Source: Bacteroidota bacterium | GTDB taxonomy: Bacteria > Bacteroidota > Ignavibacteria > UBA10030 > UBA6906 | Length of the DNA: 64,000 bases | Direction: 5' to 3' | Assembly (NCBI GenBank): GCA_035516035.1 | Contig: DATJAS010000044.1 | Coordinates: 9,026 to 73,025, forward strand | Part shown: piece by piece, positions 1 through 64,000 of the stretch | How the letters are laid out: each line of letters starts with the position of its first letter | Numbering within the stretch: position 1 is the first letter of the stretch | Made by a program: the position numbers and the translations under genes | Notes under the pieces: generated by a model | What the model was told of the DNA's origin: nothing | Database searches by the model: none | Seen by the model: the letters and a program-made list of their open reading frames with translations, nothing else

Positions 1-228
1 GGAACTCCCATTTCAGGGGGTAGACGGCGTCCCGCTTGCGCTGGCACGCGAGTATGCGCCCGTCCTCCCTGAGTATGCCGACGGCGACTTCCTTCATTAA
101 TCGAAGATACGAAAAAACGGGAAATTTAGGAAACAGGGCGGGCCGGCGGCGACGGTTCGGCGGAGGATCAGGAATGCATGTATTAATGGATAACGCTCAA
201 AACGGTTCTCAGACGGAGGAACTACCAG

Positions 229-648
229 ATGGATCTGAGGAAAGAGCTGGTCGGTGAGTACACGGGATCGTTCGCCCCATCGGCGGGGGGAAGCCGGATC
301 GTCGTGAGGAATAGGACGCGGATCTATGAGAGCGACAAGGGGCACCTCTCCTACGTGATTACCGAGCACGTCACGGATCAGCAGAAGCGGGTTTCCAGGA
401 GAGAAACGTACGTCGGCCTCGTGACCGGCAACATCCCGGGGCCCGATGAGGGCGTCTTTCATCTCCACCTGAGCCCCCTGGAGAAGGCCTACAGGGGGGG
501 AAACGACCTCAGGTGCGATTTTCTCTTCAGCGAGGACTTCAACTCCTACTTCCTCGTCTTCACATGGTCGGAAGGGGACCGACAGGTCCAGTTCCGGCTT
601 AAAAAGACCTCATCCAACGGCACAGGAAGGCGGAGGAGGCGGAAGTAG
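229..648 (+). CDS. hypothetical protein (139 aa)
   Basis: ORF in the six-frame track with no recognisable motif. It ends in an Arg/Lys-rich tail. The coding call is weak. Confidence 0.3.
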   Translation: MDLRKELVGEYTGSFAPSAGGSRIVVRNRTRIYESDKGHLSYVITEHVTDQQKRVSRRETYVGLVTGNIPGPDEGVFHLHLSPLEKAYRGGNDLRCDFLFSEDFNSYFLVFTWSEGDRQVQFRLKKTSSNGTGRRRRRK

Positions 649-697
649 CGCACTCCGGCGCGCGATTCACGCAACACCCGGCACAGCCCCCCTTGGC

Positions 698-1171
698 TCA
701 CGAAGTGAACGGCCTCTCCCCCCGGGGAAACGATTCTATCGGGTGGAAATCCCCGTAGACGAAGTTGTGCGTCATCCCGTCGAGGTGCACGTCGTCGATT
801 TCCATTTCAAACAGCTCCTCGACGATGAACCTGTACGCCTCCCGCGCGGGGACGGTCCGGTCGAAGTGAACGGCGATGGCGTGGGCGCTCAGGTGCTCGA
901 GGAGCCGCCGAAGCTCCGCAACCATGAACGCGGGGGGAACCGCTGAGGGGAGTGGCGCCTCTGGATTACCGGCGTAGGCGCGGACGGTGGTCTTCCCCGC
1001 TGCCTGGAACCGGCGCTCGAACTCTTCAACCGTCTGCAGCCACTCGCCGATGACCTCCGGGGGCGCGTCGGCGTCGTTGAACGAAAACCGGGCGCCGTAC
1101 TTCTCCTCCAGTTCCCTCCGTTTCTGCTCGTTCAGCGCCCGCTGAATACGGTCCTGCTGTGTGTCCGCCAT
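698..1171 (-). CDS. hypothetical protein (157 aa)
   Basis: Clean ORF co-directional with the downstream thyA-folA genes. Acidic and coiled-coil-like; I recognise no family. Confidence 0.45.
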   Translation of the reverse strand: MADTQQDRIQRALNEQKRRELEEKYGARFSFNDADAPPEVIGEWLQTVEEFERRFQAAGKTTVRAYAGNPEAPLPSAVPPAFMVAELRRLLEHLSAHAIAVHFDRTVPAREAYRFIVEELFEMEIDDVHLDGMTHNFVYGDFHPIESFPRGERPFTS

Positions 1172-1225
1172 CTGGTCGCTCCGCTCGCTGTTGGTGAGAC
1201 GAGAGCCGGCGCGACCGCGCCCGCG

Positions 1226-1690
1226 CTACCTCCGGACGTAGTCGACGAACTCAAACTCCCCGTGGGATTCACGGGCGACCTCCCTGAAGACCGTGCCCAG
1301 CAGGTGTTCGTACGGGGGGAAGTAGGTGTCTGCCTCCACCTCCCGGTCGACGAGCGTCAGGAAAATCTCGTCCGCCCGCTCCAGGAGCTGCGCATAGACG
1401 CTTCCGCCACCGATTACGAAGACCCGTTCCAGCGCTGCGAGCGCCCGGAGCGCGTCATCCGCCGAGGCGTACGTCTCGACGCCCGGCACGGGAGAGGAGC
1501 TGAGCACAACGTTCCTCCTCCCCGGCAGCGGGCGCCCGATCGACTCCCACGTCTTCCGCCCCATCAGGACGGCGCTTCCCGTGGTCAGCCGCTTGAATCG
1601 CTTCAGGTCCTCACTCAGGTGCCAGGGGAGCTTTCCCCGGGCGCCGATCGCCCGATTGCGTCCCACCGCGGCGATGATGGCAAGCTTCAC
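1226..1690 (-). CDS. folA: dihydrofolate reductase
   Basis: Start MKLAIIAAVGRNRAIGARGKLPWHLSEDLKRFKRLTTG...VLMGRKTWESIG is the classic DHFR N-terminal signature. Size is ~154 aa. Start overlaps the thyA stop by 4 nt (ATGA). Confidence 0.88.
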   Translation of the reverse strand: MKLAIIAAVGRNRAIGARGKLPWHLSEDLKRFKRLTTGSAVLMGRKTWESIGRPLPGRRNVVLSSSPVPGVETYASADDALRALAALERVFVIGGGSVYAQLLERADEIFLTLVDREVEADTYFPPYEHLLGTVFREVARESHGEFEFVDYVRR

Positions 1691-2499
1691 ACCGCCACCT
1701 GGAACTTGATCGGCTCATACGATTCATACCCGACGAGCGTGAAATTTTCGAACTGCAATTCGTCGATCGGTACCCTGTCGATCTTCAGGCGGGGGAGGGG
1801 CTTTGGCGCGCGTGTGAGCTGGAGGCGGAGGCCGTCAATATGGTTGACGTAAATGTGGGCGTCGACGATCGTGTGGCTGAAAATGCCCGGCTCGAGACCC
1901 GTTTCCTGGGCAAGCACCTGTGTCAGGAGTGCGTAGGCCGCCAGGTTGAACGGTATCCCGAGCGCGATATCGCCCGACCGTTGTGTCAGGTGGCAGCAGA
2001 GTCGCCCCTGCTGGACGCTGAACGCGAATGTGTAGTGGCAGGGGGGAAGCTTGCTTTCGGCCGCGTTCCCGGGCTCCCAGGCGGTGACGACCATCCGCCG
2101 AGAGTTCGGGTCCGTCCTCAGAAGCTCCAGCACGCGGCCGATCTGGTCTACCTCCACCACGCGGTATTCCCCTGACGCGGGGTCGATCTGTGCGCTCGGG
2201 AACCGTCGCCAGTACCTCCCGTACGCCGTATCCAGGTTCCCGTTCTCATCGGCCCACGCGTTCCAGATCTTTGTATGTTTCTGGAGGTTCCGGATGTGAT
2301 CTTCGCCGGAGAGGTACCAGAGCACTTCGTAGGCCATCGCCTCGAAGTTCACCTTCTTCGTCGTAAGGAGGGGATATCCCTGCGAGAGGTCCACGCTGTA
2401 GTGTTCAGCGAAGGCGGAGATCGTGTCCACGCCCGTCCTGTTTTTCTTCAGCGTGCCGTGCGTGAGAACCCGTTCGACCAGATCGAGATATTCCCTCAT
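1687..2499 (-). CDS. thyA: thymidylate synthase
   Basis: MREYLDLVERVLTHGTLKKNRTGVDTISAFAEHY... aligns with the ThyA N-terminus [26 protein letters not shown]. I moved the start to the internal Met at 2499; the track ORF runs to 2574. Confidence 0.9.
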   Translation of the reverse strand: MREYLDLVERVLTHGTLKKNRTGVDTISAFAEHYSVDLSQGYPLLTTKKVNFEAMAYEVLWYLSGEDHIRNLQKHTKIWNAWADENGNLDTAYGRYWRRFPSAQIDPASGEYRVVEVDQIGRVLELLRTDPNSRRMVVTAWEPGNAAESKLPPCHYTFAFSVQQGRLCCHLTQRSGDIALGIPFNLAAYALLTQVLAQETGLEPGIFSHTIVDAHIYVNHIDGLRLQLTRAPKPLPRLKIDRVPIDELQFENFTLVGYESYEPIKFQVAV

Positions 2500-2631
2500 T
2501 GCGCTCCCCGCATGTGTGCGTTGCTGGCGTGCGCCCCTGTCACAAATGGTACCAATGCCCCTCCCGAAAATCAATTATTTCAGATTCCCCGCTATGAATC
2601 ATTCCAGCTTCAGCCCTCGCCGTCATGCTCG

Positions 2632-3399
2632 TCATTTCAGTATCCCCCGCTGCAGCGTCCTGACAGCGGCGGCAAATGAGACCAGCGTGAAGATCGCGAA
2701 CGCGGCCGCTTCAGTCGCTACGCGGGCGGTATCCCCCACGCCGATCGTCGCGTAGCGAAGCACGTCCGTGTGCCATGTGAGCGGGTTCACCGTGGCGAAT
2801 ACACGCAGAACGATGGGAAGCCCCGCAACAGGATAAAACAGGCTCGACCCGAACATGAGGAAAAAGTAGACCAGGTTGATGAACGTGTTGAACATGTCGT
2901 TCCGCCTGATGCGGAGGGCGAACGTCGAGAGGAAGAAGAACCACCCGGCGGTCCCCAGCACCACGCCGGGGAGTATCAGCGACGCGGTCTCCCAGCGGAT
3001 TTGTATGCCGAGCAGGAGAGAGGCGAGCCCCACAGTGATCAGCGCCTGCACGATCGCCAGGACGGAATTGAACAGGATCTTCCCGAAGAGAAATTCACCC
3101 CGCGTCATCGGGTACGTGAGGAACTCGTAGAGGATGCCGTTGTCCCTGTCAACGAAGAAGCCATACGACGTGTTGATCGCGAACCCGAATCCCGACATGG
3201 AAAGAACGCCGGCCAGGAAGAACGCGTTATAGCCCACAGTCGCCCCGTCGGCCGTGATCCCTGATCCGAGCGCCCTGTTGAGACCCACCCCGAAGAGGAG
3301 GAGGTAGGAGAGAGGGATGATGAGGTCGGCGAACGCCCATGTCAGGCTCGTTGTCCGGATCAGGAACTCGCGGTACATGACGGCCAGTATCATTCTCAT
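2632..3399 (-). CDS. ABC-2 type transporter permease
   Basis: 255-aa polytopic membrane protein with about 6 hydrophobic helices. It sits immediately downstream of an ABC ATPase with a 4-nt overlap. Confidence 0.7.
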   Translation of the reverse strand: MRMILAVMYREFLIRTTSLTWAFADLIIPLSYLLLFGVGLNRALGSGITADGATVGYNAFFLAGVLSMSGFGFAINTSYGFFVDRDNGILYEFLTYPMTRGEFLFGKILFNSVLAIVQALITVGLASLLLGIQIRWETASLILPGVVLGTAGWFFFLSTFALRIRRNDMFNTFINLVYFFLMFGSSLFYPVAGLPIVLRVFATVNPLTWHTDVLRYATIGVGDTARVATEAAAFAIFTLVSFAAAVRTLQRGILK

Positions 3400-4367
3400 G
3401 GCCGGCCTCCCGTCACCGGCCGGTTCCTGCCGAGGAGACCGATAAAGGCGTCCTCGAGCGAGCCGCTTGAGACCTCGAGTGAGATCAGCGCGCCGATCGT
3501 CCCGGCGACGCGCAACACTTCAAACGGGGAAATGAGCTTCCCGTTCACGGTCATTTCTACGGTCGTGTGGCGGCGCTCGAGGCTCGTCAGGGGGAGGCGG
3601 GCGAGGACGGCATACGCCTCATCGGCAATCGACTCGTACGTGGCGCGGATGGCGATCACCGTGCTGCCCAGCGTCTTGATCCGGTCGGGCGTACCGACTG
3701 CCGCGACTCTCCCCCGGTCGATGATCGCGATCGTGTCGCAAAGCTCCTCCGCCTCCTCGAGCAGGTGCGTCGTCAGGAGAATCGTGCGTCCGCGGCGCGA
3801 TTCCTCCCGGATGGCGTCCAGCGTGGCCCGCCGGTTGATCGGGTCCATCCCCGTGGTCGCCTCGTCGAGGAAGACCACCGGCTTCTCGATCATGAAGACT
3901 TTCGCAACCTGCACGCGGCGCTTGAGGCCGCCGCTAAGGTCGATGACCTTCTTCTTCCTGTACTCCCCGAGGCCAAACTGGGCGATGACGCGCTCTGCCG
4001 CCTGCGGCATGTCTCGCCGGGGAAGTGAATGGAACCGCGCGTATGTGGCCAGGTTGTCCTCGACCGAGAGGAACACCTCGACGGCATTCTCCTGCAGCAC
4101 CGCACAGATATTCTTCCTGACCTCGTACGGTTTTCTCGCAACGTCCAGCCCCAGGAGCGTAGCCCGGCCGGATGTCGGGCGGATGAGCGTCGTGAATATC
4201 CTCAGGAGCGTTGTCTTCCCTGCCCCGTTCTCCCCCAGGAGCCCGAATATCTCCCCCTTCCTCACCGTAATTGAAAGCCCGTCGAGCGCCCGCACAGGCG
4301 AAGCGGACTTCTCGTCATAGACTTTCACGATGTCCACGGCCTCTATGGCCGGGACTTCCTGGTTCAT
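3396..4367 (-). CDS. ABC transporter ATP-binding protein
   Basis: Walker A GENGAGKTTLLRI, ABC signature LSGGLKRRVQVA, and Walker B VVFLDEATTGMD. Confidence 0.88.
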   Translation of the reverse strand: MNQEVPAIEAVDIVKVYDEKSASPVRALDGLSITVRKGEIFGLLGENGAGKTTLLRIFTTLIRPTSGRATLLGLDVARKPYEVRKNICAVLQENAVEVFLSVEDNLATYARFHSLPRRDMPQAAERVIAQFGLGEYRKKKVIDLSGGLKRRVQVAKVFMIEKPVVFLDEATTGMDPINRRATLDAIREESRRGRTILLTTHLLEEAEELCDTIAIIDRGRVAAVGTPDRIKTLGSTVIAIRATYESIADEAYAVLARLPLTSLERRHTTVEMTVNGKLISPFEVLRVAGTIGALISLEVSSGSLEDAFIGLLGRNRPVTGGRP

Positions 4368-4562
4368 GGCGCAAATCTCGGGCGGAATGAGGAAAATTGG
4401 AGAGAATTCACTTGAAATGTATCACGAAACCTCCCAATTATCAAGGAGGAGAGCCCAGACCCTGCGAACAGAGGGATACAGGGCGTAACAATTTCGTAAC
4501 AAACCTGTCAACCTGCCGTAGCAGTATGAAGAAGTACTGTGTAACGCAGAATTGACAACGTC

Positions 4563-6449
4563 ATGAGCCTGATCAATATCCCCCGGCCCGTAAGGGTGGG
4601 GTGTCTCATTGCGGCCCTCTCGGCCGCGGCAACCGCCGGCGAGAAGCAGATTGTCACGCTCAAAGACCTGAGCGACGTGCAGGTCAAGTGCGCCGGCTTC
4701 CAGGTTCCGCAGGAGACGATCGTCCACATCCGCTCGACCGGCGCCGGCTCTGATAACAGGTGGTCGTTCCACGGCAACGACCACGGCGGCGACATGAACA
4801 CCTACTCCTGGATCATCGATGCTGCCACGCGCAACGTCGTCTGGGAGATGACGATGGACAACAGCTCCCGGTCAAAGGACGACAGGACATTCGACGGCAC
4901 CGTGACGCTCCCCGCCGGGGCATACGAGGCCTATATTGCCGCCGCGGTCTTCTCGTACAACTCCGCGTTCACGCACATCACAATGACCGTCGACCACAGG
5001 AAAAATCCTCTCTTTGGCGACGTGAAGACGGAGAAAAGAAACTTCTTCAACTGGATCACGGGTTGGTGGTCCGACGACATCGCCAAGGCATGGAACAAGA
5101 GGTCGAAGAACTGGGAGCTTGACCTCCTCGTGGACGAATCGGTGCCCGTCGCCATGTTTACTCCCCCGAAGGAACGCGACAACGCAGTCATCAAGGCGAC
5201 CGGCCTCGGCGACAACGAGGTCGTCAGGAAGTCGTTTGAGCTCGGCGAGCCCTCTACGCTCTTCATCTACGCCCTGGGCGAGGGGGATCGTGAAAACCAG
5301 CTCTCAGACCACGGGTGGATCGTCAACCAGGCCGACCGTCGCCGGGTCTGGGAGATGCAGCTGCGCAACAGCACCTACGCGGGGGGAGCCGACAAGAACA
5401 TTCGCTACGTCAACACGGTCACGCTGCCGAAAGGGGAATATACGCTCTACTACGTCACGGACGGGACCCACTCCTGCGCCTGCTGGAACGCCAATCCCCC
5501 GTACGACCCGCTGGACTACGGAATCACGGTCGCCATCGACGCGGAGAAGGAGCGGAAGGCGTTCCGGCTGATTCCGAACCAGGAAGACAAGAATGTTATC
5601 GTCAGCCTCATCCACCCGAAGAACAGCGACTACCTCTCTGAAGGGTTCACGCTGAAGAAAGAAGCGCGCGTGCGGGTCTACGCGATCGGCGAGCGCGACA
5701 ACTCGCGCCGGTCAATGGCGGACTTCGGGACGATCATGGACGCCAAGACCCGTGAGAAGGTCTGGACGATGGACGTCGACCGGACCTCGCACGCCGGTGG
5801 CGCCTCGAAGAACCAGTATATCGACGAGATCATCACGCTTCCCCGCGGGAGCTACGTCGTCACGTACACCACCGACGACTCGCACACCTACAACGACTGG
5901 AACGACGACCCGCCGTACGACAAGGAACACTACGGCATCACCGTCATGGGGGTCGGGGAGAACTGGGATCCCTCGGTCGTGGGGAAATACACGGATGAAC
6001 GGGACCGGAACGTGATCGCGCAGATCATCCGCCCCGGAAACGATGTGGACGCGACAAAGCCGTTCTCGCTCGACAGGACGACGCGCATCCGCGTGTACGC
6101 CATCGGAGAGGGGATGGACCGCGAGATGGACGATTACGGGTGGATCGAGGACGCGAGGACAGGCACGGTCATCTGGGAGATGACGTACCGCATGACGTTC
6201 TACGCGGGAGGCGACAGGAAGAACAGGATGGTGAACACGACGCTCATCCTGGACAAGGGGGACTACCGCCTCCGCTTCAAGAGCGACGACTCGCATTCCT
6301 ACGGCGACTGGAACGCCGATCCCCCCGACGACCAGCAGTTCTGGGGAATCACGCTCTACAGGGACGAGTCCACTCCTGGACATCCCGGGCCGGGCGTTCC
6401 CGCACCGCCCAATCCACCGGAGCCTCCTGACGATCAGGACGATAATTGA
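4563..6449 (+). CDS. secreted protein with four ~125-aa tandem internal repeats (unrecognised domain)
   Basis: N-terminal signal-like segment (CLIAALSAAATAGE). There are four repeats, each carrying VWEMT..., AGG(A/D)KN..., TLPxGxY and DDSHxYxDWNxDPPYDxxxYGITV. The C-terminal tail is Pro-rich and acidic. Confidence 0.6.
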   Translation: MSLINIPRPVRVGCLIAALSAAATAGEKQIVTLKDLSDVQVKCAGFQVPQETIVHIRSTGAGSDNRWSFHGNDHGGDMNTYSWIIDAATRNVVWEMTMDNSSRSKDDRTFDGTVTLPAGAYEAYIAAAVFSYNSAFTHITMTVDHRKNPLFGDVKTEKRNFFNWITGWWSDDIAKAWNKRSKNWELDLLVDESVPVAMFTPPKERDNAVIKATGLGDNEVVRKSFELGEPSTLFIYALGEGDRENQLSDHGWIVNQADRRRVWEMQLRNSTYAGGADKNIRYVNTVTLPKGEYTLYYVTDGTHSCACWNANPPYDPLDYGITVAIDAEKERKAFRLIPNQEDKNVIVSLIHPKNSDYLSEGFTLKKEARVRVYAIGERDNSRRSMADFGTIMDAKTREKVWTMDVDRTSHAGGASKNQYIDEIITLPRGSYVVTYTTDDSHTYNDWNDDPPYDKEHYGITVMGVGENWDPSVVGKYTDERDRNVIAQIIRPGNDVDATKPFSLDRTTRIRVYAIGEGMDREMDDYGWIEDARTGTVIWEMTYRMTFYAGGDRKNRMVNTTLILDKGDYRLRFKSDDSHSYGDWNADPPDDQQFWGITLYRDESTPGHPGPGVPAPPNPPEPPDDQDDN

Positions 6450-6457
6450 GACTGCCA

Positions 6458-6487
6458 AAGCCCCGACAATGATGCCGGGGCTTTTTC
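6458..6487 (+). terminator. rho-independent terminator
   Basis: 8-bp stem aagccccg/cggggctt with a 10-nt loop, followed by TTT. It lies 9 nt after the stop of the repeat-protein gene. Confidence 0.6.
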
Positions 6488-6609
6488 ATATCCCTCCGTT
6501 TGACAGATATTCGAAAAGCTTCAATCGCGTACGCAGCGCGATTTGCAGAGTACCTTGAAAGTCGTAAGTCCGGGGACTACATTGCATCGTCGTATCCCTG
6601 GAGGCCATC

Positions 6610-9027
6610 ATGCCGAAGGCCTTGGTTTCTCTCACACTTCTCACCCTCCTCCTTCCCCCATCCGGTTCATCAGCATTACAGCAAGCCGGAGCGACTCTCG
6701 ACACTCAACGTCTCCTCGCCGAAGCCGACTCTCTCCTGAAAATCGGCAATGCGGATAGCGCGGGATCACTCTATTCATCTGTCGCATCAGTGGAGCCCGC
6801 CAATCTGCGCGCGCTCATCGGGCTGGGCAAATCGGCTCTCGGGGTGCGCGACTGGGACCGCGCGGTGGATGCGGCAGATAAGATCTCCGGAATCGATCCG
6901 GCGAGCCTCGCCGGTCACTATATCGAAGCTGTCGCACGCAGGGAGAAGGGTTCAATTGCATTCCGTGAACCGGGCTACTTCGGGCCTTCCATCGTCGGCG
7001 ACTGGGGGCGTGCCCGGCGGCTCTTTACATGGGTGGTGACCCGCGATTCGGGATTTGAGGACATCCTTTGCCAGTTTGCGCTTCTGAACAGGTACGAGGG
7101 GAATAAGCAGGGTGCGCTTGACCTTATTTCCCGGGAGGCGGCTCTCCGCCCCGAACTTATAGAGCCACAGGTGGGAAGATACAGGCTGTATCAGTACTTC
7201 ATCGCGACGGAAGACTCCGCACATGTCGTCGACTGGCTTCGAACGCTCCCGGGGGACCTGCCGCGCTACTTTGTCGGTGAACTCTGGAGGCGCCACGGGA
7301 ACGTTGCGGGGGCCGATTCGGTCTTTAACATGTTGCTTGCCAGGGCCGGTGAAGTCTCTCCCCAGGCTCTCCGTCTCTCCCTGGCGCGTCTCATGATGAA
7401 ACAGGGAAGGGGCGAAGAGGCCGAGAAGGAATACTGGAAGGGCATACATTCGGCCAACACCAGGCTCGGACTCGCGTTGCTGCTCGAAGACGTGAAATAT
7501 ATCATCTCAGACCAGGAGCTCTATCTCTTCAGGAGCATCGATTCGGTGAGCGGGCAGAGGCAGTTTTTCAGGAGTTTCTGGAACTTCAGGAATCCTTCGC
7601 TGGCCCTGAAGACGAATCAGCGGCTCCAGGACCACGTTCGCCGTTTCGTGTATGCCGAGGAGCATTTCGAATACTATGGCGCACGCACTCGGTTTAACAA
7701 TCCTGACAGGCAAAAGGAGCTGCGATTCCCCGCCGCATTCGCGCTGAACGAGAGATTTAACGACAAGGGTCTCATCTATATTCGCCAGGGTGATCCCGAT
7801 GATGTAATACGTCACAGCTATGCACCGTTTGACGACGAGAATTCTAAAGGCGAGGGCTTTGTTGCTCCACTGCCGAGGCATATCGTCACAAACTACGGCG
7901 CGCCGACCCCGGACGAGCAAATGCATGCAATCGAGAAGGCACAGAGGGACTATGACGCCCACTGGCTCTTGTCGTACGCCCATGACGAATTCGAATCATG
8001 GCTCTACGATGCCACGCCCGAATCGCCAAGGATGGTGTTCCATTTCCAGATGCACAACGCGGTCAGGAACAACTGGAGGCTGGTCCCCATACCCGCTCTG
8101 GACGCGATGCTGGACGAACTGGGCGTCTGGGATTCGAAATACACGCGAATGTACGATGGCATGGAAGTGGAGAGATCCGTGCTGCAGGCGCAGATCAGCA
8201 ATGATTCGCGGGACATCGTGCGGTATGCGCTTTCGACGGAACGCCAGACCTGGGCTAAAGCGACTGAGGTATTTCACTTTCCCCACGCCATCGACGTGTT
8301 CCGGGCGCCACGGGGGCAGTGTCTTGTCGATGTAAGCTATGCGATTCCGCTCGCGGCACTGTCGCGCTCCGTCCCCGATACCGTGAAATCAATCCCCGTG
8401 GAAGTGGGTTTTTCGCTCGTCGACGCCAAATCGCTGCACGCCGCAAGCCAGCTTGATACGATTCAAGTGAGTCTTTCACGGTCTCGCACCGGGATGCTCC
8501 TCGATCTTGTGAGGTACACCGTCCCGCCGGACTCCTATGCCGTCTCCATGCATTTACGACCCCTCGTGGGAGACAAAATCGCGACATGGAGAGAGAAACT
8601 GCGTGCCAGTGACTTCTCACGCCCGGGCCTCAGGGTTAGTTCAATACAACTCTTGAGACCATCTCCTGAAAAAGGCGCACTTGACATTGACGGCGTGAAA
8701 GTTGTCCAGAGTCCCCTTTCAACACATGTCAGGACCGAGAAGCTCCTGGTTTATTTCCAGATGTACCATCTTGTGGCTGACGTAGACGGTGTCACTTCCT
8801 ATCGGACAGAATGCACACTTCAGCCGTTCGACGACCCCGACCCGGCGAAAGGGATTCTCGTTTATTCGAAGGACAAGACAGGGTCCGAGGAGATGGCCGC
8901 GCAGTTCTGCCAGATCGATGTGCACTACGTTCCCGCCGGTCACTACCGGCTCATCGTCAAAGCCACAGATCGAAAACGCGTGGAATCGTGTGTCGCTGAA
9001 CGTGAGCTGCATCTTGTCAAGCCGTAA
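6610..9027 (+). CDS. secreted TPR-like protein with divergent GWxTD-like domain
   Basis: Signal peptide MPKALVSLTLLTLLLPPSGSSA and TPR-like N-terminus. The middle segment FWNFRNPSLALKTNQRLQDHVRRFVYAEEHF...NERFNDKGLIYIRQGDPDD matches the GWxTD-domain pattern as I recall it, with GW replaced by RF. Confidence 0.4.
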   Translation: MPKALVSLTLLTLLLPPSGSSALQQAGATLDTQRLLAEADSLLKIGNADSAGSLYSSVASVEPANLRALIGLGKSALGVRDWDRAVDAADKISGIDPASLAGHYIEAVARREKGSIAFREPGYFGPSIVGDWGRARRLFTWVVTRDSGFEDILCQFALLNRYEGNKQGALDLISREAALRPELIEPQVGRYRLYQYFIATEDSAHVVDWLRTLPGDLPRYFVGELWRRHGNVAGADSVFNMLLARAGEVSPQALRLSLARLMMKQGRGEEAEKEYWKGIHSANTRLGLALLLEDVKYIISDQELYLFRSIDSVSGQRQFFRSFWNFRNPSLALKTNQRLQDHVRRFVYAEEHFEYYGARTRFNNPDRQKELRFPAAFALNERFNDKGLIYIRQGDPDDVIRHSYAPFDDENSKGEGFVAPLPRHIVTNYGAPTPDEQMHAIEKAQRDYDAHWLLSYAHDEFESWLYDATPESPRMVFHFQMHNAVRNNWRLVPIPALDAMLDELGVWDSKYTRMYDGMEVERSVLQAQISNDSRDIVRYALSTERQTWAKATEVFHFPHAIDVFRAPRGQCLVDVSYAIPLAALSRSVPDTVKSIPVEVGFSLVDAKSLHAASQLDTIQVSLSRSRTGMLLDLVRYTVPPDSYAVSMHLRPLVGDKIATWREKLRASDFSRPGLRVSSIQLLRPSPEKGALDIDGVKVVQSPLSTHVRTEKLLVYFQMYHLVADVDGVTSYRTECTLQPFDDPDPAKGILVYSKDKTGSEEMAAQFCQIDVHYVPAGHYRLIVKATDRKRVESCVAERELHLVKP

Positions 9028-9095
9028 CCGAATCATTTCAAAATATGTCAATTGAGAGGACGCACGCTACCGATGTCGATTTCTTCCTGCTTTGC

Positions 9096-9124
9096 TTGAC
9101 ATTTGCAGAGAGCCGTGCTACAAT
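9096..9124 (+). promoter_or_regulatory. consensus sigma-70 type promoter (TTGACA-17 nt-TACAAT)
   Basis: Perfect -35 TTGACA at 9096-9101, a 17-nt spacer, and a perfect -10 TACAAT at 9119-9124. It is ~220 nt upstream of the HlyD-family gene start, with a GGAGG/AAGGA RBS before the ATG at 9347. Confidence 0.5.
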
Positions 9125-9346
9125 GGGCTCAGCTTACCGCATCTATCTCCCACCTCACGGAGAACACGAGCCCTGAATTGATATCGAGTTCTTAGAATCT
9201 CGAAGATCAACATGGACTCTGTTCCACCTCGCTACTCCCGAGAAACTCACTCGATCATCTGGCCTGGCCCAGCCCCGCCTGGTGATGGAGCCAGCGTGCT
9301 ATAGTACGCGCCCCCGCTTCGCTGCCACGACACACGAGGTGTAAGG

Positions 9347-10666
9347 ATGCCCCGATTTTCATTTGTGAACGATCTATTCAATCGCATCGACCCGCGCATC
9401 AAGGCAATCCTGACGCGGCGTCCGGTTGTCACGTACGCGGTGGCCGGTGCGCTTGCGCTCCTGCTCATCCTCTACGTCGCGCTCCCGGCCGGCGCCGCAA
9501 AATCGGATATCACCGTCGTCCCTGCGCGGGGCGTCTTTCTCGTCACCGTGACTGTCAGCGGCGAGCTCCAGGCGAAGAACTCGATCAACGTGATGGGCCC
9601 GCAGGATGCCCAGCGGGCAAACATCTGGCAGATGAAGCTGAGCAACCTCATCCCCGAAGGGACCGTGGTGAAGAAAGGGGAGATCGTCGCCGAACTGGAT
9701 AAGTCTGAGATCACGGGCAAGTTCAAGGAATCGCAGCTTAACGTCCAGAAGCTGGATGCCCAGTTCCTCCAGACGGTGCTCGATAGCGCGCTGACCCTCT
9801 CGCAAGCGAGGGACGATTTGGTAAACCTCGCGTACACCGAGGAAGAAAAGCGCCTTGCCCAGGAGGAATCCGCGTACGAGGCACCCGCGATGAAACGGCA
9901 GGCGGAGATAGAGTTCGAACGTGCGAAGCGCGGACTCGAGCAGGCGAAGCAGAACTACGTCACGAAGCGGAAACAATCGGTGGCCAAGACACAGGCGGCG
10001 GGCGCTGACCTGATGAAGGAGAAACAGCACCTGGAGATGTACCAGAAAGCGATGGAGGAGTTTACGATCCGGGCCCCCGCGGACGGGATGGTGATCTACG
10101 CGCGGGAATGGAACGGGAAAAAGAAAGTGGTGGGAAGCACGATCAACGCCTGGGATCCCACGGTCGCGACGCTCCCCGACCTGCGCGAGATGGAGTCGAT
10201 TACGTACGTGAGCGAGCTTGATATCCAGAAGCTCGCCGTCGGCCAGAAAGTGACGCTCGGCCTCGACGCGGACCCTGCGAAGAAGCTGACGGGTGTCGTG
10301 GTTGCCGTGGCGAACATCGGGGAGCAGAGGCCGAACTCCGATTCCAAGGTCTTTGAAGTGCGGATCAAGGTCAACGAATCTGATACAACGCTGCGGCCGG
10401 CCATGACCACCGCAAACGAGATCCTCGTGGCAAAACAGGACAGCGTCCTGTCGGTCCCCCTGGAGTGCGTCCATACCGAGGGGGGCGTGACGTTCGTGTA
10501 CAGGAGGAGCGGCGGTTCAGTCGTGAAACAGGAAGTGAAAACCGGGTTGATTAACGAGAACGCGACGGTGATCCTCGCGGGTGTGACGGATCGCGACGTC
10601 CTCCTGTTAACAACGCCCCCAGATGCGGGGAAATTCAAGACCGTCCTCCTTGCGTCCCCCCTGTGA
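9347..10666 (+). CDS. HlyD-family efflux periplasmic adaptor (membrane fusion protein)
   Basis: N-terminal TM anchor, a long coiled-coil region and a C-terminal beta-barrel-like region. It overlaps the FtsX permease gene by 4 nt. Confidence 0.75.
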   Translation: MPRFSFVNDLFNRIDPRIKAILTRRPVVTYAVAGALALLLILYVALPAGAAKSDITVVPARGVFLVTVTVSGELQAKNSINVMGPQDAQRANIWQMKLSNLIPEGTVVKKGEIVAELDKSEITGKFKESQLNVQKLDAQFLQTVLDSALTLSQARDDLVNLAYTEEEKRLAQEESAYEAPAMKRQAEIEFERAKRGLEQAKQNYVTKRKQSVAKTQAAGADLMKEKQHLEMYQKAMEEFTIRAPADGMVIYAREWNGKKKVVGSTINAWDPTVATLPDLREMESITYVSELDIQKLAVGQKVTLGLDADPAKKLTGVVVAVANIGEQRPNSDSKVFEVRIKVNESDTTLRPAMTTANEILVAKQDSVLSVPLECVHTEGGVTFVYRRSGGSVVKQEVKTGLINENATVILAGVTDRDVLLLTTPPDAGKFKTVLLASPL

Positions 10667-12057
10667 ACCTGCCGGGAAACAGATTCGTTGCGCGCTGGCT
10701 CTCGACGGGCACGGCCCTCCAGCTTGCGCAGAGCGCTCGCATCGCGGTCGAGGCGATCACGCACAACCGGCTTCGCGCCGTCCTGACCTCTCTCGGGATC
10801 GTCTTCGGCGTGGGGTCGGTGATCTCCATGCTGGCCGTCGGGACCGGGGCCAAGCAGGAGATCCTCGAACAGATGAAGCTCCTCGGGGCTAACAACATCA
10901 TCATCACCCCGGTCGTCGAGCAGGAGGAGGGGAAGGTCGAGGAGGAGCCAGCGACGGGCAAGAAAGAGAAAAAACGGTTCAGCCCCGGCCTGACGCTTGA
11001 CGACGGCGAAGGGATATTGAGCACGCTCCCCGGGATTGAATTCGTGAGCCCGGAAGTGGTCATGGAGACCATGATCGTGCGCGAGGGGCTCAAGCGCACT
11101 GGGAAGCTCGTTGGCGTCGATTCGATATACTTTGTCACAACGGATTTTGCCCTCGAGCGGGGGCAGCTCTTCTCGCGGGCCCAGATGAGCCAGGCGCTCC
11201 CGGTTGCGGTAATCGGCCACGGGATCAAGACGAGGTTCTTCTCCACTCAGGATCCCATCGGCGGCAGGATCAAATGCGGGAGCCTCTGGCTCACGGTGGT
11301 CGGTGTGTTGCAGGAACGGCGGCTGAGCAAGGACAACATACAGCATCTCGGCCTGCGCGATTTCAACTTCGACGTGTACACGCCCGTGAAGACGCTTCTT
11401 CTCCGCTACAAGAACCGGACGCTGGTCACGCGGCTCGACGTGCAGAAGGCCGCGCGGGAAACCGGCGGGGACGACAATAACGGCGAGCAGAAGAAGGCGG
11501 TCAATTACCACCAGCTCGACCGGCTGGTCGTCCGCGTGGCGAATACGGACCAGATGGCGGGCCTGGCGGAGGTCATCAGCAGGATGCTCGAGCGCCGGCA
11601 CAATAACGTGGTCGATTTCCAGGTCATGGTCCCCGAGCAGCTCCTCCGGCAGGCGCAGCGGACGCGTGAGATATTCAATATTGTCCTCGGCGCGATCGCC
11701 TCGATCTCGCTGATCGTGGGGGGTATCGGCATCATGAATATCATGCTCGCCTCGGTGATGGAGCGGACAAAGGAGATCGGCATTCGCCGGGCTGCGGGAG
11801 CGACGAAGCGCGCAATCGTGCTCCAGTTCCTGAGCGAGGCCATGATCATCAGCTTCACGGGGGGAATCATGGGCATTATTCTCGGCTTCGCTATCAGCTC
11901 CGCGATTGAGACGTTCGCAGGCGTCCAGACGATCGTGACGTTCCTCTCCGTGCTTGTCGCGTTTGTGATATCTATATCGGTGGGGATCCTCTTCGGCATC
12001 CTCCCCGCGCGGCGCGCGGCCGAACAGGATCCGGTTGCGTGCCTGCGGTACGAATAA
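10663..12057 (+). CDS. ABC transporter permease, FtsX/MacB-like (no ATPase domain)
   Basis: N-terminal TM, a large periplasmic MacB-like domain, and C-terminal FtsX helices carrying the GIGIMNIMLASVMERTKEIGIRRAAGATK motif. Confidence 0.8.
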   Translation: MNLPGNRFVARWLSTGTALQLAQSARIAVEAITHNRLRAVLTSLGIVFGVGSVISMLAVGTGAKQEILEQMKLLGANNIIITPVVEQEEGKVEEEPATGKKEKKRFSPGLTLDDGEGILSTLPGIEFVSPEVVMETMIVREGLKRTGKLVGVDSIYFVTTDFALERGQLFSRAQMSQALPVAVIGHGIKTRFFSTQDPIGGRIKCGSLWLTVVGVLQERRLSKDNIQHLGLRDFNFDVYTPVKTLLLRYKNRTLVTRLDVQKAARETGGDDNNGEQKKAVNYHQLDRLVVRVANTDQMAGLAEVISRMLERRHNNVVDFQVMVPEQLLRQAQRTREIFNIVLGAIASISLIVGGIGIMNIMLASVMERTKEIGIRRAAGATKRAIVLQFLSEAMIISFTGGIMGIILGFAISSAIETFAGVQTIVTFLSVLVAFVISISVGILFGILPARRAAEQDPVACLRYE

Positions 12058-12074
12058 ACTACCGGACAGAACGA

Positions 12075-13544
12075 ATGAAGAACTCGGCCCTCCTGCTTAT
12101 GCTCCTGGCGACCGGCACGGCGCGCCTCCCCGCCCAGGTCGACACGACGTGGTTGACGCTCCACGACTGCGTGCGCATGGCGCGCGAGCAGGGCCCCCTC
12201 GGCGCCATGGCCCGGAGCTCTCTGGAGGAGAAAGAGTCAACCTACCGCTCGTTCATGCGCGGGCTTCTCCCACAGCTTTCACTCCAGGGGGATGCTCCCG
12301 GCTACACCCATTCCATCAACCCCGTCGTCCTCCCCGACGGGACGACGATGTTCATCCCCCAGAGCGAAGCATCTTCCGCGGCCAGCCTCGCGCTCACGCA
12401 GAAGATCCCGTTCACCGGGGGCCTCCTCTCCGTCCTCTCCGGGCTGAACAGGATCGACATAATGGAGTCGCGGACGCACTACTATAACGCGAAGCCCCTC
12501 TCCCTGTCGCTCACGCAGCCAATTTTCCAGCTCAACACGATGCGCTGGGACGAGGAGGCGCAGGATCTCCACTACCGTATGGCCCCGCGCGAGCTGGCCG
12601 AAGCGCTCGAAGACTGCGCGGCTGATGTGACGAACAAGTTTTTCGACCTTCTCGTGTCGTCGATGAACGCCTCAAACGCCTCGCTCAACGTGGCAATCAA
12701 CGATACCCTCTACAGGATCTCGCGCGGCAGGTTTAACGTCGGCAAGATCGCGGAGAATGACCTGCTCCAGAGCGAACTTGCCTACCTTAGCGCGAAGACC
12801 GACTTCGAGAACGCTGAGGTAGGGCTCTCCCGGTCGCGAGAAACGCTCAGGGCGGCGCTCGGCATGTCGCCGGTGGTCACGTTTGCACTCGTGCCTCCCC
12901 GGGAGATCACCGGCGGGCGCGTCGAACCTGACTCGGCGCTCGCGGCGGCGAGGCGCTACCGGAGCGACATGCTCAATTACGAACTTCAGCGCCTGACGGC
13001 AGAGCGGGGGGTGATCCAGGCGAAATCGGACAACGCGTTTGTCGCGACACTGAACGCCAGCATAGGGTACAACCAGACTGCCCCGGTGCTCCCCGATGCC
13101 TACCGGCAGCTCCTTGACCAGCAGGCGGTGAGCTTGGGGTTCACGTTCCCGATATTCCGGTGGGGAGCGGGGAGCGCTGCGGTGGATGCGGCGCTTGCCG
13201 AGCAGAAGCGCACGGAAGTCTCGGTGGCGCAGCAACGGTTCGACGCGGAGCAGGAGGTCCTCTACGAAGCGGCCAGGCTGAACCTCCTGCGAGAGCAGGT
13301 GGCTGTCGCGGCTAAGTCCGACACGATTGCACAGCGGCGGTTCGACGTGGCGAAGGATCGCTACGTCATCGGCAAGATCGATATACCGATCCTCTTTATC
13401 GCGCAGAGCGAGAAAGACGCGGCGCGGCGGGCGAATATCCAGACGCTCTGGAATTACTGGGCGAGTTACTTCCGGCTCCGGCGGCTCACGCTCTTCGATT
13501 TCGAGACCGGGGAGCCGCTTGTGTCGCTCGAAGGGGGGCGGTAG
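12075..13544 (+). CDS. TolC-family outer membrane efflux protein
   Basis: Signal peptide MKNSALLLMLLATGTARLPAQ. It has the two-repeat OEP architecture. Start moved to the Met at 12075, which removes the overlap with the upstream gene. Confidence 0.75.
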   Translation: MKNSALLLMLLATGTARLPAQVDTTWLTLHDCVRMAREQGPLGAMARSSLEEKESTYRSFMRGLLPQLSLQGDAPGYTHSINPVVLPDGTTMFIPQSEASSAASLALTQKIPFTGGLLSVLSGLNRIDIMESRTHYYNAKPLSLSLTQPIFQLNTMRWDEEAQDLHYRMAPRELAEALEDCAADVTNKFFDLLVSSMNASNASLNVAINDTLYRISRGRFNVGKIAENDLLQSELAYLSAKTDFENAEVGLSRSRETLRAALGMSPVVTFALVPPREITGGRVEPDSALAAARRYRSDMLNYELQRLTAERGVIQAKSDNAFVATLNASIGYNQTAPVLPDAYRQLLDQQAVSLGFTFPIFRWGAGSAAVDAALAEQKRTEVSVAQQRFDAEQEVLYEAARLNLLREQVAVAAKSDTIAQRRFDVAKDRYVIGKIDIPILFIAQSEKDAARRANIQTLWNYWASYFRLRRLTLFDFETGEPLVSLEGGR

Positions 13545-14134
13545 GCTCGCTGCGTGGAGGCGGCGGAGAGGAGTTCCTCCCTCTCCCGCTGAGTTGCATT
13601 TCGCCACTGGCCGGGAGCCAGGCCTTGCAGCGTCAGGCTTCCGATCGAAGTCCGCACAAGCCTGAGCGTCGGATGGCCGACCGCCGCCGTCATCTTCCTC
13701 ACCTGCCTGTTCTTCCCCTCCGTGAGGCTGATCTCAAGGCAGGCCGTGGGTACGCTCTTCCTGAACCTGATAGGAACCGGCCGCGGGGGAAGGTCGGGCT
13801 CGGCTGGAAGCAGACGCACGCTCGCCGGGAGCGTTTTTCGCCCCTCAATTTTGACCCCCTCCCGCAGCCTTCCCAGGGCCCCCTCGTTGGGGATCCGTTC
13901 CACCTGTGCAACGTACGTCCTCCGGTGGCCGAACCGCGGGTCCGTCACCATGTGTGTGATGCGGTTATCGTCCGTCAGGAGGAGTAGCCCCTCGCTCTCC
14001 GCGTCCAGGCGCCCGGCAGGGTACACGGACTTCGGGAATGGGCCGAAGTCAGCGAGCGTCTGCCACTTTCCCTCCCGCGTGAACTGGGAGAGCACGCCGA
14101 AAGGCTTGTAGAAGAGTATCAGGTGCGCTGCCAT
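13466..14134 (-). CDS. rluE: 23S rRNA pseudouridine synthase, RluE/RsuA family
   Basis: Catalytic motif YPAGRLDAESEGLLLLT. Length is ~220 aa. The basic C-terminal tail overlaps the convergent TolC 3' end. Confidence 0.75.
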   Translation of the reverse strand: MAAHLILFYKPFGVLSQFTREGKWQTLADFGPFPKSVYPAGRLDAESEGLLLLTDDNRITHMVTDPRFGHRRTYVAQVERIPNEGALGRLREGVKIEGRKTLPASVRLLPAEPDLPPRPVPIRFRKSVPTACLEISLTEGKNRQVRKMTAAVGHPTLRLVRTSIGSLTLQGLAPGQWRNATQREREELLSAASTQRAYRPPSSDTSGSPVSKSKSVSRRSRK

Positions 14135-14247
14135 GCCGCCAATGTATGCAGAAGGAGCGCGAAATGCGATTGCGGGAGCGGGCGCTTTCTTGATTCTCGG
14201 CTCGCTTCTCTCTACTTTAGTATGTCACTGATAACACGCGCAACAAC

Positions 14248-15312
14248 ATGCCGACGACCCGGAGGACATTCCTGCAACGAGCCGGGGCGGCTGCCGCGGC
14301 GGCCGTCGCGGGTGCACCGCTGATCCCGTCCCTTCTCAAGTCCGCGCCGGCGCCATCGCCCGGCCCGATCGTCATCGCCAGCGGGAACGGCCTCGAGGCG
14401 GTGAAAAAGGCGATGCAGGTGATCCAGCAGGGGAACGACGCGCTGGATGCCGTCATCGCCGGCGTGAACATCAACGAGAACGATCCGAACGACACCAGCG
14501 TAGGGTACGGCGGCCTGCCCAACGAGGACGGCGTGGTCGAGCTGGATTCCGCCGTGATGCACGGCCCGAACCACATGGCCGGTGCGGTGGCGTCGCTCCG
14601 CAATATCAAGAACCCCTCGAAGGTCGCCCGCCTGGTCATGGAGCGCACGGACCACGTGCTGCTCGTGGGAGAGGGGGCGCTCCGGTTCGCGAAGGCGCAC
14701 GGCTTCGTGGAGGAGAACCTCCTCACCGAGAAGGCTCGGGAAGAGTGGCTGAAGTGGAAGGAGAACATGTCGAAGGAGGACGCCTGGCTGCCCGTGCATG
14801 CCGACACGACCCGCGCCGACCTTATCGGCGAGGCGTTCGCCCCGTACATGAAATACACGGGGACGATCCACTGCAGCGCCATCGACAGGAACGGCAACAT
14901 CTCCTGCGTCACCACCACGAGCGGGCTCGCGTGGAAGATCGCGGGGAGGGTCGGCGATTCGCCGATCGTGGGGGCGGGTCTTTACTGCGACAACGAAGTG
15001 GGTGCCGCGGGCTCGACCGGGCGCGGCGAGGCGAACCTGATCAGCTGCAACAGCGTGATGATCGTTGAATGGATGCGGGCGGGGAAGTCGCCCGAGGAAG
15101 CGTGCCTGTTGGCGTGCAAGCGCGTGGTGGAGAACAACAAGCAGCGGCGGCTGCAGGACGATCAGGGCCGGCCGACGTTTAATGTCTCGTTCTACGCGCT
15201 CAGCAGGAAGGGGGAGCGCGCCTGCGCGTCCGTTTGGGAGCCGAAGGAGTACGCGGTCCACGACGGCAGGGAGGCACGGCTTATCCCGGGTGCGTACCTG
15301 TACAGGAAATGA
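14248..15312 (+). CDS. N4-(beta-N-acetylglucosaminyl)-L-asparaginase / isoaspartyl peptidase (Ntn hydrolase, asparaginase-2 family)
   Basis: Tat-like signal RRTFLQRAGAAAAAAVAGAP. Autoprocessing and active-site region GTIHCSAIDRNGNISCVTTTSGLAWKIAGRVGDSPIVGAGLYCDNEVGAAGSTGRGE. Confidence 0.8.
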   Translation: MPTTRRTFLQRAGAAAAAAVAGAPLIPSLLKSAPAPSPGPIVIASGNGLEAVKKAMQVIQQGNDALDAVIAGVNINENDPNDTSVGYGGLPNEDGVVELDSAVMHGPNHMAGAVASLRNIKNPSKVARLVMERTDHVLLVGEGALRFAKAHGFVEENLLTEKAREEWLKWKENMSKEDAWLPVHADTTRADLIGEAFAPYMKYTGTIHCSAIDRNGNISCVTTTSGLAWKIAGRVGDSPIVGAGLYCDNEVGAAGSTGRGEANLISCNSVMIVEWMRAGKSPEEACLLACKRVVENNKQRRLQDDQGRPTFNVSFYALSRKGERACASVWEPKEYAVHDGREARLIPGAYLYRK

Positions 15313-15334
15313 CTGTCCCACAACCCGGCACTGA

Positions 15335-17287
15335 ATGAACGTTTCGCTACGACGATTTCAGATATTCCTTCTCGTCTTGATCCCCCTGGCGGCTCGTGCG
15401 CAGCTTTTCCGGATAGATACGCTCGCGCGCGGCCCCGCCATACAGCTCCCGTCCGCCTTCGCGTTCGTCCCTGGCGCAGACGATAAGTTCTTCTTCGCTG
15501 AGCGAAGCACCGGACGCGTGCGCCTTTTTGACGGCGCCCTCCATCCCGGCGCTTTTGTCACCGTCCCGGTGGAAGACGAGGGGGAGCAGGGACTCCTCGG
15601 CCTTGCTGTCCATCCCGATTACCCCGATTCCCCCTTTGTCTACGTCTACTACGTCCGCGCGATCGACAGGGCGGGGATCCTCGAGCGCTACCGCGACCAG
15701 AACGGCGAAGGGGTGTCGCCCGACCTCCTCCTCTTTATCGCGCGCAGGGACGAGGCGACGCAGAACAACGGCGGCGTTCTCCGCTTCGGCCCGGACGGCA
15801 AGCTCTACCTCGCCGTGGGGGACCACGGCGCGCGGCCTTCCAATGCGCAGGACACGCTCGGGGGGAGAAACCTCCGGGGAAAAATCCTCAGGCTGAACCC
15901 GGACGGCACTGTGCCTGACGATAACCCCTACCCGCGGAAATATTTCTGGTCGCTCGGACACCGTGATCCAACGGGACTCGGGTTCGATCCCCTGAACGGC
16001 AGGATGTACGTCACCGAGGGAGGTGTGCTTGCCAACGAGGTGCTTGCGGTCCCGCGGGGGGCGAATTTCGGCTGGCCCGGACGTCGCCCGACTTCGCCCG
16101 ATTCGGGACGCTCCCCGGCGGTTCTCTACAGCACCGTCAGGTTGGACCAGCCCGACCTGAGAGGTGTCGCGGTGTACCGGGGAGACCTTTTTCCCCGGCT
16201 CAACGGGAAGATCCTTTTTGTCGGGAACGCCGACCCCACGCTCTGGGTCGGGACGTTCCTCCCCGGGAGGGATTCGCTTGCGGTCGAGCCGATATACAAA
16301 TCAAATACCGGGTTCTCCGACGTGCAGGTCGGCCCCGACGGCTGCATCTATCTGGCGAACGGTCCTTACCGGGGAAGCCGGATCGTGCGGCTCTTCCCGG
16401 TCGCCCCGTCGTTCGTCTCGGCCCCCCCTTCCGCCGCGGTGCTCGGCGAGCCGTACCTCTACACGCCAATATTCAACGGCACGCCCCCCGTGCTCGAGGT
16501 CGTGAGCGGACCGGAAGGGATGACCGTCGACACGACGGACTGGAGCGTACACTGGGTTCCGTCGAAGCCGGAGGCGCTCGCAAGGAAGGCCCAAGTGACG
16601 CTCCGGGCACGCAACGGTGCGGGAACTGTCGATCAGCAGTTCACCGTGTCCATCCAGAATGTGAACGAGCCTCCCTCGGCGTTCGCGCTCACCTCCCCCC
16701 CGGACAGAAGCGAAGAGCGGTTCCTCGGGGAGGACCCGTACGTCATGTTCAGCTGGTCCGCGGCGCACGACCCCGACCTGGACACCGTGCGCTACGCCAT
16801 CCAGATCGATACCGTCGCGACGTTTGCCAGCCCGTTCCTCCTGACAATCGACGCCGGGACGTCCGATTCAGCCCGCGTGGCGCTTCCCCAGGCGAGCGCC
16901 GAGTACTACTGGCGTGTGGCCGCGACCGACGGGAAGTTGACGACGCTTGCCGCGCCCCGCGTGTCGCGCATCAGCGTAATCTTTTCGAAATTCCTCGGCC
17001 GGGAGCGTGCCCGGCACGTCGAATCGGTGATCGAGCCGGTATTCCCGCCGCCGGCCCCGCTGAACCAGCAGCCGGACATCAGGTACACTGTCCCCCGCAC
17101 CGGGTACGTGCGTCTCTCCGTGTTCAATCTCCTCGGGCAGGAAGTGGCGCGTCTCTACGACGGCACGCAGCAAGCGGGGACGTACGACGTGGCGATCAGC
17201 GGAGCCAACCTCCCGAACGGCATCTACTTCTACCGCCTCATCGCCCCCGGCTTCGCCGAGACAAAGAAGATCGTGGTGTCCCGGTGA
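15335..17287 (+). CDS. PQQ-dependent sugar (glucose/sorbosone) dehydrogenase with type IX secretion C-terminal sorting domain
   Basis: Signal peptide. SGDH beta-propeller motifs LAVHPDY, GGVLRFGPDGKLYLAVGDHG and LGHRDPTGLGFDP. The C-terminus NGIYFYRLIAPGFAETKKIVVSR looks like a T9SS sorting domain. Confidence 0.8.
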   Translation: MNVSLRRFQIFLLVLIPLAARAQLFRIDTLARGPAIQLPSAFAFVPGADDKFFFAERSTGRVRLFDGALHPGAFVTVPVEDEGEQGLLGLAVHPDYPDSPFVYVYYVRAIDRAGILERYRDQNGEGVSPDLLLFIARRDEATQNNGGVLRFGPDGKLYLAVGDHGARPSNAQDTLGGRNLRGKILRLNPDGTVPDDNPYPRKYFWSLGHRDPTGLGFDPLNGRMYVTEGGVLANEVLAVPRGANFGWPGRRPTSPDSGRSPAVLYSTVRLDQPDLRGVAVYRGDLFPRLNGKILFVGNADPTLWVGTFLPGRDSLAVEPIYKSNTGFSDVQVGPDGCIYLANGPYRGSRIVRLFPVAPSFVSAPPSAAVLGEPYLYTPIFNGTPPVLEVVSGPEGMTVDTTDWSVHWVPSKPEALARKAQVTLRARNGAGTVDQQFTVSIQNVNEPPSAFALTSPPDRSEERFLGEDPYVMFSWSAAHDPDLDTVRYAIQIDTVATFASPFLLTIDAGTSDSARVALPQASAEYYWRVAATDGKLTTLAAPRVSRISVIFSKFLGRERARHVESVIEPVFPPPAPLNQQPDIRYTVPRTGYVRLSVFNLLGQEVARLYDGTQQAGTYDVAISGANLPNGIYFYRLIAPGFAETKKIVVSR

Positions 17288-17290
17288 GCC

Positions 17291-18523
17291 TCACTTGCTC
17301 CGCCGGATCACCACGATGGTCTTGTCGTCCGAGTACTCGAGCAGCTTGTTGTGCTTCTGGACGTCTTCCACGATGAGCTGACAGATCTCCTTCGGCGTGT
17401 GCGAGCGGAGGTCCTTCACCTTGGCCACCAGCCGGTCCTCGCCGTACATTTCCCCCTTCTCGTTTGAGGCCTCGACGATCCCGTCTGTGTAGAGGATCAT
17501 GATGTCGCCGCGGCGCATGATCGTGAACTCGGTCCTGTATTTCTCGGCGGGGAATGGCCCGATGATCTGGCCGGTTGCCCCCAGCAGCTCCGTCTGCCCC
17601 GTAGCGGCATGGAGGAGTATCGGGAAGCAGTGCCCGGCGTTCACGTACGAGACGAGCCCGTTGTCCGAATCGGTGAACTCGGCATACACCATCGAGATGA
17701 AGTGTTCGGGCGTGAACGTCTTGTTGACGAGGCGGTTCAGCCGGCCGATCAGCGTGCTCATCTTCGTCTGGAACTCGACCCCCATGCGGAGCGCGCCGGA
17801 GACGTACAGGGCCTGCGCGGCGGCGGAGAGCCCCTTGCTTGCCGCGTCGCCGATCACCACGCCGAGGCGGTCCCTGTCGTCGGAGGCCTGGAGGTAGTCG
17901 AAGAAATCCCCCCCGACGATCCGCTCGGAGAGCGAGATGCCGTAGATGTCGTAGAATGCGAACTTCAGCTCGTGCTCGGGAAGGATGCTCCGCTGGATCT
18001 CGCGTGCCTGGTCCAGGTCGCGCTCGAGCTGTTTGGCCTTGCTCTCGCTGCGCCTGTTGCGCAGGGCGGATGTGAGCGCGCTCCCCAGGATGTTCAGCGT
18101 GTAGAGCATGTCCTCTTTCAGGTAGTCGGCGTTGATCGCCAGGACGTACTGGTAGAGGTTGTATGACCGCCAGGGGATCTTCTCGCCGACCCCGGTGGCC
18201 GAGTAGTGCGAAATCCCCTTCTGCCGGAGATAGCGGTTGGTCTCGTTGGCGACGATCGTCCCCTTCTTGTCGAGCTGGCCGAACATCGGATAATCGACCA
18301 CGCGGATCCGGAAGTTCTTCTGGATCTCCTCGATCTCGCCGTACTGGCGGAGGAGCCGGTAGTTCCCCGAATTCGATTCGAGCTTCCAGATGCGGCCACC
18401 CCTGATGCGCGTAGCCTCGTTGACGATGACGCTCTCGAGGATGTGACCGAGGAGCTGTTCTTCCGTGCGGAACTTCTCGTCGCTCAGTATCCTGATCGTC
18501 CTGTACAGCTTGTGCTGGTCCAT
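17291..18523 (-). CDS. PP2C-family (SpoIIE/RsbU-like) serine phosphatase with N-terminal GAF-like sensor
   Basis: PP2C motifs GGDFFDY, GDAASKG and ILYTDGIVEA. The N-terminal ~170 aa are a GAF-like sensor. Confidence 0.75.
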   Translation of the reverse strand: MDQHKLYRTIRILSDEKFRTEEQLLGHILESVIVNEATRIRGGRIWKLESNSGNYRLLRQYGEIEEIQKNFRIRVVDYPMFGQLDKKGTIVANETNRYLRQKGISHYSATGVGEKIPWRSYNLYQYVLAINADYLKEDMLYTLNILGSALTSALRNRRSESKAKQLERDLDQAREIQRSILPEHELKFAFYDIYGISLSERIVGGDFFDYLQASDDRDRLGVVIGDAASKGLSAAAQALYVSGALRMGVEFQTKMSTLIGRLNRLVNKTFTPEHFISMVYAEFTDSDNGLVSYVNAGHCFPILLHAATGQTELLGATGQIIGPFPAEKYRTEFTIMRRGDIMILYTDGIVEASNEKGEMYGEDRLVAKVKDLRSHTPKEICQLIVEDVQKHNKLLEYSDDKTIVVIRRSK

Positions 18524-18547
18524 GATGCTCCGGGTGTGGTGCCGGGT

Positions 18548-19228
18548 TTACTGGTGATATTTCATTTCGCCCACGCGCAGGGCGATTGCCAGGTGGTCCT
18601 CCTCGCGCGGGATCGCGCAGCTGTACCTGGGGCTGTACGCGCAGAAGGGATTGTACGCCTGGTTGAGGTCGATCGTGTACAGGTGGTGCGGGTCATGCGT
18701 GTCGTTGCCGATCTCGAGGTAGCGCCCCACCTCGTACGTCTCGTGCCCCGTCGTGCTGTCGGTGAACCAGATGCTCAGGTTGTCGCGGTAGAGGTCGAAC
18801 CGCTGCCGGTCATAGGGAGTGAACTTGTAGACATTGAGCCGGAGCATGACGGGCCTGCTGCCGGGACCGGGGACGGGGATTTCCACGTACCCGTAGCGCA
18901 ACTCGCGGCGGGTCTCTCCCCTGGTTCCCATGACCGCGACCGTGTCCGGGTCGGAATAGGTGTGAAGGAGTGATGTCCCGCGATACGCCGGGTCGATCGG
19001 GAACCAGTTGATCCCGTGGTAGTGCACGCTCGTGTCCCGCATGAACGGGGAGTTCGGGTCGTGCGCAAACGAAGAGTCCCGATCGGCGCGGAACTCGATG
19101 TTCTCTTCCACGATCCGGAGTGTGTCCGCGCGTGTGAGCGGCTCGAGTGCAGGCTTCCGCGAGCAGGAGGGAGCCGCGAGTAGTATCCCCGCGCACGCGG
19201 TGCAGAAAGCGACATGAACAGGCTTCAT
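18548..19228 (-). CDS. DUF1684 family lipoprotein
   Basis: Start MKPVHVAFCTACAGILLAAPSCS with a lipobox. DUF1684-like motifs run from FxxDPNSPF to YEVGRYLEI. The track ORF extends to 19822, but that extension is Arg/Gly-rich GC noise overlapping the GT4 gene. Confidence 0.7.
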   Translation of the reverse strand: MKPVHVAFCTACAGILLAAPSCSRKPALEPLTRADTLRIVEENIEFRADRDSSFAHDPNSPFMRDTSVHYHGINWFPIDPAYRGTSLLHTYSDPDTVAVMGTRGETRRELRYGYVEIPVPGPGSRPVMLRLNVYKFTPYDRQRFDLYRDNLSIWFTDSTTGHETYEVGRYLEIGNDTHDPHHLYTIDLNQAYNPFCAYSPRYSCAIPREEDHLAIALRVGEMKYHQ

Positions 19229-20337
19229 CGGTGTTCCCCGACAACGTTCATATAAATGCGTTCCACGTCGGCCGCCATCCGCTCGGCCCGGTATCGGCGA
19301 TCGAAAAGGGCAAATGAGGACCGGCCGAACTCCCGCAGCGTTCCCCGGTCGCCGATCGTGGCGATGAGCGCCCGGGCGAGCGCGCTCGGGTCCTCGGCCG
19401 GTGTCAGGTGGCCCGAGATCCCCTCCTCCACCATCGCGGCGATGCCCCCCACGTTGGACGCCACCACGGGGAGGCCCGTGGCCAGCGCACGGAGGATTGC
19501 GATCGGGAACATCTCCGAGGCAAGGTCGATCGATGAGTGACAGTAGAGATCGAACGCCGGATAGAGCTGCCGGAGGTCGTCCCTGAAGCCAAGAAACCGG
19601 ACGCATCCGGTAATGCCGAGCGCGGCCGTTCGGTCCTTCAGCTCCTTCTCCAGCTCGCCGTCCCCCACGATCAGAAAGAGCACGTTCCTGGCCTCGCGCG
19701 CGATAATGGCGGCCGCCTCGAGGAGAAACCTGTGCCCCTTGAAGGGGACAAGCCGCGCCACGTTCCCGACGACGACCGTGTTCTCGTCGATCTTGAGCGA
19801 GCGGCGCGTTGCGGCCCGCCATGTCGCCCGTGCCTCGGGCGGATCAGTCTCGATCCCGATTGGCACCGTTGTCACGCGGCCGGGACCAATATGGTCCCGT
19901 CGCAGGAGCACGTCGCGCCCGGCCTCCGCGTCCGTGATGAAGTGTGCGGTGGCGAAGTGGTTCCGCAGCGCGTGCGTGATGTTCCGCCGTATGGAATGCG
20001 TGCTGTGCACCCCCGCGACGTGCCGCGCCGGCGTGAACGATGAGGCAAAGCCGGCGCAGGTCCTGTCGTAGTTGGCGTTGCTGTGGACGACCGCGATCGA
20101 CCGCTCCAGGAGCGCATGTCGCAGGAGGCGCGAGACGCCGAACACCCTCATCATGTCGCCGTAGGGGAGTGGCACGACCGGGAGTGAGCACTCCTCGCAC
20201 TTGCGGAGGAGCAGGTGACCGGGACGGGCGGAGACCCAGACGGCATGCCCCCGGCGCACGAGGTGGCGGGCAAGGACCAGCACGTAGTCCTCCCCCCCCG
20301 CAAAAATGTCGGTGGCGTCCGTCAGCAGGACGTTCAT
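19225..20337 (-). CDS. glycosyltransferase family 4
   Basis: GT-B fold. The C-terminal domain carries GLPVVASNVGGIAAMVEEGISGHL. Confidence 0.8.
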   Translation of the reverse strand: MNVLLTDATDIFAGGEDYVLVLARHLVRRGHAVWVSARPGHLLLRKCEECSLPVVPLPYGDMMRVFGVSRLLRHALLERSIAVVHSNANYDRTCAGFASSFTPARHVAGVHSTHSIRRNITHALRNHFATAHFITDAEAGRDVLLRRDHIGPGRVTTVPIGIETDPPEARATWRAATRRSLKIDENTVVVGNVARLVPFKGHRFLLEAAAIIAREARNVLFLIVGDGELEKELKDRTAALGITGCVRFLGFRDDLRQLYPAFDLYCHSSIDLASEMFPIAILRALATGLPVVASNVGGIAAMVEEGISGHLTPAEDPSALARALIATIGDRGTLREFGRSSFALFDRRYRAERMAADVERIYMNVVGEHR

Positions 20338-20341
20338 CGCA

Positions 20342-21205
20342 CTAGCCGTTGCCGTAGACTTCGCCGACGCCGAACCTGCTGGCTGCCCAGAGCGCGAGGT
20401 TTGCGGTGATCGCGGTGACCGCGCGGTGCTCGTCCTCCTCGCGGACGACGAGGTCGTAAGTCTCGGCCACGAACTTCATGTTCCTGAGTATCTTTCCCAC
20501 CTGCTCACGCGTGACGGTCCCGTGCCAGAACGCGATCTGTGAGAGTATCATCGTCCCGTGGCGCCGCAGCAGCTCTCCGAACGCGATGACCTTTTCGGCG
20601 CGGGGCGTCCGGGGAACGCACACGTGAGAGAGATCGGTGAAGTACTCGTCCCAGTACGTGGCAAACGTCTTGTTCTCCGGCCTCCTCAGGTAGCGGGCCC
20701 TCTGGAGCGAGAGCCGCGCTTTCGTCCGCACACGGTAGCGTGGGACGACCGGGTGGAGGTCGTAGAGCGTCCGGGGGGGCTGCGTCGGGTCTTCCGTGTC
20801 GGGTTCCAGGTAGGCCCAGCGCTTCCGGAGCCCCCGCCATGTGTCCACGCACACCACCGGTGCCTTGCGGCTGTCCATGGAAATGAACTTCCCCCTTTCC
20901 ATCCCCACGACTGTGATCCAGTGGTTCCAGCCATCCACGCACAGGAGTGCCGGGTACCCTTTCCTGAGCAACTGGAGAAGTTCTTTCCTGGCCCCGAGGG
21001 AGTCCTTCCGGCGAATGACGTTCATATCGCAGTCGTAGGCCCTGGCCGCCCGGGCGAGCTTGATCTCGTCCGTGCCGTTCCACCAGTGTGTGCCGGCGAT
21101 ATGCGATATCCTGTTCTCGTCGACGATTCTGCCCAGCATGATCAGCGCATACTTCAGGGCGAACGGGCCGCACTGCCACTTGTTCGGCTGAGGATACAGT
21201 CCCAT
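20342..21205 (-). CDS. hypothetical protein with N-terminal papain-like (peptidase C39-like) domain
   Basis: NKWQCGPFALKYALIML (Gln-Cys-Gly), then NHWITVVG (His) and FISMDS (Asp). The spacing is consistent with a C39-like Cys-His-Asp triad. The C-terminal ~150 aa are unassigned. Confidence 0.45.
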   Translation of the reverse strand: MGLYPQPNKWQCGPFALKYALIMLGRIVDENRISHIAGTHWWNGTDEIKLARAARAYDCDMNVIRRKDSLGARKELLQLLRKGYPALLCVDGWNHWITVVGMERGKFISMDSRKAPVVCVDTWRGLRKRWAYLEPDTEDPTQPPRTLYDLHPVVPRYRVRTKARLSLQRARYLRRPENKTFATYWDEYFTDLSHVCVPRTPRAEKVIAFGELLRRHGTMILSQIAFWHGTVTREQVGKILRNMKFVAETYDLVVREEDEHRAVTAITANLALWAASRFGVGEVYGNG

Positions 21206-21365
21206 CGGGGGTTGGTCTTCGGATCGGGTACGAGGGTTCGAAAAAACGCCGGTGGCCCCCCTGAGGGGACCACCTTTTAACTTAAAATACGCAAAGGGGG
21301 GAGGATTTCCAAGGCGGGTTTTTTGGCTGTTTTGAGCTGAATTGCGGGTTTCCCGCCCGCCAGGG

Positions 21366-21868
21366 CTACTTCTGGGCTTTGGCGGTCTCCCGGAAGAACC
21401 CCATCATCCCCGCGGAGGGGGGTGTGTGACCCATCTGCCTCATGAGCGTTACCACCTGCGCCCTGTGGTACGTCGAGTGATCGACCACGTGCTGCAGTGC
21501 GTCGCCGTATGCCTGTATGAACTGCTGCCCCGTGGACGTGGTCATGGGAAACGTCTCCTGGAGCTTCCTGTCCGTCAGCGTCCCGAGAAACTTCGCCATG
21601 TTGAACCCCGTCTCCTCCCACGTCTTTTTCACTTCGGCGAGCGTGGGGACGTCGGCAGGCTTGATCATTGCCTTATCGGGCGTGCCAACCATGCGGGAGA
21701 GCCACATCTTCTCCGCCCCCACCATGTGCGTGAGCGTCCCGTGGATGCTCCCGTGGCTCGCCTTCATGTCGCGCGTGAACTCTTCCGCCGGCAGGGCGGC
21801 GAGGGCGTCGAATATCCGGTTCGATGCCCAGGCATTGAACGCGGTCAGCCGTTTGATGTCCTGCAGCG

Positions 21869-21872
<4 letters not shown>
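21366..21872 (-). CDS. DinB/YfiT-like (DinB_2) metal-dependent hydrolase family protein
   Basis: HGSIHGTLTHMVGAEKMW and YHRAQVVTLMRQMG His-containing helices. Length is 168 aa. Confidence 0.65.
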
Positions 21873-24604
<2,732 letters not shown>

Positions 24605-24740
24605 GCAGGAATTAACCCAAATCCGGCAGGAAAATCAACGAACCGGAACTCGGGGAAAGAACACCCGGGGGGCGGGGGGGGTCCGCACACCCCGGGGTCC
24701 AGCGCCGGGGATCCGAGGGACCTCCGGCATTTCCTATGGG

Positions 24741-26081
24741 TCAGTGGAAATTCATGATGTGGTAACTTTCCCACCACTGTGAGATCGAGTAGGTCTTCTT
24801 GATGAAGCCAGGATAGAACGGAGGTCTGACAGAGGGATCGGCAAGTCGAACGTCGTACTTGTAACGCTTGAGGAAACCGCTCTGGAGCGTGGCGCTCCCG
24901 TTGAACGTGCCGACGGGTCCGCGTGAGTTCTGCACGATCGACCCGAGGATGTTGAGGTCTCCGTTGATGGGGCGCGTTGAATAGTTCTGCGCGGTGAACG
25001 AGCCTGTGCGTGCAAAAACGCTCCCCTGGATTGTCCTGCCGGTCGCGCCCGGGATGTCATCGGCCACGATGACGTTGTTGTTGGCGACCAGTCCCAGCAT
25101 GTCCGAGCTCGCGCCGTTGCGCGGATCGTGCTGGTAGAAAATGTCCTGCTGGATCACGATGTTGTTCGTCGATGCCGTGGGCGTGCTGTAGGAGGCGATC
25201 GTGAGCCTGCCGTCGAGCGTCCCCTGCACGTTCACGACGCCCGTTCCCATGATCACGCCGTTAAAATTCGGATCGCCGAGCCCGACCGTGTCGATGATCG
25301 GGCCGAGCTGCGTCTGGCGCACGTAGGCAACGCCGTCTCCCTCGGCGGGCCCCCCGGGGTCGAGCGTGACCCAGATATCCGTGGTGTATTTCTTCCCGTT
25401 CGGTGAGGCGGCGGCGGCGGCCAGTCCGCTCATGTCGCTCGGGAACTGGATCTGGGCGACCCCGGTTTCCGGTGCCGGGGGATTCTGGAAAATCGCCTTG
25501 TTGGTATACGTTGTGCCGCCGATCACCTGGGACTTGCCCAGCGGCGGGATGAGCCCCTTCGACGTGGTCACCTTCTGGAGGAACACCGGGCTTCCGCTCA
25601 TCGTCAGGTTATCGTTGGAATGGACCCTCCCCCAGATAGAATCTCCGGTAATCCAGAACACGCCGTTCTCCAGGTTGGTCATCCAGGCGAAAAGCGAGAA
25701 GCTGTTGTCGGAGCTGGAAGCCACCGTCACGTCGACCGTGTCGCCGTACGCGTTGCCGTCGACAAACGACGAGGAAACGCTCCTGAGGAGCTTCCCTCCG
25801 GGGACCGGGGAAACCGTCGCGGTAAACGAGCCGTCGAACGGGCTTCCCGAAAACGACTGCGTCATAGTGACGGGAGCTGAGGATCCCCAGCTTGTGTCGC
25901 GGTAGAGCCGGGAGAGTGCGGCGTTTGCCCCGGCGAGCGCCAGGTTGTGCGAGGCCGTCATCGCCGCGTATGCCGACATGTTGGTCACGGAACGCGTCGC
26001 CGCGCCGCCGAGGTTGAGAATCGCGTACCCCATCAACGAGCTGAATCCCAGGATCAGGATTAACGCCGCCCTTCCCCCCAT
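24741..26081 (-). CDS. membrane-anchored secreted protein, PilX_N-like N-terminus (putative minor pilin-associated protein)
   Basis: N-terminus GRAALILILGFSSLMGYAILNLGGAATRS...ALAGANAALSRL resembles the pilus-assembly PilX N-terminal domain pattern. The large C-terminal domain is beta-rich and Gly/Thr/Asn-rich. Confidence 0.4.
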   Translation of the reverse strand: MGGRAALILILGFSSLMGYAILNLGGAATRSVTNMSAYAAMTASHNLALAGANAALSRLYRDTSWGSSAPVTMTQSFSGSPFDGSFTATVSPVPGGKLLRSVSSSFVDGNAYGDTVDVTVASSSDNSFSLFAWMTNLENGVFWITGDSIWGRVHSNDNLTMSGSPVFLQKVTTSKGLIPPLGKSQVIGGTTYTNKAIFQNPPAPETGVAQIQFPSDMSGLAAAAASPNGKKYTTDIWVTLDPGGPAEGDGVAYVRQTQLGPIIDTVGLGDPNFNGVIMGTGVVNVQGTLDGRLTIASYSTPTASTNNIVIQQDIFYQHDPRNGASSDMLGLVANNNVIVADDIPGATGRTIQGSVFARTGSFTAQNYSTRPINGDLNILGSIVQNSRGPVGTFNGSATLQSGFLKRYKYDVRLADPSVRPPFYPGFIKKTYSISQWWESYHIMNFH

Positions 26082-26108
26082 GGTCTCCCCTTCCGAGTAT
26101 GCTTCCGA

Positions 26109-26723
26109 TCAGCGACGGAAATTTTGCGACGCCAGGCGCGTCTGTTGCCAGTACGAGGTGGAATAGAGGGCGTTCCGCTGCCCGGCGGCCACCATCCCCT
26201 GCGGGCGATAGAGCGCGTACGGGTTCTGGACTTCGAGCGAGATCTCCACTTCCTTGATGCGCCCGAGGTCCCCGGCGGAGACCGGAGTGACGAGCGTGTC
26301 GTCCGTGGCGGTGATGTAGGTGAGATGGAAATAGGTGACGACCGCGGGACTGGTCGGCGCCTCGCTGTTGAGTTGACGGTGGATATACCGGTCCATTTCG
26401 TTCTGCGTGGCCGCAAGCTCCGAGGTCGGGCCGAGCGTGTACGAGATCGTGTCCATCGTACCGTCGCGGTTCACGTCGCACAGGAATGCAATTGAGCTGT
26501 CGCCGGCGGCGAGAATCGTCTGCTTGCCGGGAGAGAGCCCGTAGCCCATGTTCTGGAATTCTCCTTCGATGTATTGCACCTGCGTGATCAGCAGCTCCTG
26601 CACGAACGCATCCCCCTGGTAGGTCGACGAGTCCTCGGCGACCAGGTTCTGCGCGTCGATAACGTTCATGAGGAGCATCCCCCCCATCAAGATCGAGCAG
26701 AGCACGTCGAGTATTGCCGACAC
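26109..26723 (-). CDS. membrane-anchored hypothetical protein (pilin-like N-terminal helix)
   Basis: The N-terminal hydrophobic helix ILDVLCSILMGGMLLMNVI is followed by a soluble domain. It is co-operonic with two similar genes. Confidence 0.4.
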   Translation of the reverse strand: MSAILDVLCSILMGGMLLMNVIDAQNLVAEDSSTYQGDAFVQELLITQVQYIEGEFQNMGYGLSPGKQTILAAGDSSIAFLCDVNRDGTMDTISYTLGPTSELAATQNEMDRYIHRQLNSEAPTSPAVVTYFHLTYITATDDTLVTPVSAGDLGRIKEVEISLEVQNPYALYRPQGMVAAGQRNALYSTSYWQQTRLASQNFRR

Positions 26724-26735
26724 CTGTCCCCCCTC

Positions 26736-27257
26736 CTAGAAGAAGTGGAAATAGCCCATGACGATCGATGTCTTCAGCGTGTCGATGATCTCGTCCGATC
26801 CGGGTGGCGGGAATGTCCTCCAGGTTCTCATGTCCAGGCGCTTGAGATACGTCCTGTACGAGACGCTCTTGCTGAGGTCGTTGGTGTCGACGTACGAGAC
26901 CGCGAACGTGGTCATGTAGCGGCGATCCGATCCCCCCGCCGTCTTCTCATCGGAGTAGCCGTTCAGGTCGTCGAAGTCGTTGAATGTATCCATCGTTGTT
27001 TCACCGGGTTCGGGGCCGGGTGGATACGTCAGTGCGAGGGGACTTGTGAGCGCGACGTCGGAAGTGTCAGTGACCTGGTCGAACGCCAGACCGTTGGCAA
27101 ACTCGATGTAAGAAGTGGCGATCGTCGTTGCCAGTATGCCATCCTGCCCGCCGGAGATGTCCTGCCCCGTGCGGTCGAGCGAAGAATATACGCCCTTGAG
27201 TATTGTCGTCAGGAGTATGAACGCGGCTATCGAGAGTAGCGTCTGCCCGGTCGTCAT
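26736..27257 (-). CDS. membrane-anchored hypothetical protein, prepilin-like N-terminus (MTTG/QTLLSIAAFILL)
   Basis: GGAGGGGGG RBS. Start MTTGQTLLSIAAFILLTTIL resembles a class III signal (G|xTLL), though +5 is Ser not Glu. It is the first gene of a three-gene operon. Confidence 0.4.
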   Translation of the reverse strand: MTTGQTLLSIAAFILLTTILKGVYSSLDRTGQDISGGQDGILATTIATSYIEFANGLAFDQVTDTSDVALTSPLALTYPPGPEPGETTMDTFNDFDDLNGYSDEKTAGGSDRRYMTTFAVSYVDTNDLSKSVSYRTYLKRLDMRTWRTFPPPGSDEIIDTLKTSIVMGYFHFF

Positions 27258-27384
27258 CAGCGGGTCCCCCCTCCGGAAATCTCCTCAACGACACGAATTA
27301 GCAAAATAATACGAAATTAATTTGTCATATTTCGGTGATGTACCTCACAAAAAATCTGATAATTTGGCATATGTGTTCTTCGGT

Positions 27385-29217
27385 TCATTCCAAAATCCTC
27401 ATAATTCCCTCAATTCGGCCCATTGGGGCTGAAAGCTGGACTCCAGCCACATTTCCCTTAATATGGTGGTACGTTTCCCGCGCGATTTTGACCCCTTCTG
27501 CAAACCCCTCTTCTTTCGTCGTCGTTTTCCTCATTCTCTCCATAATCTCCGGGGGCACAGATGCGCCCGGAACCTCGTTGTTCATGAACTCCGCGTTTCT
27601 GTATGAGACCAGCGGCCATATGCCGCAGATCAGCGGCACATTCACCCCTTCGATCCTCTTCATGAACTCCTCGAGTATGCGAATGTCGAACACGGGCTGC
27701 GTGATTACGTACTCGGCCCCCGCTTCGATCTTCCATTGGAGCCGCCTCAGCTCTTCGTCGAGATTGATCGCCCCCGGGTTCACGCCGACGCCGATCGAGA
27801 ATCCGGTCGGATCGCCGATAGGGTTCCCGGCCAGGTCGAGCCCGTGGTTGAGGCGGTTGATGACGTTTGTCAAACCGATCGCGTCCACGTCGAACACGGC
27901 GGTGGCGCTCGGGTAATTCCCCAGCTTCGGCGGGTCACCCGTGATGGCCAGGATATTCCTCAGGCCCAGCGCCCACGCCCCAAGGAGATCGGATTGCATC
28001 CCGATCACGTTCCGGTCCCGGCAGGCAATGTGGAGCACGGTTTCGATGCCCACGTCCCTCTGGATGATCGACGCCATCGCCAGCGCGGACATCCGCGCGG
28101 AGGCCCGCGGTCCGTCGGGAATATTGATGGCATCGATGCCGAACTGGTGGAGCCGCCGCGCCTTTTCCACCTCGCGCGCGGGTGAGACCCCCTTCGGGGA
28201 GACCAGCTCTGTCAGGACAACAAACTCTCCCCTGACGAGCTTCGTTGCGAAGCGGGACTTCTCCGTCTTCTGGAAGACGCGTACCGCCTCAGGCGCCTTG
28301 ACCTCGAAACTGACCCCTTTCATGTCCATCCGCTTCACGGGCTGGAGAGCCCGAACGGCCCGCCGGATCGCGCGGATATGGTCGGGATTCGTTCCGCAGC
28401 ACCCCCCGACGATCGTCGCGCCCGTCTGGATGAACCTCTTGGCATACTCCGCCATGTACTCCGGGGACGTCATGTAGATGTTCCGCCCGCCGATGTTCTG
28501 GGGGAGCCCCGCGTTCGGCTGCACCGACATCGGGAGCGCGGTCAGCGTCTTCAGCGTCTCGAGCGCGTCAAGCATGGCGCGGGGGCCGACCGAGCAATTG
28601 AGACCGATCGTGTCGATCCCGGAGCTCCCCACCCCCTTGACGAAACTCTCCAGCGTGGCGCCGCTGAGGAGGTTTCCGTCATCGTTAATCGTGACCTGGG
28701 CCATGAGCGGGATATCGGGGTTCAGTTCCCGCACGGCCTGAATCGCCTGCGCCAGCTCCGCCACGAGCGAGAACGTCTCCAGTATCACAATGTCCACACC
28801 TCCCTCCAGGAGGCCTGCGGCCTGCTCCCGGAATGCCTCGCGCGCCTCGCCGTAGGAGAGCTTGCCGAGGGGCTCGATCTGGACACCGAGGGGACCCATC
28901 GACCCGGCCACGAGCACCTGGTCTCCGGCTGCAGCACGGGCGAGCTGCGCCCCTTTCACGTTGATATCCCTGACGCGTGGCTCCAGCCCGTGGGGGGCGA
29001 GCTTGAACCGGTTTGCGCCGAACGTGTTCGTCTCGATGACGTCCGCCCCCGCCCCGATGTAATCGCGGTGCACCTCCGAGACGATGTCAGGGTTCGTGAG
29101 GTTTAGCTCGTCGAAACAGGTGTTGATGTAGATCCCCTTCTGGTAGAGGTACGTGCCTACCCCTCCGTCGAAGACGAGGACTTCGTTACTCTGGAGCCGT
29201 TCCCTGAAGCCTTTCAT
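27385..29217 (-). CDS. bifunctional homocysteine S-methyltransferase / 5,10-methylenetetrahydrofolate reductase
   Basis: N-terminal Hcy-binding domain with Zn-site motifs GLNCSVGP and GGCCGTNPDHI. The C-terminal MTHFR domain carries FVVLTELVSPKG and AITGDPP. Confidence 0.85.
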   Translation of the reverse strand: MKGFRERLQSNEVLVFDGGVGTYLYQKGIYINTCFDELNLTNPDIVSEVHRDYIGAGADVIETNTFGANRFKLAPHGLEPRVRDINVKGAQLARAAAGDQVLVAGSMGPLGVQIEPLGKLSYGEAREAFREQAAGLLEGGVDIVILETFSLVAELAQAIQAVRELNPDIPLMAQVTINDDGNLLSGATLESFVKGVGSSGIDTIGLNCSVGPRAMLDALETLKTLTALPMSVQPNAGLPQNIGGRNIYMTSPEYMAEYAKRFIQTGATIVGGCCGTNPDHIRAIRRAVRALQPVKRMDMKGVSFEVKAPEAVRVFQKTEKSRFATKLVRGEFVVLTELVSPKGVSPAREVEKARRLHQFGIDAINIPDGPRASARMSALAMASIIQRDVGIETVLHIACRDRNVIGMQSDLLGAWALGLRNILAITGDPPKLGNYPSATAVFDVDAIGLTNVINRLNHGLDLAGNPIGDPTGFSIGVGVNPGAINLDEELRRLQWKIEAGAEYVITQPVFDIRILEEFMKRIEGVNVPLICGIWPLVSYRNAEFMNNEVPGASVPPEIMERMRKTTTKEEGFAEGVKIARETYHHIKGNVAGVQLSAPMGRIEGIMRILE

Positions 29218-29357
29218 TGATCAGTCGTGTTGTCTGTTGGCATGAGGTGGAGACATGATACGCATTTTCCGGTTCCTCCCAAAATGGCAGATTTCTTGAT
29301 TCTCCAGGCCGAAATCTCTATATATAGGCCCATGCTTCGTTCGCCTGTCCGGTCGTC

Positions 29358-30074
29358 ATGAACCGGGAATATCACACCTGGACGAGTCCCTCGCTGGGGC
29401 ACCAGATGGAGATCCTCGTCTTCGGCCACGCGGGGGTGCCCCTCCTCGTGTTCCCGACTTCGAAGGGAAGGTTCTTCGACTACGAGGAGAGGGGGATGGT
29501 AGGCGCGCTCGCCGGTCCGCTTGCTGGGGGGAGAGTCCAGCTTTTCTGCGTCGACAGCGTGGACGGTGAGAGCTGGTACAACTACGGAGCGCCCCCACGC
29601 GAGCGCGTGGTGCGCCACATGGCCTACGAGCGCTACCTGCTGGATGAGGTCTTCCCGTTTGCCTCCGGGAAGAACGGGAGGAATCGCCTGGCCGTCACCG
29701 GCTGCTCGTTCGGCGGCTACCACGCCGTCAACATCACGCTCCGCCATCCCGACCGGATCGGATCGTGCATCAGCCTGGGGGGCGCGTTCGACATCCGCCA
29801 GTTCATCGCCGGCTACTATGACGACGACTGCTATTTCAACAACCCGGTGGACTACCTCCCGGGCCTGACCGACGCCTGGTATCTTGACAGGCTCGCCCAT
29901 GACGTGACGATAATACTCGCCACCGGCGAGCACGACATCTGCCTCCAGGACAACATCCGCCTGGCGGGAATGCTGGACGCAAAGGGTTTGCCGCGCGTGC
30001 TCGACGTCTGGGGGGACGGAGCCGGGCACGACTGGCCCTGGTGGAGGAGCATGATCGCAAAATTCATCCCCTGA
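29358..30074 (+). CDS. putative esterase (alpha/beta hydrolase, esterase D/enterochelin-esterase-like)
   Basis: Nucleophile elbow GCSFGG (GxSxG) in a 238-aa protein with the putative-esterase family layout. Confidence 0.65.
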   Translation: MNREYHTWTSPSLGHQMEILVFGHAGVPLLVFPTSKGRFFDYEERGMVGALAGPLAGGRVQLFCVDSVDGESWYNYGAPPRERVVRHMAYERYLLDEVFPFASGKNGRNRLAVTGCSFGGYHAVNITLRHPDRIGSCISLGGAFDIRQFIAGYYDDDCYFNNPVDYLPGLTDAWYLDRLAHDVTIILATGEHDICLQDNIRLAGMLDAKGLPRVLDVWGDGAGHDWPWWRSMIAKFIP

Positions 30075-30109
30075 ATCATGCGCCGGCAAACACACATCAC
30101 GGAGCTCCC

Positions 30110-31240
30110 ATGAAGCGCATCGGCATACTCTTCGGCATGGAAAACACGTTCCCGGACGCCGTCGTCGCGCGCATCAACGAAACGTCGGGCGCCGTGAAAG
30201 CCGGGGCCGTGAAGCTCGGCGCCACGGACATGGAAGTGCCCTCCGGGTACGACCTGATTATCGACAGGATCTCGCATGACATCCCCTACTACAGGTCGTA
30301 CCTGAAAAACGCCGTGCTCCACGGCGCGATCGTCATCAACAACCCGTTCTGGTGGAGCGCCGACGACAAGTTCTTCAATTACTCGCTCGCGGCGCAGCTC
30401 GGCGTGGCCGTGCCGAAAACGGTGCTTCTCCCTTCGCACCAGCACCCGCCCGAGACGACGTCGCAATCGATGCGCAACCTCATCTACCCGCTCGACTGGA
30501 ACGCCGTCTTCCAGACGGTCGGCTTCCCGGCGTTTCTCAAGCCGCACAGTGGTGGGGGATGGAAGCACGTGTACAAAGTCGCGAACGAGCCGGAGTTCTT
30601 CGAAGCATACGATCGCACCGGCGACCTCGTCATGACGCTCCAGGAAGCGATCGAATTCGACGAATACTTCCGCTGTTACTGCATCGGACGGGAGAAGGTG
30701 CACATCATGCGGTACGACCCCCGCCGCCCGCACGAGGAGCGCTACGTGCGGGACGGGCCGCCCGTCGATGCGGCGCTCGAGCGGCGGATCACGGAGGACT
30801 GCCTCACGCTCAACCGCGCGCTCGGGTACGACCTGAACACGGTCGAATTTGCCGTGCGCGGCGGCATCCCCTACGCGATCGATTTCCTGAACCCTGCACC
30901 GGACGCGGACTATCATTCCGTGGGGCCCGACAACTTCGCCTGGATCGTGGACGCCGTCGCGTCCATGGCGATAGCCCGCGTCACGGGGGGTGGAGGCACT
31001 CCGAGGGAGTACCGATGGGCGGAGTTCCTGAAAGGGACCGCCTCCGAGGCGCCCGCGCAGAAGGAACCCGCTCCCCACAAAAGCTCTGCGGAGAACCCGC
31101 CACGGGAAGGATCCGCTGCCCGCAAAAGCTCCGCGGAGAATCCGCTCCGGGAAGAATCCTCCGTGCGCAAAAGCTCAGCGGCTAAACCGACCCACCGTAA
31201 ACCCGCCCCGCGCAAGTCGCCGGGGAAGAAGAAGCCATGA
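30110..31240 (+). CDS. ATP-grasp family ligase (RimK/glutathione-synthetase-like) with repetitive basic C-terminal tail
   Basis: MKRIGILFG... pre-ATP-grasp and ATP-grasp layout (FPAFLKPHSGGGWKHVYKV). The tail is (RKSSAENPxRE)n. It overlaps the next gene by 4 nt. Confidence 0.65.
   Translation: MKRIGILFGMENTFPDAVVARINETSGAVKAGAVKLGATDMEVPSGYDLIIDRISHDIPYYRSYLKNAVLHGAIVINNPFWWSADDKFFNYSLAAQLGVAVPKTVLLPSHQHPPETTSQSMRNLIYPLDWNAVFQTVGFPAFLKPHSGGGWKHVYKVANEPEFFEAYDRTGDLVMTLQEAIEFDEYFRCYCIGREKVHIMRYDPRRPHEERYVRDGPPVDAALERRITEDCLTLNRALGYDLNTVEFAVRGGIPYAIDFLNPAPDADYHSVGPDNFAWIVDAVASMAIARVTGGGGTPREYRWAEFLKGTASEAPAQKEPAPHKSSAENPPREGSAARKSSAENPLREESSVRKSSAAKPTHRKPAPRKSPGKKKP
31078..31200 (+). repeat. 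45-nt tandem repeat (about 2.7 copies) inside the ATP-grasp gene 3' end
   Basis: Copies at 31078-31122 and 31123-31167 are near-identical (caaaagctc.gcggagaa.ccgc...gggaag.atcc...). A third degenerate copy follows. Confidence 0.7.
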
Positions 31241-32346
31241 GCGGCCGGCCGACGTTCACGCTCGGGATCGAGGAGGAGTTCCAGACAGTCGACCCCGTCA
31301 CGCGGGATCTGCGCTCCCACATCCAGTCCCAGATCATCGCGCAGGGCAAGATGCGCCTCCAGGAGCGTGTCAAGCCCGAGATGCACGGCTCCGTGGTCGA
31401 GGTCGGCACAGGCATCTGCCACACGATCGCGGAGGCGCGCCAGGAAGTGTGCGAGCTGCGACGGAACATGGTGCGGCTCGCCGAGGAGAACGGCATCCGA
31501 CTTGCCGCCGCCGGCACACACCCGTTCGCCGACTGGAAAACGCAGGAGATATTCCCCGACGACCGCTACAGGGTGATCGTCGAGGATATGCAGCAGGTGG
31601 CGCGCGCAAACCTGATCTTCGGCCTCCACGTCCACGTCGGGATCGAAGACCGCGAGACGACCATACAGCTCATGAACGCCGCCCGGTATTTCCTGCCGCA
31701 CATCCTGGCGCTCTCCGTCAACTCCCCCTTCTGGAAAGGCTACAACACAGGGCTCAAGTCGTACCGGTGCAAGGTGTTCGACAAGTTCCCACGGACGAAC
31801 ATCCCCGACTATTTCCAGAGCTACGGCGAGTACGAGAACTTCGTCAACCTGCTCATCAAAACGCACTGCATCGACAACGCCAAGAAGATCTGGTGGGATC
31901 TCCGGCCCCACCCGTTTTTCGGGACGCTCGAGTTCCGGATCTGCGACATTCCCATGCGGGCCGACGAAACGATCGCGCTCGCCGCGCTCATGCAGGCGGT
32001 CGTCGTGAAGCTCTACAACCTCTACTCCGTGAACATGGGGTTCCGGCTCTACCGCCGCGCGCTTCTCATGGAGAACAAGTGGCGGGCGAGCAGGTACGGC
32101 ACAGAGGGGAAGTTAATTGACTTCGGGCGCCAGGAGGAGCTTCCGGCGCGAGAGCTGATCGGCGAGCTGCTGGAGTTCGTTGACGACGTCGTCGACGGCC
32201 TCGGGAGCCGGAAGGAGGTGGAGTACGTCCGGCAGATCCTCCAGGCGGGGACCGGCGCCGAGCGCCAGCTCCGCGTCTTCGAGAAAACTGGTGACCTCAA
32301 GGCGGTCGTCGACTACATTATTGAAGAGACTAAGTATGGATTGTAG
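31237..32346 (+). CDS. carboxylate-amine ligase, YbdK / glutamate-cysteine ligase family 2 (GCS2)
   Basis: Start MSGRPTFTLGIEEEFQTVDPVTRDL, plus GTHPFADW and LHVHVGIED. This is typical of YbdK-type gamma-glutamyl-cysteine-ligase-like enzymes. Confidence 0.8.
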   Translation: MSGRPTFTLGIEEEFQTVDPVTRDLRSHIQSQIIAQGKMRLQERVKPEMHGSVVEVGTGICHTIAEARQEVCELRRNMVRLAEENGIRLAAAGTHPFADWKTQEIFPDDRYRVIVEDMQQVARANLIFGLHVHVGIEDRETTIQLMNAARYFLPHILALSVNSPFWKGYNTGLKSYRCKVFDKFPRTNIPDYFQSYGEYENFVNLLIKTHCIDNAKKIWWDLRPHPFFGTLEFRICDIPMRADETIALAALMQAVVVKLYNLYSVNMGFRLYRRALLMENKWRASRYGTEGKLIDFGRQEELPARELIGELLEFVDDVVDGLGSRKEVEYVRQILQAGTGAERQLRVFEKTGDLKAVVDYIIEETKYGL

Positions 32347-32358
32347 CACCCGATCCCG

Positions 32359-32493
32359 GTCATTGCGAGGCCGCCGCAGGCGGCCGAAGCAATCCATGCC
32401 ATGCCACCGCTGTCATTGTGAGGAGCGCTTTTTGCGACGAAGCAATCTATGACAAGCCCCCGTCATTGCGAGCGAAGCGAAGCAATCCATGCC
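32359..32493. repeat. three tandem copies of the 'gtcattgcgag...gaagcaatcc(a/t)atg' intergenic repeat
   Basis: Units start at 32359, 32412 and 32462. The last unit's ...aatccATGcc supplies the ATG of the M29 peptidase gene at 32489. Spurious ORFs translate to DCFASLAMT / VIASEAKQS. Confidence 0.75.
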
Positions 32494-33511
32494 GACTGAT
32501 CTCCTGAACATCCCCCTCGACCCCGATCTCCTCCCCGGCGCGCACAACGCGATCGCGGTCTGCCTTGCGGTGCGTCCCGGAGAGCGGGTCACGCTGATCA
32601 CGGACGCGGCGTCTGAAGCAATCGGGGCCAGCATCTACCGGGAGATCCTGGGGGCGGGAGCGTCGTGCAGCGTCTTCCTCCTCGAGGACTTCGGGACGCG
32701 CCCCCACAAAACGATGCCAAGGGAAATCCTCGACGAGCTTGGCCGAAGCCAGGTGAGCGTGTACGCCGCCGTCGGCCAGCCGGGCGAGCTCGGGACGCGG
32801 ATGGAAATGACCCGCGTGGTGAGCGAGCGGAAGATCCGCCACGCCCACATGATCAACATCAACCGGCGCATCATGACCGAGGGGATGCGCGCCGACTTCC
32901 GTGCTGTCGATTCGCTCAGCGCGCGCGTGCTTGACGCCGTGCAGGGCGCCTCGCGCATCAGGGCGACGACGCCGCTGGGAACTGATATCACCGTGGATCT
33001 CAGTCCCTCTCTCCGCTGGGTGAAGACGAGCGGTCTCATCAGTCCCGATCACTGGGGAAACCTCCCCGGGGGAGAGATCTTCACGTGCCCGGGCGCGGTC
33101 GAGGGGACGTTCGTCGTGGACGGCGTGGTGGGGGACTATCTCTGCGCGAAGTACGGCGACCTTGCTGCCGCGCCCCTCACCGTGGAAATCCGTGGGAGCC
33201 GGCTCAAAAGCGCTCGCTCGGAGAACCGCGGCCTGGAGCGAGAGTTCTGGGAATACTGCCACGCGGACGGTGAGAGCGACCGGGTGGGGGAGTTCGCGAT
33301 CGGCACGAACCTCGCCGTGGATCACGTGATCGGACACATCCTGCAGGACGAGAAGATCCCCGGGGTGCACATCGCATTCGGCAACCCGGCGGGAGAGCAA
33401 ACGGGTGCAAATTGGACGTCGGGCGCACACATTGACGTCGTGGGAACGCGCTTCAGCATATGGGCGGACGAGAGGCAAATCATGTCGGACGGGAAGTTCG
33501 TGCTCTCATGA
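32489..33511 (+). CDS. aminopeptidase, M29 (AmpS/PepS thermophilic metalloprotease) family
   Basis: 340 aa. The N-terminal half fits M29 aminopeptidase topology. GNLPGGEIFTCP and EFAIGTN near the C-terminus are M29 hallmarks. Confidence 0.65.
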   Translation: MPTDLLNIPLDPDLLPGAHNAIAVCLAVRPGERVTLITDAASEAIGASIYREILGAGASCSVFLLEDFGTRPHKTMPREILDELGRSQVSVYAAVGQPGELGTRMEMTRVVSERKIRHAHMININRRIMTEGMRADFRAVDSLSARVLDAVQGASRIRATTPLGTDITVDLSPSLRWVKTSGLISPDHWGNLPGGEIFTCPGAVEGTFVVDGVVGDYLCAKYGDLAAAPLTVEIRGSRLKSARSENRGLEREFWEYCHADGESDRVGEFAIGTNLAVDHVIGHILQDEKIPGVHIAFGNPAGEQTGANWTSGAHIDVVGTRFSIWADERQIMSDGKFVLS

Positions 33512-33548
33512 GCTTCTCCGGGCGCTCACGCCACCAGGGGCACATTAG

Positions 33549-34736
33549 ATGATCAGCGAACTGCGAAGCGAATTCAACAGGCAGTGGACGCCGGAGCGGT
33601 ACCAGCGGCTCCTTGAGCGGCTCGACGCCCGCTGCGGCACGCATGTCGGATTCCGCGTGTGCGAGACCCCGATATTCATCCCCGGCCCGTTAATGCGCGC
33701 CATGGAGGAGGGTGGGCGGGAGATCATGGAGCAGCTCGCGGATAGCGCGGAATACCGCTCGGCCTCAGAAGCGGCGATACCGGAGCGCTACCGCGCCATG
33801 CGCGAGGACCCCCACCCGCTCTTTGCTGCCGTCGATTTCGGCATCGAGAGGACCCCCGATGGGAGGCTTCACCCCAGGCTGATCGAGCTTCAGGGGTTCC
33901 CCACGCTCTTCGCGTACCAGCCAGTGCTTTGCCAGGAGTACGGCGCGGTTTACGATATTTCTCCCGATCTCGCCCAGTACGCGCACGGAATAGACGGCGA
34001 GGCGTACGGCCGCCTGTTCCGGTCGGCTGTCCTGGGAAACCGCGCTCCCGAGAACGTCATCCTGATGGAGATCGACCCGCTGAAGCAGAAAACATTACCC
34101 GATTTCCTGTTGACAACGCGGCTCTGCGGCGTTGCAACCGTCAATATCAGGGAGATCGTGAGGAAAAAAAGGAGGCTCTACTACAAAAAGGGAGCAACAC
34201 TGGTTCCGATCGACCGTATCTACAACCGGGTGATTCCTGAGGACCTGGAGAGATCCGGAGCGCGCGCGCCGTTTGCGTTCTCCGAGGATATCGAGGTCGA
34301 GTGGGCCGGCCATCCCAACTGGTTTTTCCGCATGAGCAAGTTCTCGCTTCCCTTCATCGTCCACCCCGCGGTCCCCGAGACGCTCTTTCTCGATGCGGGG
34401 GCGTCGCGCATGGGGGACCCGCGTGAGTGGGTGCTCAAGCCCCTCTATTCCTTTGCCGGGAGCGGCGTGAAAGTCTCTCCTTCGCGTGCGGACATCGACG
34501 CGATCCCGCGCTCGAAACGGCGCGAGTACATACTCCAGAAGCGCGTGGAGTATGCTCCCGTGGTCGAGACTCCCGCGGGGGGGACGAAAGCGGAGGTGCG
34601 GATTCTCTATATCTGGACGGACCGGCCCGTGCCCGTCCTCAACCTTGTCCGGCTCGGACGCGGCGCCCAGATGGGGGTCGACCACAACAGGACGATGGAC
34701 TGGGTGGGCGGATCGGCCGGCTTCTGGACCGCATGA
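33549..34736 (+). CDS. glutathionylspermidine-synthase-like / ATP-grasp-like amidoligase family protein
   Basis: RLHPRLIELQGFPTLFAYQP resembles the LLEYNADTPT core of the GSP-synthase preATP-grasp family. The C-terminus has a GSGVKV...ILQKRVEY ATP-grasp-like strand. Family call is by recall only. Confidence 0.4.
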   Translation: MISELRSEFNRQWTPERYQRLLERLDARCGTHVGFRVCETPIFIPGPLMRAMEEGGREIMEQLADSAEYRSASEAAIPERYRAMREDPHPLFAAVDFGIERTPDGRLHPRLIELQGFPTLFAYQPVLCQEYGAVYDISPDLAQYAHGIDGEAYGRLFRSAVLGNRAPENVILMEIDPLKQKTLPDFLLTTRLCGVATVNIREIVRKKRRLYYKKGATLVPIDRIYNRVIPEDLERSGARAPFAFSEDIEVEWAGHPNWFFRMSKFSLPFIVHPAVPETLFLDAGASRMGDPREWVLKPLYSFAGSGVKVSPSRADIDAIPRSKRREYILQKRVEYAPVVETPAGGTKAEVRILYIWTDRPVPVLNLVRLGRGAQMGVDHNRTMDWVGGSAGFWTA

Positions 34737-34761
34737 TCACCATGACGAGGATAACTCACAC

Positions 34762-36687
34762 ATGACCGGAGACCCCATGAACCCGTTGCGCGATTTCACG
34801 CTCTGCCTTCTCGGACTCTCCCTGGCGGCGTCCACTGGCGCCGTCAGCCAGCAGGAACGGGACCGCTCGAAGATTCCCGAGAAGTACCGCTGGAATCTCG
34901 CCGACATCTATCCGGACGACGAGGCATGGGCGAAGGCTAAGGACGCATTCGTCGCGAAGATCGGCCCCGCGGACAAACCCGAAGGGGTGATGGAACAGTT
35001 CCGGGGAAAACTCGGCGAATCGCCGGCGACGCTTCTCGCCTGCCTCAACGGATCAAGCGACCTGGCAAAAGAATACGCGCGGCTTTCCGTGTACGCGAGC
35101 CTGCTCTCGGACCAGGATATCAGCATCGCGGCGAACGTCGAAAAGGTACAGACGATCGGCCAGGCGGGCTCGACGTTTGGGGCGAAGCTGTCGTTTATCG
35201 AGCCCGAGCTGCTTCAGGTAGGAAAGGAAAAGATTGAAGGCTTCATCGCGGCGGAGCCGAAGCTCGGGATCTACAAGCACTATCTCGAAGACGTCCTTCG
35301 CCGGAAGGCTCACACCGGGACGGCGAACGAGGAGAAGATCATTGCCGATGCCTCGCTTATGGCGGATGCGCCGAGCAACATGTACGGCGTCTTCTCCAAC
35401 GCGGACTTTCCGTTTCCGTCCGTGACGCTGAGCGACGGGAAGACCGTGAAGCTGGACAAGGCCGCGTTCGCGCTCTACCGGGCCGTGCCCAACCGCGACG
35501 ACAGGATGAAGGTGTTTGACGCATTCTTCGGGGCGATCGACAGGTACCGCGGGACATTCGGGACGCAGCTCTACGCCGAAGTCAAGAAGGATATGTTCTA
35601 CAAGTCCGCCCGCAAGTACGGTAGCTCGCTTGAGGTGGCCCTCGACGCCGACAATATCCCCGTGGCGGTGTACAAAGGACTGGTGAAGAGCGTCAATGAC
35701 AACCTGGCGACGTTCCACCGCTACCTGAAGCTCCGGGCCCGTATGCTGGGGGTCGATCAACTCCATTATTACGACCTCTATTCCCCCGTGGTGAAAAATA
35801 CTGATATCAACTACACCTACGAGGAGGCAGAGAAGCTGGTGCTTGCGTCGCTCGCGCCGCTCGGGGCGGACTACATCGCGGTGGCCAAAAAGGGGTTCGC
35901 CGACCGGTGGCTCGACGTCTACCCGAACACTGGGAAACGCTCCGGGGCGTATTCGCAGGGGGCTGCCTACGACGTCCATCCCTACATGCTCCTCAACTAC
36001 AACGGGAAGTACGACGACGTGAGCACGCTTGCCCACGAGTTCGGCCACACGATGCACAGCTACCTGGCGAACACGTCACAGCCGTGGCCCACGTCCCAGT
36101 ACTCGACGTTCGTCGCGGAGGTCGCCTCCACGTTCAACGAGGCGCTCCTGATGGATTACATGCTCAAGACGGTAAAGGACGACGACGTGCGCCTCTCGAT
36201 GCTGGGGAGTTATCTCGACGGGATGAAGGGGACGCTCTTCCGGCAGACGCAGTTCGCCGAGTTCGAGCTCGCGATCCACGATTCCGCCGAGAACGGCGTC
36301 TCACTTACCGGGGACATGCTCGACGCGCTCTACGAGAAGATCACGCGCCGCTACTACGGGCACGACCAGGGGATCTGCATCGTCGACAGTAGCGTCCGCG
36401 CCGAGTGGGCCTACATCCCCCACTTCTACTACAACTTCTACGTCTTCCAGTATGCGACGTCGGTGACGGCGAGCTCCGCGCTCTCGGAGCAGGTGCTCGG
36501 CGGCGACAAGGGGGTCACGAAAAAGTACCTGGAGATGCTCCACTCCGGCGGCTCTGACTACCCCATTGAGCTGCTGAAGAGAGCGGGGATCGACATGACC
36601 ACCCCGGTGCCGTTCCAGCTTGCGATGAAGAAGATGAACAGAGTGATGGACGAGATGGAGAAGATACTGGAAAAGAAGAAGCACTAA
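34762..36687 (+). CDS. pepF: oligoendopeptidase F (M3B family), secreted
   Basis: Signal peptide after MTGDPMNPLRDFTLCLLGLSLAAS. Zinc site HEFGHTMHSY. Start moved to 34762; the upstream track extension overlaps the preceding gene. Confidence 0.8.
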   Translation: MTGDPMNPLRDFTLCLLGLSLAASTGAVSQQERDRSKIPEKYRWNLADIYPDDEAWAKAKDAFVAKIGPADKPEGVMEQFRGKLGESPATLLACLNGSSDLAKEYARLSVYASLLSDQDISIAANVEKVQTIGQAGSTFGAKLSFIEPELLQVGKEKIEGFIAAEPKLGIYKHYLEDVLRRKAHTGTANEEKIIADASLMADAPSNMYGVFSNADFPFPSVTLSDGKTVKLDKAAFALYRAVPNRDDRMKVFDAFFGAIDRYRGTFGTQLYAEVKKDMFYKSARKYGSSLEVALDADNIPVAVYKGLVKSVNDNLATFHRYLKLRARMLGVDQLHYYDLYSPVVKNTDINYTYEEAEKLVLASLAPLGADYIAVAKKGFADRWLDVYPNTGKRSGAYSQGAAYDVHPYMLLNYNGKYDDVSTLAHEFGHTMHSYLANTSQPWPTSQYSTFVAEVASTFNEALLMDYMLKTVKDDDVRLSMLGSYLDGMKGTLFRQTQFAEFELAIHDSAENGVSLTGDMLDALYEKITRRYYGHDQGICIVDSSVRAEWAYIPHFYYNFYVFQYATSVTASSALSEQVLGGDKGVTKKYLEMLHSGGSDYPIELLKRAGIDMTTPVPFQLAMKKMNRVMDEMEKILEKKKH

Positions 36688-36734
36688 AAAAAAAATTAAT
36701 TCAATAACGCGTTGAATGCAGAGCCGACTATTGA

Positions 36735-37955
36735 CTACCTGACTTTGAACAAATACCGGCCAGAGGGCTGATCGCATCCGACATACACCTTGCCGTCAGC
36801 ACTGATTGCGGGATCGGAATCGATGTCGGGGACAGTTCCGTCCAGGTTTCTGAGACTCAACCGGAACTTTGGCGTCCCGTTTGGATAAAGCGCCATGAAG
36901 TTGACGCTATCTGCCGCTGTAAGGCCCGTCGACCATCCGAAATACAGGGTGCCATCACGGTCGATTGCCGGAACCGACTCGAGATTCGCCACGCTCGGCA
37001 GTTGATAATTCCACTTGGGGTTACCTGCATAATCAAATGCAAAGACTCCCTGATTACCAGCAATGTAGATCGATCCGTCCCATCCAATTATAGGATTGAG
37101 TTCGTAAAGATAACCCCAGTTAATCCCCCGCGCTACCCACCGGACAGCACCCGACGGAGTGAGCGAATAAAGGGCGTGCTGGCTGTCTCCGATGTAGATA
37201 TTCCCATCATTATCAACGGCCGGATCTGAGCCGCCAATCACAAATCTCCACCTGAGCGTCCCGCTCGTATCCAACGCATAGAGCGCCTTTAGCCCGGTTG
37301 CATAAATGGTGGCCCCGTCGGGTGACATGGTAGGAGAAGTCCCGAGTGGATCGGTGCTGTCGGGTTTCACTTTCCACCGCAGTGACCCATCCTTACGAAT
37401 TGCATAAAGCGAATCTGATGCAAAGAACACCGTCCCTCCGTCCCTGGAAATTGTTGGCGTGAATGGCGTGATCCCGTTGGGTGCGAATGGATACTCCCAA
37501 TTGAGATTGCCACTGCGATCGTGGGACACAAGGAACAGTCCTGCCCATCCGTAGATTGAGCCGTCACTCGAGATCACCAATGAACCGCTGGACGAGCCTT
37601 CGGCGGCTTGCCACTCCACGCTTCCCGTTTGAGAGACGGCAGTCAGTGAACCAGAAAATGTGCTGAAATATACCGAGCCGTCTACATCGATAGCCGGCGA
37701 GCAATACACAGCACTTCCTGCATCTACACGCCATTCCATAGCCCCCGATTGTGGCCCGGCATAGGAGCTTCTGCCCGTGTGTTGCGGGTCGTGTAGCCGC
37801 ATCGGCCACGCTGAACTTGCGAGGCCTGGCCACGGGATGTTTACTTGCTGCTTCGTGACCCAATTGTTGCTGGGGCCCGGTTCAACAATCGTTCTTTTCT
37901 TGGTGCAAGAGAAGGAAGAGAGGAGCAAAAACAGAAGAAGCAAAGTCCGTTTCAT
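36735..37955 (-). CDS. PQQ-like beta-propeller repeat lipoprotein
   Basis: Lipoprotein signal MKRTLLLLFLLLSSFSC. Repeated GS(V/I)Y...G(S/T)L.A. propeller blades. GC is lower (~53-55%) than the surrounding genome. Confidence 0.6.
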   Translation of the reverse strand: MKRTLLLLFLLLSSFSCTKKRTIVEPGPSNNWVTKQQVNIPWPGLASSAWPMRLHDPQHTGRSSYAGPQSGAMEWRVDAGSAVYCSPAIDVDGSVYFSTFSGSLTAVSQTGSVEWQAAEGSSSGSLVISSDGSIYGWAGLFLVSHDRSGNLNWEYPFAPNGITPFTPTISRDGGTVFFASDSLYAIRKDGSLRWKVKPDSTDPLGTSPTMSPDGATIYATGLKALYALDTSGTLRWRFVIGGSDPAVDNDGNIYIGDSQHALYSLTPSGAVRWVARGINWGYLYELNPIIGWDGSIYIAGNQGVFAFDYAGNPKWNYQLPSVANLESVPAIDRDGTLYFGWSTGLTAADSVNFMALYPNGTPKFRLSLRNLDGTVPDIDSDPAISADGKVYVGCDQPSGRYLFKVR

Positions 37956-38204
37956 GTAGCCGCCTCACTCGTCTCGCGTGAGAGTTTCGATCTGCGAACG
38001 ACAATCCTGCCCGCCACGGCGACAGAGAAACGCTCCCCACGAGTGACTTGAATCTAGCCTCCCCCCCAGCCACAGTCAATTGCGCGTGTTGGGTGTCATG
38101 CTGAGCGGAGAAAAACCTGTCATTCTCAATACCATCAGCGGAGCCGATTGACATTCGGCGGAGAGGGGGATATCTTCAGGAAAATCATCTGGGATGGAAG
38201 AGAA

Positions 38205-38774
38205 ATGAAGATCATTGGGATGATTCTCGCTGTAGCGCTCTGCACAGCCAACGCACGCAATCAGGATCTCCCGGCAGCCGCGAGAAATGCTCTTGATACC
38301 AGATTCTCGCACTGGCATTTCCGACCCGCTCACATCCCGAGTCCGTGCGACACTCAGAGCGCCAACCCAGTTCTTCTCACCGCGGTTCAGAAATGCAATC
38401 TCAACGACGATCAGACACCAGATTATGCGGTGGTGGTGACCACAGGTGATGATTTGCAGATGATGGAGTACTTCCTTGCCCTCGTCTCGAACAGTGACAG
38501 CTTCGATGTGTTTGTCATCGATTCAGCCCGAAACCATTTTGGCGCAGGGGAGCGGTTACTGCAAATTGTGCACGCCGGTGATTCCACCGCCTTTTTTGAC
38601 GACGAAGAGGAAGTCGCCAGGTATGGCAAACTCGTCGACGACAACATGATGATTGTCTTTCCGACTGACGCGCTTGAGACCTCGCCAGGATGTGAGGCAC
38701 ACTACGGAAGGTTGGAGTACGATGTGTACGTCTTCATTCGTGGGAGATTCTTGTCATTTGGTGCGGCTGACTAG
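38205..38774 (+). CDS. hypothetical secreted protein (190 aa)
   Basis: Signal peptide MKIIGMILAVALCTANA. No family recognised. Lies in the low-GC region. Confidence 0.45.
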   Translation: MKIIGMILAVALCTANARNQDLPAAARNALDTRFSHWHFRPAHIPSPCDTQSANPVLLTAVQKCNLNDDQTPDYAVVVTTGDDLQMMEYFLALVSNSDSFDVFVIDSARNHFGAGERLLQIVHAGDSTAFFDDEEEVARYGKLVDDNMMIVFPTDALETSPGCEAHYGRLEYDVYVFIRGRFLSFGAAD

Positions 38775-38828
38775 TGAGGGGCTGGGTCTGGTTGGAAAGA
38801 GGATTGAGTCAATTAGGAGGAGTCACAT

Positions 38829-39101
38829 ATGGTACCGAAGCGCCGCCAGCCGACGCACCCGGGTGAAATCCTCAAGGAAGAGTTCCTCCGTCCGATGGGC
38901 ATGAGCCAGGTTGAGTTGGCCCGGCGTATGGGTGTTCCAATCCAGCGGGTAAACACGCTGATCAACGGGAAACGCGATATGACCGCTGAGACAGCCATCC
39001 TGCTGTCTCGTGTACTAAAGACCACGTCCGAATTCTGGATGAATCTCCAGGTCGCGGTTGATCTTTTGAGAGCTTCCCGGAGCATCGGGCATACAGCATA
39101 G
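38829..39101 (+). CDS. higA: HigA-family antitoxin (XRE-type HTH)
   Basis: HPGEILKEEFLRPMGMSQVELARRMGVPIQRVNTLINGKRDMTAETAILLSRVL is the canonical HigA antidote HTH. No higB-like ORF lies adjacent. Confidence 0.8.
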   Translation: MVPKRRQPTHPGEILKEEFLRPMGMSQVELARRMGVPIQRVNTLINGKRDMTAETAILLSRVLKTTSEFWMNLQVAVDLLRASRSIGHTA

Positions 39102-39244
39102 CACTCAGCGGCCGGAGGTTAGCAGCAAGCCAATTTCTCCAAGTCAATCCCTGCGCGATATTGAACGGCGAACAAGAAAACTGCGGAACTACGAATGGCG
39201 ACGGGTCGGGCCGGAGGGGCAGAACTCTGAATGCTGAATTCTGA

Positions 39245-40780
39245 ATGACGAATACAAAAAGCGGGGCGGTTCCTGGTTCTCAGACGAATCTGCTCATGCG
39301 CAAAGGTAGGATGATAGTTGCTCTGTCCGTGACACTTTCCGTGTGCCTCATTTGCTTGCTTCTGAAGTATTTGCACCCTCTCGAAGAGATTTCTGCCACT
39401 GCCAACAAAGCCGGCAAGGCGACGAGCATCGATTCGACAAAGAAACTCCTTATCTCCACAACAGGATTTCCGGTTGACTCAATTCGGCACGATAGCCTCA
39501 ATGGCCACGCCGTCACGCATTTGACGATACGCCAACCTGAACGAGTACCTGTTGCACATCTCCTCTTCGCAGACACGTCAAACGCTTTGAAGGTGGGGAT
39601 ATACGATCTCAGTTGGCGAACCGGAGAGATAACCCACCTCTTTGATTTGCCGGACGGGGCTCAATTCCCACCTGCAGGTCTTCAAGTGAACTTCAGAGGT
39701 GTGGCAACTTATTTTGCGATGGACTCCTGACGGACCACCGTATTGACATTACGGAGTTCTGGAGGTACAAAAACATTCCCACCACCTGGCCGTGATCAAG
39801 AGATCTGGTCATTTGACTATGATTCCCGCGAAATAACTCTCAAGGAATCGGACCAATACCCCGCTGCCTTGCTTTCACCGCATGGATCTGATGTTGTAAC
39901 TTGGTGGAATCGAACTGTTGCTCTTGTAGATACCGAGCACGGCACACTTGAAAAAGAATTTCATATCTCACGGCTGATCAGCGGCGAAGCCGGGCTCCGC
40001 GAGACGTACGTTGACTCCTTCAAAGTAAGTGGAGCACTAAGCGACCACAACGAGGTATTTAATGTTGTGGCCTGGGACCCGGTTCGGCCATCCACCATTT
40101 TCGTGTCGAACTTCTTTTCAGATCAACTCACCAATGGATCAAGAGGACTCTGGACATATGATCTAGACACGCACACTTTCACGCTGGTCGATGCGTTGGT
40201 TGAACAGTTTCTATCCATCTCAACTGATGGAGAATATCTGCTGTACACCAACAATGATGAAACGTGTTGCGCCGGAGTGAACTACACCGACAATCAGCTG
40301 ATCTTACTGGATCTCCTTCAGCATTCCAGGGTCATTTTGTATGACGAATTCGTCCGATACGGCAACGAGAACAAGGCAGAAGACCATGTACCCGTTTCAG
40401 CTTTCTTCTCGCCAAACAACATGTTGTTTGCTACAACAATCGAGGACTTTCAAGATCGGAATATGCTATCGTCAGCGGGTCCGCGTCGGGAGGGAGTCCC
40501 AGACAGCATGGTTGGAGGCAAGCACATTCTGTACTCTCGTCTGGGTGGGTCCACCAGTAACGAAGTTCCTGATTGTGAATTAGTCGGTTGGGCGGATTCT
40601 GTGCACATGCTGATGAGGACCTTCAAAGAGGAGTGGTTGCCCAGAGGCCGGGCTGCCGGTGATTTTGGATGGAAGCAGCAAGAAGGGCCCTTGCAGTCTC
40701 TGGATATCCGCGATGGAAAGGTAATTCGGGTCTTTGAAAAACCGGTCCGCTTTCTACAGGTCGATTGGGAGTGGGATTAA
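39245..40780 (+). pseudogene. membrane-anchored beta-propeller-like protein interrupted by a single in-frame TGA (39728-39730)
   Basis: ORFs 39245-39730 and 39743-40780 are in the same frame, separated only by one TGA plus 12 nt. The second ORF has no ATG (track used TTG). The first has an N-terminal TM segment (IVALSVTLSVCLICLLL). GC ~47-50%. Confidence 0.5.
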
Positions 40781-40994
40781 GTCCCAGATCGGACATCTGA
40801 GAGAGAACCCTTTGCACTCCTCACGCTAGCAGTGTCAAATGAAAGAGGCGAAAGTGAGACACAGGGCCCCCACGTCACAGGATACAAGGACCATGACAAG
40901 GTGGTAACCCTATTGAACGTACAGGATTCCTCGTAACAGCTGTCGAAGGTAGGGTAAGTCCATAAGCTATTGAACGTGCTGCGGCATAAAATAA

Positions 40995-41027
40995 GAAGAG
41001 TCATCGGATACTGCCCGATGACTCTTC
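40995..41027 (-). terminator. rho-independent terminator for the PFOR/DHOD-like operon
   Basis: Perfect 13-bp stem gaagagtcatcgg/ccgatgactcttc with a 7-nt loop. On the minus strand it is followed by cttattttat, ~58 nt after the DHOD-like gene stop. Confidence 0.65.
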
Positions 41028-41085
41028 TCGTAATATCGGGAAGGCAAGTGGAGACTAATCCGCCTGTTCCCCTTCATCATCAAGA

Positions 41086-42075
41086 CTACTTGTAGCTGTT
41101 CAGCGCCTTCATGTAATTCGCCCGCTCGAACGAGGAGGGGTCGGCGGCCGATTTCTGGCTCATGCTTCCCTTCATCTGGGCCACCGATTCGTACTCGTGT
41201 TCCTCCATCCACTTCGCCAGGTCGGCAAGCACGTCCTTGATCCTCCCCGGCCCGTGTTTCAGGAGCGCCGAGCACATCATCGTCACGTCCGCCCCCGCCA
41301 TGAGCATCTTCAGCACGTCCTGCGCGCCGTGGATACCGCTCGTGGCGGCGAGGCTCGCCTTGATCTTCCCGTGCAGGATCGCCACCCAGCGGAGCGGCAA
41401 CCTCATCGCCTGCGGCGTGCTCAGGATGACGTTCGGCGTCACTTCCAGCGTCTCGAGATCGATGTCCGGCTGGTAGAACCGGTTGAACAGGACCAGTCCG
41501 TTTGCCCCCGCCTTGTCAAGCCGCAGGGCCATGTTGGCCATCGAGCTGAAGAACGGGCTGAGCTTCATCGCGACCGGGATCTTCACCGTGCTCTTGACCG
41601 CGCGGAGGACTTCCAGGTAGCGTTCCTCGACCGCCTTGCCGTCCTGCGCGGGATCGGCCGCGACGTGGTAGACGTTCAGCTCCAGCGCGTCCGCCCCCGC
41701 CTCTTCGATCTTCTTCGCGTATTTCGTCCAGCCGCCAGTCGAGACGCCGTTGATGCTCCCGATCACGGGGATCGAGAGCGCCCGCTTCGCGTTGTGGATG
41801 TGCTCGACGTACTCTTCGGGGCCGAGGTTGTAGTCCTCCGCCTCCGGGAAATACGTCAGCGCCTCCGCAAAGCTTTCGGTTCCCTGCGCCAGGTAGTGGT
41901 TCAGCTCGGCGGTCTCGTGCTCTATCTGCTCCTCGAAGAGGGAATAGACCACGATTGCCGCGGCGCCGAACTCCTCCAGCCGCCTCATGCTGTCCACGGT
42001 GTGCGAGAGGGGCCCGGCCGAGGGGACGATCGGGTTCTTGAGCTTGAGGCCCAGGTATGATGTTGTCAGGTCCAT
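41086..42075 (-). CDS. dihydroorotate dehydrogenase-like protein (DHOD/DHPD class 1 family)
   Basis: [43 protein letters not shown]... TIM-barrel flavoprotein pattern of class 1 DHODs. Directly downstream of PFOR. Confidence 0.6.
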
Positions 42076-42123
42076 GGTTCCCTTCAGGGTCGAATGTTCG
42101 TTTTTCCGTTCGTCGTGAGCGGG

Positions 42124-45696
<3,573 letters not shown>

Positions 45697-45922
45697 CGTG
45701 CGACTACCTTTAAGTAATGAGGCGTAACGTGTGATTAGCAGATTTTTTGAAGGGCAAATGCCCCCTTAGTGGCGAATATCATGCCACCCCGATGTGTCCA
45801 AAACGGGGCAAATAGCGGTCTTCCCGGGTGTGAATTCCAAGAATTGGGAATTCCGCAACATGAAGTGGGAATCTATGCGACGGACGATTCCCATTCATCG
45901 TACGGCGAGGGTGACGGCGGGA

Positions 45923-46981
45923 TCAGCCTGGCTCTTGCTGCGTCAGGCAGTGGAGTGTTCCGAAACCCCAGACAAGATCGACTGCATGTATGCCGACGAC
46001 CGGCCTGTCCTTGAAAAGCTCTGCAAGTATTCCGAGCGCGGTGCGGTCATTCACGTCGTTGAACGTCGGGACGATCACCGCGGCGTTCGTGATGTAGAAG
46101 TTCGCGTAGCTGGCGGGAATGCGCATCCCGTTGAAGAAGAGGGGTGCCGGCATCGGGAGCGGGACGACCTCAGGCCGGGAACCGTCTTCGAGTTGCATGC
46201 CGGAGAGCCTCTCCATGTTCTCGCTGAGTGGCGCGTGGTTTACGTCCGTCCGATTCGTCTCACGGCATGCGACGATCGTCCCGGCGTTGACGAACCGCGC
46301 GATGTCATCCACGTGCCCGTGCGTGTCGTCCCCCGCGATCCCATTGCCGAGCCAGAGTATGTTCTTCACGCCGAGTGAGTCGCGAAGCGCCTGCTCGATC
46401 TCCTGCCGGCTGTGTCCCGGGTTACGCGCCTGCGTCTTCTGGTCGAGAAGGCATTCTTCCGTGGTCAGGACTGTGCCGCGCCCGTTCACGTCGATCGATC
46501 CCCCTTCGAGGACGAACTGCGTCTCCCCGATTGCCGGCTTGAAGATCCTCAGTCCGAGGGCGGCGGCCGCGCGCGCATGGACTTTCGTGTCCTTCTGCCA
46601 GTCTGGGTATTTCGCCCAGGCGCTGAACCGGAAGTTCACGATCGCCTTCTCTCCCGCCGGGTTCCTGACGAACATCGGTCCCATGTCGCGCGTCCATCCC
46701 CGGTTTGTCGGGAACCGGAAGAACCTCACGCGCGAGACGTCCGCACCCGCCTTGTTCAGAACATTGCGCGCGGAGGATTCGTGCCTCGCGGATTCCACGA
46801 TGATCCGGAGCGATTCGCCGGCGGTGATCTTCTTTGCCATCTCGCCGAAGACCCAGGGGATGGCGGCGAACTTCCCCGGCCAGTCCGTCGTGTTGTGGGG
46901 CCAGCCGATCCATGTGGCCTCGTGGTGTTCCCACTCGGCGGGCATCATGAACCCGGTTGCGGAAGGGGTCTCCGCCGTCAC
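45923..46981 (-). CDS. aguA: agmatine deiminase
   Basis: MPAEWEHHEATWIGWPHN start region. Overall length and conserved blocks match the peptidyl-arginine-deiminase-like agmatine deiminase family. Confidence 0.8.
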   Translation of the reverse strand: MTAETPSATGFMMPAEWEHHEATWIGWPHNTTDWPGKFAAIPWVFGEMAKKITAGESLRIIVESARHESSARNVLNKAGADVSRVRFFRFPTNRGWTRDMGPMFVRNPAGEKAIVNFRFSAWAKYPDWQKDTKVHARAAAALGLRIFKPAIGETQFVLEGGSIDVNGRGTVLTTEECLLDQKTQARNPGHSRQEIEQALRDSLGVKNILWLGNGIAGDDTHGHVDDIARFVNAGTIVACRETNRTDVNHAPLSENMERLSGMQLEDGSRPEVVPLPMPAPLFFNGMRIPASYANFYITNAAVIVPTFNDVNDRTALGILAELFKDRPVVGIHAVDLVWGFGTLHCLTQQEPG

Positions 46982-47922
46982 GGCGATTTCTTCCAGGGCT
47001 CGTCCCCCAGGAACCTCTCTGTAATACCGCCGTATGCGTCGATCCGCCTGTCCCGCAGGAATGGCCAGTTCCGCCTGATATCTTCAAGCGTCCCTGTATC
47101 CACTTCGGCCACGAGCACGGCCTCCCTGTCAGTCGGTGCCTCGGCAAGCACCGCTCCCTGGGGATCGGCGATGAACGATGAGCCCCAGAACTCGATGCCG
47201 GCCCCCCCTCCGGGAGGGATTTCGTGACCCGTGCGGTTGACCGCCGCCACATAGACGCCGTTGGCCACGGCGTGTCCCCGCTGGACAGTCCGCCACGCAT
47301 CCCTCTGCCGCTCCCCCTGTTCCGCCTTCTCCGCGGGATGCCAGCCGATCGCCGTGGGGTAGAAGAGGACCTCAGCTCCCTGGAGCGCTGTGAGACGGGC
47401 TCCCTCGGGGTACCACTGATCCCAACAGATGAGCGTCCCCACGCGTCCGTGTGCCGTGTCGAATGCCTGGAACCCCAGGTCCCCGGGGGTGAAATAAAAC
47501 TTCTCGTAGTAGGCCGGGTCATCCGGGATGTGCATCTTCCTGTAGAGTCCGGCGATGCGGCCGTCGGCATCGACGACGACGGCGCTGTTGTGATAGACTC
47601 CCGCTGCCCGGCGCTCGAAGACGGGGGCGATAATAGCGGCATGGTGCGAGCGGGCGGCCTTTGCGATAGCTTCCGTGGTCGGCCCCGGCACGGCCTCCGC
47701 GAGGTCAAACGCGGCGGTCTCCTCCCTCTGGCAAAAGTACAGTGACCGGAAGAGTTCGGGAAGACAGATGATCCGTGCGCCGCGACGGGCGGCATCCGCA
47801 ATGCCGTCGAGCGCTCGCGCGAGGTTATCGGCCGGATCCTGGCCGACGGACATCTGGACGAGTCCGATTGTGTAACGGCGGGGCGGGGTTGGAGTGTTCA
47901 CCCGGCGAATATACCCGCCCAT
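46978..47922 (-). CDS. aguB: N-carbamoylputrescine amidase (carbon-nitrogen hydrolase family)
   Basis: Nitrilase-superfamily E-K-C layout with ICLPELF near the N-terminus. Overlaps aguA by 4 nt. Confidence 0.8.
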   Translation of the reverse strand: MGGYIRRVNTPTPPRRYTIGLVQMSVGQDPADNLARALDGIADAARRGARIICLPELFRSLYFCQREETAAFDLAEAVPGPTTEAIAKAARSHHAAIIAPVFERRAAGVYHNSAVVVDADGRIAGLYRKMHIPDDPAYYEKFYFTPGDLGFQAFDTAHGRVGTLICWDQWYPEGARLTALQGAEVLFYPTAIGWHPAEKAEQGERQRDAWRTVQRGHAVANGVYVAAVNRTGHEIPPGGGAGIEFWGSSFIADPQGAVLAEAPTDREAVLVAEVDTGTLEDIRRNWPFLRDRRIDAYGGITERFLGDEPWKKSP

Positions 47923-47981
47923 TGCCTGAAAATCAAGCCAGGTTCCCTTGACTCTAGGGTGTTTTTCGGGTATGTTTTGCC

Positions 47982-48494
47982 ATGCGAAGCGAGCGTCTCA
48001 CCCACGCAGTGATACTCGCCGGCGCGGCCCTCTGGTGCATGCTCATTCTCGCCGCTCCCCTTGCCACCGCGACGTCCGCCATGCCTTTCGGTGCGCTCGT
48101 GTACGCATTCTTCCAGCCTGTCTGCCACCAGATCGACGCCCGTTCGTTCCATCTATTTGGCGCTCCGCTGGCGGTCTGCGCCAGGTGCTCATCCATCTAT
48201 TTCGGCTTTCTCGCCGGTACGATCGTCTACCCGGCGTTCCGCGCCCGCATCCGGCGGCGAACGCCCGGCCGGCTCTTCCTGGCCGTTGCCGTGGCGCCGA
48301 TGGCTGTGGAGGTCATTGCCGAAATGGCCGGGCTCTCTGAATTCTCCAACGCCGTCCGCGCATTTACCGGGGCGTGGTTCGGACTCCTGATCACCGCCGT
48401 GATACTCCATGGCGCCGAGGAGGGCGCGGCGGAACTCTTCGTCCGGCGCCCTGTTCACTCGGTCCAACCAGAGAAAGGACTCGCCGATGCCTGA
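47982..48494 (+). CDS. DUF2085 family membrane protein
   Basis: Polytopic membrane protein carrying the CHQ...CARC cysteine pattern typical of DUF2085. Confidence 0.55.
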   Translation: MRSERLTHAVILAGAALWCMLILAAPLATATSAMPFGALVYAFFQPVCHQIDARSFHLFGAPLAVCARCSSIYFGFLAGTIVYPAFRARIRRRTPGRLFLAVAVAPMAVEVIAEMAGLSEFSNAVRAFTGAWFGLLITAVILHGAEEGAAELFVRRPVHSVQPEKGLADA

Positions 48495-49005
48495 AAAACC
48501 CGCAAAATTCCTCCCCGCTCTTTACGGCGGAATCATCATGGGCGTGCTCTCAGGTGTGCCCGGCCTGAGCCTTGTCAACTGCCTCTGCTGCGCGGGCATC
48601 ATGTTCGGCGGGTTCATGGCGGTATTCTTCTACAAGAAAGAGCTGCAGCCGTCGCATCCCCCTCTCACGAACGGCGATGCGCTCGGGCTCGGAGCGATTT
48701 CTGGCCTCATCGGCGCCGTGGTTACGACGCTGCTTAGCGCTCTCTTCACCCACCTCCTCGGATTCGCCATGGGGGGCGGGATGGAACGGCTTCGGAACAT
48801 GGGAGCGCTCAGCGACCAGATCCCCCCTGAAACGCTGAAGATGATCCAGAGCCTCACCAGCGGCGGCGCGCTTCTCGGCATCGGGTTTGTCTTCCACCTG
48901 GTGATCATGCCGCTCTTCGGCCTGCTCGGCGGCCTGATCGGGTACTCGGTCTTCAAGCCGAAAGCCCCGGCCGTCATGCCCCCGCCGCCGCCCCCGGCGC
49001 ACTGA
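48487..49005 (+). CDS. hypothetical membrane protein (172 aa)
   Basis: Start MPEKPAKFLPALYGGIIMGVLSGVPG. Several TM helices. Overlaps the upstream gene by 8 nt. Confidence 0.5.
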   Translation: MPEKPAKFLPALYGGIIMGVLSGVPGLSLVNCLCCAGIMFGGFMAVFFYKKELQPSHPPLTNGDALGLGAISGLIGAVVTTLLSALFTHLLGFAMGGGMERLRNMGALSDQIPPETLKMIQSLTSGGALLGIGFVFHLVIMPLFGLLGGLIGYSVFKPKAPAVMPPPPPPAH

Positions 49006-49036
49006 GGCATACACACACTCTTTTTCATCCGCCCGT

Positions 49037-50335
49037 ATGGCTGCCCAGGACGCACCAGGCGCTGGTGGACTTTCCCCGCAGGAGGAAAACCGCCGTCTCA
49101 AGAGGGCCGTCGAGGAGCTGTCGATCCTGAACGACCTCGCCCGCGCCATCGGGGCATCGGTGAACCTGCAGGATATCATGCGGACGATCATCCACCGGTC
49201 GATCCGCGCCATCCGGGCGGAACAGGGGGTGATCACGCTGGTCGACCACCGCGCGCAGGACGTGATGAAGACGCTCGTGCGCACGATGGCCAGCTCCTCC
49301 CAGTCGCCGCAGTACCACTTCAGCCAGAGCCTCCTCGGCTGGATGCACCTGAACAAGAAGCCGCTGATGCTCAACGACCCCCGCACGGACGAGCGGTTCC
49401 GCGGCGTCCAGTGGGACGAGTCGATCCGCTCGCTCCTGTGCGTGCCGATGATGGTCAAATCGACGCTCATCGGCGTCCTGACGGTGTACAACAAGCGTGA
49501 GGAGGGCGCGTTCACGGACGAGGACCAGCGACTCCTGGCGATCATCGCCGGCCAGTCTGCGCAGATCGTCGAGAACGCGCGCCTCTACGAGGAAGAGCAG
49601 GCGCTTCAGCGGATGAAGGAGGAGGTCCGGCTCGCCGCGACCATACAGATGGATCTCCTCCCGAAGGCCCCTCCCGACGTCCCCGGGTACGATATCGCGG
49701 GGGTGAGCATCCCTGCCCAGCTCGTCGGCGGCGATGCGTTCGATTTCATTCCGATCGACGCCACGCACATCGCCGTCACGCTTGCGGACGTGTCGGGGAA
49801 AGGACTTCCAGCGTCGCTCCTGATGGCCAACGTCCAGGCGACGCTCCGCGGGCAGACTCTCGGCGGGCCCGGTGCTTCAGTCTGCGTGCAGCGCGCGAAC
49901 AAGCTCCTCTTCCAGAGCACGAGCCCCGACAAGTTTGTTACGCTCTTCTACAGCGTGCTTGACGCCGGGGCCCACACGCTGACCTACTGTAATGCGGGGC
50001 ACGACCACCCGTTCCACTTTTCCGGCCCCGGGTCGCCGAAGAGGCTGGAGACAGGGGGCCTCGTGGTCAGCATCGTGGAGGATTTTCCCTACCAGGAGGA
50101 CACCGTGTCGCTCGCCCCGGGCGACGTGGTCGTTGTCTACTCCGACGGGATCACGGAGGCGGTGGATCCCCTGGCCGCGCAGTTCGGGGACGTGAACATC
50201 GAGTCCGTCGTCGTCGCCAGCCGCACGCTCGGCGCCGCCGGCATCATCGACGCCATCGTGGGTGCGGTGCGGCACCACGCCGACACCGCCGCGCAGGCGG
50301 ACGACATGACCATCGTGGTTATCAAGCGGCTGTAA
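49037..50335 (+). CDS. GAF-domain PP2C (RsbU/SpoIIE-like) phosphatase
   Basis: N-terminal GAF domain and C-terminal PP2C with GGDAFDF and VYSDGITEA. Confidence 0.8.
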   Translation: MAAQDAPGAGGLSPQEENRRLKRAVEELSILNDLARAIGASVNLQDIMRTIIHRSIRAIRAEQGVITLVDHRAQDVMKTLVRTMASSSQSPQYHFSQSLLGWMHLNKKPLMLNDPRTDERFRGVQWDESIRSLLCVPMMVKSTLIGVLTVYNKREEGAFTDEDQRLLAIIAGQSAQIVENARLYEEEQALQRMKEEVRLAATIQMDLLPKAPPDVPGYDIAGVSIPAQLVGGDAFDFIPIDATHIAVTLADVSGKGLPASLLMANVQATLRGQTLGGPGASVCVQRANKLLFQSTSPDKFVTLFYSVLDAGAHTLTYCNAGHDHPFHFSGPGSPKRLETGGLVVSIVEDFPYQEDTVSLAPGDVVVVYSDGITEAVDPLAAQFGDVNIESVVVASRTLGAAGIIDAIVGAVRHHADTAAQADDMTIVVIKRL

Positions 50336-50375
50336 CGGAGGGAGGACCGGCAATCGGGATGACACTCACGGGTCG

Positions 50376-50789
50376 GTGCCGTTGATGCGCCGGGAGTTTG
50401 CCAGGGAGATGGCGTCGCTGGATGCGGTGTTCGACTTTCTGCACCGCTTCGCAGGAGAGGAACGTCTCGACCCGCAGGCGTCCTACGCGCTGGATTTGGC
50501 CGTGGAGGAGTTCTTCACGAACATCGTGAAGTACGGCAAGGGAAACGGGGGGAGCATCGTCGTCGAAGCCGTTCGCTCGGGGGGCACGGTGACCGTCCGC
50601 CTGGAAGAGGAGACTCCCGTTCCGTTCGACGTCACGCGGCAGACCGCGACCCAGTTCGACACCCCGTTTGCCGAGCGACGGCCCGGCGGCCTGGGCATCC
50701 ACATTGCCCGGGAGATGCTCGACGGCCTGGCGTACGACTACGTCGACGGCACGAGCCGGATCACACTGACCAAACACCTGGAGCCGTAG
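50376..50789 (+). CDS. anti-sigma regulatory factor, RsbW/SpoIIAB-like Ser/Thr kinase (HATPase_c)
   Basis: LAVEEFFTNIVKYG N-box and GGLGIHIAREMLD G-box. Length is 137 aa. Confidence 0.75.
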   Translation: MPLMRREFAREMASLDAVFDFLHRFAGEERLDPQASYALDLAVEEFFTNIVKYGKGNGGSIVVEAVRSGGTVTVRLEEETPVPFDVTRQTATQFDTPFAERRPGGLGIHIAREMLDGLAYDYVDGTSRITLTKHLEP

Positions 50790-50790
50790 C

Positions 50791-51075
50791 ATGTTCAGCA
50801 TTGCAGTCAACGACGAGGGGATCGTCGTCCTGACAGGGAGGTTCGACGCGTCGCAGTCGGACAGGGCGCGGGAGGTGTTCGCGGTACTGAAGGAATCGGC
50901 AGTCGTGGATTTCCGGGATCTGGACTACATTTCAAGCGCGGGATTGGGTGTGCTCCTCGCCACACAGCAGCGGCTGAAAAAGGAGGGGAAGGCGATCAAG
51001 CTCGTGCACATGAACCGGATGGTGCGGGATGTCTTCAAAATCGCTCGTTTTGACTTGATTTTTGAAATAGAATAG
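50791..51075 (+). CDS. STAS-domain anti-sigma-factor antagonist (RsbV/SpoIIAA-like)
   Basis: 94 aa, with LDYISSAGLGVLL containing the phosphorylatable Ser context. Confidence 0.75.
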   Translation: MFSIAVNDEGIVVLTGRFDASQSDRAREVFAVLKESAVVDFRDLDYISSAGLGVLLATQQRLKKEGKAIKLVHMNRMVRDVFKIARFDLIFEIE

Positions 51076-51090
51076 AGCCAACATTTGTGA

Positions 51091-51669
51091 TTGCGGACGG
51101 TATTTATGACAGAGCCGAGTGACGAAGATCTCGTCCGGCAGTGCCGGGCGGGGGAACTGAAGGCGTTTGACATGCTCGTGGCAAGGCACCAGAGGACGGT
51201 ATACAATCTGGCCCTCCGGATGGTGCGAAGCGGAGACGACGCCGCGGATATCGCTCAGACGGTGTTCGTTAAGGCGTATGAGAACCTCGAGCGATTCGAT
51301 CCCCAGTACAAGTTCTTCAGCTGGCTCTACCGCATCGCCGTGAACGAATCGCTGAACGCGGTGGAGCAGAAGAAGCGGTTCGAGGGGCTGGACGGCGTGG
51401 ATGTCGCGGTCGAAGCCGCCGAGGAGAAGGACGATGAGACACTCAGGCAGGAGGAGAGGATACAGTCGGGATTGATGCTCCTCAGCGTCGACCAGCGGGC
51501 GGTGATCGTGCTCAAACACATGCAGGGGCTTTCATACAGGGAAATCGCACAGGTGCTCGATCTCCCTGAAAAGACGGTGAAGTCGCGCCTCTTCAGCGCG
51601 CGGCAGGCGTTCAAGGATATACTGAAGCGGAAAGGACGGCGACGGAATGACCGCAGAAGAGCTTCGTGA
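51091..51669 (+). CDS. RNA polymerase sigma factor, ECF subfamily
   Basis: Region 2 (DIAQTVFVKAYENLERFD, FFSWLYRIAVN) and region 4 (LKHMQGLSYREIAQVLDLPEKTVKSRL). Confidence 0.85.
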   Translation: MRTVFMTEPSDEDLVRQCRAGELKAFDMLVARHQRTVYNLALRMVRSGDDAADIAQTVFVKAYENLERFDPQYKFFSWLYRIAVNESLNAVEQKKRFEGLDGVDVAVEAAEEKDDETLRQEERIQSGLMLLSVDQRAVIVLKHMQGLSYREIAQVLDLPEKTVKSRLFSARQAFKDILKRKGRRRNDRRRAS

Positions 51670-52426
51670 ACTGATCAACCGGGAGATCGACGGCGATCTC
51701 TCCCCGTCGGAAAAGCGCAGGCTCGCGCAGGCGACGCGCCGCAACCCACAGGCGCGCCGGCTCCAGGCGGAGCTGAAGCAAGTCCACACCGCGCTTGCCT
51801 CCGTCCGCGCCGTCGAACCCCCTTCGCACCTCGCCGGGAGGATCAGCGCTGAGGTGCGCGCCCGCGCTGCCGCTTCGGCGTCAGCGTCCGCCCATGCCCG
51901 GGAAGCCGTTGAGCGCCGCGCGTCCTGGCTGGGATCCCTCGGCGGCGTGGTGTTCGGGAAGTCGATGGTCCGCTACGGCACAGTGTTCGCCGGCGGGCTG
52001 GTGGTGGGAGCTCTTGCATTCATGCTTCTTGCGCACCCCGAACCCGCCCCGTCAGTCCCGGGCAACTCTGCCATGGGGACGCTCCTTGCCCAGTCGGAGT
52101 CGTTCCCGGTCAACGTGCCGGGGGCGCAGGGAACTGTGACGGCCGTCCCCACGGAGACGGGGAAGGAACTGACGCTCCGTTTGATCTGCTCATCCGCCAC
52201 GACGACGCGGCTTGTATACGACCCGTCGAGGGTGAAGCTCGAGAACCTGAGCGAGCTCCAGTCCGCAGGGGGCCCGGTCGCCGTCAACAACGGTGTCGTG
52301 GAAATCTCCGGGACAGGGGCGCAGAAATGCACGCTCCTCTTCTCGGGCGTCAAGGATTCGAAGCTCTCCGTCCAGATTGCATCCACCGCTGGAGGTTCAT
52401 TCCATGCGGAGGTCCAGGTTCACTGA
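51647..52426 (+). CDS. putative anti-sigma factor (single-pass membrane, Cys-less N-terminal domain)
   Basis: Overlaps the sigma gene by 23 nt. Cytoplasmic N-domain ELINREIDGDLSPSEKRRL, one TM (VFAGGLVVGALAFMLLA), then a periplasmic C-domain. Confidence 0.55.
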   Translation: MTAEELRELINREIDGDLSPSEKRRLAQATRRNPQARRLQAELKQVHTALASVRAVEPPSHLAGRISAEVRARAAASASASAHAREAVERRASWLGSLGGVVFGKSMVRYGTVFAGGLVVGALAFMLLAHPEPAPSVPGNSAMGTLLAQSESFPVNVPGAQGTVTAVPTETGKELTLRLICSSATTTRLVYDPSRVKLENLSELQSAGGPVAVNNGVVEISGTGAQKCTLLFSGVKDSKLSVQIASTAGGSFHAEVQVH

Positions 52427-52468
52427 AGTGAGGTCCAGGTTCCCCGAATTGTGGTCCAGGTTCACTGA
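52411..52468 (+). repeat. three direct repeats of ggtccaggttc(a/c)c(t/c)ga with 21-nt phasing
   Basis: Copies at 52411-52426, 52432-52447 and 52453-52468. The first contains the anti-sigma stop codon. They lie 50-110 nt upstream of the nonapeptide-repeat gene. Confidence 0.6.
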
Positions 52469-52517
52469 GGTCCCGTAGTTTTCGGCACGTCACCCACCAT
52501 CCCCCCAGGAGGTTGCG

Positions 52518-53654
52518 ATGGAAACCGCTCCGGTAACACAACCCAGGAAGAGCCGCCGCCCGCTCTGGATTGGTCTCGGCGTCGTTGCAGCATGTTTCGT
52601 GGTGTACATCCTCGTCCACGGGTGGCCCCCTGTGGACAACGCCGGCGGAACGATCGGGGCAGCGAAGAAATACCGTTCAGGTCAGATGACCGAGAACGAC
52701 GTCCGGCTGCAGAACCCCGAGATCCAGAAGATTCTGCAGAACGACAAGATCCAGGCAATTATCAACAACGACGGCTTCAAGTCCGCGCTCGCCAGTCCGG
52801 CGTTCACGGCGGCAATGACGAGCCCGGCGTTCACGGCGGCGCTTGCGACCCCCCGGCTCGCGTCCGCTCTTGCACAGCCGGGTCTCGCTGCCGCCCTCGC
52901 AACGCCCGGGATGGCTGCAGCGATGTCTTCGCCTGCGTTCACAGCCGCGATGGCCGTGCCGCAGCTGACGTCTGCGATGGCCTACCCGGCGTTCACCGCC
53001 GCGATGGCCTCGCCGGCGTTCACGGCGGCGCTTGCGCAACCGGCCTTTACCGCCGCGCTGGCGCAGGGGAACATGACCGCCGCGCTGAAGGCGGCGGGTA
53101 TGACTTCACCGGCCATGACGGCCGCGATGACGTCCGCCAGTTTAGCGCCTGCGGCAATGACCGCACAGCTTACGGCGGCGCTCCAGTCGCCCGCCCTCGC
53201 TGCGGCCCTGAAGTCACCGGGACTCGCAGCGGCGCTGAAGTCTCCTGAGCTGTCGGCCGCGATGCAGAGTCCGGCGCTCCAGTCGGCGCTCACGGCCCCC
53301 GCGATGGAGGCTGCTCTCGCGAGCCCGGCGCTCCAGTCCGCGCTCAGCGCTCCGGCGCTCCAGGCGTCGCTTCAGAGCCCGGCGCTTCAGTCAGCCCTAA
53401 AGTCTCCGGAGCTCCAGTCTGCGCTGAAGTCGCCTGAGCTCACTGCGGCACTCCAGACTCCCGCGCTTCAGGCGGCGCTGCAGTCGCCCGGGCTCACCGC
53501 GGCTCTCCAGAGCCCCGCGCTCCAGGCCGCGCTCCAGACTCCCGCACTGCAGGCTGCTCTCACGAGCCCCGAGCTGAAGGCTGCCCTTGCCAGCCCGGCG
53601 TTCACGTCAGCCCTCACCAGCGGGGCGTTCGGAGCCGCCGCCCAGCAGCAGTAA
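52518..53654 (+). CDS. membrane-anchored protein with ~38 tandem nonapeptide repeats (x-[ST]-P-[AEG]-[LF]-[QTK]-[AS]-A-[LM])
   Basis: N-terminal TM LWIGLGVVAACFVVYILV. The rest is almost entirely SPAFTAALA / SPALQSALK repeats, with a 27-nt degenerate DNA periodicity. Confidence 0.55.
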   Translation: METAPVTQPRKSRRPLWIGLGVVAACFVVYILVHGWPPVDNAGGTIGAAKKYRSGQMTENDVRLQNPEIQKILQNDKIQAIINNDGFKSALASPAFTAAMTSPAFTAALATPRLASALAQPGLAAALATPGMAAAMSSPAFTAAMAVPQLTSAMAYPAFTAAMASPAFTAALAQPAFTAALAQGNMTAALKAAGMTSPAMTAAMTSASLAPAAMTAQLTAALQSPALAAALKSPGLAAALKSPELSAAMQSPALQSALTAPAMEAALASPALQSALSAPALQASLQSPALQSALKSPELQSALKSPELTAALQTPALQAALQSPGLTAALQSPALQAALQTPALQAALTSPELKAALASPAFTSALTSGAFGAAAQQQ

Positions 53655-53708
53655 ACCAGCAAGAGACCCACTTTCCGGCCGGGCGGATGAGTACCTCCGC
53701 CCGGTCCT

Positions 53709-53837
53709 GTCATTGCGAGCGGCGCCGCAGGCGCCGCGAAGCAATCCACCCCCCCCGTCATTGCGAGCGTTTTCCGCGAAGCGCGTTCTTTGCGTCACGC
53801 CGCCTGTGGCGCCGCAGGCGCCAATTTTTGGCGTGAC
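53709..53837. repeat. two copies of the 'gtcattgcgag...gaagcaatcc' intergenic repeat plus a GC palindrome
   Basis: Units begin at 53709 and 53757. They are followed by an inverted repeat gtcacgcc...ggcgtgac around a ggcgcc-gca-ggcgcc palindrome. Confidence 0.7.
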
Positions 53838-53892
53838 AATCTCTCCCAAAATGTCATATATTCCCACTTGACTCTCACCCACCACCTGTAAA

Positions 53893-56823
53893 TTGCGCAA
53901 GTTCCTCATAGCCTGTGCGATCGCCGGGCTCGCGCCGTCGTTTTCCCGGGCGCAGCTCTTTGACCGGGAAACCGCGCATTTGCGCCTCGTCTACTACTCG
54001 AAGGCCCACGAGTATCTCGTCCCCCACATCGTGAGCTGCTTCGAGAACGCCTATCGGTTTGAGCATAAGCTTTTCGACTACACCCCGTCGGAACGGGTCA
54101 GCGTCCTGATGCAGGATTTCGGGGACTACGCCTCGGGTGCCGCAAACACCGTCCCGTTCAACGTCATGAACATCGGCATCGCCCCGTTCAGCTACGTCTA
54201 TGAGACGATGCCCGCCGAAGAGCGGTTCAACCTGATGATGATGCACGAGATGGTCCACATCGTCACAATGGACAAGGCATCGTCACAGGACGCGTTCTTC
54301 CGGTCGTTGTTCTGCGGGAAGGTCGCGCCGATCCCGGAGCAACCCCTCTCGATGATCTACGGCTACCTCACGGGCCCCCGCTGGTATGCGCCGCGCTGGT
54401 ACGTCGAGTCCATTGCCGTCTTCATGGAGACGTGGATGGCGGGGGGGCTCGGGCGCGCGCTGGGGGCCTACGACGAGATGGTCTTCCGGACGATGGTGCG
54501 CGACTCGAGCTACATGTACGACATGGTGGGCCTGGAGGCGGAGGGGACGAAGGTGGATTTCCAGGTCGGCGCGGCGTCGTACCTCTACGGGACGCGATTT
54601 GTGAGCTACCTGGCACTGCGCTACGGTCCTGACGCGCTGCTCCGGTGGTTCATCCAGACGCGGGGAAGCGACGCAGGGTTCGCTGCGCAATTCGAGGATG
54701 TCTACCACACATCGCTGGACGACGAGTGGGGGGCCTGGATCGCGTGGGAGCATCGATGGCAGCAGGCCAACCTCGACTCGGTCCGCCGATACCCCGTGAC
54801 CGTCTGCCGGCCCGTGACGCCCGGCGCGGTCGGGTCCGTCTCCCGCTCATTTTATGACCCCATCGCACGGAGAGTCTATGTCGCGGTGAACTACCCCGGC
54901 CAGACGCCGCACATCGCGTCGCTCGACACACGCACGGGTGCCGTGGAGAACCTTCGCGAGGTGAGGGGGGGAGCCCTCTTCTACGTGACGTCCCTGGCGT
55001 TCGATCCGGCGGGCCGCACGCTGTTTTATACGGCGGACAACAATCACTGGCGCGATCTCTACGCGTACGACATCCCCTCGGGCTCGACGCGCCTCCTGAT
55101 CAAGGACGTGCGCACTGGCGATTTCGCGTTCAACAGGAAGGACCGCTCGCTCTGGGGCGTCCGCCATTTCAACGGGATATCGACGCTCGTGCGCATCCCC
55201 GCTCCCTACACGGAGTGGAACCAGGTCTTCTCGTTCGACTACGGGAAGGACATCTTCGACATCGACATCTCCCCCGACGGCGAGTCGCTTGTCGGCGCGC
55301 TCACGCACGTGGACGGGCGTCAGTTCCTGGTCAGGATGAAGACCGCCGCGCTGCTCTCGGGTAACCCGGCGTGCGACACGCTCTACGATTTCGTCAACAG
55401 CACGCCCGCCAATTTCGTCTTCTCGGAAGATGGCGCACGCCTCTATGGCAGCTCGTTCTACAGCGGCGTCTCGAATGTGGTCCGGTACGATATCGCCGCG
55501 AAAAGAATGGACTGGGTGACAAACACCGAGACGGGCCTCTTCCGGCCCCTCCCGATGGCCGGGGACTCCCTCCTGGCGTTTCATTTCACCGGGAGGGGCT
55601 TTCAGCCGGTGATGATCGCCGACAGGACCGTCACGGACGTGAGCCCGATCAGCTACCTCGGCCAGGCAGTCGTCGACAGCTTCCCCGTGCTCAGGACATG
55701 GGCGCTCCCCCCGCCGTCGGTGGTCAATCCCGATTCGGTGACGATCGCTTCCGGAGAATACCGCCCCGCAGATCACATCCGGCCCGCGTCGCTCTACCCG
55801 GTGGTTGAAGGATACAAGGTCTATCCGGCGTACGGCTTACGGTTTAACCTCTCCGACCCCCTCTCCCTTCACCGCATCGATGCGACCGCTTCGTATACGC
55901 CGAACCGGACTGTGCCGGGCGGCGAGCGGCTCCACGCGGCGTTTCACTACGACTTCTGGGAGTGGGGAGTGAACGGGAGCTACAACGGGGGGGACTTCTA
56001 CGACCTCTTCGGTCCGACGCGCCTGAGCCGGAAAGGGTCCTCCCTCGGAACGACGTACAGGGACTACTGGACGTTCGAAGACCCTGAGAAGCTTGAATTC
56101 TCTGCCGCGCTGCAGGGATACTGGGGGCTGCAGAACCTGCCCGAATACCAGAACGTGCTCGCCCCGTTTGCCACGCTCTATTCGCTCAACGCCTCTGTGA
56201 ACTACTCGCTGATGACGCGATCGCTCGGAGCGGTTGAGGAGGAGAGCGGGTACGCCTGGGAGATCGCCTCGATGAACGGGTACGTGAACGGCACGGCGTA
56301 CCCCCGCGTCTACGGGACGCTCGCCCTGGGCACGCTCCTCCCCCTGGATCATTCATCCGTCTGGCTCCGTGCCGCCACCGGCTGGTCGCCGGGCAAGAGG
56401 GAGGACCCGTTCGCGAATTTCTATTTCGGCGCATTCGGGAATAACTGGGTCGACCACGGAGATTTCCGGCGCTACCGCGAGTACTATGCCTTCCCGGGCG
56501 CCTCGCTCAACTCGATCGGCGGGACGAATTTCGGCAAGGCTCTGGTGGAATGGGTGATCTCTCCCGTGAGGTTCAGGCGGTTCGGCGGCGAGTCCTTCTA
56601 CTGCACATGGGTGCAGCTCGTGCTCTTCGGGGGAGGGGTTACGACCAACATGGACGCGCCGTCGCTTGGACAGACGGTGGTCGACGCCGGTGCGCAGGCC
56701 GACTTCCGCCTTGTGCTCTTCTCCGCGCTCGAGTCGACGTTCTCCCTGGGCTGGGCGGCGGCCGCCGAGAAGGATGAGCGGCTGACGCGTGAGTTCATGG
56801 CCTCCCTGAAGATCCTGCGCTGA
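53893..56823 (+). CDS. large secreted protein with N-terminal HExxH (putative zinc peptidase, MA-clan-like) region and TolB-like beta-propeller
   Basis: Signal peptide MRKFLIACAIAGLAPSFSRAQ. HEMVH at about residue 115. The middle region has propeller-like repeats (DxSPDG..., FSEDGARLYG). Length is 976 aa. Confidence 0.45.
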   Translation: MRKFLIACAIAGLAPSFSRAQLFDRETAHLRLVYYSKAHEYLVPHIVSCFENAYRFEHKLFDYTPSERVSVLMQDFGDYASGAANTVPFNVMNIGIAPFSYVYETMPAEERFNLMMMHEMVHIVTMDKASSQDAFFRSLFCGKVAPIPEQPLSMIYGYLTGPRWYAPRWYVESIAVFMETWMAGGLGRALGAYDEMVFRTMVRDSSYMYDMVGLEAEGTKVDFQVGAASYLYGTRFVSYLALRYGPDALLRWFIQTRGSDAGFAAQFEDVYHTSLDDEWGAWIAWEHRWQQANLDSVRRYPVTVCRPVTPGAVGSVSRSFYDPIARRVYVAVNYPGQTPHIASLDTRTGAVENLREVRGGALFYVTSLAFDPAGRTLFYTADNNHWRDLYAYDIPSGSTRLLIKDVRTGDFAFNRKDRSLWGVRHFNGISTLVRIPAPYTEWNQVFSFDYGKDIFDIDISPDGESLVGALTHVDGRQFLVRMKTAALLSGNPACDTLYDFVNSTPANFVFSEDGARLYGSSFYSGVSNVVRYDIAAKRMDWVTNTETGLFRPLPMAGDSLLAFHFTGRGFQPVMIADRTVTDVSPISYLGQAVVDSFPVLRTWALPPPSVVNPDSVTIASGEYRPADHIRPASLYPVVEGYKVYPAYGLRFNLSDPLSLHRIDATASYTPNRTVPGGERLHAAFHYDFWEWGVNGSYNGGDFYDLFGPTRLSRKGSSLGTTYRDYWTFEDPEKLEFSAALQGYWGLQNLPEYQNVLAPFATLYSLNASVNYSLMTRSLGAVEEESGYAWEIASMNGYVNGTAYPRVYGTLALGTLLPLDHSSVWLRAATGWSPGKREDPFANFYFGAFGNNWVDHGDFRRYREYYAFPGASLNSIGGTNFGKALVEWVISPVRFRRFGGESFYCTWVQLVLFGGGVTTNMDAPSLGQTVVDAGAQADFRLVLFSALESTFSLGWAAAAEKDERLTREFMASLKILR

Positions 56824-56842
56824 GGGAAGGGAGCCCCGCATC

Positions 56843-57832
56843 ATGGAGTTTCTCCTCGGCCTCGTTCCCGTCTGCGTGTTCCTGGGAGCCCTCTTCCTCT
56901 TCGACAGCTACAAGCTCGCGCCGCCCCGGGCGGTCTTTGTCGCGATGGCCGCCGGCGGCGTTGCCGCGGGCATCGCCTATCCCCTCAACGCGCTCCTGAT
57001 GAGCTCCACCGGCATCGGGATCGCTTCGTTCACACGCTACGTTGCGCCGTTCGTCGAGGAATCTCTTAAGGCTGCGTTCCTTGTCTACATACTCGCCACG
57101 CGCCGGACCGGGTTCCTCGTTGATACAGCCATCGAAGGGTTTGCAATCGGCGCCGGGTTTTCCCTCGTGGAGAACATCTCCTATGTCGCCTCGCTCGGTT
57201 CGCACAGCGCGCTCCTCTGGCTTGTGAGGGGCTTCGGCACTGCGATGATGCACGGCGCCGCCACGAGCATTGCCGGGATCGTGGGGAAGGTCATGTCCGA
57301 CCGCGCCGGCGGGGCGGGTGTGGCCACGCTCCTCCCGGGGGTGTTCCTTGCGATCGTCATTCACTCGGCATTCAATCACTTCTTTATCCCGGCGGTGGCG
57401 ACGACGATGCTGATCGTGCTGCTGCTGCCGATCCTGATGTCAATTGTCTTCGCCCGGAGCGAGGACGCCACGCGCCGGTGGCTCGGCGTCGGCTTCGATA
57501 CCGACCGGGACCTGCTGGAAATGATCTCCAGCGGGGGCGTCGCCGGGACGCGTATCGGGCAATACCTCCACGCGCTCCAGACGCGCTTCCCTGGCGAGAT
57601 ACTTGCCGATATGCTCTGCGTGCTCCGCCTGCGGCTGGAGCTTTCCGTGCAGGCCAAGGGTCTGCTCCTGATGCGCGAAGCGGGCTTCGAAATCCCTCCG
57701 GATACTGAGGTCAAGGCGAAGTTCGACGAATTGCACTACCTGCGCAAGTCCATTGGTCCCACCGGCATGCTTGTCCTGCAGCCGTTTCTCCACACCTCGG
57801 AAGAGCAACTCGCGCGGATTTTACGCGTATAA
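56843..57832 (+). CDS. prsW: PrsW-family intramembrane glutamic protease
   Basis: Conserved PrsW motifs EESLKAAF (EExxK), FSLVENISY (FxxxE) and HGAATSIAG (HxxxxA) in a polytopic membrane protein. Confidence 0.65.
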   Translation: MEFLLGLVPVCVFLGALFLFDSYKLAPPRAVFVAMAAGGVAAGIAYPLNALLMSSTGIGIASFTRYVAPFVEESLKAAFLVYILATRRTGFLVDTAIEGFAIGAGFSLVENISYVASLGSHSALLWLVRGFGTAMMHGAATSIAGIVGKVMSDRAGGAGVATLLPGVFLAIVIHSAFNHFFIPAVATTMLIVLLLPILMSIVFARSEDATRRWLGVGFDTDRDLLEMISSGGVAGTRIGQYLHALQTRFPGEILADMLCVLRLRLELSVQAKGLLLMREAGFEIPPDTEVKAKFDELHYLRKSIGPTGMLVLQPFLHTSEEQLARILRV

Positions 57833-57904
57833 TCCGTTGACATTCGGCGGCAACTTTCGTACATGTGATGGGAATACTGTTCTCTCACACACCTCCCCCG
57901 CGCC

Positions 57905-58666
57905 ATGTTCATGCGCACCGTACATCTGCGGCTCGATCCCAACCGCATCCTGGAAATGCGCCAGATGTACACCGGTGTAATTATCGGCGAGCTTGCGCGG
58001 ACGCGTGGCTGCCTCTACGCCGGTCTCCTGCAGAGCGTTGACGATCCCGAAGTTGGCATTTCGCTCACGCTCTGGAGCGGACCCGCCGATGCCGATGCCT
58101 ACGAACGGAGCGGCGCGTATGCGCGCCTCTGGGATCAGTCCCGTCCGTATCTTGCCGCAACGCCCGATTGGACAGTGCATCTCACGGATGACCTGCAGCT
58201 CCAGTACTCCCCGGTCGATGAGGCGCCCCTCGTCTCCCGTTATGAATCCCCCGGACCCGCAGACACGTCAGGGTTTTCCGCGGAAGGGAAGGGACGGTTC
58301 TACCTTCGCCTCCTCTCGCTCCACGTGAGGAGCGGCATGCTCGAAGAGTTCAGCGAGCTGTACAGGAATGAGATCATTCCCGGCCTCCGCAAGATCGCCG
58401 GGTGCCGCTCCGCGTTCCTCTCCGGTGAGAAGGGGGATCCCCGGCGACTGATTTCCGTGACGATCTGGAACTCGAGGGCCGAGGCGGAGGAGTACGAACG
58501 CAATGGCGCATTCAGTGCGCTGAGCGAACGGGTCGCGTTCACGCTCGAGAATTCCGACCGTTGGAAAGCCGGAACGCAAAAGGTCGACCGCGCCGTCGCA
58601 AGCGACGACATGGCTGCAACGGGATACACGCTCATTGTCGGCCGGGCGCTCGCCCCGCAGGGATGA
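57905..58666 (+). CDS. tandem ABM (antibiotic biosynthesis monooxygenase / Dabb-like) domain protein
   Basis: Two internal repeats: ISLTLWSGPADADAYERSGAYARLW and VTIWNSRAEAEEYERNGAFSAL. Confidence 0.55.
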   Translation: MFMRTVHLRLDPNRILEMRQMYTGVIIGELARTRGCLYAGLLQSVDDPEVGISLTLWSGPADADAYERSGAYARLWDQSRPYLAATPDWTVHLTDDLQLQYSPVDEAPLVSRYESPGPADTSGFSAEGKGRFYLRLLSLHVRSGMLEEFSELYRNEIIPGLRKIAGCRSAFLSGEKGDPRRLISVTIWNSRAEAEEYERNGAFSALSERVAFTLENSDRWKAGTQKVDRAVASDDMAATGYTLIVGRALAPQG

Positions 58667-58692
58667 CTGCTCTTGTATTCCAAGGAGGTTGC

Positions 58693-60045
58693 ATGAAGAA
58701 GATCCTGGTGCTCCTTATCATTTCGTCGTCGCTCGCTCTGGCCGGCGGGACGAGAATCACCGTCCCCTACACACGGTTCACGCTCCCCGACGGTCTCGAC
58801 GTTATACTGCATGAGGACCACAGCGTTCCCACGATCAGCGTCAATCTCTGGTACCACGTCGGCTCGGCGCGCGAGAAGCCGGGACGTACCGGGTTCGCGC
58901 ACCTCTTCGAGCATATCATGTTCATGGGCTCGAAGGATGCGCCCGAAGGGAAGTTCGACGAGTGGCTGGAGGCGGCCGGCGGCGACAACAATGCAACCAC
59001 GTCGACGGACAGGACGGACTACTACGAGAACGTCCCGAGCAACGCGCTCGATCTTCCGCTCTTCCTGGAGTCGGACAGAATGGGACATCTCCTGGAGACG
59101 ATGACGCCCGCGAAGGTAGACGCCCAGCGGGCCGTGGTAAAGAACGAGAGGCGGCAGAGCTACGAGAACAGGCCCTACGGCATGGCGTCGATGCTGCTTG
59201 TCGACAGCCTCTATCCTCCCGATCATCCGTATCACTGGCTGCCGATCGGCTCGATGGCGGATCTCTCCGCTGCCACGTTTGCCGATGTGCAGCAGTTCTT
59301 CAAGACGTATTATTTGCCGAACAACGCCAGCCTGGTGATCGCAGGAGATATCGACCCGGCGAAAACGAAGGCCCGCGTGGAATACTGGTTCAGCGACGTG
59401 AAGGCCGGTCCCCGTGTTCCCCCCCAGCCGGTACCCGTGGCATCCCTGTCGTCGGAACGGCGGATCGTCTATGAAGACAAGGTCCAGCTTCCCCGACTAT
59501 ACATGGCCTGGTTGACGCCTCGGTGGTTTGACCCCGGGGATGCGGAGCTGGACCTTCTGGCGAGCGTCCTTGCGGGAGGAAAGAACTCACGTCTCTACAA
59601 GCGGCTCGTGTATGACATGCAGATCGCGCAGGACGTCACTGCGTATGAAGCCTCGCTCCCCCTTGGCTCGACGTTCAGGATCGTGGTGACCGCTCGAAGC
59701 GGCCACACGCTCACGGAGATCGAACGCGTGGTCCAGGAGGAGATCGACAGGGTCAAGCGTGAGCCCCCGACGCAGCACGAGCTCGAGCGTGCGGTGAACC
59801 AGTACGAGGCGTCGTTTCTCGATCGGCTTGAAAGCATCCCCGGGAAGGCTGACCAGCTCAACGAGTACGTGACATCCACCGGGAATCCCGACTACTTCAA
59901 CGAGGACCTTGCGCGCTATAAGGCGATCGATGCCCGGGGGCTGCAGGCCATGGCGCAGACATGGCTCCCGGACGATGGAAGGGTCATCCTGAGCATCGTG
60001 CCGACCGGTCGGAAGGACCTTGCCGCACAAAAGGAGGGCCGGTGA
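58693..60045 (+). CDS. M16-family zinc peptidase (insulinase/pitrilysin-like), catalytic subunit
   Basis: AAGGAGG RBS. Signal peptide MKKILVLLIISSSLALAG. Inverted zinc motif HLFEHIMFMGS (HxxEH) with a downstream E. Confidence 0.8.
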   Translation: MKKILVLLIISSSLALAGGTRITVPYTRFTLPDGLDVILHEDHSVPTISVNLWYHVGSAREKPGRTGFAHLFEHIMFMGSKDAPEGKFDEWLEAAGGDNNATTSTDRTDYYENVPSNALDLPLFLESDRMGHLLETMTPAKVDAQRAVVKNERRQSYENRPYGMASMLLVDSLYPPDHPYHWLPIGSMADLSAATFADVQQFFKTYYLPNNASLVIAGDIDPAKTKARVEYWFSDVKAGPRVPPQPVPVASLSSERRIVYEDKVQLPRLYMAWLTPRWFDPGDAELDLLASVLAGGKNSRLYKRLVYDMQIAQDVTAYEASLPLGSTFRIVVTARSGHTLTEIERVVQEEIDRVKREPPTQHELERAVNQYEASFLDRLESIPGKADQLNEYVTSTGNPDYFNEDLARYKAIDARGLQAMAQTWLPDDGRVILSIVPTGRKDLAAQKEGR

Positions 60046-61496
60046 TGAAACGCATTCTCTGTGCGGTTGCACTCGTCGCGACGATCCTCCCGTTCTCACT
60101 TAATGCACAGCCTGACAGAAGCGGCCCACCGCCCCTCGGACCGCCGCCGTCACTCAGGCTTCCGCCGATTCAGCACCTCTCCCTCGCGAACGGCATCCGC
60201 GTGCTCCTGATGGAAAAGCACGAGGTTCCACTGGTCCAGGTGAATATGGTCATCCGCGGCGGGGCCATTATGGATCCTCCCGGAAAGACCGGGCTCGCAA
60301 GCATGACCGCGGCAATGCTGACCGAAGGGGCGGGCAGGAGAAACTCGCTCCAGTTCGCGGACGCGGTGGACTTCCTGGGGGCGGATATCTCGGCCTCTTC
60401 CGGGACCAGCTTCATGTGGATCGCGCTCCACACGCCGCTGGAGAGACTGGACTCCGCTCTCGCGCTCTTTGCCGATGTTATCCGGCGGCCTCTCTTCCCG
60501 CCCGAAGAGCTTGAGAGGAATCGAAAGGAGAGGCTCACGTCCCTGATCGAAGCTCGCGAACAACCGCAGACGCTTGCCTCCGTGCTCTTCAACCGGACGT
60601 TGTACGGCGACCACCCCTATGGCCGCATGAATGGCGGAAACGCCACGTCGCTCGCCTCAATGACCGCGGACGACCTGAGGAAATTCCACGACGGCGTCAT
60701 CGTCCCCGCCAGCGCCACGATTATCGTCGTGGGAGACGTGACCCCTGCGGAAATGATGCCGAAACTCGAGGGCGCTTTTGGAGACTGGAAGGGGGAGGCG
60801 GCCGCGCCCCCTTCCTTGCCCCCCATCAACCAGCTTCCTGAGAAGACGCTTCTCTTCGTCGACAAGCCGGGGGCTGCGCAGTCGGTCATCGACATCGGCC
60901 GCGTGGGCGTGCCCCGCCTCACGGACGACTATTATGCGATCGTCGTGATGAATACGATTCTTGGCGGTTCATTCACATCGCGGCTGAACATGAATCTCCG
61001 GGAGAAACACGGCTATACATACGGGGCGGGATCCCAGTTTGATTTCCTGCCGATGGCCGGGCCGTTTGTCGCGAGAGCGTCTGTCCAGACCGCGGTCACC
61101 GACAGCGCGCTCGTGGAATTCATGAAGGAACTCAAGGGGATCCGGGATCCCATCCCCGCATCCGACGTTGAGCGGGCGAGGAACTATGTCGCTCTCGGGT
61201 TTCCTGCAAGTTTTCAGTCGGTCGCCGAGGTTGCCGCGCAGCTCGGGGAGCTGGTGATCTACAATCTTCCCGACGACTACTTCAACAGGTACATCGACAG
61301 GATCCTCGCCGTGACAAAGGCCGACGTCGAGCGAGTCGCCCGCAAGTATATCGACGCGAACGACATGGCGATCATCATCGTGGGAGACAGGAAGGAAGTG
61401 GGGGAGAGCGTGAGAAAGCTGAACCTGGCGCCCGCGAAATTCCTCACTGTGGAAGACGTCCTGGGTCCCGCTCCAGTGGTGGAGGGAGGGAAATGA
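60045..61496 (+). CDS. M16-family peptidase, non-catalytic partner subunit
   Basis: Signal peptide MKRILCAVALVATILPF. M16 fold but no HxxEH motif. Start ATG overlaps the upstream TGA (gTGATGa). Confidence 0.7.
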   Translation: MKRILCAVALVATILPFSLNAQPDRSGPPPLGPPPSLRLPPIQHLSLANGIRVLLMEKHEVPLVQVNMVIRGGAIMDPPGKTGLASMTAAMLTEGAGRRNSLQFADAVDFLGADISASSGTSFMWIALHTPLERLDSALALFADVIRRPLFPPEELERNRKERLTSLIEAREQPQTLASVLFNRTLYGDHPYGRMNGGNATSLASMTADDLRKFHDGVIVPASATIIVVGDVTPAEMMPKLEGAFGDWKGEAAAPPSLPPINQLPEKTLLFVDKPGAAQSVIDIGRVGVPRLTDDYYAIVVMNTILGGSFTSRLNMNLREKHGYTYGAGSQFDFLPMAGPFVARASVQTAVTDSALVEFMKELKGIRDPIPASDVERARNYVALGFPASFQSVAEVAAQLGELVIYNLPDDYFNRYIDRILAVTKADVERVARKYIDANDMAIIIVGDRKEVGESVRKLNLAPAKFLTVEDVLGPAPVVEGGK

Positions 61497-61499
61497 GGA

Positions 61500-62204
61500 A
61501 TGGCGGCTGACAGTCTCGCCAGGCTCCGGCGGGACGTCGTCGCCTGCCGCAAGTGCCCCCGGCTTGTTCGCTGGAGAGAGGATATCGCGCGCCGGAAAGT
61601 CCGGCGATTTGCCGGCGAGACCTACTGGGGGAAACCGAATCCCGGGTTTGGCGATCCTGAGGCGAAGCTCCTTCTCGTCGGACTAGCGCCGGCGGCACAC
61701 GGCGGGAACCGCACGGGTCGAATGTTCACGGGAGACGAAAGCGGCAACTGGCTATTCCGTGCCCTCTATGAAGCCGGGTTCGCGAGCCAGGCGGAATCTA
61801 CATCACGCAACGACGGGCTCACGCTGAAGGGGTGCTACATCACGGCGACATGCCGCTGCGCCCCGCCCCAGAACAAGCTTCTCCCCGCCGAGATCAGGAA
61901 CTGCAGGCCGTTTCTCCACCGCGAAATCCTGCTGTTGAAGAACGTCCGTGTGGTCGTCGGGCTCGGCCGGATCGGGTTTGACACCGCACTGACTTCATTC
62001 AGCGAGCTCGGCCTGATCGAATACAAAAAGAGGCCCGCCTTCGGCCACGGCGCGCGCTATCGGATCGGCCCCTACACGTTCATCGCCTCGTTCCATCCCA
62101 GCCAGCAGAACACGTTCACCGGCAGGCTCACACGCTCGATGCTGAACCGCGTATTTCGATCCGCCCGGGAGTCGCTGGAACATTTTCGGACCCCGGGAGT
62201 ATAA
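61500..62204 (+). CDS. uracil-DNA glycosylase, family 4/5 (4Fe-4S UDG)
   Basis: CRKCPRL Cys cluster start, GEAPG-equivalent GLAPAAHGG, and FTGDESG motif. Confidence 0.75.
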   Translation: MAADSLARLRRDVVACRKCPRLVRWREDIARRKVRRFAGETYWGKPNPGFGDPEAKLLLVGLAPAAHGGNRTGRMFTGDESGNWLFRALYEAGFASQAESTSRNDGLTLKGCYITATCRCAPPQNKLLPAEIRNCRPFLHREILLLKNVRVVVGLGRIGFDTALTSFSELGLIEYKKRPAFGHGARYRIGPYTFIASFHPSQQNTFTGRLTRSMLNRVFRSARESLEHFRTPGV

Positions 62205-62530
62205 TGGGCATGATACTCCTCTTCGTGTTCCTCCTGATCGCCGGTCCTTATAACCAGCCCGCGCAGGAGAAAATCGTCATCCAGGATGTGATCGTGCCAG
62301 ACTCAGCCAGGGCGGACATTTCGCCTAAGGTCGACACACAGCGCATCGCGAGGAACTGGCGGAAACTCAGGAAAGGAATGTCTTACCGCGAGGTGAAGTC
62401 GCTTATGGGGTCTCCAAACGGCATTGCCTGCTCTGTGTATGACTTTAGCACCACGTTGCACTATGGGGGTTACTACATCGTCTTTGACAATATCAAGAAT
62501 TCGGTGAGATGGTGGTCGCCGAAGGAATAA
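62204..62530 (+). CDS. small exported protein, BamE/SmpA_OmlA-like
   Basis: N-terminal hydrophobic segment. KLRKGMSYREVKSLMGSPNG resembles the SmpA_OmlA GMTxxQVxxLLGxP motif. Confidence 0.35.
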   Translation: MGMILLFVFLLIAGPYNQPAQEKIVIQDVIVPDSARADISPKVDTQRIARNWRKLRKGMSYREVKSLMGSPNGIACSVYDFSTTLHYGGYYIVFDNIKNSVRWWSPKE

Positions 62531-62662
62531 ATAGCTTTCCGCTAATAAGTTTGTCGGACCAGCTTCAGAAGTGTTGAGCCCGACTCAGATTTGAATAGCG
62601 CGCCGCAGTTTCGTATCTTCTGCACTTGGTAGTCCCGTCCCACTCAGCATCCCTGCCACCTC

Positions 62663-63754
62663 GTGGGTAAACTTGCGCTTGTACTTTCAGGGGGGGGCGC
62701 CCGCGGCGCATTTCAGGCCGGGGCACTCGTCGAACTGTTAGGATTTTTTGAAAGGACCGGGAGGAGGATCAACATCCTCTCCGGCACATCAGTCGGCGCG
62801 CTGAACGGGATGAGCATCGCCCAGGCGGCGGACCTTACGGATGCACGCCGCGAGATCGAGCGCCAGTGGAAGCAGCTCACCAACCCTGACGTCTACAAAA
62901 TCCGCGGCTGGGGGATATTCGGGCTTATGCTGAAATTCGCCACAACGCGGATGGACCGGTGGCCCTTCGTCCACGGCGTCGATTCCATTTTCGACAACAC
63001 CCCCCTCTACAACCGGTACGTCAAGAACTACTTCCGCCACGACATGGTGAAAGCGAAGCGGACGGTTGATGAGTTCTACGTCTCACTCAGCTCTCTCAAC
63101 ACCGGGGCGGCGTACGTCAGGTCGATCACCGACGAGCCCGACACACACAAGGCCATGGAATACATCATGGCCTCCACAATTACCACGGTGGCGTACCCAC
63201 CGGTCGAAACCATCGTGGAGGATCCGCGGGTCCCCCCGGCGCTGCGGAACCTGAAGCAGTTGTACGCCGACGGCGGCATCTCGAACAAGACACCCATCAA
63301 GAGCGTCCTCCAGCTCGGGGGTGTAAGCGAGCTGTACGTAGTCAACACGTATCCTTCATACCCCAATATCACTGAGCACAGCATACGGGCGGTATTTCCG
63401 AACGTATTCTCGATGCTCATGCGCACGGCGCTCGAGCTTCTGCCGAATCTCTATTTCCTTCGCGACATGGACACCGTCAAAGATGTGAACAACGATCTCG
63501 AAGCATTCGGGAAGCTCCGTGCCGTGGTGCTGGACTCCGTTCCGGTGGAACAGAGGAAGGGAATCGAGGAGGTATTCGACGCCGCGTCAGAACATTTCTC
63601 GTTCAAAGAAGGGGGGAAGCAGGTGATCAACCCCGTGATCATTGCCCCCGATGAAGAGCTTCCCGTCCAGGACACCGAGTTCGTTCAGCCCAAGCTCGGC
63701 GAAACCTTCGAGATGGGCCGCGCCAAGGCGCGACTGATCCTCGGGCTGAACTAA
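62663..63754 (+). CDS. patatin-like phospholipase
   Basis: Oxyanion hole LVLSGGGARGAFQAG and nucleophile elbow GTSVGALNG (GxSxG), with a downstream DGG. Confidence 0.8.
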   Translation: MGKLALVLSGGGARGAFQAGALVELLGFFERTGRRINILSGTSVGALNGMSIAQAADLTDARREIERQWKQLTNPDVYKIRGWGIFGLMLKFATTRMDRWPFVHGVDSIFDNTPLYNRYVKNYFRHDMVKAKRTVDEFYVSLSSLNTGAAYVRSITDEPDTHKAMEYIMASTITTVAYPPVETIVEDPRVPPALRNLKQLYADGGISNKTPIKSVLQLGGVSELYVVNTYPSYPNITEHSIRAVFPNVFSMLMRTALELLPNLYFLRDMDTVKDVNNDLEAFGKLRAVVLDSVPVEQRKGIEEVFDAASEHFSFKEGGKQVINPVIIAPDEELPVQDTEFVQPKLGETFEMGRAKARLILGLN

Positions 63755-63768
63755 GTCTGTCATTGCGA

Positions 63769-63840
63769 GCGAAGCGAAGCAATCTGACGCCATGGTCATT
63801 GCGAGTCTAGGACCACGCCGCTCTTAGGCGTGGCAGTCTC
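63769..63840. repeat. two copies of the 'gtcattgcgag...' repeat plus a hairpin (ccacgcc...ggcgtgg)
   Basis: Units at 63769 (gtcattgcgagcgaagcgaagcaatc) and 63795 (gtcattgcgag). They sit downstream of the patatin gene. Confidence 0.7.
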
Positions 63841-64000
63841 CGCAATTTGCTCCGCAGAATTCGCCCCCAATGACAGATAATATTCCGCGGCAATTCCCCT
63901 CACTTGCCCTTCCTTTTTCTGTTCTGTAGGTTTGCTACACGGCATCAGCGTAGCCGGGAAAGTTGCCGGGACAATCCTGCATTTACCATGGCTATCTCAC

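Follow-up and report, generated by a model that had tools for sequence, protein, structure and literature searches.

The window, by which is meant the whole 64-kb stretch of DNA that was analysed, carries on its forward strand a complete open reading frame running from ATG through the stop codon and encoding 628 aa, as an earlier sequence-only reading had claimed (Table 1). The gene is solitary with its own predicted terminator. Upstream, the presumed promoter region is shared with a divergent ABC ATPase gene and contains weak sigma-70-like matches on both strands, the scanner used not covering Bacteroidota-type promoters. Downstream, the terminator-like hairpin (-16.4 kcal/mol, z = -3.1 versus shuffles) was missed by a consensus terminator scanner, probably on account of its loop, the stem arms lying 10 nt apart where the scanner allows 8 nt; its presence argues for transcription separate from that of the TPR/GWxTD gene that follows. 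A functional link to this neighbour was rejected, both because of the intervening hairpin and because the neighbour recurs in only one of 84 loci, there 5 kb away on the other strand; together with efflux genes it forms an insertion relative to related genomes, and a literature search on GWxTD found nothing. Synteny with thyA-folA was likewise set aside as a functional link, these being housekeeping genes and the synteny being confined to closer relatives, while the upstream ABC transporter, considered as GldA/GldF, proved to be DrrAB-like (its GldA score of 154 bits falling short of the 402.6-bit cutoff).

Table 1. Features of the four-repeat gene and its flanks, with positions counted along the window.
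Feature	Position	Strand	Basis or measure
Divergent intergenic region, 195 bp, shared with upstream ABC ATPase gene; presumed promoter	4368..4562	.	Sequence
Complete CDS, exported four-repeat protein	4563..6449	+	ORF list and translation; stop codon 6447-6449
Signal peptide, aa 1-25, predicted cleavage between ATA and GEK	4563..4637	+	Read from sequence
Repeat 1 (R1), aa 26-192, degenerate, without AGGxxKN and DDSH..WN..PPxD apical loops	4638..5138	+	Shuffle z = 9-14
Trp-rich helix inserted in R1, aa 163-180, FFNWITGWWSDDIAKAWNKR region	5049..5102	+	AF2 secondary structure
Repeat 2 (R2), aa 193-330, canonical; AGGADKN 273-279, DGTHSCACWNANPPYD 300-315	5139..5552	+	180 bits vs domain profile
Repeat 3 (R3), aa 331-468, canonical; AGGASKN 411-417, DDSHTYNDWNDDPPYD 438-453	5553..5966	+	196 bits vs domain profile
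Repeat 4 (R4), aa 469-606, canonical; AGGDRKN 548-554, DDSHSYGDWNADPPDD 575-590	5967..6380	+	190 bits vs domain profile
Pro-rich acidic tail, aa 607-628, predicted disordered	6381..6446	+	pLDDT < 50 for residues 604-628
Terminator-like hairpin, 9-bp stem AAAGCCCCG/CGGGGCUUU, then U-run	6457..6486	+	Starts 8 nt past stop codon

The N-terminus, reading MSLINIPRPVRVGCLIAALSAAATA followed by GEKQ, has the shape of a type-I signal peptide with small residues at -3 and -1, and the n/h/c pattern with a conserved mature start GE[KRQ]xxxSL is common to 41 of 47 aligned family members, in keeping with the signal-like N-terminus first proposed. The family consensus at the end of the signal peptide is AxA followed by GEK, and a helix at aa 8-22 of the AF2 model falls within the predicted signal peptide. 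No lipobox of the form [LVI][ASTVI][GAS]C was found at this position, Cys14 in RVGC being a misfit that is not conserved. The lineage has a T9SS, as indicated by the Por_Secre_tail carried by GSDH proteins neighbouring family genes in related loci; a Pfam scan of the repeat protein itself found no Por_Secre_tail or T9SS CTD, and in the AF2 model the disordered Pro-rich tail stands where a T9SS CTD would sit. The protein would be a Sec-exported, soluble component of the envelope, either periplasmic or outer-membrane-associated. The tail, correctly described as Pro-rich, acidic and closing the protein, has counterparts of 16-44 aa in nearly all complete loci of the window's clade; relatives whose gene abuts an Omp85 barrel have just 4-11 residues past the last domain, as do distant relatives generally, the tail being specific to this clade.

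Four homologous repeats had been proposed, and Smith-Waterman comparison against 300 shuffles confirmed all four, with R2-R4 scoring z = 35-43 among themselves and R1 scoring z = 9-14 against the others. The unit of ~125 aa was an underestimate, the measured period being 137-138 aa for R2-R4 and 167 aa for R1; the W[ET]M motif that anchors the units falls at aa 97, 266, 404 and 541, and the repeats are joined without linkers. The motif DDSHxYxDWNxDPPYD(x3)YGITV, said to end each repeat, is present in R3, nearly so in R4 (DPPDDQQFWGITL) and loosely in R2 (DGTHSCACWNANPPYDPLDYGITV) but not in R1; likewise AGGxxKN holds for R2-R4 only, while R1 keeps VWEM and LPAGAYEAY. The first account of this ORF was therefore only partly confirmed. 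In R1 the place of the beta7-beta8 loop is taken by a low-confidence stretch (aa 146-160, with low-pLDDT residues 154-160 preceding the helix in the AF2 model) and the Trp-rich helix, with a family consensus of FFxWFxxWWSDDIxKxWxKRS, after which follows the final strand WELDLLV. Against the R2-R4 domain profile R1 scores 36 bits, and only up to profile position ~115. A specialised first repeat is found in most of 150 family representatives and R4 is the repeat best conserved across the family. The protein combines a single degenerate copy of the domain with three canonical ones.

That these repeats could not be assigned to a known family was upheld, with Pfam, NCBIfam and PDB sequence searches, using the whole protein, single repeats and profiles, all without a match reaching threshold; NCBIfam returned no families for the whole protein and the PDB sequence search was also empty. 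When single repeats were run against Pfam, R2, R3 and R4 matched no family even at E ≤ 1 and R1 drew only X25_BaPul_like, the X25 pullulanase domain (14.4 bits versus a cutoff of 27). No fused catalytic domain was found in the four-repeat protein. The earlier picture of an exported protein made of repeats of a domain outside every curated family is supported. The family is large, with more than 1,162 matches at E ≤ 1e-3, of which more than 1,100 are full-length homologues, while a second query returned 2,199 at E ≤ 1e-50. It spans at least 186 GTDB species, with carriers labelled Ignavibacteria, Bacteroidota or Balneolales, the named matches being MAGs except for records named Fodinibius/Aliifodinibius sp.

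Variation in repeat number does occur (three to six repeats) but is rare: the domain profile found 1,178 clusters at 50% identity, and of the best 150, taken as representatives, 133 have four. Over more than 1,000 homologues, neither the number of repeats nor the protein length changes much. Position-specific HMMs found the order R1-R2-R3-R4 in 62 of the 150 representatives, with most others beginning with R1. Between species, R3 shares 59-78% identity with its positional counterpart but 28-41% with paralogous repeats, the alignments indicating that repeats are conserved by position. This near-fixed length and R1-R2-R3-R4 plan argue against a variable adhesin.

AF2 modelling gave an all-beta structure both for the full-length protein (pLDDT 83, pTM 0.73) and for R3 as a single domain (pLDDT 89, pTM 0.84, eight strands), predicting a previously unclassified eight-stranded beta-sandwich of ~138 aa. 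Over R2-R4 of nine proteins 17 columns are invariant, comprising in each canonical repeat GE, D, W, GG..KN, G.Y, D..H, WN and P.D, and the modelled strand order assigns them to the loops beta3-beta4, beta5-beta6 and beta7-beta8. By strand topology these three loops would bring all the invariant residues together at the same end of the sandwich, for which the simplest reading is a conserved putative binding site, and the presence of this apical site in each canonical copy suggests three equivalent putative sites with a specialised N-terminal module. The site is possibly Ca2+-stabilised, judging from conservation and topology.

Structural neighbours of the domain in Foldseek are generic only. 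The best single-domain match is the p24 GOLD domain 5azy_B (E = 8.5e-4, TM 0.44/0.59), followed by C-CPE, the C-terminal domain of C. perfringens enterotoxin (TM 0.41-0.47), and the ColG collagen-binding domain (TM 0.32-0.43), all of them ligand-binding sandwiches of eight to nine strands; a TM above 0.5 on both chains with a low rmsd was taken as the mark of a significant superposition. At 7-17% identity and an rmsd of 5-10 Å there is no relationship to these at the sequence level, and the long ordered beta7-beta8 loop with DDSH..WN..PPxD has no verifiable counterpart in them. With the full-length model, Foldseek against the PDB returned only low-TM matches to multi-domain jelly-roll proteins, including CUB domains of neuropilin (E = 5e-7), C1r/C1s and enteropeptidase; Pfam CUB gave no match at any threshold. 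The Ca2+ site of CUB domains is formed by Glu...Asp...Asp-x-Ser-Asn, the spacing of which may resemble that of E47...D57...D108-D-S-H111 in the repeat domain.

The neighbourhoods of orthologues in other lineages are operon-like and contain four kinds of partner: a POTRA-less Omp85 barrel of the DUF5686 type, secreted Toastrack (DUF4097) proteins, LiaF_C-like proteins and a LiaI/LiaF-like membrane protein, the secreted Toastracks (DUF4097 / LiaF_C-like) numbering two or three. In 22 of 80 GTDB loci the barrel gene directly follows the repeat gene, on the same strand (tblastn match starting ≤ 170 nt past the stop), a count that overstates independent events given the shared ancestry of many linked loci. 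Balneolales instead show barrel, six-repeat homologue, DUF4097, the two barrels being 38% identical (E = 5e-77) and a second Omp85 in the same locus being unrelated to them. A third order runs from the barrel through optional genes to LiaF_C-like, DUF4097 and the repeat protein, and a further set reads LiaF_C-like, DUF4097a, repeat protein, DUF4097b, LiaI/LiaF-TM. The partner barrels match Pfam Omp85 above threshold with Omp85/DUF5686 matches and without any Pfam match to POTRA, and some carry an N-terminal bactofilin-like domain. The DUF4097 partners score 63.9 bits (cutoff 22.9) and have signal-like N-termini, the four-helix LiaI/LiaF-like partner scores 38.9-44.5 bits (cutoff 27), and LiaF_C and LiaG scores are below their curated cut-offs. 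Three loci have a sigma-54 response regulator close by; PspA, PspC, LiaS and LiaR were not seen in the orthologue loci.

Retention of neighbours despite changed gene order is a classical sign of functional coupling, and the adjacency of barrel and Toastrack genes across three or more arrangements is not explained by inherited order. The association is not universal. Only nine of 80 barrel-anchored metagenome loci have a repeat gene in their flanks, related barrels of ~550-565 aa in other Ignavibacteria MAGs are solitary, and three of the distant homologues looked up have none of the module genes. No barrel or Toastrack homologue was found within the window, leaving its gene outside the proposed gene module; a comparison of barrel and repeat-protein matches for barrels elsewhere in genomes of the window's clade recovered the adjacent pairs already known. 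In this clade the gene has become solitary and has acquired the disordered Pro-rich tail.

Both kinds of partner have precedents elsewhere. POTRA-less ('noNterm') Omp85 proteins have been described (Heinz and Lithgow, 2014; PMC4104836), and in Leptospira a DUF1566 lipoprotein gene flanks the noNterm Omp85 paralogues of groups 2 and 3 (PMC11358297). There, as in the orthologues described here, the barrel gene has as its companion one that encodes an exported protein other than a barrel, although the partner barrel is of the DUF5686 type rather than DUF5982, its companion is a four-domain beta-sandwich protein rather than a DUF1566 lipoprotein, and the pairing is absent in the window. Toastrack proteins are known from the Lia/Psp stress modules, which include LiaF, LiaG, LiaX and LiaI (PMC11237479), and the orthologues resemble these in being flanked by DUF4097 Toastrack, LiaF_C-like and LiaI/LiaF-like TM proteins. 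They differ in that the Toastrack has been proposed to be intracellular (PMC11237479) whereas those found here have signal-like N-termini, in that the described Lia/Psp systems include neither a beta-sandwich repeat protein nor an Omp85, and in that the carriers are diderm FCB-group bacteria. A literature search did not find DUF4097 and Omp85 together or any description of an Omp85-Toastrack-repeat complex, and found nothing relevant on DUF5686.

With relatives encoded beside an outer-membrane barrel and envelope-stress-type genes, the protein is more likely a component of the cell envelope than an adhesin, and clustering with the barrel, Toastracks and the LiaI/LiaF-like protein leads us to infer a subunit of an envelope maintenance or stress module. 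The reading we favour, tentatively and at somewhat under an even chance, is a scaffold subunit, binding a ligand or Ca2+, of an envelope module linked to the outer membrane, in which the repeat protein would provide binding or scaffolding and might contact the barrel and Toastracks physically. The earlier interpretation was supported in part: export and an array of repeats from an unrecognised domain stand, while its suggestions of an adhesin, a carbohydrate-binding array or an S-layer component gained no positive evidence and are set against constant copy number, position-specific conservation and Omp85, Toastrack and Lia-like partners.

The adjacency to the barrel could also mean that the repeat protein is its cargo, exported in the manner of two-partner secretion across the outer membrane or displayed on it, to a surface role such as that of an adhesin or surface-layer-like protein, as first suggested. 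Tight same-strand adjacency to a dedicated Omp85-family barrel in two opposite orders would fit such a route, as would the Sec signal and the rigid multi-domain beta architecture. However, TpsB transporters recognise their cargo through POTRA domains, which the partner barrel does not match, and the Pfam scan found no TPS domain (Haemagg_act) in the repeat protein, which falls outside TpsA. Constant copy number with strong position-specific conservation is unlike adhesins, many carriers, the window included, have no adjacent barrel, and partners of the Toastrack and LiaF-TM kinds suggest the periplasm and inner membrane instead, all of which makes secretion by the barrel unlikely.

That each canonical repeat is a loop-site module capturing or sensing polysaccharide, possibly the cell's own envelope glycan, is suggested by a beta-sandwich with Trp and Asp/Asn/Glu/His/Lys gathered at one apex. 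AMPK1_CBM / CBM48 (PF16561) matches the whole protein at 20.6 bits (gathering threshold 26.8) and three homologues at 19.8-21.3 bits, always on the G.Y...DD hairpin, although not single repeats; DUF5013 (PF16405) reaches 24.3 bits (gathering threshold 28.5) over residues 103-134 only, with a 'faint' precomputed match in one homologue, and may be added to the weak X25 match. CBM32, CBM51 and malectin-like domains are among the full-length Foldseek matches. Every such profile match is nevertheless below its curated threshold, the full-length TM is ≤ 0.2 and no CBM structure is among the top 50 single-domain matches. Pfam scans of 10 family representatives, the longest included, found no additional domain above threshold, most of the 150 representatives are of about four-domain length, and no glycoside hydrolase, SusC/D or polysaccharide-utilisation genes were seen in about 100 loci. 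A carbohydrate-binding array is, on this evidence, distinctly improbable.

A free-standing periplasmic binder or buffer of Ca2+, Cu or Zn, with the barrel/Toastrack neighbourhoods reflecting inherited order only, would accommodate the invariant Asp, His, Asn and Glu constellation of each repeat and a gene that in the window's clade is solitary beside housekeeping thyA-folA, but is very unlikely given that the CopC profile match (E = 0.83) and the PHM (peptidylglycine monooxygenase) entry among the full-length Foldseek matches are at noise level, that the adjacency survives rearrangement in at least three arrangements and that metal-resistance or transport genes are not consistently nearby.

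Returning to the favoured scaffold subunit, a bolder extension, which we regard as rather doubtful, would see in the family a core subunit of a trans-envelope module, so far undescribed, with which FCB-group diderms sense or repair outer-membrane and periplasmic damage. Such a module would combine the POTRA-less Omp85 barrel, periplasmic Toastrack beta-helix proteins, the LiaI/LiaF-like inner-membrane protein and the beta-sandwich protein with its three putative binding sites, and if real would amount to a Lia system of the Firmicute kind adapted to diderms and linked to the outer membrane, with the new domain as its ligand-binding element. To our knowledge no role has been settled for POTRA-less Omp85 proteins, and hardly any work on Toastrack/Lia-type stress systems has addressed diderms. 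For the window alone the finding is a modest one, a solitary conserved hypothetical envelope protein. Across the family, the recurrent association of a large group lacking a curated model with both POTRA-less Omp85 and Toastrack/Lia-type genes offers a concrete, testable handle on the role of POTRA-less barrels. The domain itself is new and deserves a family model of its own.

The repeat gene runs for 628 codons from the first ATG to the stop (ORF list and translation), exactly where the sequence-only reading had placed it, and the strand opposite carries short ORFs only, spurious and as expected at 62% G+C. The encoded protein begins with MSLINIPRPVRVGCLIAALSAAATA followed by GEKQ, which is shaped like a type-I signal peptide, and the signal-like N-terminus is borne out by the aligned homologues, 41 of the 47 having a comparable signal peptide followed by a conserved mature start, GE[KRQ]xxxSL. 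A hairpin and U-run (-16.4 kcal/mol, z = -3.1) lie 8 nt 3′ of the stop, so the gene is probably monocistronic.

Internal repetition is well above chance. Smith-Waterman comparison against 300 shuffles gave z = 35-43 among the canonical repeats R2-R4 and z = 9-14 between the degenerate R1 and the others, in keeping with the four homologous repeats first proposed. The unit length of ~125 aa had to be revised, since W[ET]M anchors at residues 97, 266, 404 and 541 give a period of 137-138 aa with a first unit of 167 aa. Likewise, the motifs attributed to every repeat, AGGxxKN and DDSH..WN..PPxD..[WY]GI[TV], are present in R2-R4 and absent from R1, where the DDSH loop gives way to a stretch modelled at low confidence and a helix rich in Trp (aa 163-180), and the following final strand, WELDLLV, is the counterpart of WGITV. 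The Pro-rich acidic tail was confirmed at aa 607-628 and is disordered in the model. As such the original observation was real, its description being accurate only in part.

The suggestion of an unrecognised domain was upheld, the domain being without a curated model. Pfam returned nothing above threshold for the whole protein (DUF5013 and AMPK1_CBM being sub-threshold only) and zero matches at E<=1 with R2-R4 as single repeats, NCBIfam (June 2026 release) returned zero matches, and PDB sequences were unmatched by the protein, a 27-sequence domain profile or a full-length profile. By fold the protein represents a variation on a familiar type, the exported repeat protein made of beta-sandwich domains. 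AlphaFold2 modelling of the whole chain from a 47-sequence alignment (mean pLDDT 83, pTM 0.73) gave four domains, all of them beta, together with the R1 helix and the disordered tail, with the pTM and the contiguous domain boundaries suggesting a defined inter-domain arrangement; R3 alone gave eight strands (pLDDT 89, pTM 0.84). The top Foldseek match of the single domain in the PDB was the p24 GOLD domain (E = 8.5e-4, TM 0.44/0.59), followed by haemagglutinin heads, the C. perfringens enterotoxin C-terminal domain, the ColG collagen-binding domain and APRIL, while the full-length model matched only multi-domain CUB, F5/8C, CBM32 and double-jelly-roll proteins (TM <= 0.2).

An alignment of R2-R4 from nine proteins has 17 invariant columns (R3 numbering: G46, E47, D57, W71, G82, G83, K86, N87, G99, Y101, D108, H111, W116, N117, P121, D123 and G128). 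With modelled strands beta3 (38-48), beta4 (55-63), beta5 (69-72), beta6 (87-96), beta7 (99-106) and beta8 (128-133), three connections carry the invariant polar and aromatic residues: the beta3-beta4 hairpin, the loop between beta5 and beta6, and the long, ordered one between beta7 and beta8. In an up-and-down sandwich these three loops all lie at the same end. Conservation and strand order suggest one conserved apical site per canonical repeat, possibly stabilised by Ca2+. The repeats are conserved by position, R3 sharing 59-78% identity with its counterpart in other species versus 28-41% with paralogous repeats, and therefore the duplications are ancient and the copies not interchangeable.

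The family is large, with more than 1,162 homologues of the window protein at E<=1e-3 and 2,199 proteins at E<=1e-50 when a more distant member was the query. The best 120 homologues are all annotated 'hypothetical' and nearly all 600-670 aa long, three being shorter and at least one of these flagged partial. Carriers include 186 GTDB species representatives, those listed all being MAGs under the labels Ignavibacteria, Ignavibacteriota or Bacteroidota, with some under 'Chlorobiaceae' or 'Chitinophagales', and the nearest relatives (78-80% identity) are fen MAGs. A domain profile searched against 1.84 billion representatives matched 1,178 clusters at 50% identity, the best 150 of which have four domains in 133 cases, three in 10, five in 5, six in 2 and two in 1, some short forms probably being fragments. 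Among the six-repeat forms are records under the names Aliifodinibius or Fodinibius sp., genera of the Balneolales. As a rule the N-terminal unit is a specialised R1 and the C-terminal domain is of R4 type.

Upstream of the repeat gene, across a 195-bp intergenic region, lies a divergent DrrAB-like exporter, with thyA and folA beyond it; GldA was rejected as the identity of the exporter ATPase. thyA-folA recur upstream in about 40 of 84 related loci and the ABC pair adjoins the repeat gene in about 31 of 84, for which a functional link and inherited order are both possible. The downstream TPR/GWxTD and efflux block looks like an insertion, as in related genomes pseudouridine synthase, asparaginase and GSDH genes occupy the syntenic position and just one other of the 84 loci has a TPR/GWxTD match, at a distance of 5 kb and on the other strand. 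No paper mentioning GWxTD was found in the literature searched. Apart from two sizeable ORFs that lack a Pfam match at E<=1e-5, the remaining genes of the window are of housekeeping type (MutS, PFOR, MetH-like/MTHFR, peptidases M3 and M16, GSDH, SpoIIE phosphatase).

Coordinates of features in the window and in loci of relatives (L-handles)
Locus	Feature	Position	Strand	Remark
Window	DrrA/DrrB-like ABC-2 exporter	2632-4367	-	ATPase 241.8 bits to drrA
Window	Repeat gene	4563-6449	+	628 aa
Window	Pro-rich tail	6381-6446		
Window	TPR protein with GWxTD domain	6610-9027	+	805 aa; TIGR04514, 45.6 bits (cutoff 28)
Window	HlyD, MacB_PCD/FtsX, OEP efflux genes	9347-13544	+	3′ of TPR/GWxTD gene
Window	ORF	24741-26081	-	446 aa; no Pfam match at E<=1e-5
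Window	ORF	53893-56823	+	976 aa; no Pfam match at E<=1e-5
L028	LiaI/LiaF-TM-like gene	12667-13107	-	Window-clade locus
L173	Solitary DUF5686-type barrel	8001-9695		
L175	Solitary DUF5686-type barrel	8001-9644		
L099	Long barrel	6870-9155		
L111	Long barrel	2120-4348		
L092	Long barrel	79-2238		
L125	Response regulator	6120-7607		
L099	Response regulator	15594-16973	-	
L092	Response regulator	5594-7072	-	
L150	Toastrack	4699-6568		
L085	Toastrack	10585-11385		
L170	Toastrack	910-1914		
L170	Toastrack	3690-4487		

Distant orthologues have other neighbours. In arrangement (a), of Ignavibacteria type, a ~475-aa Omp85-superfamily barrel (29.1 bits, cutoff 24; partial DUF5686 match; terminal Phe) comes next on the same strand in 22 of 80 GTDB loci, its match beginning no more than 170 nt past the repeat gene stop; it starts with a signal peptide and acidic stretch, and no POTRA match was found in it. 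In arrangement (b), of Balneolales, a barrel (38% identical to that of (a) over 374 residues, E = 5e-77) is followed 13 nt later by a six-repeat homologue and then a DUF4097 Toastrack; a second Omp85 in this locus is unrelated. Arrangement (c), in five barrel-anchored metagenome loci, runs barrel, optional genes, LiaF_C-like protein, DUF4097 and repeat protein, and in three further barrel-anchored loci (one being the Balneolales contig found again) the barrel adjoins the repeat gene, one then having a DUF4097 gene. Arrangement (d), on short contigs with 570-aa homologues, runs LiaF_C-like, DUF4097a, repeat protein, DUF4097b (orthologous to the Balneolales DUF4097) and a LiaI/LiaF-like TM protein above the Pfam threshold. 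The retention of the same partners across altered gene orders is good evidence, from gene context, for functional coupling of the repeat protein to them. The repeat gene is present in just 9 of 80 barrel-anchored loci, and other Ignavibacteria MAGs carry solitary barrels of 547-564 aa divergent from pdxJ, so the barrel family is broader than the repeat-protein family and clustering is not constant. Three distant homologues have unrelated neighbours, and the window locus has none of the barrel/Toastrack partners. Across loci L001-L084 a Pro-rich tail of 16-44 aa closes nearly every complete window-clade gene, while repeat genes abutting the barrel all lack it and, like other distant relatives, have 4-11 residues after R4, a correlation that is confounded by phylogeny. 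At L028 a LiaI/LiaF-TM-like gene, 47% identical to that of L170 and without counterpart in the window, follows the repeat gene at a distance of ~5 kb, in the opposite orientation.

Toastrack domains have been proposed to act as platforms for protein docking in envelope-stress systems of the Lia/Psp type (PMC11237479), and the genes of POTRA-less Omp85 proteins, whose function is unknown, in some cases have a lipoprotein gene as partner (PMC4104836, PMC11358297). The best-supported reading, a tentative one, is that the repeat protein would be exported by Sec and retained in the envelope, where, with a putative conserved apical binding site on each of its three canonical domains, it would serve as a binding or scaffolding subunit alongside the POTRA-less barrel and periplasmic Toastracks. 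Barrel-dependent surface display or an adhesin would also accommodate the adjacent barrel and is unlikely; near-constant architecture and strong purifying conservation count against an adhesin of variable copy number, and the adhesin, carbohydrate-binding module or surface-layer component first suggested is not supported. Somewhat less likely is a carbohydrate-binding array, the matches to CBM families being sub-threshold or of low TM. A free-standing metal-binding protein (Ca2+, Cu or Zn), to which the recurrent partners would be incidental, is improbable. The Omp85-Toastrack-repeat neighbourhood was not found in the searchable literature. The repeat protein is of interest chiefly as a way into an uncharacterised envelope module.

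Long barrels (719-761 aa) carry an N-terminal bactofilin-like beta-helix domain (41-55 bits, Pfam cutoff 27.9) where POTRA would be expected. An NtrC-type sigma-54-dependent response regulator (Response_reg, Sigma54_activat and HTH_8) adjoins the barrel/Toastrack/repeat cluster in three loci, recalling the control of psp operons by PspF. Signal-peptide-like starts on DUF4097 / LiaF_C-like Toastracks of the clusters imply an extracytoplasmic location, whereas a survey of PSP systems argues for an intracellular Toastrack (PMC11237479).

Follow-up and report, generated by a model that had tools for sequence, protein, structure and literature searches.

Gene content of the locus

The window, a stretch of DNA of 64 kb, possesses on its minus strand a trio of co-directional genes, g1, g2 and g3 (Table 1). 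The genes are separated by intergenic gaps of 12 nt (g1 to g2) and 27 nt (g2 to g3), and a GGAGG-type ribosome-binding site precedes each of them. The trio is flanked by a MetH-like gene (27385-29217) and by mutS (21869-24604), both located on the same strand. A preliminary description of this DNA had reported three genes of these lengths with a hydrophobic helix at each start, and its coordinates and lengths are exact. Annotation pipelines label all three proteins "hypothetical".

Table 1. Features of the g1-g2-g3 locus, in window coordinates
Feature	Position	Strand	Description
g1	26736-27257	-	173 aa, ATG start; ORF and ribosome-binding site; small minor-pilin-like protein in PilV/GspI position; N-terminus MTTGQTLLSIAAFILLTTIL
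g2	26109-26723	-	204 aa, GTG start; minor-pilin-like, in PilW/GspJ position; N-terminus MSAILDVLCSILMGG, leaderless
g3	24741-26081	-	446 aa, ATG start; PilX/GspK/ComZ-like large subunit; N-terminus MGGRAALILILGF
g3, residues 1-121	25719-26081	-	predicted pilin-like module: long alpha-1 helix (2-61) and four-stranded antiparallel sheet (71-121), DSSP on AF2 model
g3, residues about 133-408	24858-25685	-	predicted beta-helix/solenoid domain (AF2 model)
DUF4900 (PF16241) match in g3, residues 125-174	25560-25709	-	Pfam E=0.004
Upstream intergenic region	27258-27384	-	127 nt, AT-rich; presumed operon promoter region (inferred only)
Weak terminator-like hairpin between g3 and mutS	24662-24674	-	consensus scan; tentative

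The region upstream of g1 contains neither a sigma-70 consensus match nor an exact Bacteroidetes-type TAnnTTTG. None of the promoter or terminator predictions of the consensus scan exceeds the shuffled expectation in number, and the hairpin downstream of g3 is tentative for this reason. Homologs of each gene number in the hundreds (318 found for g1, 380+ for g3), and in comparison with relatives at 66-79% amino-acid identity the third codon position differs 3-4 times more often than the second. Judging from this pattern the trio is under strong purifying selection, and together with the homolog numbers it marks g1, g2 and g3 as real genes.

No ATPase, platform, secretin or prepilin peptidase gene is present in the window according to Pfam scans of the large ORFs and the annotation of this locus (L001), or according to phmmer comparisons of all ORFs with E. 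coli Gsp and Ignavibacteriales Pil proteins. Both approaches agree with the earlier remark that ATPase, secretin and prepilin peptidase are missing from the window.

Sequence and fold searches

Pfam and NCBIfam yield nothing for g1-g3 but the match of g3 to DUF4900, which lies below the threshold (17.9 bits, Pfam gathering score 29.4). The same domain is matched in 22 of 40 diverse members of the g3 family (best E 8.7e-11), and the PF16241 label is precomputed on many g3 homologs. No function is assigned to DUF4900, and the one paper found to mention it is unrelated. The g3 family profile matches 3302 clusters at 50% identity.

Searched by phmmer and with profiles, the PDB sequences gave nothing meaningful for g3, A1 (the g1 alignment), A2 (the g2 family), A3 and A4; matches to Mfa2, TRM6 and Utp4 (E>0.1) were dismissed as chance. 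The diverse alignment A4 is too variable to serve as seed for a genome scan. Comparisons of A1, A2, A3N and A5, the alignment of the candidate major pilin, by hmmsearch and hhalign with E. coli GspG-K, with the pilins of locus L048 (see below) and with each other reach probabilities of at most 2%, so that homology to pilins is not demonstrated at the sequence level. Foldseek finds no match with E<0.1 in the PDB for the models of g2 and g3, and the top match of the g3 model, the ice-binding beta-solenoid 5uyt, is weak and not significant. TadE/TadG-type models, against which the preliminary description had proposed a check, do not match g1-g3 in Pfam at E<=10. A Tad/Flp reading was rejected on these grounds and because the machinery found in relatives is of the PilB/PilC/PilT/PilQ type.

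N-terminal regions

Class III signal peptides consist of a short, positively charged leader that ends in Gly(-1) and is cleaved by prepilin peptidase (N_methyl motif, PF07963). Pilins carry Glu at mature position 5, a residue that the cappers PilX and GspK lack, and they fold into an N-terminal alpha-helix of ~53 residues packed on an antiparallel beta-sheet.

This class III signal of the type IV pilin/pseudopilin superfamily is found in none of g1-g3. N_methyl has no match in the three proteins at E<=10 (Pfam), or in the trio homologs and pilin candidates of locus L036 at E<=1. The N-terminal patterns of the trio are fixed and ultra-short: M-x-x-x-Q/H5 in g1, M-x4-D6 in g2 and M-x-G-K/R in g3, with G3 and K/R4 conserved. 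Every ORF begins at the first start codon that follows an in-frame stop (in g2 a TAG only 4 codons upstream of the GTG start), and these upstream stop codons rule out longer leaders.

M1, G4, Q5 and T6 hardly vary in the g1 alignment. Over the full set of loci, position 5 is occupied by Q or H without exception and position 4 varies (G/S/Y/N/M); the residues preceding Q/H5 are thus an uncharged M-x-x-[G/S/Y/N/M], in which Gly at -1 is not conserved. The g2 family has no leader and no Gly at -1, and its D6 and G14 are invariant. Glu5 is missing throughout: counted from Met1, g1 carries Q/H5 and g2 the invariant Asp6, a conserved polar or acidic residue in its place, and g3 has none, as is the case in GspK and PilX. 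In g1 and g2, few other stretches are as conserved as the ~20 N-terminal residues. A conserved N-terminus of this kind, with a fixed polar residue 5 or 6, is characteristic of pilin alpha-1N rather than of Sec signal peptides.

The prepilin-type class III signal that the preliminary description saw in g1 is accordingly non-canonical, with its Gly not conserved, no charged leader and no Glu5. Nor does the PilX_N-like start ascribed to the largest protein correspond to a Pfam match. PilX_N (PF14341) does not match g3 even at E<=10, and at E<=0.01 a sample of 40 diverse members of the family gives no match; the likeness is limited to the pattern G-x-A-L-I...A-x-A-G.

Predicted structures of g2 and g3

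AlphaFold2 models were made of g2 and g3. In the g2 model (pLDDT 76) residues 2-57 form a helix, after which come beta strands; JGI names one g2 homolog PulJ. In the g3 model (pLDDT 84) the helix, the four strands and the beta-helix listed in Table 1 are followed by a conserved terminal strand (432-438). A beta-helix is predicted over the C-terminal 300 residues of g3, the protein to which the preliminary description had ascribed a big beta domain. Both models have a predicted pilin-type layout, with a long alpha-1 helix and then a beta-sheet.

Another reading takes the three for ordinary proteins, secreted through Sec or retained by a signal anchor, whose function is unrelated and whose likeness to pilins is coincidental. 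Such anchors are in principle conceivable given the hydrophobic N-termini, and the sole family match is to a DUF; however, the N-termini are highly conserved, of fixed length and devoid of a positively charged n-region, the modelled N-terminal helix is continuous over 55-60 residues, and the trio recurs at a fixed place in type IV pilus clusters, in three arrangements (see below). This explanation is very improbable.

Gene neighbourhoods in relatives

The trio is a conserved unit in ~50 loci of Ignavibacteriota/Bacteroidota MAGs. It is invariant in every locus with enough flank, g1 always preceding g2 and g3, and several genomes hold two or three trios. The order metH-trio-mutS of the window occurs in ~20 loci, none of which has pilus machinery within 10 kb. 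In ~10 other loci the trio is located inside or beside a type IVa pilus-like cluster with the order pilin-pilC-pilB-[g1-g2-g3]-pilT-pilM-like-secretin. Loci L029, L030, L032, L036, L042, L043 and, in part, L039 possess the complete cluster pilin(s)-T2SSF-T2SSE-g1-g2-g3-PilT-538aa-294aa-Secretin. The PilT/PilU model TIGR01420 scores 328 bits in this cluster, above its cut-off, and the best Pfam and NCBIfam matches of the other genes are PilB, PilC, PilQ and a PilM-like protein. Two further arrangements place the trio beside pilin-pilC-pilB, one in L113 and L105 and one in L040. Co-encoding with PilB/PilC is found for the trio family in ~10 loci, though not inside the 64-kb window, and a functional link is argued from the three independent arrangements. 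The machinery cluster also occurs without the trio (L086, L088, L097, L118, L121, L126, L127, L129), which makes the trio a detachable module, as in the window.

The separation from the machinery could alternatively mean that in this clade the operon was co-opted for a role independent of pili, in a surface or periplasmic complex that is anchored in the membrane and bears a beta-solenoid domain of adhesin or ice-binding-like type. The position next to mutS would then reflect loss of the machinery. The window without machinery, the synteny of the ~20 metH-trio-mutS loci, the multiple trios of several genomes and a Kapabacteria MAG reported without T4P genes (PMC7509429) are in line with such a co-option. 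We regard it as quite unlikely, since the same phylum possesses machinery clusters without the trio, as a split system would look, the N-terminal helix and its polar residue are retained under strong selection, and the high-GC relatives L039 and L042 keep the trio inside the cluster.

A canonical T4P cluster of another lineage, L048, contains a distant DUF4900 homolog of g3 (A3 HMM, E=4e-22). It is located directly after two N_methyl minor pilins (192 and 233 aa) and is followed by pilMNOPQ, and the order small-medium-large is the same as in the trio. This bears on whether the trio might comprise non-filament accessory parts of the same machine, such as a helix-anchored inner-membrane or periplasmic assembly or gating complex. 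Gene context proves association with the machine only, neither sequence nor Foldseek matches to pilins were obtained, and canonical leader, Gly-1 and Glu5 are missing. On the other hand, the PilMNOP position is already filled by the PilM-like 538-aa and the 294-aa bitopic proteins, the AF2 layout is the pilin-type alpha-1 helix and sheet, and the g3 homolog of L048 occupies the slot of a minor pilin. An accessory role is therefore unlikely.

Prepilins of the canonical G-F-T-L-I-E type are absent from the 129 loci outside L048. Neither a GspO-like nor a G-x-G-D-x-K ORF of Peptidase_A24 is present in the 129 loci (~1 Mb of six-frame ORFs), although pilD may lie elsewhere in a genome and this absence does not settle the matter. 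The genome paper on Melioribacter lists pilB/C/T/Q and no pilA or pilD. Nothing specific on leaderless pilins, or on a pilus peculiar to Ignavibacteria, turned up in the literature searched.

Interpretation

In this uncultured Ignavibacteriota/Bacteroidota bacterium the trio probably encodes minor-pilin-like proteins that prime, or sit at the tip of, a type IVa pilus-like machine of the Ignavibacteriota type. The reading as PilV/W/X-like minor pilins or pilus-tip proteins, already put forward in the preliminary description, gains its support mainly from the gene context in relatives, and further from L048 and the AF2 layout of g2 and g3. We infer that the three proteins would form a complex, that this complex would be located at the tip and that this genome would hold the machinery. 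With their hydrophobic helices at the extreme N-terminus, g1, g2 and g3 would insert into the inner membrane and form a trimer like PilV-PilW-PilX or GspI-J-K on the PilC platform. The trimer would serve as primer when PilB drives the polymerisation of a small major pilin (in relatives, the "MGQQQLLLIILG..." family) and would end at the filament tip, where the beta-solenoid of g3 may act as cap, plug or adhesin, a role suggested for ComZ and cyanobacterial PilX. In the clade of the window the module would have been split off from the machinery genes and have taken a fixed place between metH and mutS.

As a set of pilus proteins the trio would be unusual in two respects, namely its distance from the pilus machinery and the lack of the cleavable leader that normally defines pilins. 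Its new element, as read from the sequences, is the fixed, ultra-short N-termini. In the candidate major pilin (M-G-[Q/T/S]-Q-Q-L...) and in g1, g2 and g3 only 0-4 uncharged residues precede the core helix, and the length from Met1 is invariant. A doubtful but possible extension is that Ignavibacteriota build a type IVa-like pilus of "leaderless" pilins that is assembled without prepilin peptidase, in which Gln/His5 or Asp6 may stand in for Glu5.

To our knowledge, processing of the class III signal peptide by prepilin peptidase is treated as a universal and defining step of the type IV filament superfamily. A lineage whose pilus clusters contain solely leaderless, non-N_methyl pilin-like genes would test this universality, and leaderless pilins, if true, would explain why Ignavibacteria genome papers list pilB/C/T/Q yet "no pilA/pilD". 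DUF4900 (about 3300 clusters at 50% identity) would gain a functional context as a putative beta-solenoid tip subunit of divergent pili. A minor-pilin-like module could, furthermore, be maintained at a distance from its machinery, in a stable place between metH and mutS.

Comparison with known systems

Another divergent type IV filament system within the Bacteroidota/FCB group is the "T2SS" encoded by CHU_3191-3202 in Cytophaga hutchinsonii, a system that clusters with T4aP (PMC5553014; PMC6668835). It shares with the Ignavibacteriota cluster PilMNOP-like parts and minor pseudopilins that are hard to recognise. Its major pseudopilin, GspG, can be recognised, a gene for Peptidase_A24 is present, and PilT has not been described in it. 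In contrast, the Ignavibacteriota cluster includes PilT but lacks N_methyl pilins and A24 genes across the 129 loci. Identity of the two systems was rejected because of GspG and A24 in Cytophaga.

From PilV-PilW-PilX and GspI-GspJ-GspK the trio differs in having no N_methyl or PilX_N match, no charged leader and a Gly at -1 that is unconserved or absent. Q/H5 (g1) or D6 (g2) replaces Glu5, a fourth, FimU/GspH-like gene is absent, and the operon of this clade shows no linkage to machinery genes. The likeness lies in three adjacent genes of increasing size, each with an N-terminal hydrophobic helix, and in their location within or beside pilB/pilC/pilT/pilQ in relatives. Like PilX and GspK, g3 has no acidic residue at position 5, and its start MGGRAALILILG resembles that of E. 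coli GspK, RGVALLIVLMLL.

Two further systems contain bulky subunits proposed as tip cap or receptor: ComZ of Thermus thermophilus (with PilA2), in which a beta-solenoid interrupts the pilin fold ahead of its last beta-strand (PMC6561018), and the cyanobacterial PilX subunits, a pilin fold with a large beta-solenoid (bioRxiv 10.64898/2026.02.12.705559). Unlike these, g3 is a putative DUF4900 member with just M-x-G-K/R before its helix; the ComZ chains of the PDB show no detectable similarity to it in sequence, and ComZ is not among the top Foldseek matches. The predicted order of elements in g3, with alpha-1 helix, beta-sheet, bulky beta-helix and final conserved strand, fits this architecture. 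As in ComZ and PilX, the large subunit is encoded alongside smaller minor-pilin-like proteins and its solenoid resembles ice-binding proteins, to judge from the weak 5uyt match.

Operon structure and setting in the window

The genes g1, g2 and g3 (the trio) form a conserved operon whose products carry a hydrophobic helix at the extreme N-terminus. The three co-directional reading frames lie exactly where the preliminary description placed them. The gaps between them measure 12 nt (g1-g2) and 27 nt (g2-g3), and a GGAGG-type ribosome-binding site lies upstream of every one of the three. At 26724-26738, g1 and g2 share a reading frame with only TAG and four codons between them (TAG GAG GGG GGA CAG GTG), with the g2 ribosome-binding site overlapping the stop codon of g1. 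Each gene has hundreds of homologs (by name from uncultured Bacteroidota/Ignavibacteriota MAGs), and in comparisons with relatives at 66-79% amino-acid identity, differences are 3-4 times as frequent at third as at second codon positions; g1, g2 and g3 are therefore real genes. Pfam scans of large ORFs, locus annotation and phmmer searches of all window ORFs place neither a secretin nor a prepilin peptidase in the window, nor any ATPase or platform protein; for all but the platform protein this absence had been noted earlier.

Coordinates of the trio, its neighbours and linked genes (window positions unless a relative's locus is named)
Feature	Position	Strand	Remarks
g1	26736-27257	minus	173 aa, ATG start
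g2	26109-26723	minus	204 aa, GTG start
g3	24741-26081	minus	446 aa, ATG start
MetH-like gene	27385-29217	same as trio	fused S-methyltransferase/MTHFR, upstream of trio
mutS	21869-24604	same as trio	downstream of trio
Candidate major pilin genes	L036 4495-4899 and 5020-5403		also L030, L032, L040, L042, L043 and 80 metagenome loci (L050-L129)
PilMNOP-position proteins	L036 12607-14223 and 14238-15122		538 aa; 294 aa, bitopic

Elsewhere in the window, a 650-aa GSDH-domain protein (15335-17287) has a weak match to Por_Secre_tail, the C-terminal sorting domain of type IX secretion, which fits a Bacteroidota/Ignavibacteriota origin with T9SS. SpoIIE/PP2C-type phosphatase genes, one with a GAF domain, occur at 17291-18523 and 49037-50335; the former, near the trio, is syntenic in two relatives (L001, L003). 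Pfam gives nothing at E<=0.001 for two large ORFs, 53893-56823 (976 aa, high GC3) and 10096-11601 (501 aa).

Gene context in relatives

Run against GTDB species genomes, the g3 alignment recovered 44 loci, all from Ignavibacteriota/Bacteroidota MAGs. These and, later, 80 metagenome loci were searched with g1, g2 and g3 HMMs, E. coli Gsp proteins and Ignavibacteriales Pil proteins, and the context was read ±10 kb around each homolog. The trio is intact and its order g1-g2-g3 constant in the loci searched. Four contexts of trio or machinery recur: (a) the order of the window, MetH-trio-MutS (about 20 loci, GC 0.55-0.63); (b) the trio inside a pilus cluster (L029, L030, L032, L036, L042, L043 and partly L039) in the order small pilin candidates, T2SSF, T2SSE, g1, g2, g3, second T2SSE, 538-aa protein, 294-aa protein and Secretin; (c) the trio adjoining pilin-pilC-pilB, either immediately upstream or in divergent orientation (L113, L105), with g3-pilB-pilin-pilin-pilC as a further form (L040); and (d) machinery without trio and with pilT directly after pilB (L086, L088, L097, L118, L121, L126, L127, L129). 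The trio is thus physically linked to PilB/PilC/PilT/PilQ genes in relatives, and this context is the decisive evidence for its reading. Because three different linked arrangements occur besides clusters without it, the trio is a detachable module of the pilus machine, and the window holds its detached state.

Some genomes contain two trio loci, in several MAGs on separate contigs. Tandem whole-trio copies occur on two contigs, three in L020 (4990-13083) and two in L012 (3238-9495); those of L020 differ widely in divergence (744, 530 and 176 bits with the g3 HMM), and L042 has a degraded second trio on the opposite strand (699-3036). Such tandem and multiple trios recall cyanobacteria, for which multiple minor-pilin sets are described. 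One relative breaks the otherwise conserved adjacency of trio and mutS: at 11729-13105 of L004/L024 it has, between the two, a reverse transcriptase of group II intron type (RVT_1 + GIIM), a TetR regulator and a MacB/FtsX ABC transporter block.

In the linked machinery of L036, Pfam and NCBIfam recover a PilC/GspF-like platform, a PilB-like ATPase (TIGR02538, 422 bits), a genuine ATPase of the PilT/PilU family (TIGR01420, 328 bits vs cut-off 319) and a PilQ-type secretin. Two proteins occupy the position of PilMNOP; their sole pilus-family match, a weak one, links the 538-aa protein to the PilM-like family of Akkermansia Amuc_1101, and this protein resembles a fusion of PilM and PilN. The presence of PilT in the cluster points away from a T2SS and towards a T4aP-like pilus that retracts. 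Adjoining the pilin genes (1703-4144, minus strand) is the gene of an 813-aa protein that combines an N-terminal PMT_2/GT-C glycosyltransferase domain with TPRs at the C-terminus and is reminiscent of pilin O-glycosyltransferases.

A bridge to canonical pili is provided by L048 (MAG Bin_338, unclassified bacterium). This ordinary T4aP cluster comprises two pilins of the major type, whose N_methyl motifs read RPGYTLLE and RRGFTLIE, PilT, a pair of minor pilins that also have N_methyl (192 and 233 aa) and a 570-aa DUF4900 protein matching the g3 HMM (E=4e-22), followed by PilM, PilN, PilO, PilP and PilQ. Its trio runs from small through medium to large and ends with the DUF4900 protein, the same layout as that of g1-g2-g3; this puts g3 in the position of PilX/GspK, and g1 and g2 in those of PilV/PilW (GspI/GspJ).

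N-termini and candidate major pilins

Across all loci g1 starts with M-x-x-[G/S/Y/N/M]-[Q/H]-T, position 5 always being Q or H; the Gly previously read as the cleavage site of a class III signal is thus not conserved. The g2 start is M-x-x-x-x-D, with Asp6 and Gly14 invariant and no Gly ahead of the helix, and that of g3 is M-x-G-[K/R]. A family of 125-138 aa appears to supply the system's major pilins; its members begin M-G-[Q/T/S]-Q-Q-[L/I/M]-[hydrophobic]-[L/F/M] (MGQQQLLLIILGVIIVGIAIAVGI), and one to four of them lie in tandem immediately ahead of pilC. The family is widespread (457 relatives confirmed in one metagenome scan), many copies being orphans with machinery absent within 10 kb. 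In all four families the N-terminal length counted from Met1 is invariant, and longer N-termini are ruled out by in-frame stops just upstream, for g2 four codons upstream. None of the four matches N_methyl or PilX_N, including g3, whose start had been called PilX_N-like, and the candidate major pilins hit no other pilin model either. Judged by sequence, the N-termini of g1, g2 and g3 are not class III signal peptides.

Among six-frame ORFs of the 129 loci (~1 Mb), neither an A24-peptidase-like ORF nor a canonical G-F-T-L-I-E prepilin was found outside L048. The N-termini and the absence of A24-like ORFs fit a leaderless pilin system that needs no peptidase, a reading that is far from proven because pilD is often unlinked from pilus genes. 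A second reason is the canonical e-pilin-like PilA reported for one Ignavibacteriales MAG (PMC7399161).

Families and predicted structures of g3 and g2

The sole family-library match among the trio proteins is DUF4900 in g3. Sub-threshold there, it is solid at the family level (22 of 40 diverse g3 relatives, best E 8.7e-11), and 3302 clusters at 50% identity match the g3 family profile. The AlphaFold2 model of g3 (pLDDT 84) has a helix over residues 2-61, four antiparallel strands at 71-121, a long beta-helix at ~133-408 and a conserved terminal strand at 432-438. That of g2 (pLDDT 76) has a helix over residues 2-57 and then two strand groups. The hydrophobic N-terminal helix proposed earlier is present in both models; for g1 it stands as a hydrophobic start seen in the sequence. 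In these models g2 and g3 are predicted to have the element order of type IV pilins, and g3 in particular that of ComZ of Thermus (PMC6561018) and cyanobacterial PilX, tip pilins that bear a solenoid.

Foldseek searches of both models against PDB return nothing at E < 0.1; the best g3 match is an ice-binding beta-solenoid (E=0.42), with an XcpGHIJK chain at E=4.1, neither significant. Profile searches of PDB sequences with the trio families are empty, and neither hhalign nor hmmsearch finds a significant match to E. coli GspG-K or to the L048 canonical pilins.

Proposed role and comparison with known systems

Pilus gene context in relatives, the L048 layout and the predicted layout of g2 and g3 together support the initial reading of the trio as a PilV/W/X-like minor-pilin or pilus-tip set. 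Its products would assemble in the inner membrane into a complex like PilV-W-X / GspI-J-K, prime polymerisation of the small major pilin and ride to the tip, where the g3 beta-solenoid would cap the fibre and probably mediate adhesion.

The trio lacks the leader, Gly-1 and Glu5 of N_methyl pilins, and membership in these families is not demonstrable. Unlike the trio-linked system, the Bacteroidetes 'T2SS' of Cytophaga type retains both GspG and an A24 peptidase (PMC6668835). Functionally, the trio would correspond to a core minor pilin set of a known kind, one whose PilX bears a solenoid, as in ComZ and cyanobacterial PilX.

Follow-up and report, generated by a model that had tools for sequence, protein, structure and literature searches.

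In the 64,000-nt stretch of DNA analysed here (the window), from a Bacteroidota bacterium, an esterase gene, three amide-bond ligase genes and a gene for a metallohydrolase of the M29 family type form a conserved unit, and the oligoendopeptidase F gene (PepF) that follows them is not part of it. Our best explanation, evenly poised between right and wrong, is that the unit is an operon that makes, independently of non-ribosomal peptide synthetases (NRPS) and of the ribosome, and also turns over a small peptide or amine conjugate, probably one that contains gamma-glutamyl. The original prediction had offered two options, a small peptide or amide-linked metabolite that is made and recycled, or peptide tagging of a protein, and the first of these remains the best reading; the three ligases do come from different families, as had been claimed. 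That prediction had taken as its set the five consecutive plus-strand genes at 30110-36687, and these ORFs were confirmed, but the set itself was drawn wrongly, as PepF was never linked outside the window's lineage and the upstream esterase gene, which an opposite-strand shadow ORF (29214-30095) masks, had been overlooked. The features are as follows.

29358..30074, plus strand: esterase (serine esterase / alpha-beta hydrolase), 238 aa; first gene of the conserved unit and partner of gene 1
30110..31240, plus strand: gene 1, RimK/LysX-like ATP-grasp ligase, 376 aa, with a disordered basic C-terminal tail
31060..31181, plus strand: 45-bp (15-aa) tandem repeat, 2.7 copies, within the gene 1 tail (Tandem Repeats Finder score 144)
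31237..32346, plus strand: gene 2, GCS2/YbdK-type carboxylate-amine ligase, 369 aa (PF04107, NF010039)
32489..33511, plus strand: gene 3, divergent M29 (AmpS/NicX-fold) metallohydrolase, 340 aa, paired with gene 4
33549..34736, plus strand: gene 4, ATP-grasp ligase of glutathionylspermidine-synthetase / eukaryotic glutathione-synthetase fold, 395 aa
34762..36687, plus strand: PepF, oligoendopeptidase F (M3B), 641 aa; neighbour outside the conserved unit

Spacing within the unit is tight, with intergenic gaps of 35-142 nt, and no plus-strand terminator-like site was found 3' of the esterase gene. Genes 1 and 2 overlap by the 4 nt ATGA, an overlap of the translational-coupling type that had been noticed before. 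No signal peptide was called in the products of the five-gene unit (esterase and genes 1-4), and none of the six proteins gave a hit to the PADLOC anti-phage defence models.

Conservation of the unit was determined in 80 Acidobacteriota genome loci and, separately, in 80 soil metagenome loci independently anchored on gene 1, for which counts were limited to loci long enough to hold the gene in question. Among the Acidobacteriota loci, gene 3 was present in 76/80, gene 2 in 74/80, gene 1 in 70/80 and the esterase in 63/80, all in identical order, and every other ORF family was found in at most 34 of the 80. The metagenome loci with room gave similar values of 83-92% (gene 2, 53/58; gene 3, 44/48; gene 4, 30/36; esterase, 55/66). 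Proteins of the collinear esterase-gene 1-gene 2-gene 3-gene 4 units in Acidobacteriota are 50-77% identical to those of the Bacteroidota window (62-77% for gene 2). Because the same gene order is kept in two phyla at this level of protein identity, the clustering is far beyond chance. Scattering of the genes in relatives would have spoken against the original prediction; they are instead kept together. Moreover, the notion that the genes are unrelated housekeeping genes adjacent by chance is barely credible, for although members of each family can be found in other gene neighbourhoods, about 85-95% of loci from the two phyla preserve order and strand, and genes 1 and 2 overlap.

Comparison of variant loci showed that the unit divides into two modules, one comprising the esterase and gene 1, the other the GCS2 gene, a hydrolase gene and gene 4. 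The first module occurs without genes 2-4 in three loci (L107, L139, L144), and genes 2-3-4 occur without the first in three others (L056, L063, L065). Hydrolase plus gene 4 is the minimal core of the unit. In Cytophagales/Chitinophagaceae (L084, from Emticicia sp. 21SJ11W-3, CP092074.1, and L169), a class-I glutamine amidotransferase (GATase)-type amidohydrolase with an intact Cys-His-Glu triad (ICHSFQ, QFHPE) replaces the M29-like gene; GATase and gene 4 form a lone pair in L167 and L168, an M42 gene joins the two in L083, and gene 4 stands alone in L076, L033 and L066. Each ATP-grasp ligase goes with its own hydrolase, the esterase with gene 1 and an M29-like or GATase/C26-like amidase with gene 4. 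The cluster had been described as flanked by two peptidases; the M29-like gene in fact sits inside it beside gene 4, and the second hydrolase is the upstream esterase. The GATase-like partner could also feed ammonia to gene 4 for amidation, instead of hydrolysing the gene 4 product, which would count against our best explanation.

No model of a characterised equivalog is matched at its cut-off by any of the ligases, and this too weighs against the best explanation. Gene 1 has an ATP-grasp fold closest to RimK/LysX, and its top fold matches are RimK, ArgX and LysX. Its match to TIGR00768 (RimK family alpha-L-glutamate ligase) is partial (65-223) and scores 22.3 bits against a cut-off of 143.4, the Emticicia homologue scores 19.5 bits against a LysX cut-off of 276, and gene 1 has no Pfam RimK/ATP-grasp match. 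A RimK/GshB-like ligase with a repetitive basic tail had been proposed here; the RimK-like part and the tail hold, with 17 K/R against 7 D/E in the last 71 residues, but gene 1 matches neither the curated GshB models nor the Pfam GSH-S domains. Disordered K/R-rich tails recur among the homologues, from which the long 45-bp repeat is absent, and the repeat is specific to the window's lineage.

The YbdK/GCS2 assignment of gene 2 proved right, with a full-length match to PF04107 (231 bits, cut-off 21; profile positions 1-290 of 291) and 551 bits for NF010039 (cut-off 371). It stays below the threshold of the glutamate-cysteine ligase model NF010043 (379 bits, cut-off 409), and further below those of related models. 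Gene 4 belongs to a large ligase family without a Pfam model, whose fold is clearly that of glutathionylspermidine synthetase and which has a fixed partner hydrolase. The likeness to the glutathionylspermidine-synthase family noted earlier is one of fold (the GspS/eukaryotic-GS type of ATP-grasp), not of sequence profile, as gene 4 has no Pfam match, PF03738 included, at E ≤0.01, and no PDB sequence was matched, even by profile. YgiC is its nearest structural match, and YgiC/YjfC and Cp1B are the best structural matches. In sequence, the likeness to YgiC is at the motif level only, hhalign weakly aligning VLKPLYSFAGSGV with VVKPIFSREGANV near the ATP-binding Lys / Gly-rich loop (E 0.0018, probability 15%). 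Some gene 4 homologues carry signal-peptide-like N-terminal extensions, which is odd for an ATP-dependent cytoplasmic ligase. The claim that no member is a canonical glutathione, cyanophycin or polyglutamate enzyme is borne out, in that all curated glutathione and RimK/LysX models that matched were below threshold and NCBIfam gave no cyanophycin or polyglutamate match.

Gene 3, called an M29 aminopeptidase before, is M29-like. It scores 36.2 bits for PF02073 (gathering score 27), covering only profile positions 204-350 of 406, with no NCBIfam match, and profile comparison matched AmpS (1zjc, E 5e-6) and NicX (7cn3, E 7e-4). Its invariant E196, E268 and H294 align to the AmpS motifs EEVF, GEVA and CHLAIG, and H314/D316 form an invariant H-x-D; with what we take to be the metal ligands of AmpS (1zjc) as the yardstick, the predicted Glu/Glu/His/His/Asp metal-binding set of M29 is complete. 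The esterase matches PF00756 (35.3 bits, gathering score 22) and has an intact catalytic triad, with S117 in an invariant GCSFG nucleophile elbow, D193 and H224. No subfamily could be assigned to it (enterochelin esterase model, 21 bits against a cut-off of 222); the PF00756 superfamily includes esterase D / S-formylglutathione hydrolase / Fes.

In the mechanism that we propose, each of the three ligases would couple a carboxylate to an amine after ATP-dependent activation, which in the ATP-grasp enzymes would proceed through an acyl-phosphate, and their joint product would be a small peptide or a conjugate of peptide and amine. Gene content, folds, intact catalytic residues and the conservation and modularity of the cluster are observed, whereas the reaction order, the gamma-glutamyl chemistry and the nature of the product are suggested by the enzyme families. 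The GCS2 enzyme would probably form a gamma-glutamyl bond, which is proposed because its characterised relatives make such bonds. Gene 4 would probably add an amino acid or polyamine to a C-terminal carboxylate, as glutathione synthetase, GspS and YgiC do, and gene 1 probably a further residue. The paired hydrolases would cut the bond that their ligase makes, whether to turn the product over, to edit it or to take off a gamma-glutamyl handle, comparable with the amidase domain of E. coli GspSA. To our knowledge, no substrate, product or phenotype is on record for any of the five families, which counts against this explanation. Moreover, no transporter, regulator, riboswitch or precursor-supply gene was found conserved with the cluster, so that none of these points to the chemistry.

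Alternatively, the operon might carry out reversible post-translational tagging, which we consider rather doubtful. In that case a protein or carrier peptide would receive residues or a polyamine cap at its C-terminus from genes 1 and 4 and lose them again to the esterase and the M29-like enzyme, in the manner of RimK/RimB on ribosomal protein S6 or LysW/LysX/LysK, and the basic tail of gene 1 might dock on an acidic or RNA-bound target. Such write/erase logic matches the ligase-hydrolase pairing and the recurrent K/R-rich tails of the gene 1 family; YgiC, the closest structural match of gene 4, is a peptide-spermidine ligase (PMC12568646). RimK, ArgX and LysX, the best fold matches of gene 1, act on protein C-termini and not on metabolites, which favours tagging and counts against a small-molecule product. 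However, the scores of gene 1 and its Emticicia homologue lie far below the RimK and LysX cut-offs, and all characterised GCS2 enzymes that we know of make small molecules. Neither a small ORF nor a candidate carrier or target gene was found conserved in or beside the cluster, whose gaps are short, and clustering of neighbourhood ORFs of at least 90 aa gave no rpsF or LysW-like gene linked to gene 1.

Salvage or catabolism is another, improbable, explanation, whereby an amine or amino acid would be transiently gamma-glutamylated by the GCS2 enzyme, modified and deprotected by the M29-like or GATase/C26-like hydrolase, with no new end-product accumulating. Transient gamma-glutamylation of this kind is known from the Puu putrescine pathway (PuuA/PuuD) and from EgtA/EgtC in ergothioneine synthesis. 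The GCS2 gene does adjoin a hydrolase gene, which in the sister clade is of the class-I GATase/C26 type with its triad intact, and one gene 4 homologue is fused with a sodium:solute symporter, suggesting an imported substrate. Nevertheless, two more ATP-dependent ligases would be costly for catabolism, no oxidoreductase or aminotransferase was found conserved in the cluster, and GATase and gene 4 occur without GCS2 in many genomes.

A bolder form of our best explanation, distinctly unlikely in our view, is that the product is a gamma-glutamyl peptide-amine conjugate of low molecular weight that has so far escaped notice, such as a thiol akin to glutathionylspermidine, and that soil Acidobacteriota and many Bacteroidota contain it as a major metabolite of their cytoplasm. 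Here GCS2 would make a gamma-glutamyl dipeptide, which the two ATP-grasp ligases would extend by a third residue and an amine, and the esterase, whose superfamily also holds S-formylglutathione hydrolase, and the M29/GATase-type amidase would turn over thioester and amide.

The five-gene system as first drawn, from gene 1 to a secreted M3B oligoendopeptidase that recycles the product, is very improbable. PepF itself was identified correctly, with 559.6 bits for TIGR00181 (cut-off 490.55), HEXXH (HEFGH) at residue 425 and a signal-peptide-like N-terminus. It follows gene 4 on the plus strand after a gap of 25 nt that holds no terminator-like site, and is therefore probably co-transcribed with gene 4 in the window's organism. 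Its proposed role in recycling nevertheless falls for want of conserved linkage, as PepF was linked to the ligases in 0/80 Acidobacteriota loci and 0/26 metagenome loci with room, and five unrelated genes separate it from gene 4 in a related Bacteroidota genome (L082). In addition, its N-terminus would place PepF outside the cytoplasm, where the ligases work. PepF is an unrelated chance neighbour of the ligase unit and is probably secreted.

Several known systems resemble the operon in part. Compared with the glutathione/glutathionylspermidine/trypanothione pathway (GshA, GshB, GspSA, TryS), gene 2 is of the GCS2/YbdK type and below the glutamate-cysteine ligase cut-offs, and gene 4 is about 11-13% identical to the pathway's enzymes; the CHAP domain amidase of GspSA is here a separate M29-like or GATase-like protein, and an esterase is added. 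RimK/RimB and LysW-LysX-LysK likewise combine a RimK-clade ATP-grasp ligase with a hydrolase that removes its addition, but the operon lacks a linked gene for S6, LysW or another acceptor and has two further ligases. In the NAGGN osmoprotectant trio (Ngg ATP-grasp/GNAT, AsnO amidotransferase, M42 peptidase), an ATP-grasp ligase makes a small dipeptide-type solute, and an amidotransferase and a metallopeptidase are encoded in the same operon. The M42-GATase-gene 4 variant is alike in outline, but its M42 protein scores 38 bits against the NAGGN cut-off of 398 and a GNAT domain is absent; the operon of the window has M29-like, GCS2 and esterase genes in their place. E. coli YgiC/YjfC, which are peptide-spermidine ligases, and Cp1B of the fungal E-64 pathway, a small-molecule amide ligase, are stand-alone ATP-grasp ligases of the GspS/GS fold and link an amine with a carboxylate, be it that of a dicarboxylic acid or of a peptide C-terminus (PMC12568646); the neighbours of ygiC are ygiB and tolC, unlike those of gene 4. 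The same linkage of distinct ATP-grasp and COOH-NH2 (GS/GCS-like) ligases with peptidases was predicted for multi-ligase operons by Iyer, Aravind and co-workers (2009), where, as summarised in PMC4431377, successive ligations would yield metabolites, storage peptides or protein tags. Our full-text searches gave no paper describing the esterase/RimK-like/GCS2/M29-like/GspS-like cluster, which may be listed in Iyer et al. 2009.

The analysis gives a precise, testable set of five genes that includes the esterase, with the cultured carrier Emticicia available for genetics, and the three ligases could serve as amide-bond biocatalysts. Acidobacteriota and Bacteroidota rank with the most abundant bacteria of soils. 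A widespread operon that is well conserved between these phyla and has no assigned product suggests that a piece of their core metabolism has been missed, perhaps a redox buffer, an osmolyte, a metal ligand or a protein tag.

Six genes were called in a row on the plus strand between 29358 and 36687:

29358–30074, plus strand: esterase, a serine alpha/beta hydrolase (PF00756, 35 bits; GCSFG, Asp and His invariant)
30110–31240, plus strand: gene 1, a RimK/LysX-like ATP-grasp ligase
31237–32346, plus strand: gene 2, a GCS2/YbdK carboxylate-amine ligase (PF04107, 231 bits; NF010039, 551 bits)
32489–33511, plus strand: gene 3, a divergent M29-fold metallohydrolase (PF02073, 36 bits, C-terminal half only)
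33549–34736, plus strand: gene 4, an ATP-grasp ligase
34762–36687, plus strand: PepF, an M3B oligoendopeptidase F (TIGR00181, 560 bits; HEFGH; signal-peptide-like N-terminus)

The gaps between consecutive genes are, in order, 35, −4 (an ATGA overlap), 142, 37 and 25 nt. This tight spacing means that the cluster genes are probably co-transcribed, and a terminator scan found no terminator-like site on the plus strand downstream of the esterase gene. A minus-strand ORF of 293 aa at 29214–30095, antisense to the esterase gene and longer than it, was rejected as a gene, since it has no family match and the plus-strand esterase is the called, conserved gene. High-GC shadow ORFs of this kind are frequent throughout the region, and ORF clustering picked them up as minus-strand clusters too.

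Conservation was determined from two anchors. A scan with gene 4 in one genome per species gave 80 loci with flanks of 10 kb each, nearly all from Acidobacteriota (Terriglobia, Bryobacterales), two of them with other, possibly mis-binned, labels. Partners were counted at these loci by tblastn and all-against-all ORF clustering: gene 3 was present at 76 of the 80 (53–62% identity to the window), gene 2 at 74 (62–77%), gene 1 at 70 (54–68%) and the esterase at 63 (48–62%), and loci lacking a gene were mostly on truncated contigs. No other ORF family exceeded 34/80. When soil metagenome contigs were scanned independently with gene 1 as the anchor, counting only loci with room for the given gene, gene 2 was found at 53/58, gene 3 at 44/48, gene 4 at 30/36 and the esterase at 55/66. 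Moreover, in a related Bacteroidota genome (L082) the esterase and genes 1–4 are collinear.

PepF behaves differently: it occurs at 0/80 gene 4-anchored loci and at 0/26 gene 1-anchored metagenome loci with room for it, and in L082 it lies downstream of the cluster with five unrelated genes between. A local accident of synteny therefore accounts for its place beside gene 4 in the window. ATP-dependent ligases are active in the cytoplasm, and the signal-peptide-like N-terminus of PepF suggests that it acts in another compartment; synteny and compartment together exclude it as a member. Hence, the cluster described in the original prediction is real but its borders differ, because that prediction began with gene 1 and ended with PepF, wrongly taking in the peptidase and leaving out the esterase. 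The system should be redrawn as the esterase through gene 4, 29358–34736, without PepF.

Several other neighbors were considered and rejected. Downstream of the cluster in Acidobacteriota, genes for a Ser/Thr kinase and for a PIG-L protein occur at only 31–34 of the 80 loci, which we read as lineage synteny. In some Acidobacteriota, genes for an M48 peptidase, PIN toxin, FG-GAP protein or SnoaL protein are inserted in the cluster; these are lineage-specific and do not belong to the core. The M48 gene, encoding a Ste24/HtpX-like membrane metalloprotease, lies between the esterase and gene 1 at several Candidatus Sulfotelmatobacter loci (L010, 3678–5027; L025, 4318–5742; L045, 4646–6001, the last inferred from ORF position and size), and at other loci the same gap holds unrelated insertions (PIN toxin, FG-GAP protein). 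A cultured acidobacterium, Tunturiibacter gelidiferens X5P2 (L076), contrasts with almost all other Acidobacteriota loci in that its gene 4 homologue (10001–11200) has none of the four partners within 10 kb on either side.

Around the cluster, the gene divergent from the esterase (27385–29217, minus strand) encodes a fusion protein in which homocysteine S-methyltransferase (PF02574) is joined to methylenetetrahydrofolate reductase (PF02219). This neighbor is kept in L082, not in Acidobacteriota, and might tie the cluster to sulfur amino-acid metabolism. DinB/DinB_2-family genes adjoin mutS in the window (about 21370–21870, minus strand) and, in L082, lie 3 kb downstream from gene 4 (14148–14738, plus strand). 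Some members of the DinB superfamily are thiol-dependent S-transferases, which is no more than a weak hint. An Asparaginase_2 gene (isoaspartyl peptidase/plant-type asparaginase; 14248–15312, plus strand), located some 14 kb upstream, shows no linkage to the ligases in other genomes. Between about 36000 and 42000, GC content falls from about 0.63 to 0.53–0.56; this stretch, which may be acquired DNA, includes a BamB-like beta-propeller gene (36735–37955, minus strand), an HTH_3 regulator and ORFs without a family (38148–38774, 39245–39730 and 39743–40780).

Gene 4 had been described as resembling the glutathionylspermidine synthetase family, which holds at the level of fold and fails at the level of sequence. 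Further fold matches were nematode GS-like effectors (24), Mfla_0391 (23.6), the E-64 ligase Cp1B (22.7), trypanothione synthetase (22.6) and glutathione/homoglutathione synthetases (20–21.5). Against E. coli YgiC, a profile-sequence alignment covered the Lys/Gly-rich ATP-binding motif and nothing else (E 0.0018), and the gene 4 profile retrieved noise only from PDB sequences. Because of these fold matches and the motif-only alignment, the description is right only as a fold: gene 4 belongs to a separate, undescribed family with the GspS fold and no model of its own, which falls into at least 1221 clusters when grouped at 50% identity. Four homologues (P0241, P0243, P0255 and P0260) carry N-terminal extensions of 150–190 residues with a signal-peptide-like start and no Pfam domain, and one of 870 aa (P0247) is fused to a sodium:solute symporter (SSF), the single such fusion found. 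We did not accept these as Rosetta-stone clues; it would be unusual for an ATP-grasp ligase to be secreted, and the extended and fused forms may be gene-call artefacts.

Searched as single sequences against the PDB, genes 1, 3 and 4 gave no useful match. Gene 1 also has no Pfam match; its last ~65 residues are K/R-rich, disordered in the model and include the product of a 45-bp tandem repeat of 2.7 copies. Since most homologues have a shorter basic tail, the tail is a trait of the gene 1 family and the long repeat is lineage-specific. Gene 2 scored under the cut-off of every glutamate-cysteine ligase model. For gene 3, profile matches were AmpS (E 5e-6) and NicX (E 7e-4), and its family keeps invariant Glu, Glu, His and His-x-Asp positions, matched to the AmpS motifs in the alignment.

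The system is also modular. The esterase and gene 1 occur together with genes 2–4 absent at three loci (L107, L139, L144), and genes 2-3-4 occur without that pair at three others (L056, L063, L065). In a distant gene 4 clade of Cytophagales and Chitinophagaceae (about 40% identity), the position of the M29-like gene is taken by a class-I glutamine amidotransferase (GATase)-type protein with an intact Cys-His-Glu triad (ICHSFQ, QFHPE). Emticicia and L169 have the full set of esterase, gene 1, GCS2, GATase and gene 4; L167 and L168 have GATase and gene 4 alone, and Sediminibacterium (L083) has an M42 aminopeptidase, GATase and gene 4. From these and the other partial sets, the irreducible unit is gene 4 plus an amidohydrolase, to which GCS2 and the pair of esterase and gene 1 are often added, and the two ATP-grasp ligases are each coupled with a hydrolase of their own. 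In L083, the regions flanking the trio (6643–8012 and 11215–11829) encode a 150-aa protein without a family and a weakly UbiA-like membrane protein on the 5′ side, and a MiaE-like gene on the 3′ side. Contigs of two distant gene 4 representatives were too short to inform on neighborhood.

All three ligases come from families whose members use ATP to activate a carboxylate and join it to an amine, the two hydrolases have intact active sites, and the cluster is conserved across phyla. Characterised GCS2 enzymes such as E. coli YbdK, Haloferax GshA and mycobacterial EgtA make gamma-glutamyl-cysteine, enzymes of the RimK/LysX type attach a residue to a (gamma- or alpha-)glutamyl carboxylate, and GS, GspS and TryS couple an amino acid or polyamine to a C-terminal carboxylate. 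Coupling of this kind is also made by YgiC/YjfC and Cp1B (PMC12568646). The most economical model, drawn from these family activities and given about an even chance of being correct, is that a small peptide or amine conjugate containing a gamma-glutamyl group is assembled step by step and independently of NRPS. The paired hydrolases would serve turnover, editing or removal of a gamma-glutamyl handle, much as the synthetase of E. coli GspSA is accompanied by an amidase domain. The operon is a variant of the multi-ligase peptide or metabolite operons, a kind which the Aravind group has described, in the general terms given in PMC4431377, citing Iyer et al. 2009. A literature search that did not cover the Iyer et al. 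survey found no publication on this gene combination.

The original prediction, synthesis and recycling of a small peptide or metabolite or peptide tagging of a protein, is supported in part only. Reversible C-terminal tagging of a protein, the main rival, is favored by the similarity to RimK/LysX and YgiC together with gene 1's basic tail, but no acceptor gene is linked, and we consider it unlikely. A Puu- or Egt-like route via transient gamma-glutamylation seems slightly less probable still. The GATase-like partner might instead supply ammonia to gene 4. A defence-system reading was dropped, as PADLOC returned no anti-phage match. ORF clustering at the 80 loci revealed no transporter or regulator conserved with the cluster, and Rfam matched no riboswitch or other RNA leader in the window or upstream of the esterase. 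The operon for which we propose gamma-glutamyl conjugate assembly is very widespread among the dominant phyla of soil, and cultured Emticicia would allow a direct test of the hypothesis.

What the first reader, a model, noticed from the sequence alone, without database searches (positions are those of the whole stretch)
49037..52426. Partner-switching module (GAF-PP2C, RsbW kinase, STAS antagonist) directly upstream of an ECF sigma / Cys-less anti-sigma pair
Five co-directional tightly spaced genes combine an RsbU-RsbW-RsbV-type partner-switching cassette with an ECF sigma factor and a membrane anti-sigma that lacks the usual zinc-binding Cys/His. Coupling a serine phosphatase/kinase switch to an ECF sigma (not a sigB-type sigma) recalls the ECF/partner-switching hybrids described in a few lineages. 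The anti-sigma overlaps the sigma gene by 23 nt. A second GAF-PP2C paralogue sits at 17291-18523.
Basis: partly seen in the sequence, partly recalled or inferred. Interest (0 to 1): 0.6.

Follow-up and report, generated by a model that had tools for sequence, protein, structure and literature searches.

The report
Phospho-switch genes wired to an ECF sigma
The five genes are real and form the regulatory half of an eight-gene cluster found across Ignavibacteria, other Bacteroidota and KSB1 bacteria, in which a serine phosphatase/kinase/STAS switch is kept beside an RpoE-like ECF sigma factor, its membrane anti-sigma and a PrsW protease; this wiring was not described in the papers I could search.

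Summary
Window 49037-52426 encodes GAF-SpoIIE phosphatase, an RsbW/SpoIIAB-like GHKL protein, a STAS protein with the phospho-serine, an RpoE/SigW-like ECF sigma and a one-pass class-I anti-sigma without the zinc motif. The sigma and anti-sigma genes overlap by 23 nt.

The cluster continues downstream with an Ala-rich repeat membrane protein, a 976-aa predicted outer-membrane protein (HExxH domain, TolB-like propeller, beta-barrel) and a PrsW protease.

- **Linkage:** among 51 assessable loci fetched by anchoring on the 976-aa gene, 41 keep both RsbW-like and STAS genes and 46 keep STAS. The module sits co-directional, divergent or downstream of PrsW.
- **Promoter:** an ECF-type motif, CCAACnTT-N14-GTAnTT, abuts the sigma start codon (window 51078-51105). 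It recurs only in front of the repeat-protein gene or the anti-sigma gene, never in front of the switch genes.

So sigma and membrane anti-sigma are autoregulated together and the switch is not. I infer a cytoplasmic second input, most likely through STAS, added to PrsW-type proteolysis of the anti-sigma. Direct binding of sigma by the RsbW-like protein remains a live rival. Nothing here is biochemically tested. I rate it a new variant of known kinds, of moderate to high interest.

The parts
49037..50335 (+). GAF-SpoIIE (PP2C) serine phosphatase, 432 aa; presumed STAS-P phosphatase and cytoplasmic sensor
   Evidence: Pfam GAF_2 1.5e-18 and SpoIIE 1e-41. A full-length orthologue lies immediately upstream of the RsbW-like gene in 20 loci, downstream of PrsW in 9 and nearby in 3.
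50385..50789 (+). RsbW/SpoIIAB-like GHKL protein (presumed STAS serine kinase), 134 aa (137 aa if it starts at GTG 50376)
   Evidence: HATPase_c_2 5.4e-16. A family profile hits B. subtilis RsbW 6M36 at 8.2e-08 and SpoIIAB at about 1e-4. The N-box EEFFTN and the G2 GGLG are invariant. The G1 Asp is Glu in the window clade and Asp in distant loci, and there are no DxGxG glycines.
50791..51075 (+). Single-domain STAS protein (anti-sigma antagonist type), 94 aa, with the phosphorylatable Ser in YISSAGLG
   Evidence: STAS_2 6.4e-12 and TIGR00377 1.6e-14. It aligns to RsbV, SpoIIAA and TM1442 with Ser at the phospho-site. The motif is invariant in 21 loci. It is the least diverged regulatory gene, with mean Kimura distance 0.66.
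51078..51105 (+). ECF-type promoter-like motif CCAACATT-N14-GTATTT that abuts the sigma ATG
   Evidence: It is the only match in the 64-kb window, even with 1 mismatch allowed, against 0.09 expected. There are 73 strict matches in 2.48 Mb of related loci: 50 abut the ECF start and the other 23 are all inside the cluster on the coding strand. The ATG is at offset 0 or 1 in 40 of 50.
51106..51669 (+). RpoE/AlgU/SigW-like ECF sigma factor, 187 aa
   Evidence: Sigma70_r2 and r4_2. TIGR02937 scores 103 bits, above its cutoff, but no NCBIfam equivalog reaches its cutoff. The closest solved relatives are E. coli sigmaE 1OR7 at 3.6e-27, 6IN7, and SigW 5WUQ at 8.6e-23.
51647..52426 (+). Single-pass membrane anti-sigma, 259 aa: N-terminal class-I anti-sigma domain without zinc ligands, a TM helix at about 113-129, and an extracytoplasmic beta-sandwich at 151-258
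   Evidence: NCBIfam anti-sigmaE 2.8e-9 over residues 4-87 and zf-HC2 at 0.0071, below cutoff. AF2 gives helices 3-15, 20-32, 34-54 and 61-95, TM 113-129, and a beta domain with pLDDT about 87. Foldseek returns only generic Ig/cohesin-like folds. The gene overlaps the sigma gene by 23 nt.
52518..53654 (+). Gene X: membrane-anchored Ala/Pro-rich protein built of 9-aa (27-nt) repeats; inferred ECF-regulon target
   Evidence: Tandem 27/54-nt repeats. No Pfam family above cutoff. In 19 related loci the ECF motif lies between the anti-sigma gene and this gene, and in 2 loci it precedes a relocated copy. In the window the gene has no motif of its own, so it is presumably co-transcribed with the sigma and anti-sigma genes.
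53801..53820 (+). Terminator-like hairpin followed by a T-run after gene X
   Evidence: Consensus scan: 8-pair stem with 6 GC pairs, then ATTTTTG. This is a consensus match only.
53893..56823 (+). 976-aa predicted outer-membrane protein: signal peptide, HExxH alpha/beta domain, TolB-like beta-propeller, C-terminal beta-barrel
   Evidence: No Pfam or NCBIfam hit. More than 5,500 homologue clusters. H118, E119 and H122 are invariant in 58 sequences. AF2 gives pLDDT 85.5 and pTM 0.83. TolB is the top Foldseek match at about 1e-9. The gene is present in every related locus.
56843..57832 (+). PrsW-family intramembrane metalloprotease, 329 aa; candidate site-1 protease of the anti-sigma
   Evidence: PF13367 2.4e-18, 66.8 bits against a cutoff of 23.5. 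It is found directly after the 976-aa gene in nearly all loci that have downstream flank.

Best explanation
**What is shown**
- The five genes are the regulatory part of a conserved cluster: [GAF-PP2C] - RsbW-like kinase - STAS - RpoE-like ECF sigma - membrane class-I anti-sigma - Ala-rich repeat protein - outer-membrane HExxH/propeller/barrel protein - PrsW protease.
- An ECF-type promoter motif sits between the STAS and sigma genes and again in front of the repeat-protein gene. It is never found in front of the switch genes.

**What is inferred**
- The sigma is held at the membrane by its co-expressed anti-sigma.
- It is released by regulated proteolysis, with the linked PrsW as site-1 protease. 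The outer-membrane protein is possibly the envelope sensor.
- Free sigma then raises its own, the anti-sigma's and the repeat protein's expression.
- The phosphatase/kinase/STAS module is a separately transcribed cytoplasmic input. The RsbW-like protein phosphorylates the STAS serine, and the GAF-PP2C removes the phosphate when its GAF domain senses a cytoplasmic ligand.
- The unphosphorylated STAS protein is the effector. It loosens the sigma/anti-sigma complex by binding the cytoplasmic anti-sigma domain or the complex, as HsbA does with FlgM.
- The kinase acts mainly as the STAS kinase rather than as the stoichiometric sigma trap.

**Likelihoods**
- That the switch acts on this sigma system at all: about 0.7.
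- The STAS-as-effector step specifically: about 0.4.
For: **Linkage**
- All 22 loci found with an RsbW-like profile keep RsbW-STAS-ECF-anti-sigma-(X)-976aa-PrsW, down to 34% RsbW identity.
- In loci anchored on the 976-aa gene, 41 of 51 assessable loci have both RsbW and STAS, and 46 have STAS. Every locus with at least 2.4 kb of upstream flank has the ECF and anti-sigma genes.
- The module keeps its link while changing position: five loci have it divergent from the sigma gene, one has it after PrsW, and the GAF-PP2C lies upstream of RsbW in 20 loci or downstream of PrsW in 9.
- The cluster spans 31-65% GC and includes a KSB1 MAG.

**Promoter**
- All 73 strict motif matches in 2.48 Mb lie in the cluster on the coding strand: 50 abut the sigma start, 19 lie between the anti-sigma gene and gene X, 4 lie between the ECF and anti-sigma genes, and none precede RsbW, STAS or PP2C.
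- The sigmaB paradigm (own knowledge) puts the autoregulated promoter upstream of rsbV-rsbW so that anti-sigma scales with sigma. Here only the membrane anti-sigma scales with sigma.

**STAS as the constrained component**
- It has the lowest divergence of the regulators: 0.66, against 1.15 for RsbW.
- The phospho-Ser motif is invariant.
- STAS is retained next to the sigma gene in three loci with no detectable RsbW (L067, L072, L076). The reverse case is never seen in a locus that is not truncated.

**Precedents**
- Unphosphorylated HsbA (STAS) binds the non-kinase anti-sigma FlgM (PMC6482189).
- PrsW and then RasP cleave RsiW (PMC6713349).

**Sigma family**
- The closest solved relatives are sigmaE, AlgU and SigW, all controlled by proteolysis of their anti-sigma.
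Against: - No interaction was tested and no complex could be modelled.
- Gene-order and promoter arguments are indirect. The PSM genes could be expressed at a high constitutive level, which would remove the stoichiometry objection.
- By homology the kinase's nearest solved relatives are true anti-sigmas.
- Three STAS-only loci are few, and the kinase could be encoded elsewhere in those genomes.
- The window clade has Glu instead of the G1-box Asp, so kinase activity is itself uncertain.
- The mirror-tree test failed its positive controls.
- That the motif is a promoter, and is used by this sigma, is inferred from its position and its AAC/GTA shape. Its geometry is odd: the -10-like block touches the ATG.
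- Four loci lack the switch altogether, and three of them carry histidine kinases upstream of the sigma gene instead. The sigma system therefore works without it.
Confidence: 0.4

Rival explanations
1. Classical partner switch with an ECF as the client. The RsbW-like protein is a second, soluble anti-sigma that binds the ECF sigma directly. Unphosphorylated STAS displaces it. The sigma is therefore active only when both the membrane anti-sigma is destroyed and the PP2C is active, which makes an AND gate.
For: - The profile of the family hits B. subtilis RsbW (8.2e-08) and SpoIIAB (about 1e-4), both sigma-binding kinases.
- All three partner-switch parts are present with the phospho-Ser.
- The module sits next to a sigma gene, as in the sigB and spoIIA operons, and this is conserved in 41 of 51 loci.
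- The RsbW-ECF partial correlation was the highest pair at 0.36, though the positive controls failed.
- Bacteroidota generally lack sigmaB/sigmaF-type sigmas (own knowledge), so the ECF is the obvious client.
Against: - The autoregulated motif lies downstream of RsbW and STAS, so the kinase would not scale with induced sigma.
- The sigma already has a translationally coupled class-I anti-sigma.
- ECFs lack region 3, a main SpoIIAB contact (own knowledge).
- STAS persists without RsbW in three loci.
- RsbW is far less conserved than STAS.
Confidence: 0.3
2. The switch has a non-sigma output. As in Bordetella BtrU/W/V, Vibrio SypE/SypA or Pseudomonas SiaABC, the STAS or kinase pair controls another protein of the cluster (PrsW, the 976-aa outer-membrane protein or the repeat protein) or an unlinked target. 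It is co-located with the sigma only because it serves the same envelope process.
For: - Many partner switches have non-sigma outputs (PMC7498569; PMC9239204).
- The switch is separately transcribed, and in several loci it lies next to PrsW rather than next to the sigma gene (L100; PP2C downstream of PrsW in 9 loci).
- The 976-aa and PrsW genes are the most conserved parts of the cluster.
Against: - In most loci STAS is the gene immediately adjacent to the sigma promoter.
- PrsW and the 976-aa protein have little or no cytoplasmic mass for a soluble STAS or kinase to bind. This is an inference from the AF2 model and the Pfam description of PrsW as an intramembrane protease.
- No candidate enzyme output such as a diguanylate cyclase is conserved in the cluster.
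Confidence: 0.2
3. Adjacency without function. The switch module and the ECF pair are neighbours by descent in one lineage and are not coupled.
For: - Four of 51 assessable loci lack the module.
- The switch and the sigma unit appear to have separate promoters.
Against: - The link survives rearrangement, inversion and relocation of the module.
- It is kept across 31-65% GC and across Ignavibacteria, other Bacteroidota and KSB1. It is also kept when loci are fetched through an unrelated anchor gene.
Confidence: 0.05

Closest known systems
B. subtilis RsbU/RsbP-RsbW-RsbV-sigmaB and SpoIIE-SpoIIAB-SpoIIAA-sigmaF partner switches
   Same: - PP2C/SpoIIE phosphatase, GHKL HATPase_c_2 protein and single-domain STAS with the conserved serine.
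- The genes lie next to a sigma gene.
   Different: - The sigma is an ECF (regions 2 and 4 only), not a group-3 sigma.
- The gene order is kinase-STAS-sigma, not STAS-kinase-sigma.
- The autoregulated promoter is downstream of the switch genes.
- A separate membrane anti-sigma is present.
- The G1 box lacks glycines and has Glu for Asp in this clade.
B. subtilis sigmaW-RsiW-PrsW (and E. coli sigmaE-RseA, P. aeruginosa AlgU-MucA) regulated proteolysis
   Same: - RpoE/SigW-like ECF.
- Co-transcribed single-pass class-I anti-sigma.
- A PrsW-family protease.
- A promoter motif with AAC, a 17-nt gap and GTA, like the sigmaW consensus TGAAAC-N16-CGTA (own knowledge).
   Different: - The anti-sigma has no zinc motif, whereas RsiW does (own knowledge).
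- PrsW is encoded in the same cluster, after a large outer-membrane protein.
- A phospho-switch module is attached.
- The -10-like block abuts the start codon.
Bordetella btr locus (ECF BtrS, anti-sigma BtrA, partner switchers BtrU/BtrW/BtrV)
   Same: An ECF sigma gene and a PP2C/kinase/STAS trio lie in one locus (PMC7498569).
   Different: - In Bordetella the switch governs type III secretion and none of the three acts as a negative regulator of BtrS.
- The locus is interleaved with unrelated genes.
- The anti-sigma is a secreted protein.
- Here there is no secretion system, and STAS directly abuts the sigma promoter.
P. aeruginosa HsbR-HsbA-FlgM-FliA
   Same: A STAS protein whose phosphorylation state decides whether it binds a non-kinase anti-sigma and frees the sigma (PMC6482189). 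This is the proposed logic here.
   Different: - In Pseudomonas the kinase and phosphatase are domains of one response regulator.
- The sigma is FliA (group 3) and the anti-sigma is soluble FlgM.
- No interaction has been shown here.
Alphaproteobacterial EcfG-NepR-PhyR (ECF15)
   Same: An ECF sigma freed by a phosphorylation-controlled anti-anti-sigma that titrates the anti-sigma (PMC7826278).
   Different: - PhyR is a sigma-mimic fused to a receiver domain and is phosphorylated on Asp by histidine kinases.
- Here the candidate antagonist is a STAS protein phosphorylated on Ser by a GHKL kinase.
- NepR is soluble, whereas this anti-sigma is membrane-bound.

Membership tests
RsbW/RsbV-type partner-switching module | PP2C/SpoIIE-family phosphatase encoded with the pair | tested here: met
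   SpoIIE 1e-41 over profile positions 3-191 of 192. An orthologue is linked to the cluster in 32 loci.
RsbW/RsbV-type partner-switching module | GHKL (HATPase_c_2) serine kinase with intact N, G1 and G2 boxes | tested here: inconclusive
   HATPase_c_2 5.4e-16 and RsbW 6M36 at 8.2e-08. The N-box E/N and the G2 GGLG are invariant. The G1 Asp is Glu in the window clade and Asp in distant loci, and the DxGxG glycines are absent throughout.
RsbW/RsbV-type partner-switching module | Single-domain STAS antagonist with a phosphorylatable Ser at the RsbV S56 / SpoIIAA S58 position | tested here: met
   TIGR00377 scores 53.7 bits against a cutoff of 53.45. The alignment to RsbV, SpoIIAA and TM1442 places the second Ser of YISSAGLG at the phospho-site. 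The motif is invariant in 21 loci.
RsbW/RsbV-type partner-switching module | The kinase sequesters a sigma factor and releases it on binding the unphosphorylated antagonist | not testable with these tools
   No complex prediction or binding assay was available. The mirror-tree analysis was uninformative because its positive controls failed.
RsbW/RsbV-type partner-switching module | Client sigma is a group-3 (sigmaB/sigmaF-type) sigma, co-transcribed and autoregulated with the switch genes | tested here: not met
   The only sigma nearby is an ECF with regions r2 and r4 only. The ECF-type motif lies downstream of the RsbW and STAS genes in all loci.
ECF sigma / class-I anti-sigma pair | Sigma with regions 2 and 4 only, about 190 aa | tested here: met
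   Sigma70_r2 at residues 29-96 and r4_2 at 123-173. TIGR02937 scores 103 bits against a cutoff of 42.9.
ECF sigma / class-I anti-sigma pair | Downstream, co-transcribed protein with an N-terminal four-helix anti-sigma domain | tested here: met
   23-nt overlap with the sigma gene. NCBIfam anti-sigmaE 2.8e-9 over residues 4-87. AF2 gives helices 3-15, 20-32, 34-54 and 61-95 with pLDDT about 65-76. The sequence hits are below the curated cutoffs.
ECF sigma / class-I anti-sigma pair | Zinc-binding HxxxCxxC (ZAS subgroup) | tested here: not met
   There is no Cys in residues 1-110. The corresponding stretch reads RRNPQARRL (sequence). The zf-HC2 hit is 0.0071, below cutoff, and covers only the first 24 profile positions.
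ECF sigma / class-I anti-sigma pair | Assignment to a numbered ECF group by the ECF Hub group HMMs | not testable with these tools
   The ECF group HMMs are not available here. No NCBIfam equivalog reaches its cutoff; the best is PRK12518 at 121 bits against 208. The supplement of PMC7826278 is not held.
sigmaW-RsiW-PrsW regulated proteolysis | A PrsW-family membrane protease acting as site-1 protease on the anti-sigma | tested here: inconclusive
   The PrsW-family gene is present and is conserved in the cluster (PF13367 66.8 bits). Cleavage of the anti-sigma cannot be tested.
sigmaW-RsiW-PrsW regulated proteolysis | A site-2 protease (RasP/RseP) completing the cascade | not tested
   None is encoded in the cluster. 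The rest of the genome is not available.
Bordetella BtrS/BtrUWV system | The partner switch is embedded in, and controls, a type III secretion locus | tested here: not met
   No secretion-system genes flank the cluster in the window or in the related loci.
EcfG-NepR-PhyR (ECF15) | Anti-anti-sigma made of a sigma-like domain fused to a receiver domain | tested here: not met
   No such gene is in the cluster. The antagonist candidate is a 94-aa STAS protein.

The most novel reading that the evidence does not exclude
A serine-phosphorylation partner switch (GAF-PP2C, GHKL kinase, STAS) is a genuine direct regulator of an RpoE-like ECF sigma/anti-sigma pair. This would be a mode of ECF control absent from the ECF regulatory catalogues I could read. 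It would give a two-input device, combining envelope proteolysis through PrsW and an outer-membrane HExxH/TolB-propeller/barrel protein with a cytoplasmic GAF signal. The device is conserved in thousands of Ignavibacteria, other Bacteroidota and KSB1 genomes, and the sigma gene may be transcribed as a leaderless mRNA from its own promoter.
Probability: 0.55. Interest if true: 0.75.

Novelty: new variant of a known kind. Interest (0 to 1): 0.6.

Why it matters
- ECF sigma factors are the largest family of alternative sigmas, and their modes of control have been catalogued in detail. RsbW-type kinases were even used as a 'non-interacting' negative control against ECFs (PMC7406223).
- This cluster is conserved and widespread, with more than 5,500 homologue clusters of the anchor protein. 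It ties a STAS/GHKL/PP2C switch to an ECF/anti-sigma/PrsW system and would add a new regulatory layer.
- It offers a testable case of how a cell might combine a cytoplasmic signal with an envelope signal on one sigma.
- It also gives a first functional handle on three unannotated protein families of poorly cultured soil and sediment bacteria: the 976-aa outer-membrane protein, the Ala-rich repeat protein and this anti-sigma.
- It supplies a precise promoter motif that makes the regulon searchable.

Tried and rejected
- A single-sequence PDB search with the RsbW-like protein gave only chance ribosomal-protein hits. The family profile was needed to reach RsbW and SpoIIAB.
- A mirror-tree and partial-correlation test on 40 complete loci, meant to tell which proteins co-evolve, was uninformative. 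The positive controls (RsbW-STAS 0.11, ECF-anti-sigma 0.20) scored lower than the test pairs (RsbW-ECF 0.36, STAS-ECF 0.34).
- Foldseek of the anti-sigma model gave only generic Ig/cohesin-like beta-sandwiches, so no sensor function could be named.
- ECF group assignment was impossible. There are no ECF Hub HMMs here, and the supplement of the reclassification paper is not held.
- The main text of that paper does not contain RsbW, PrsW, phosphatase or HATPase.
- A literature search for the cluster itself found nothing relevant. The library holds open-access papers only, so absence is weak evidence.
- The sigma-70 consensus scan found nothing convincing for the sigma gene; its one hit, at 51178-51207, lies inside the ORF.
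- I considered and rejected the idea that the tiny ORF at 50359-50385 (MTLTGRCR, with its stop overlapping the ATG at 50385) is meaningful. Only the TGATG context is conserved in relatives.
- I considered DUF2085 and the 172-aa membrane protein upstream (47982-49005) as cluster members. They are syntenic only in close relatives, and 4-kb insertions separate them from the cluster in L004 and L006.

Full report
**1. The observation**

ORF listing shows five co-directional ORFs at 49037-50335, 50376-50789, 50791-51075, 51091-51669 and 51647-52426.

Pfam assigns the following:
- ORF 1: GAF (1.5e-18) plus SpoIIE/PP2C (1e-41).
- ORF 2: HATPase_c_2 (5.4e-16).
- ORF 3: STAS (6.4e-12).
- ORF 4: Sigma70 regions 2 and 4 (1.4e-18 and 6.8e-15).
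- ORF 5: no family.

NCBIfam adds the anti-sigma-antagonist superfamily for ORF 3, just above its cutoff. It adds the ECF superfamily for ORF 4, with no equivalog reaching its cutoff. For the first 87 residues of ORF 5 it gives weak anti-sigmaE hits.

The same sequence occurs in two other public assemblies. Gene callers there chose ATG 50385 and ATG 51106 as starts. The 23-nt sigma/anti-sigma overlap is real.

The anti-sigma has no Cys and no HxxxCxxC in its cytoplasmic part, but it has two Cys in the outer domain. The 'second GAF-PP2C' at 17291-18523 has a SpoIIE domain and no detectable GAF. My family HMMs found no other RsbW, STAS or ECF gene of this family in the window.

The source is a soil or fen metagenome bacterium labelled Bacteroidota. 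A T9SS sorting domain elsewhere in the window fits that label.

**2. The parts in detail**

*RsbW-like protein.*
- A profile of the family matches B. subtilis RsbW (6M36, 8.2e-08) and SpoIIAB (about 1e-4). A single-sequence search did not.
- Across 21 loci the N-box EEFFTN and the G2 box GGLG are invariant.
- The G1 aspartate is Asp in distant members and Glu in the window's clade. The DxGxG glycines are missing everywhere. Kinase competence is therefore likely but not certain.

*STAS protein.*
- It aligns to RsbV, SpoIIAA and TM1442 with a Ser at the phospho-site.
- Its YISSAGLG motif is invariant.

*Sigma factor.*
- Its nearest solved relatives are E. coli sigmaE, a 'sigma-H' chain that I take to be AlgU (6IN7), and SigW.

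*Anti-sigma.*
- The AF2 model (33 sequences, pLDDT 68.7) shows four N-terminal helices, one TM helix and a confident beta-sandwich at 151-258.
- The beta-sandwich matches only generic Ig/cohesin-like folds.

**3. The five genes are part of a larger conserved cluster**

*Anchoring on the RsbW-like protein.* A scan of one genome per species with the RsbW-like profile gave 23 loci.
- In 22 of them tblastn finds the order RsbW-STAS-ECF-anti-sigma-(repeat protein)-976-aa protein-PrsW, down to 34% RsbW identity.
- The GAF-PP2C is directly upstream only in the closer clade and in L017.

*Anchoring on the 976-aa protein.* I then anchored on a gene that is not part of the finding.
- Its family has more than 5,500 clusters and no annotation.
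- Three long contigs, including a candidate-division KSB1 MAG, show the same seven or eight genes.
- A metagenome scan returned 80 further loci.
- With HMMs built from the first set, every locus with at least 2.4 kb of upstream flank has the ECF and anti-sigma genes.

Counts for the 51 loci where the switch can be assessed:

| Switch genes found | Loci | Note |
|---|---|---|
| RsbW and STAS | 41 | |
| STAS only | 5 | two cut by the contig end |
| RsbW only | 1 | cut by the contig end |
| Neither | 4 | |

- The three uncut STAS-only loci have no detectable RsbW remnant. One of them has a Hanks-type kinase upstream of STAS.
- Three of the four switch-less loci have histidine kinases in front of the sigma gene instead.
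- The module moves within the cluster. It is divergently transcribed in L071, L080, L093, L096 and L103, and lies after PrsW in L100.
- Full-length GAF-SpoIIE orthologues lie directly upstream of RsbW in 20 loci and downstream of PrsW in 9.
- A link that survives inversion and relocation, 31-65% GC and several lineages is strong evidence for a shared function.

**4. A promoter motif defines the transcription units**

- Aligning the upstream regions showed CCAAC(T/A)TT-N14-GTA(A/T/G)TT directly in front of the sigma start codon in every locus.
- In the window the motif is at 51078-51105 and fills the 30-nt gap after the STAS stop codon. It is the only match in 64 kb, against 0.09 expected.
- Across 106 loci (2.48 Mb counting both strands) the strict pattern occurs 73 times:

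| Position of the match | Count |
|---|---|
| Abutting the sigma gene | 50 |
| Between the anti-sigma gene and the repeat-protein gene | 19 |
| Between the ECF and anti-sigma genes | 4 |

- Two of the 19 are in L013 and L018, where the motif precedes a relocated repeat-protein gene downstream of PrsW.
- There are no matches on the other strand, outside the cluster, or upstream of RsbW, STAS, PP2C, the 976-aa gene or PrsW.
- Most loci that lack the strict pattern carry one-base variants at the same place.
- The shape is AAC, a 17-nt gap, then GTA. This is that of RpoE/SigW-type ECF promoters (own knowledge: sigmaW consensus TGAAAC-N16-CGTA). I therefore read it as the sigma's own promoter.
- In 40 of 50 cases the ATG follows the motif at offset 0 or 1. 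This strict spacing suggests a leaderless mRNA.
- By canonical geometry, however, the transcription start would fall about 7 nt past the A of the ATG. This is unresolved and needs transcript mapping.
- In close relatives the GAF-PP2C gene is preceded by TTTG ... TACTTTTG, which resembles the Bacteroidetes housekeeping promoter (own knowledge).
- A terminator-like hairpin follows the repeat-protein gene at 53801-53820.

The units therefore appear to be:
- (i) PP2C-RsbW-STAS, possibly reading through into the next unit;
- (ii) sigma, anti-sigma and repeat protein, autoregulated;
- (iii) the 976-aa protein and PrsW.

**5. Context genes**

- The 976-aa protein models confidently (pLDDT 85.5, pTM 0.83). 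It has a signal peptide, an alpha/beta domain with an invariant HExxH, a beta-propeller that matches TolB (about 1e-9), and a C-terminal beta-barrel.
- PrsW is a clear family member. In B. subtilis, PrsW and then RasP cleave RsiW to free SigW (PMC6713349).
- The repeat protein consists of about 30 copies of a 9-aa Ala/Pro-rich unit behind a membrane anchor.

**6. Mechanism**

*Shown.* The gene content, its conservation, the motif and its distribution.

*Inferred.*
- The sigma is held by its co-expressed membrane anti-sigma.
- It is freed by PrsW-initiated proteolysis after an envelope signal, perhaps sensed by the outer-membrane protein.
- It then induces itself, the anti-sigma and the repeat protein.

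*How the phospho-switch might act.* There are three possibilities.
- The classical reading is that the RsbW-like protein traps the sigma. Homology supports this.
- Against the classical reading, the autoregulated promoter excludes the kinase, so only the membrane anti-sigma scales with sigma.
- Also against it, STAS is much more conserved than the kinase (0.66 against 1.15).
- STAS is kept without the kinase in three loci.
- There is no reported RsbW-ECF interaction (PMC7406223).
- I therefore favour STAS as the effector. It would act on the anti-sigma or on the sigma/anti-sigma complex, as unphosphorylated HsbA acts on FlgM (PMC6482189).
- I rate this at about 0.4, the classical reading at 0.3, a non-sigma output at 0.2 and mere adjacency at 0.05.
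- The mirror-tree attempt to discriminate between these failed its controls.

**7. Comparison and novelty**

- All the parts belong to known families.
- The combination differs from the sigmaB/sigmaF switches in three ways: the client is an ECF, a separate anti-sigma is present, and the promoter sits downstream of the switch.
- It differs from sigmaW/RsiW/PrsW in having the added switch, no zinc motif and the outer-membrane partner.
- It differs from Bordetella Btr because there is no secretion system (PMC7498569).
- It differs from EcfG-NepR-PhyR because the antagonist is a STAS protein rather than a sigma mimic.
- I found no description of this cluster. The library holds open-access papers only, and the ECF Hub group contexts could not be checked.
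- Verdict: a new variant of known kinds, widespread, with a testable mechanism. Interest 0.6.

Noticed in passing
window 52409-52468: A 21-nt unit (GAGGTCCAGGTTCACTGAAGT) is repeated 2.9 times across the anti-sigma stop codon, so the last codons plus the stop (..VQVH*) are reiterated downstream. It is present in all three assemblies of this strain and absent from relatives at 85-87% identity (L029, L058).
   Followed up: partly
window 52518-53654: The gene after the anti-sigma encodes a membrane-anchored protein made of about 30 tandem 9-aa Ala/Pro-rich units (SPAFTAAL / SPALQSAL, 27-nt period). Only its first 65 or so residues are conserved in distant loci. A strongly conserved CACCATCCCCCCCAGGAGG-N5-7-ATG (AGGAGG Shine-Dalgarno) precedes it.
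   Followed up: partly
window 53893-56823: A 976-aa protein family with more than 5,500 homologue clusters and no Pfam or NCBIfam model. The confident AF2 model shows an HExxH domain, a TolB-like propeller and a C-terminal beta-barrel. H118, E119 and H122 are invariant. It is always followed by a PrsW protease gene.
   Followed up: partly
window 51078-51108 and the same position in about 70 loci: The -10-like block of the ECF motif touches the sigma ATG (offset 0 or 1 in 40 of 50 loci). In L036 and L037 the start codon position reads ATA instead of ATG. This implies either a leaderless mRNA or an unusual promoter geometry.
   Followed up: partly
window 17291-18523 (- strand): An orphan SpoIIE/PP2C phosphatase, 28% identical to the cluster's phosphatase over the catalytic half. 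Its 216-aa N-terminal region has no Pfam match. Its neighbours are a T9SS-sorted glucose/sorbosone dehydrogenase and a DUF1684 protein, with no STAS or kinase nearby.
   Followed up: partly
L053 3178-6801, L055 2195-7009, L059 1665-3296: In a sub-lineage without RsbW and STAS, the gene directly upstream of the ECF is a large histidine kinase (Reg_prop/Y_Y_Y-HisKA-HATPase, or GAF-HisKA-HATPase). In L055 it is fused to a receiver and an adenylate/guanylate cyclase domain. This may be a replacement of the cytoplasmic input module.
   Followed up: partly
L067 1244-3361; also L019, L024, L027, L028: Hanks-type Ser/Thr kinases with TPR repeats lie next to the cluster in several loci. In L067 one sits directly upstream of STAS, where the RsbW-like gene usually is.
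   Followed up: no
window 45923-47922 (- strand) and 42124-45696 (- strand): Agmatine deiminase, N-carbamoylputrescine amidase and a pyruvate:ferredoxin oxidoreductase lie upstream in conserved synteny in the closer relatives (L005, L006, L009-L011). DUF2085 and a 172-aa membrane protein (47982-49005) lie between them and the cluster. In L004 and L006 about 4 kb is inserted before the phosphatase gene.
   Followed up: no
L017 (JANMCS010000027.1): A MAG labelled Betaproteobacteria carries the whole cluster at 40-46% identity, including the motif. This is either a binning error or transfer of the cluster outside the FCB group.
   Followed up: no
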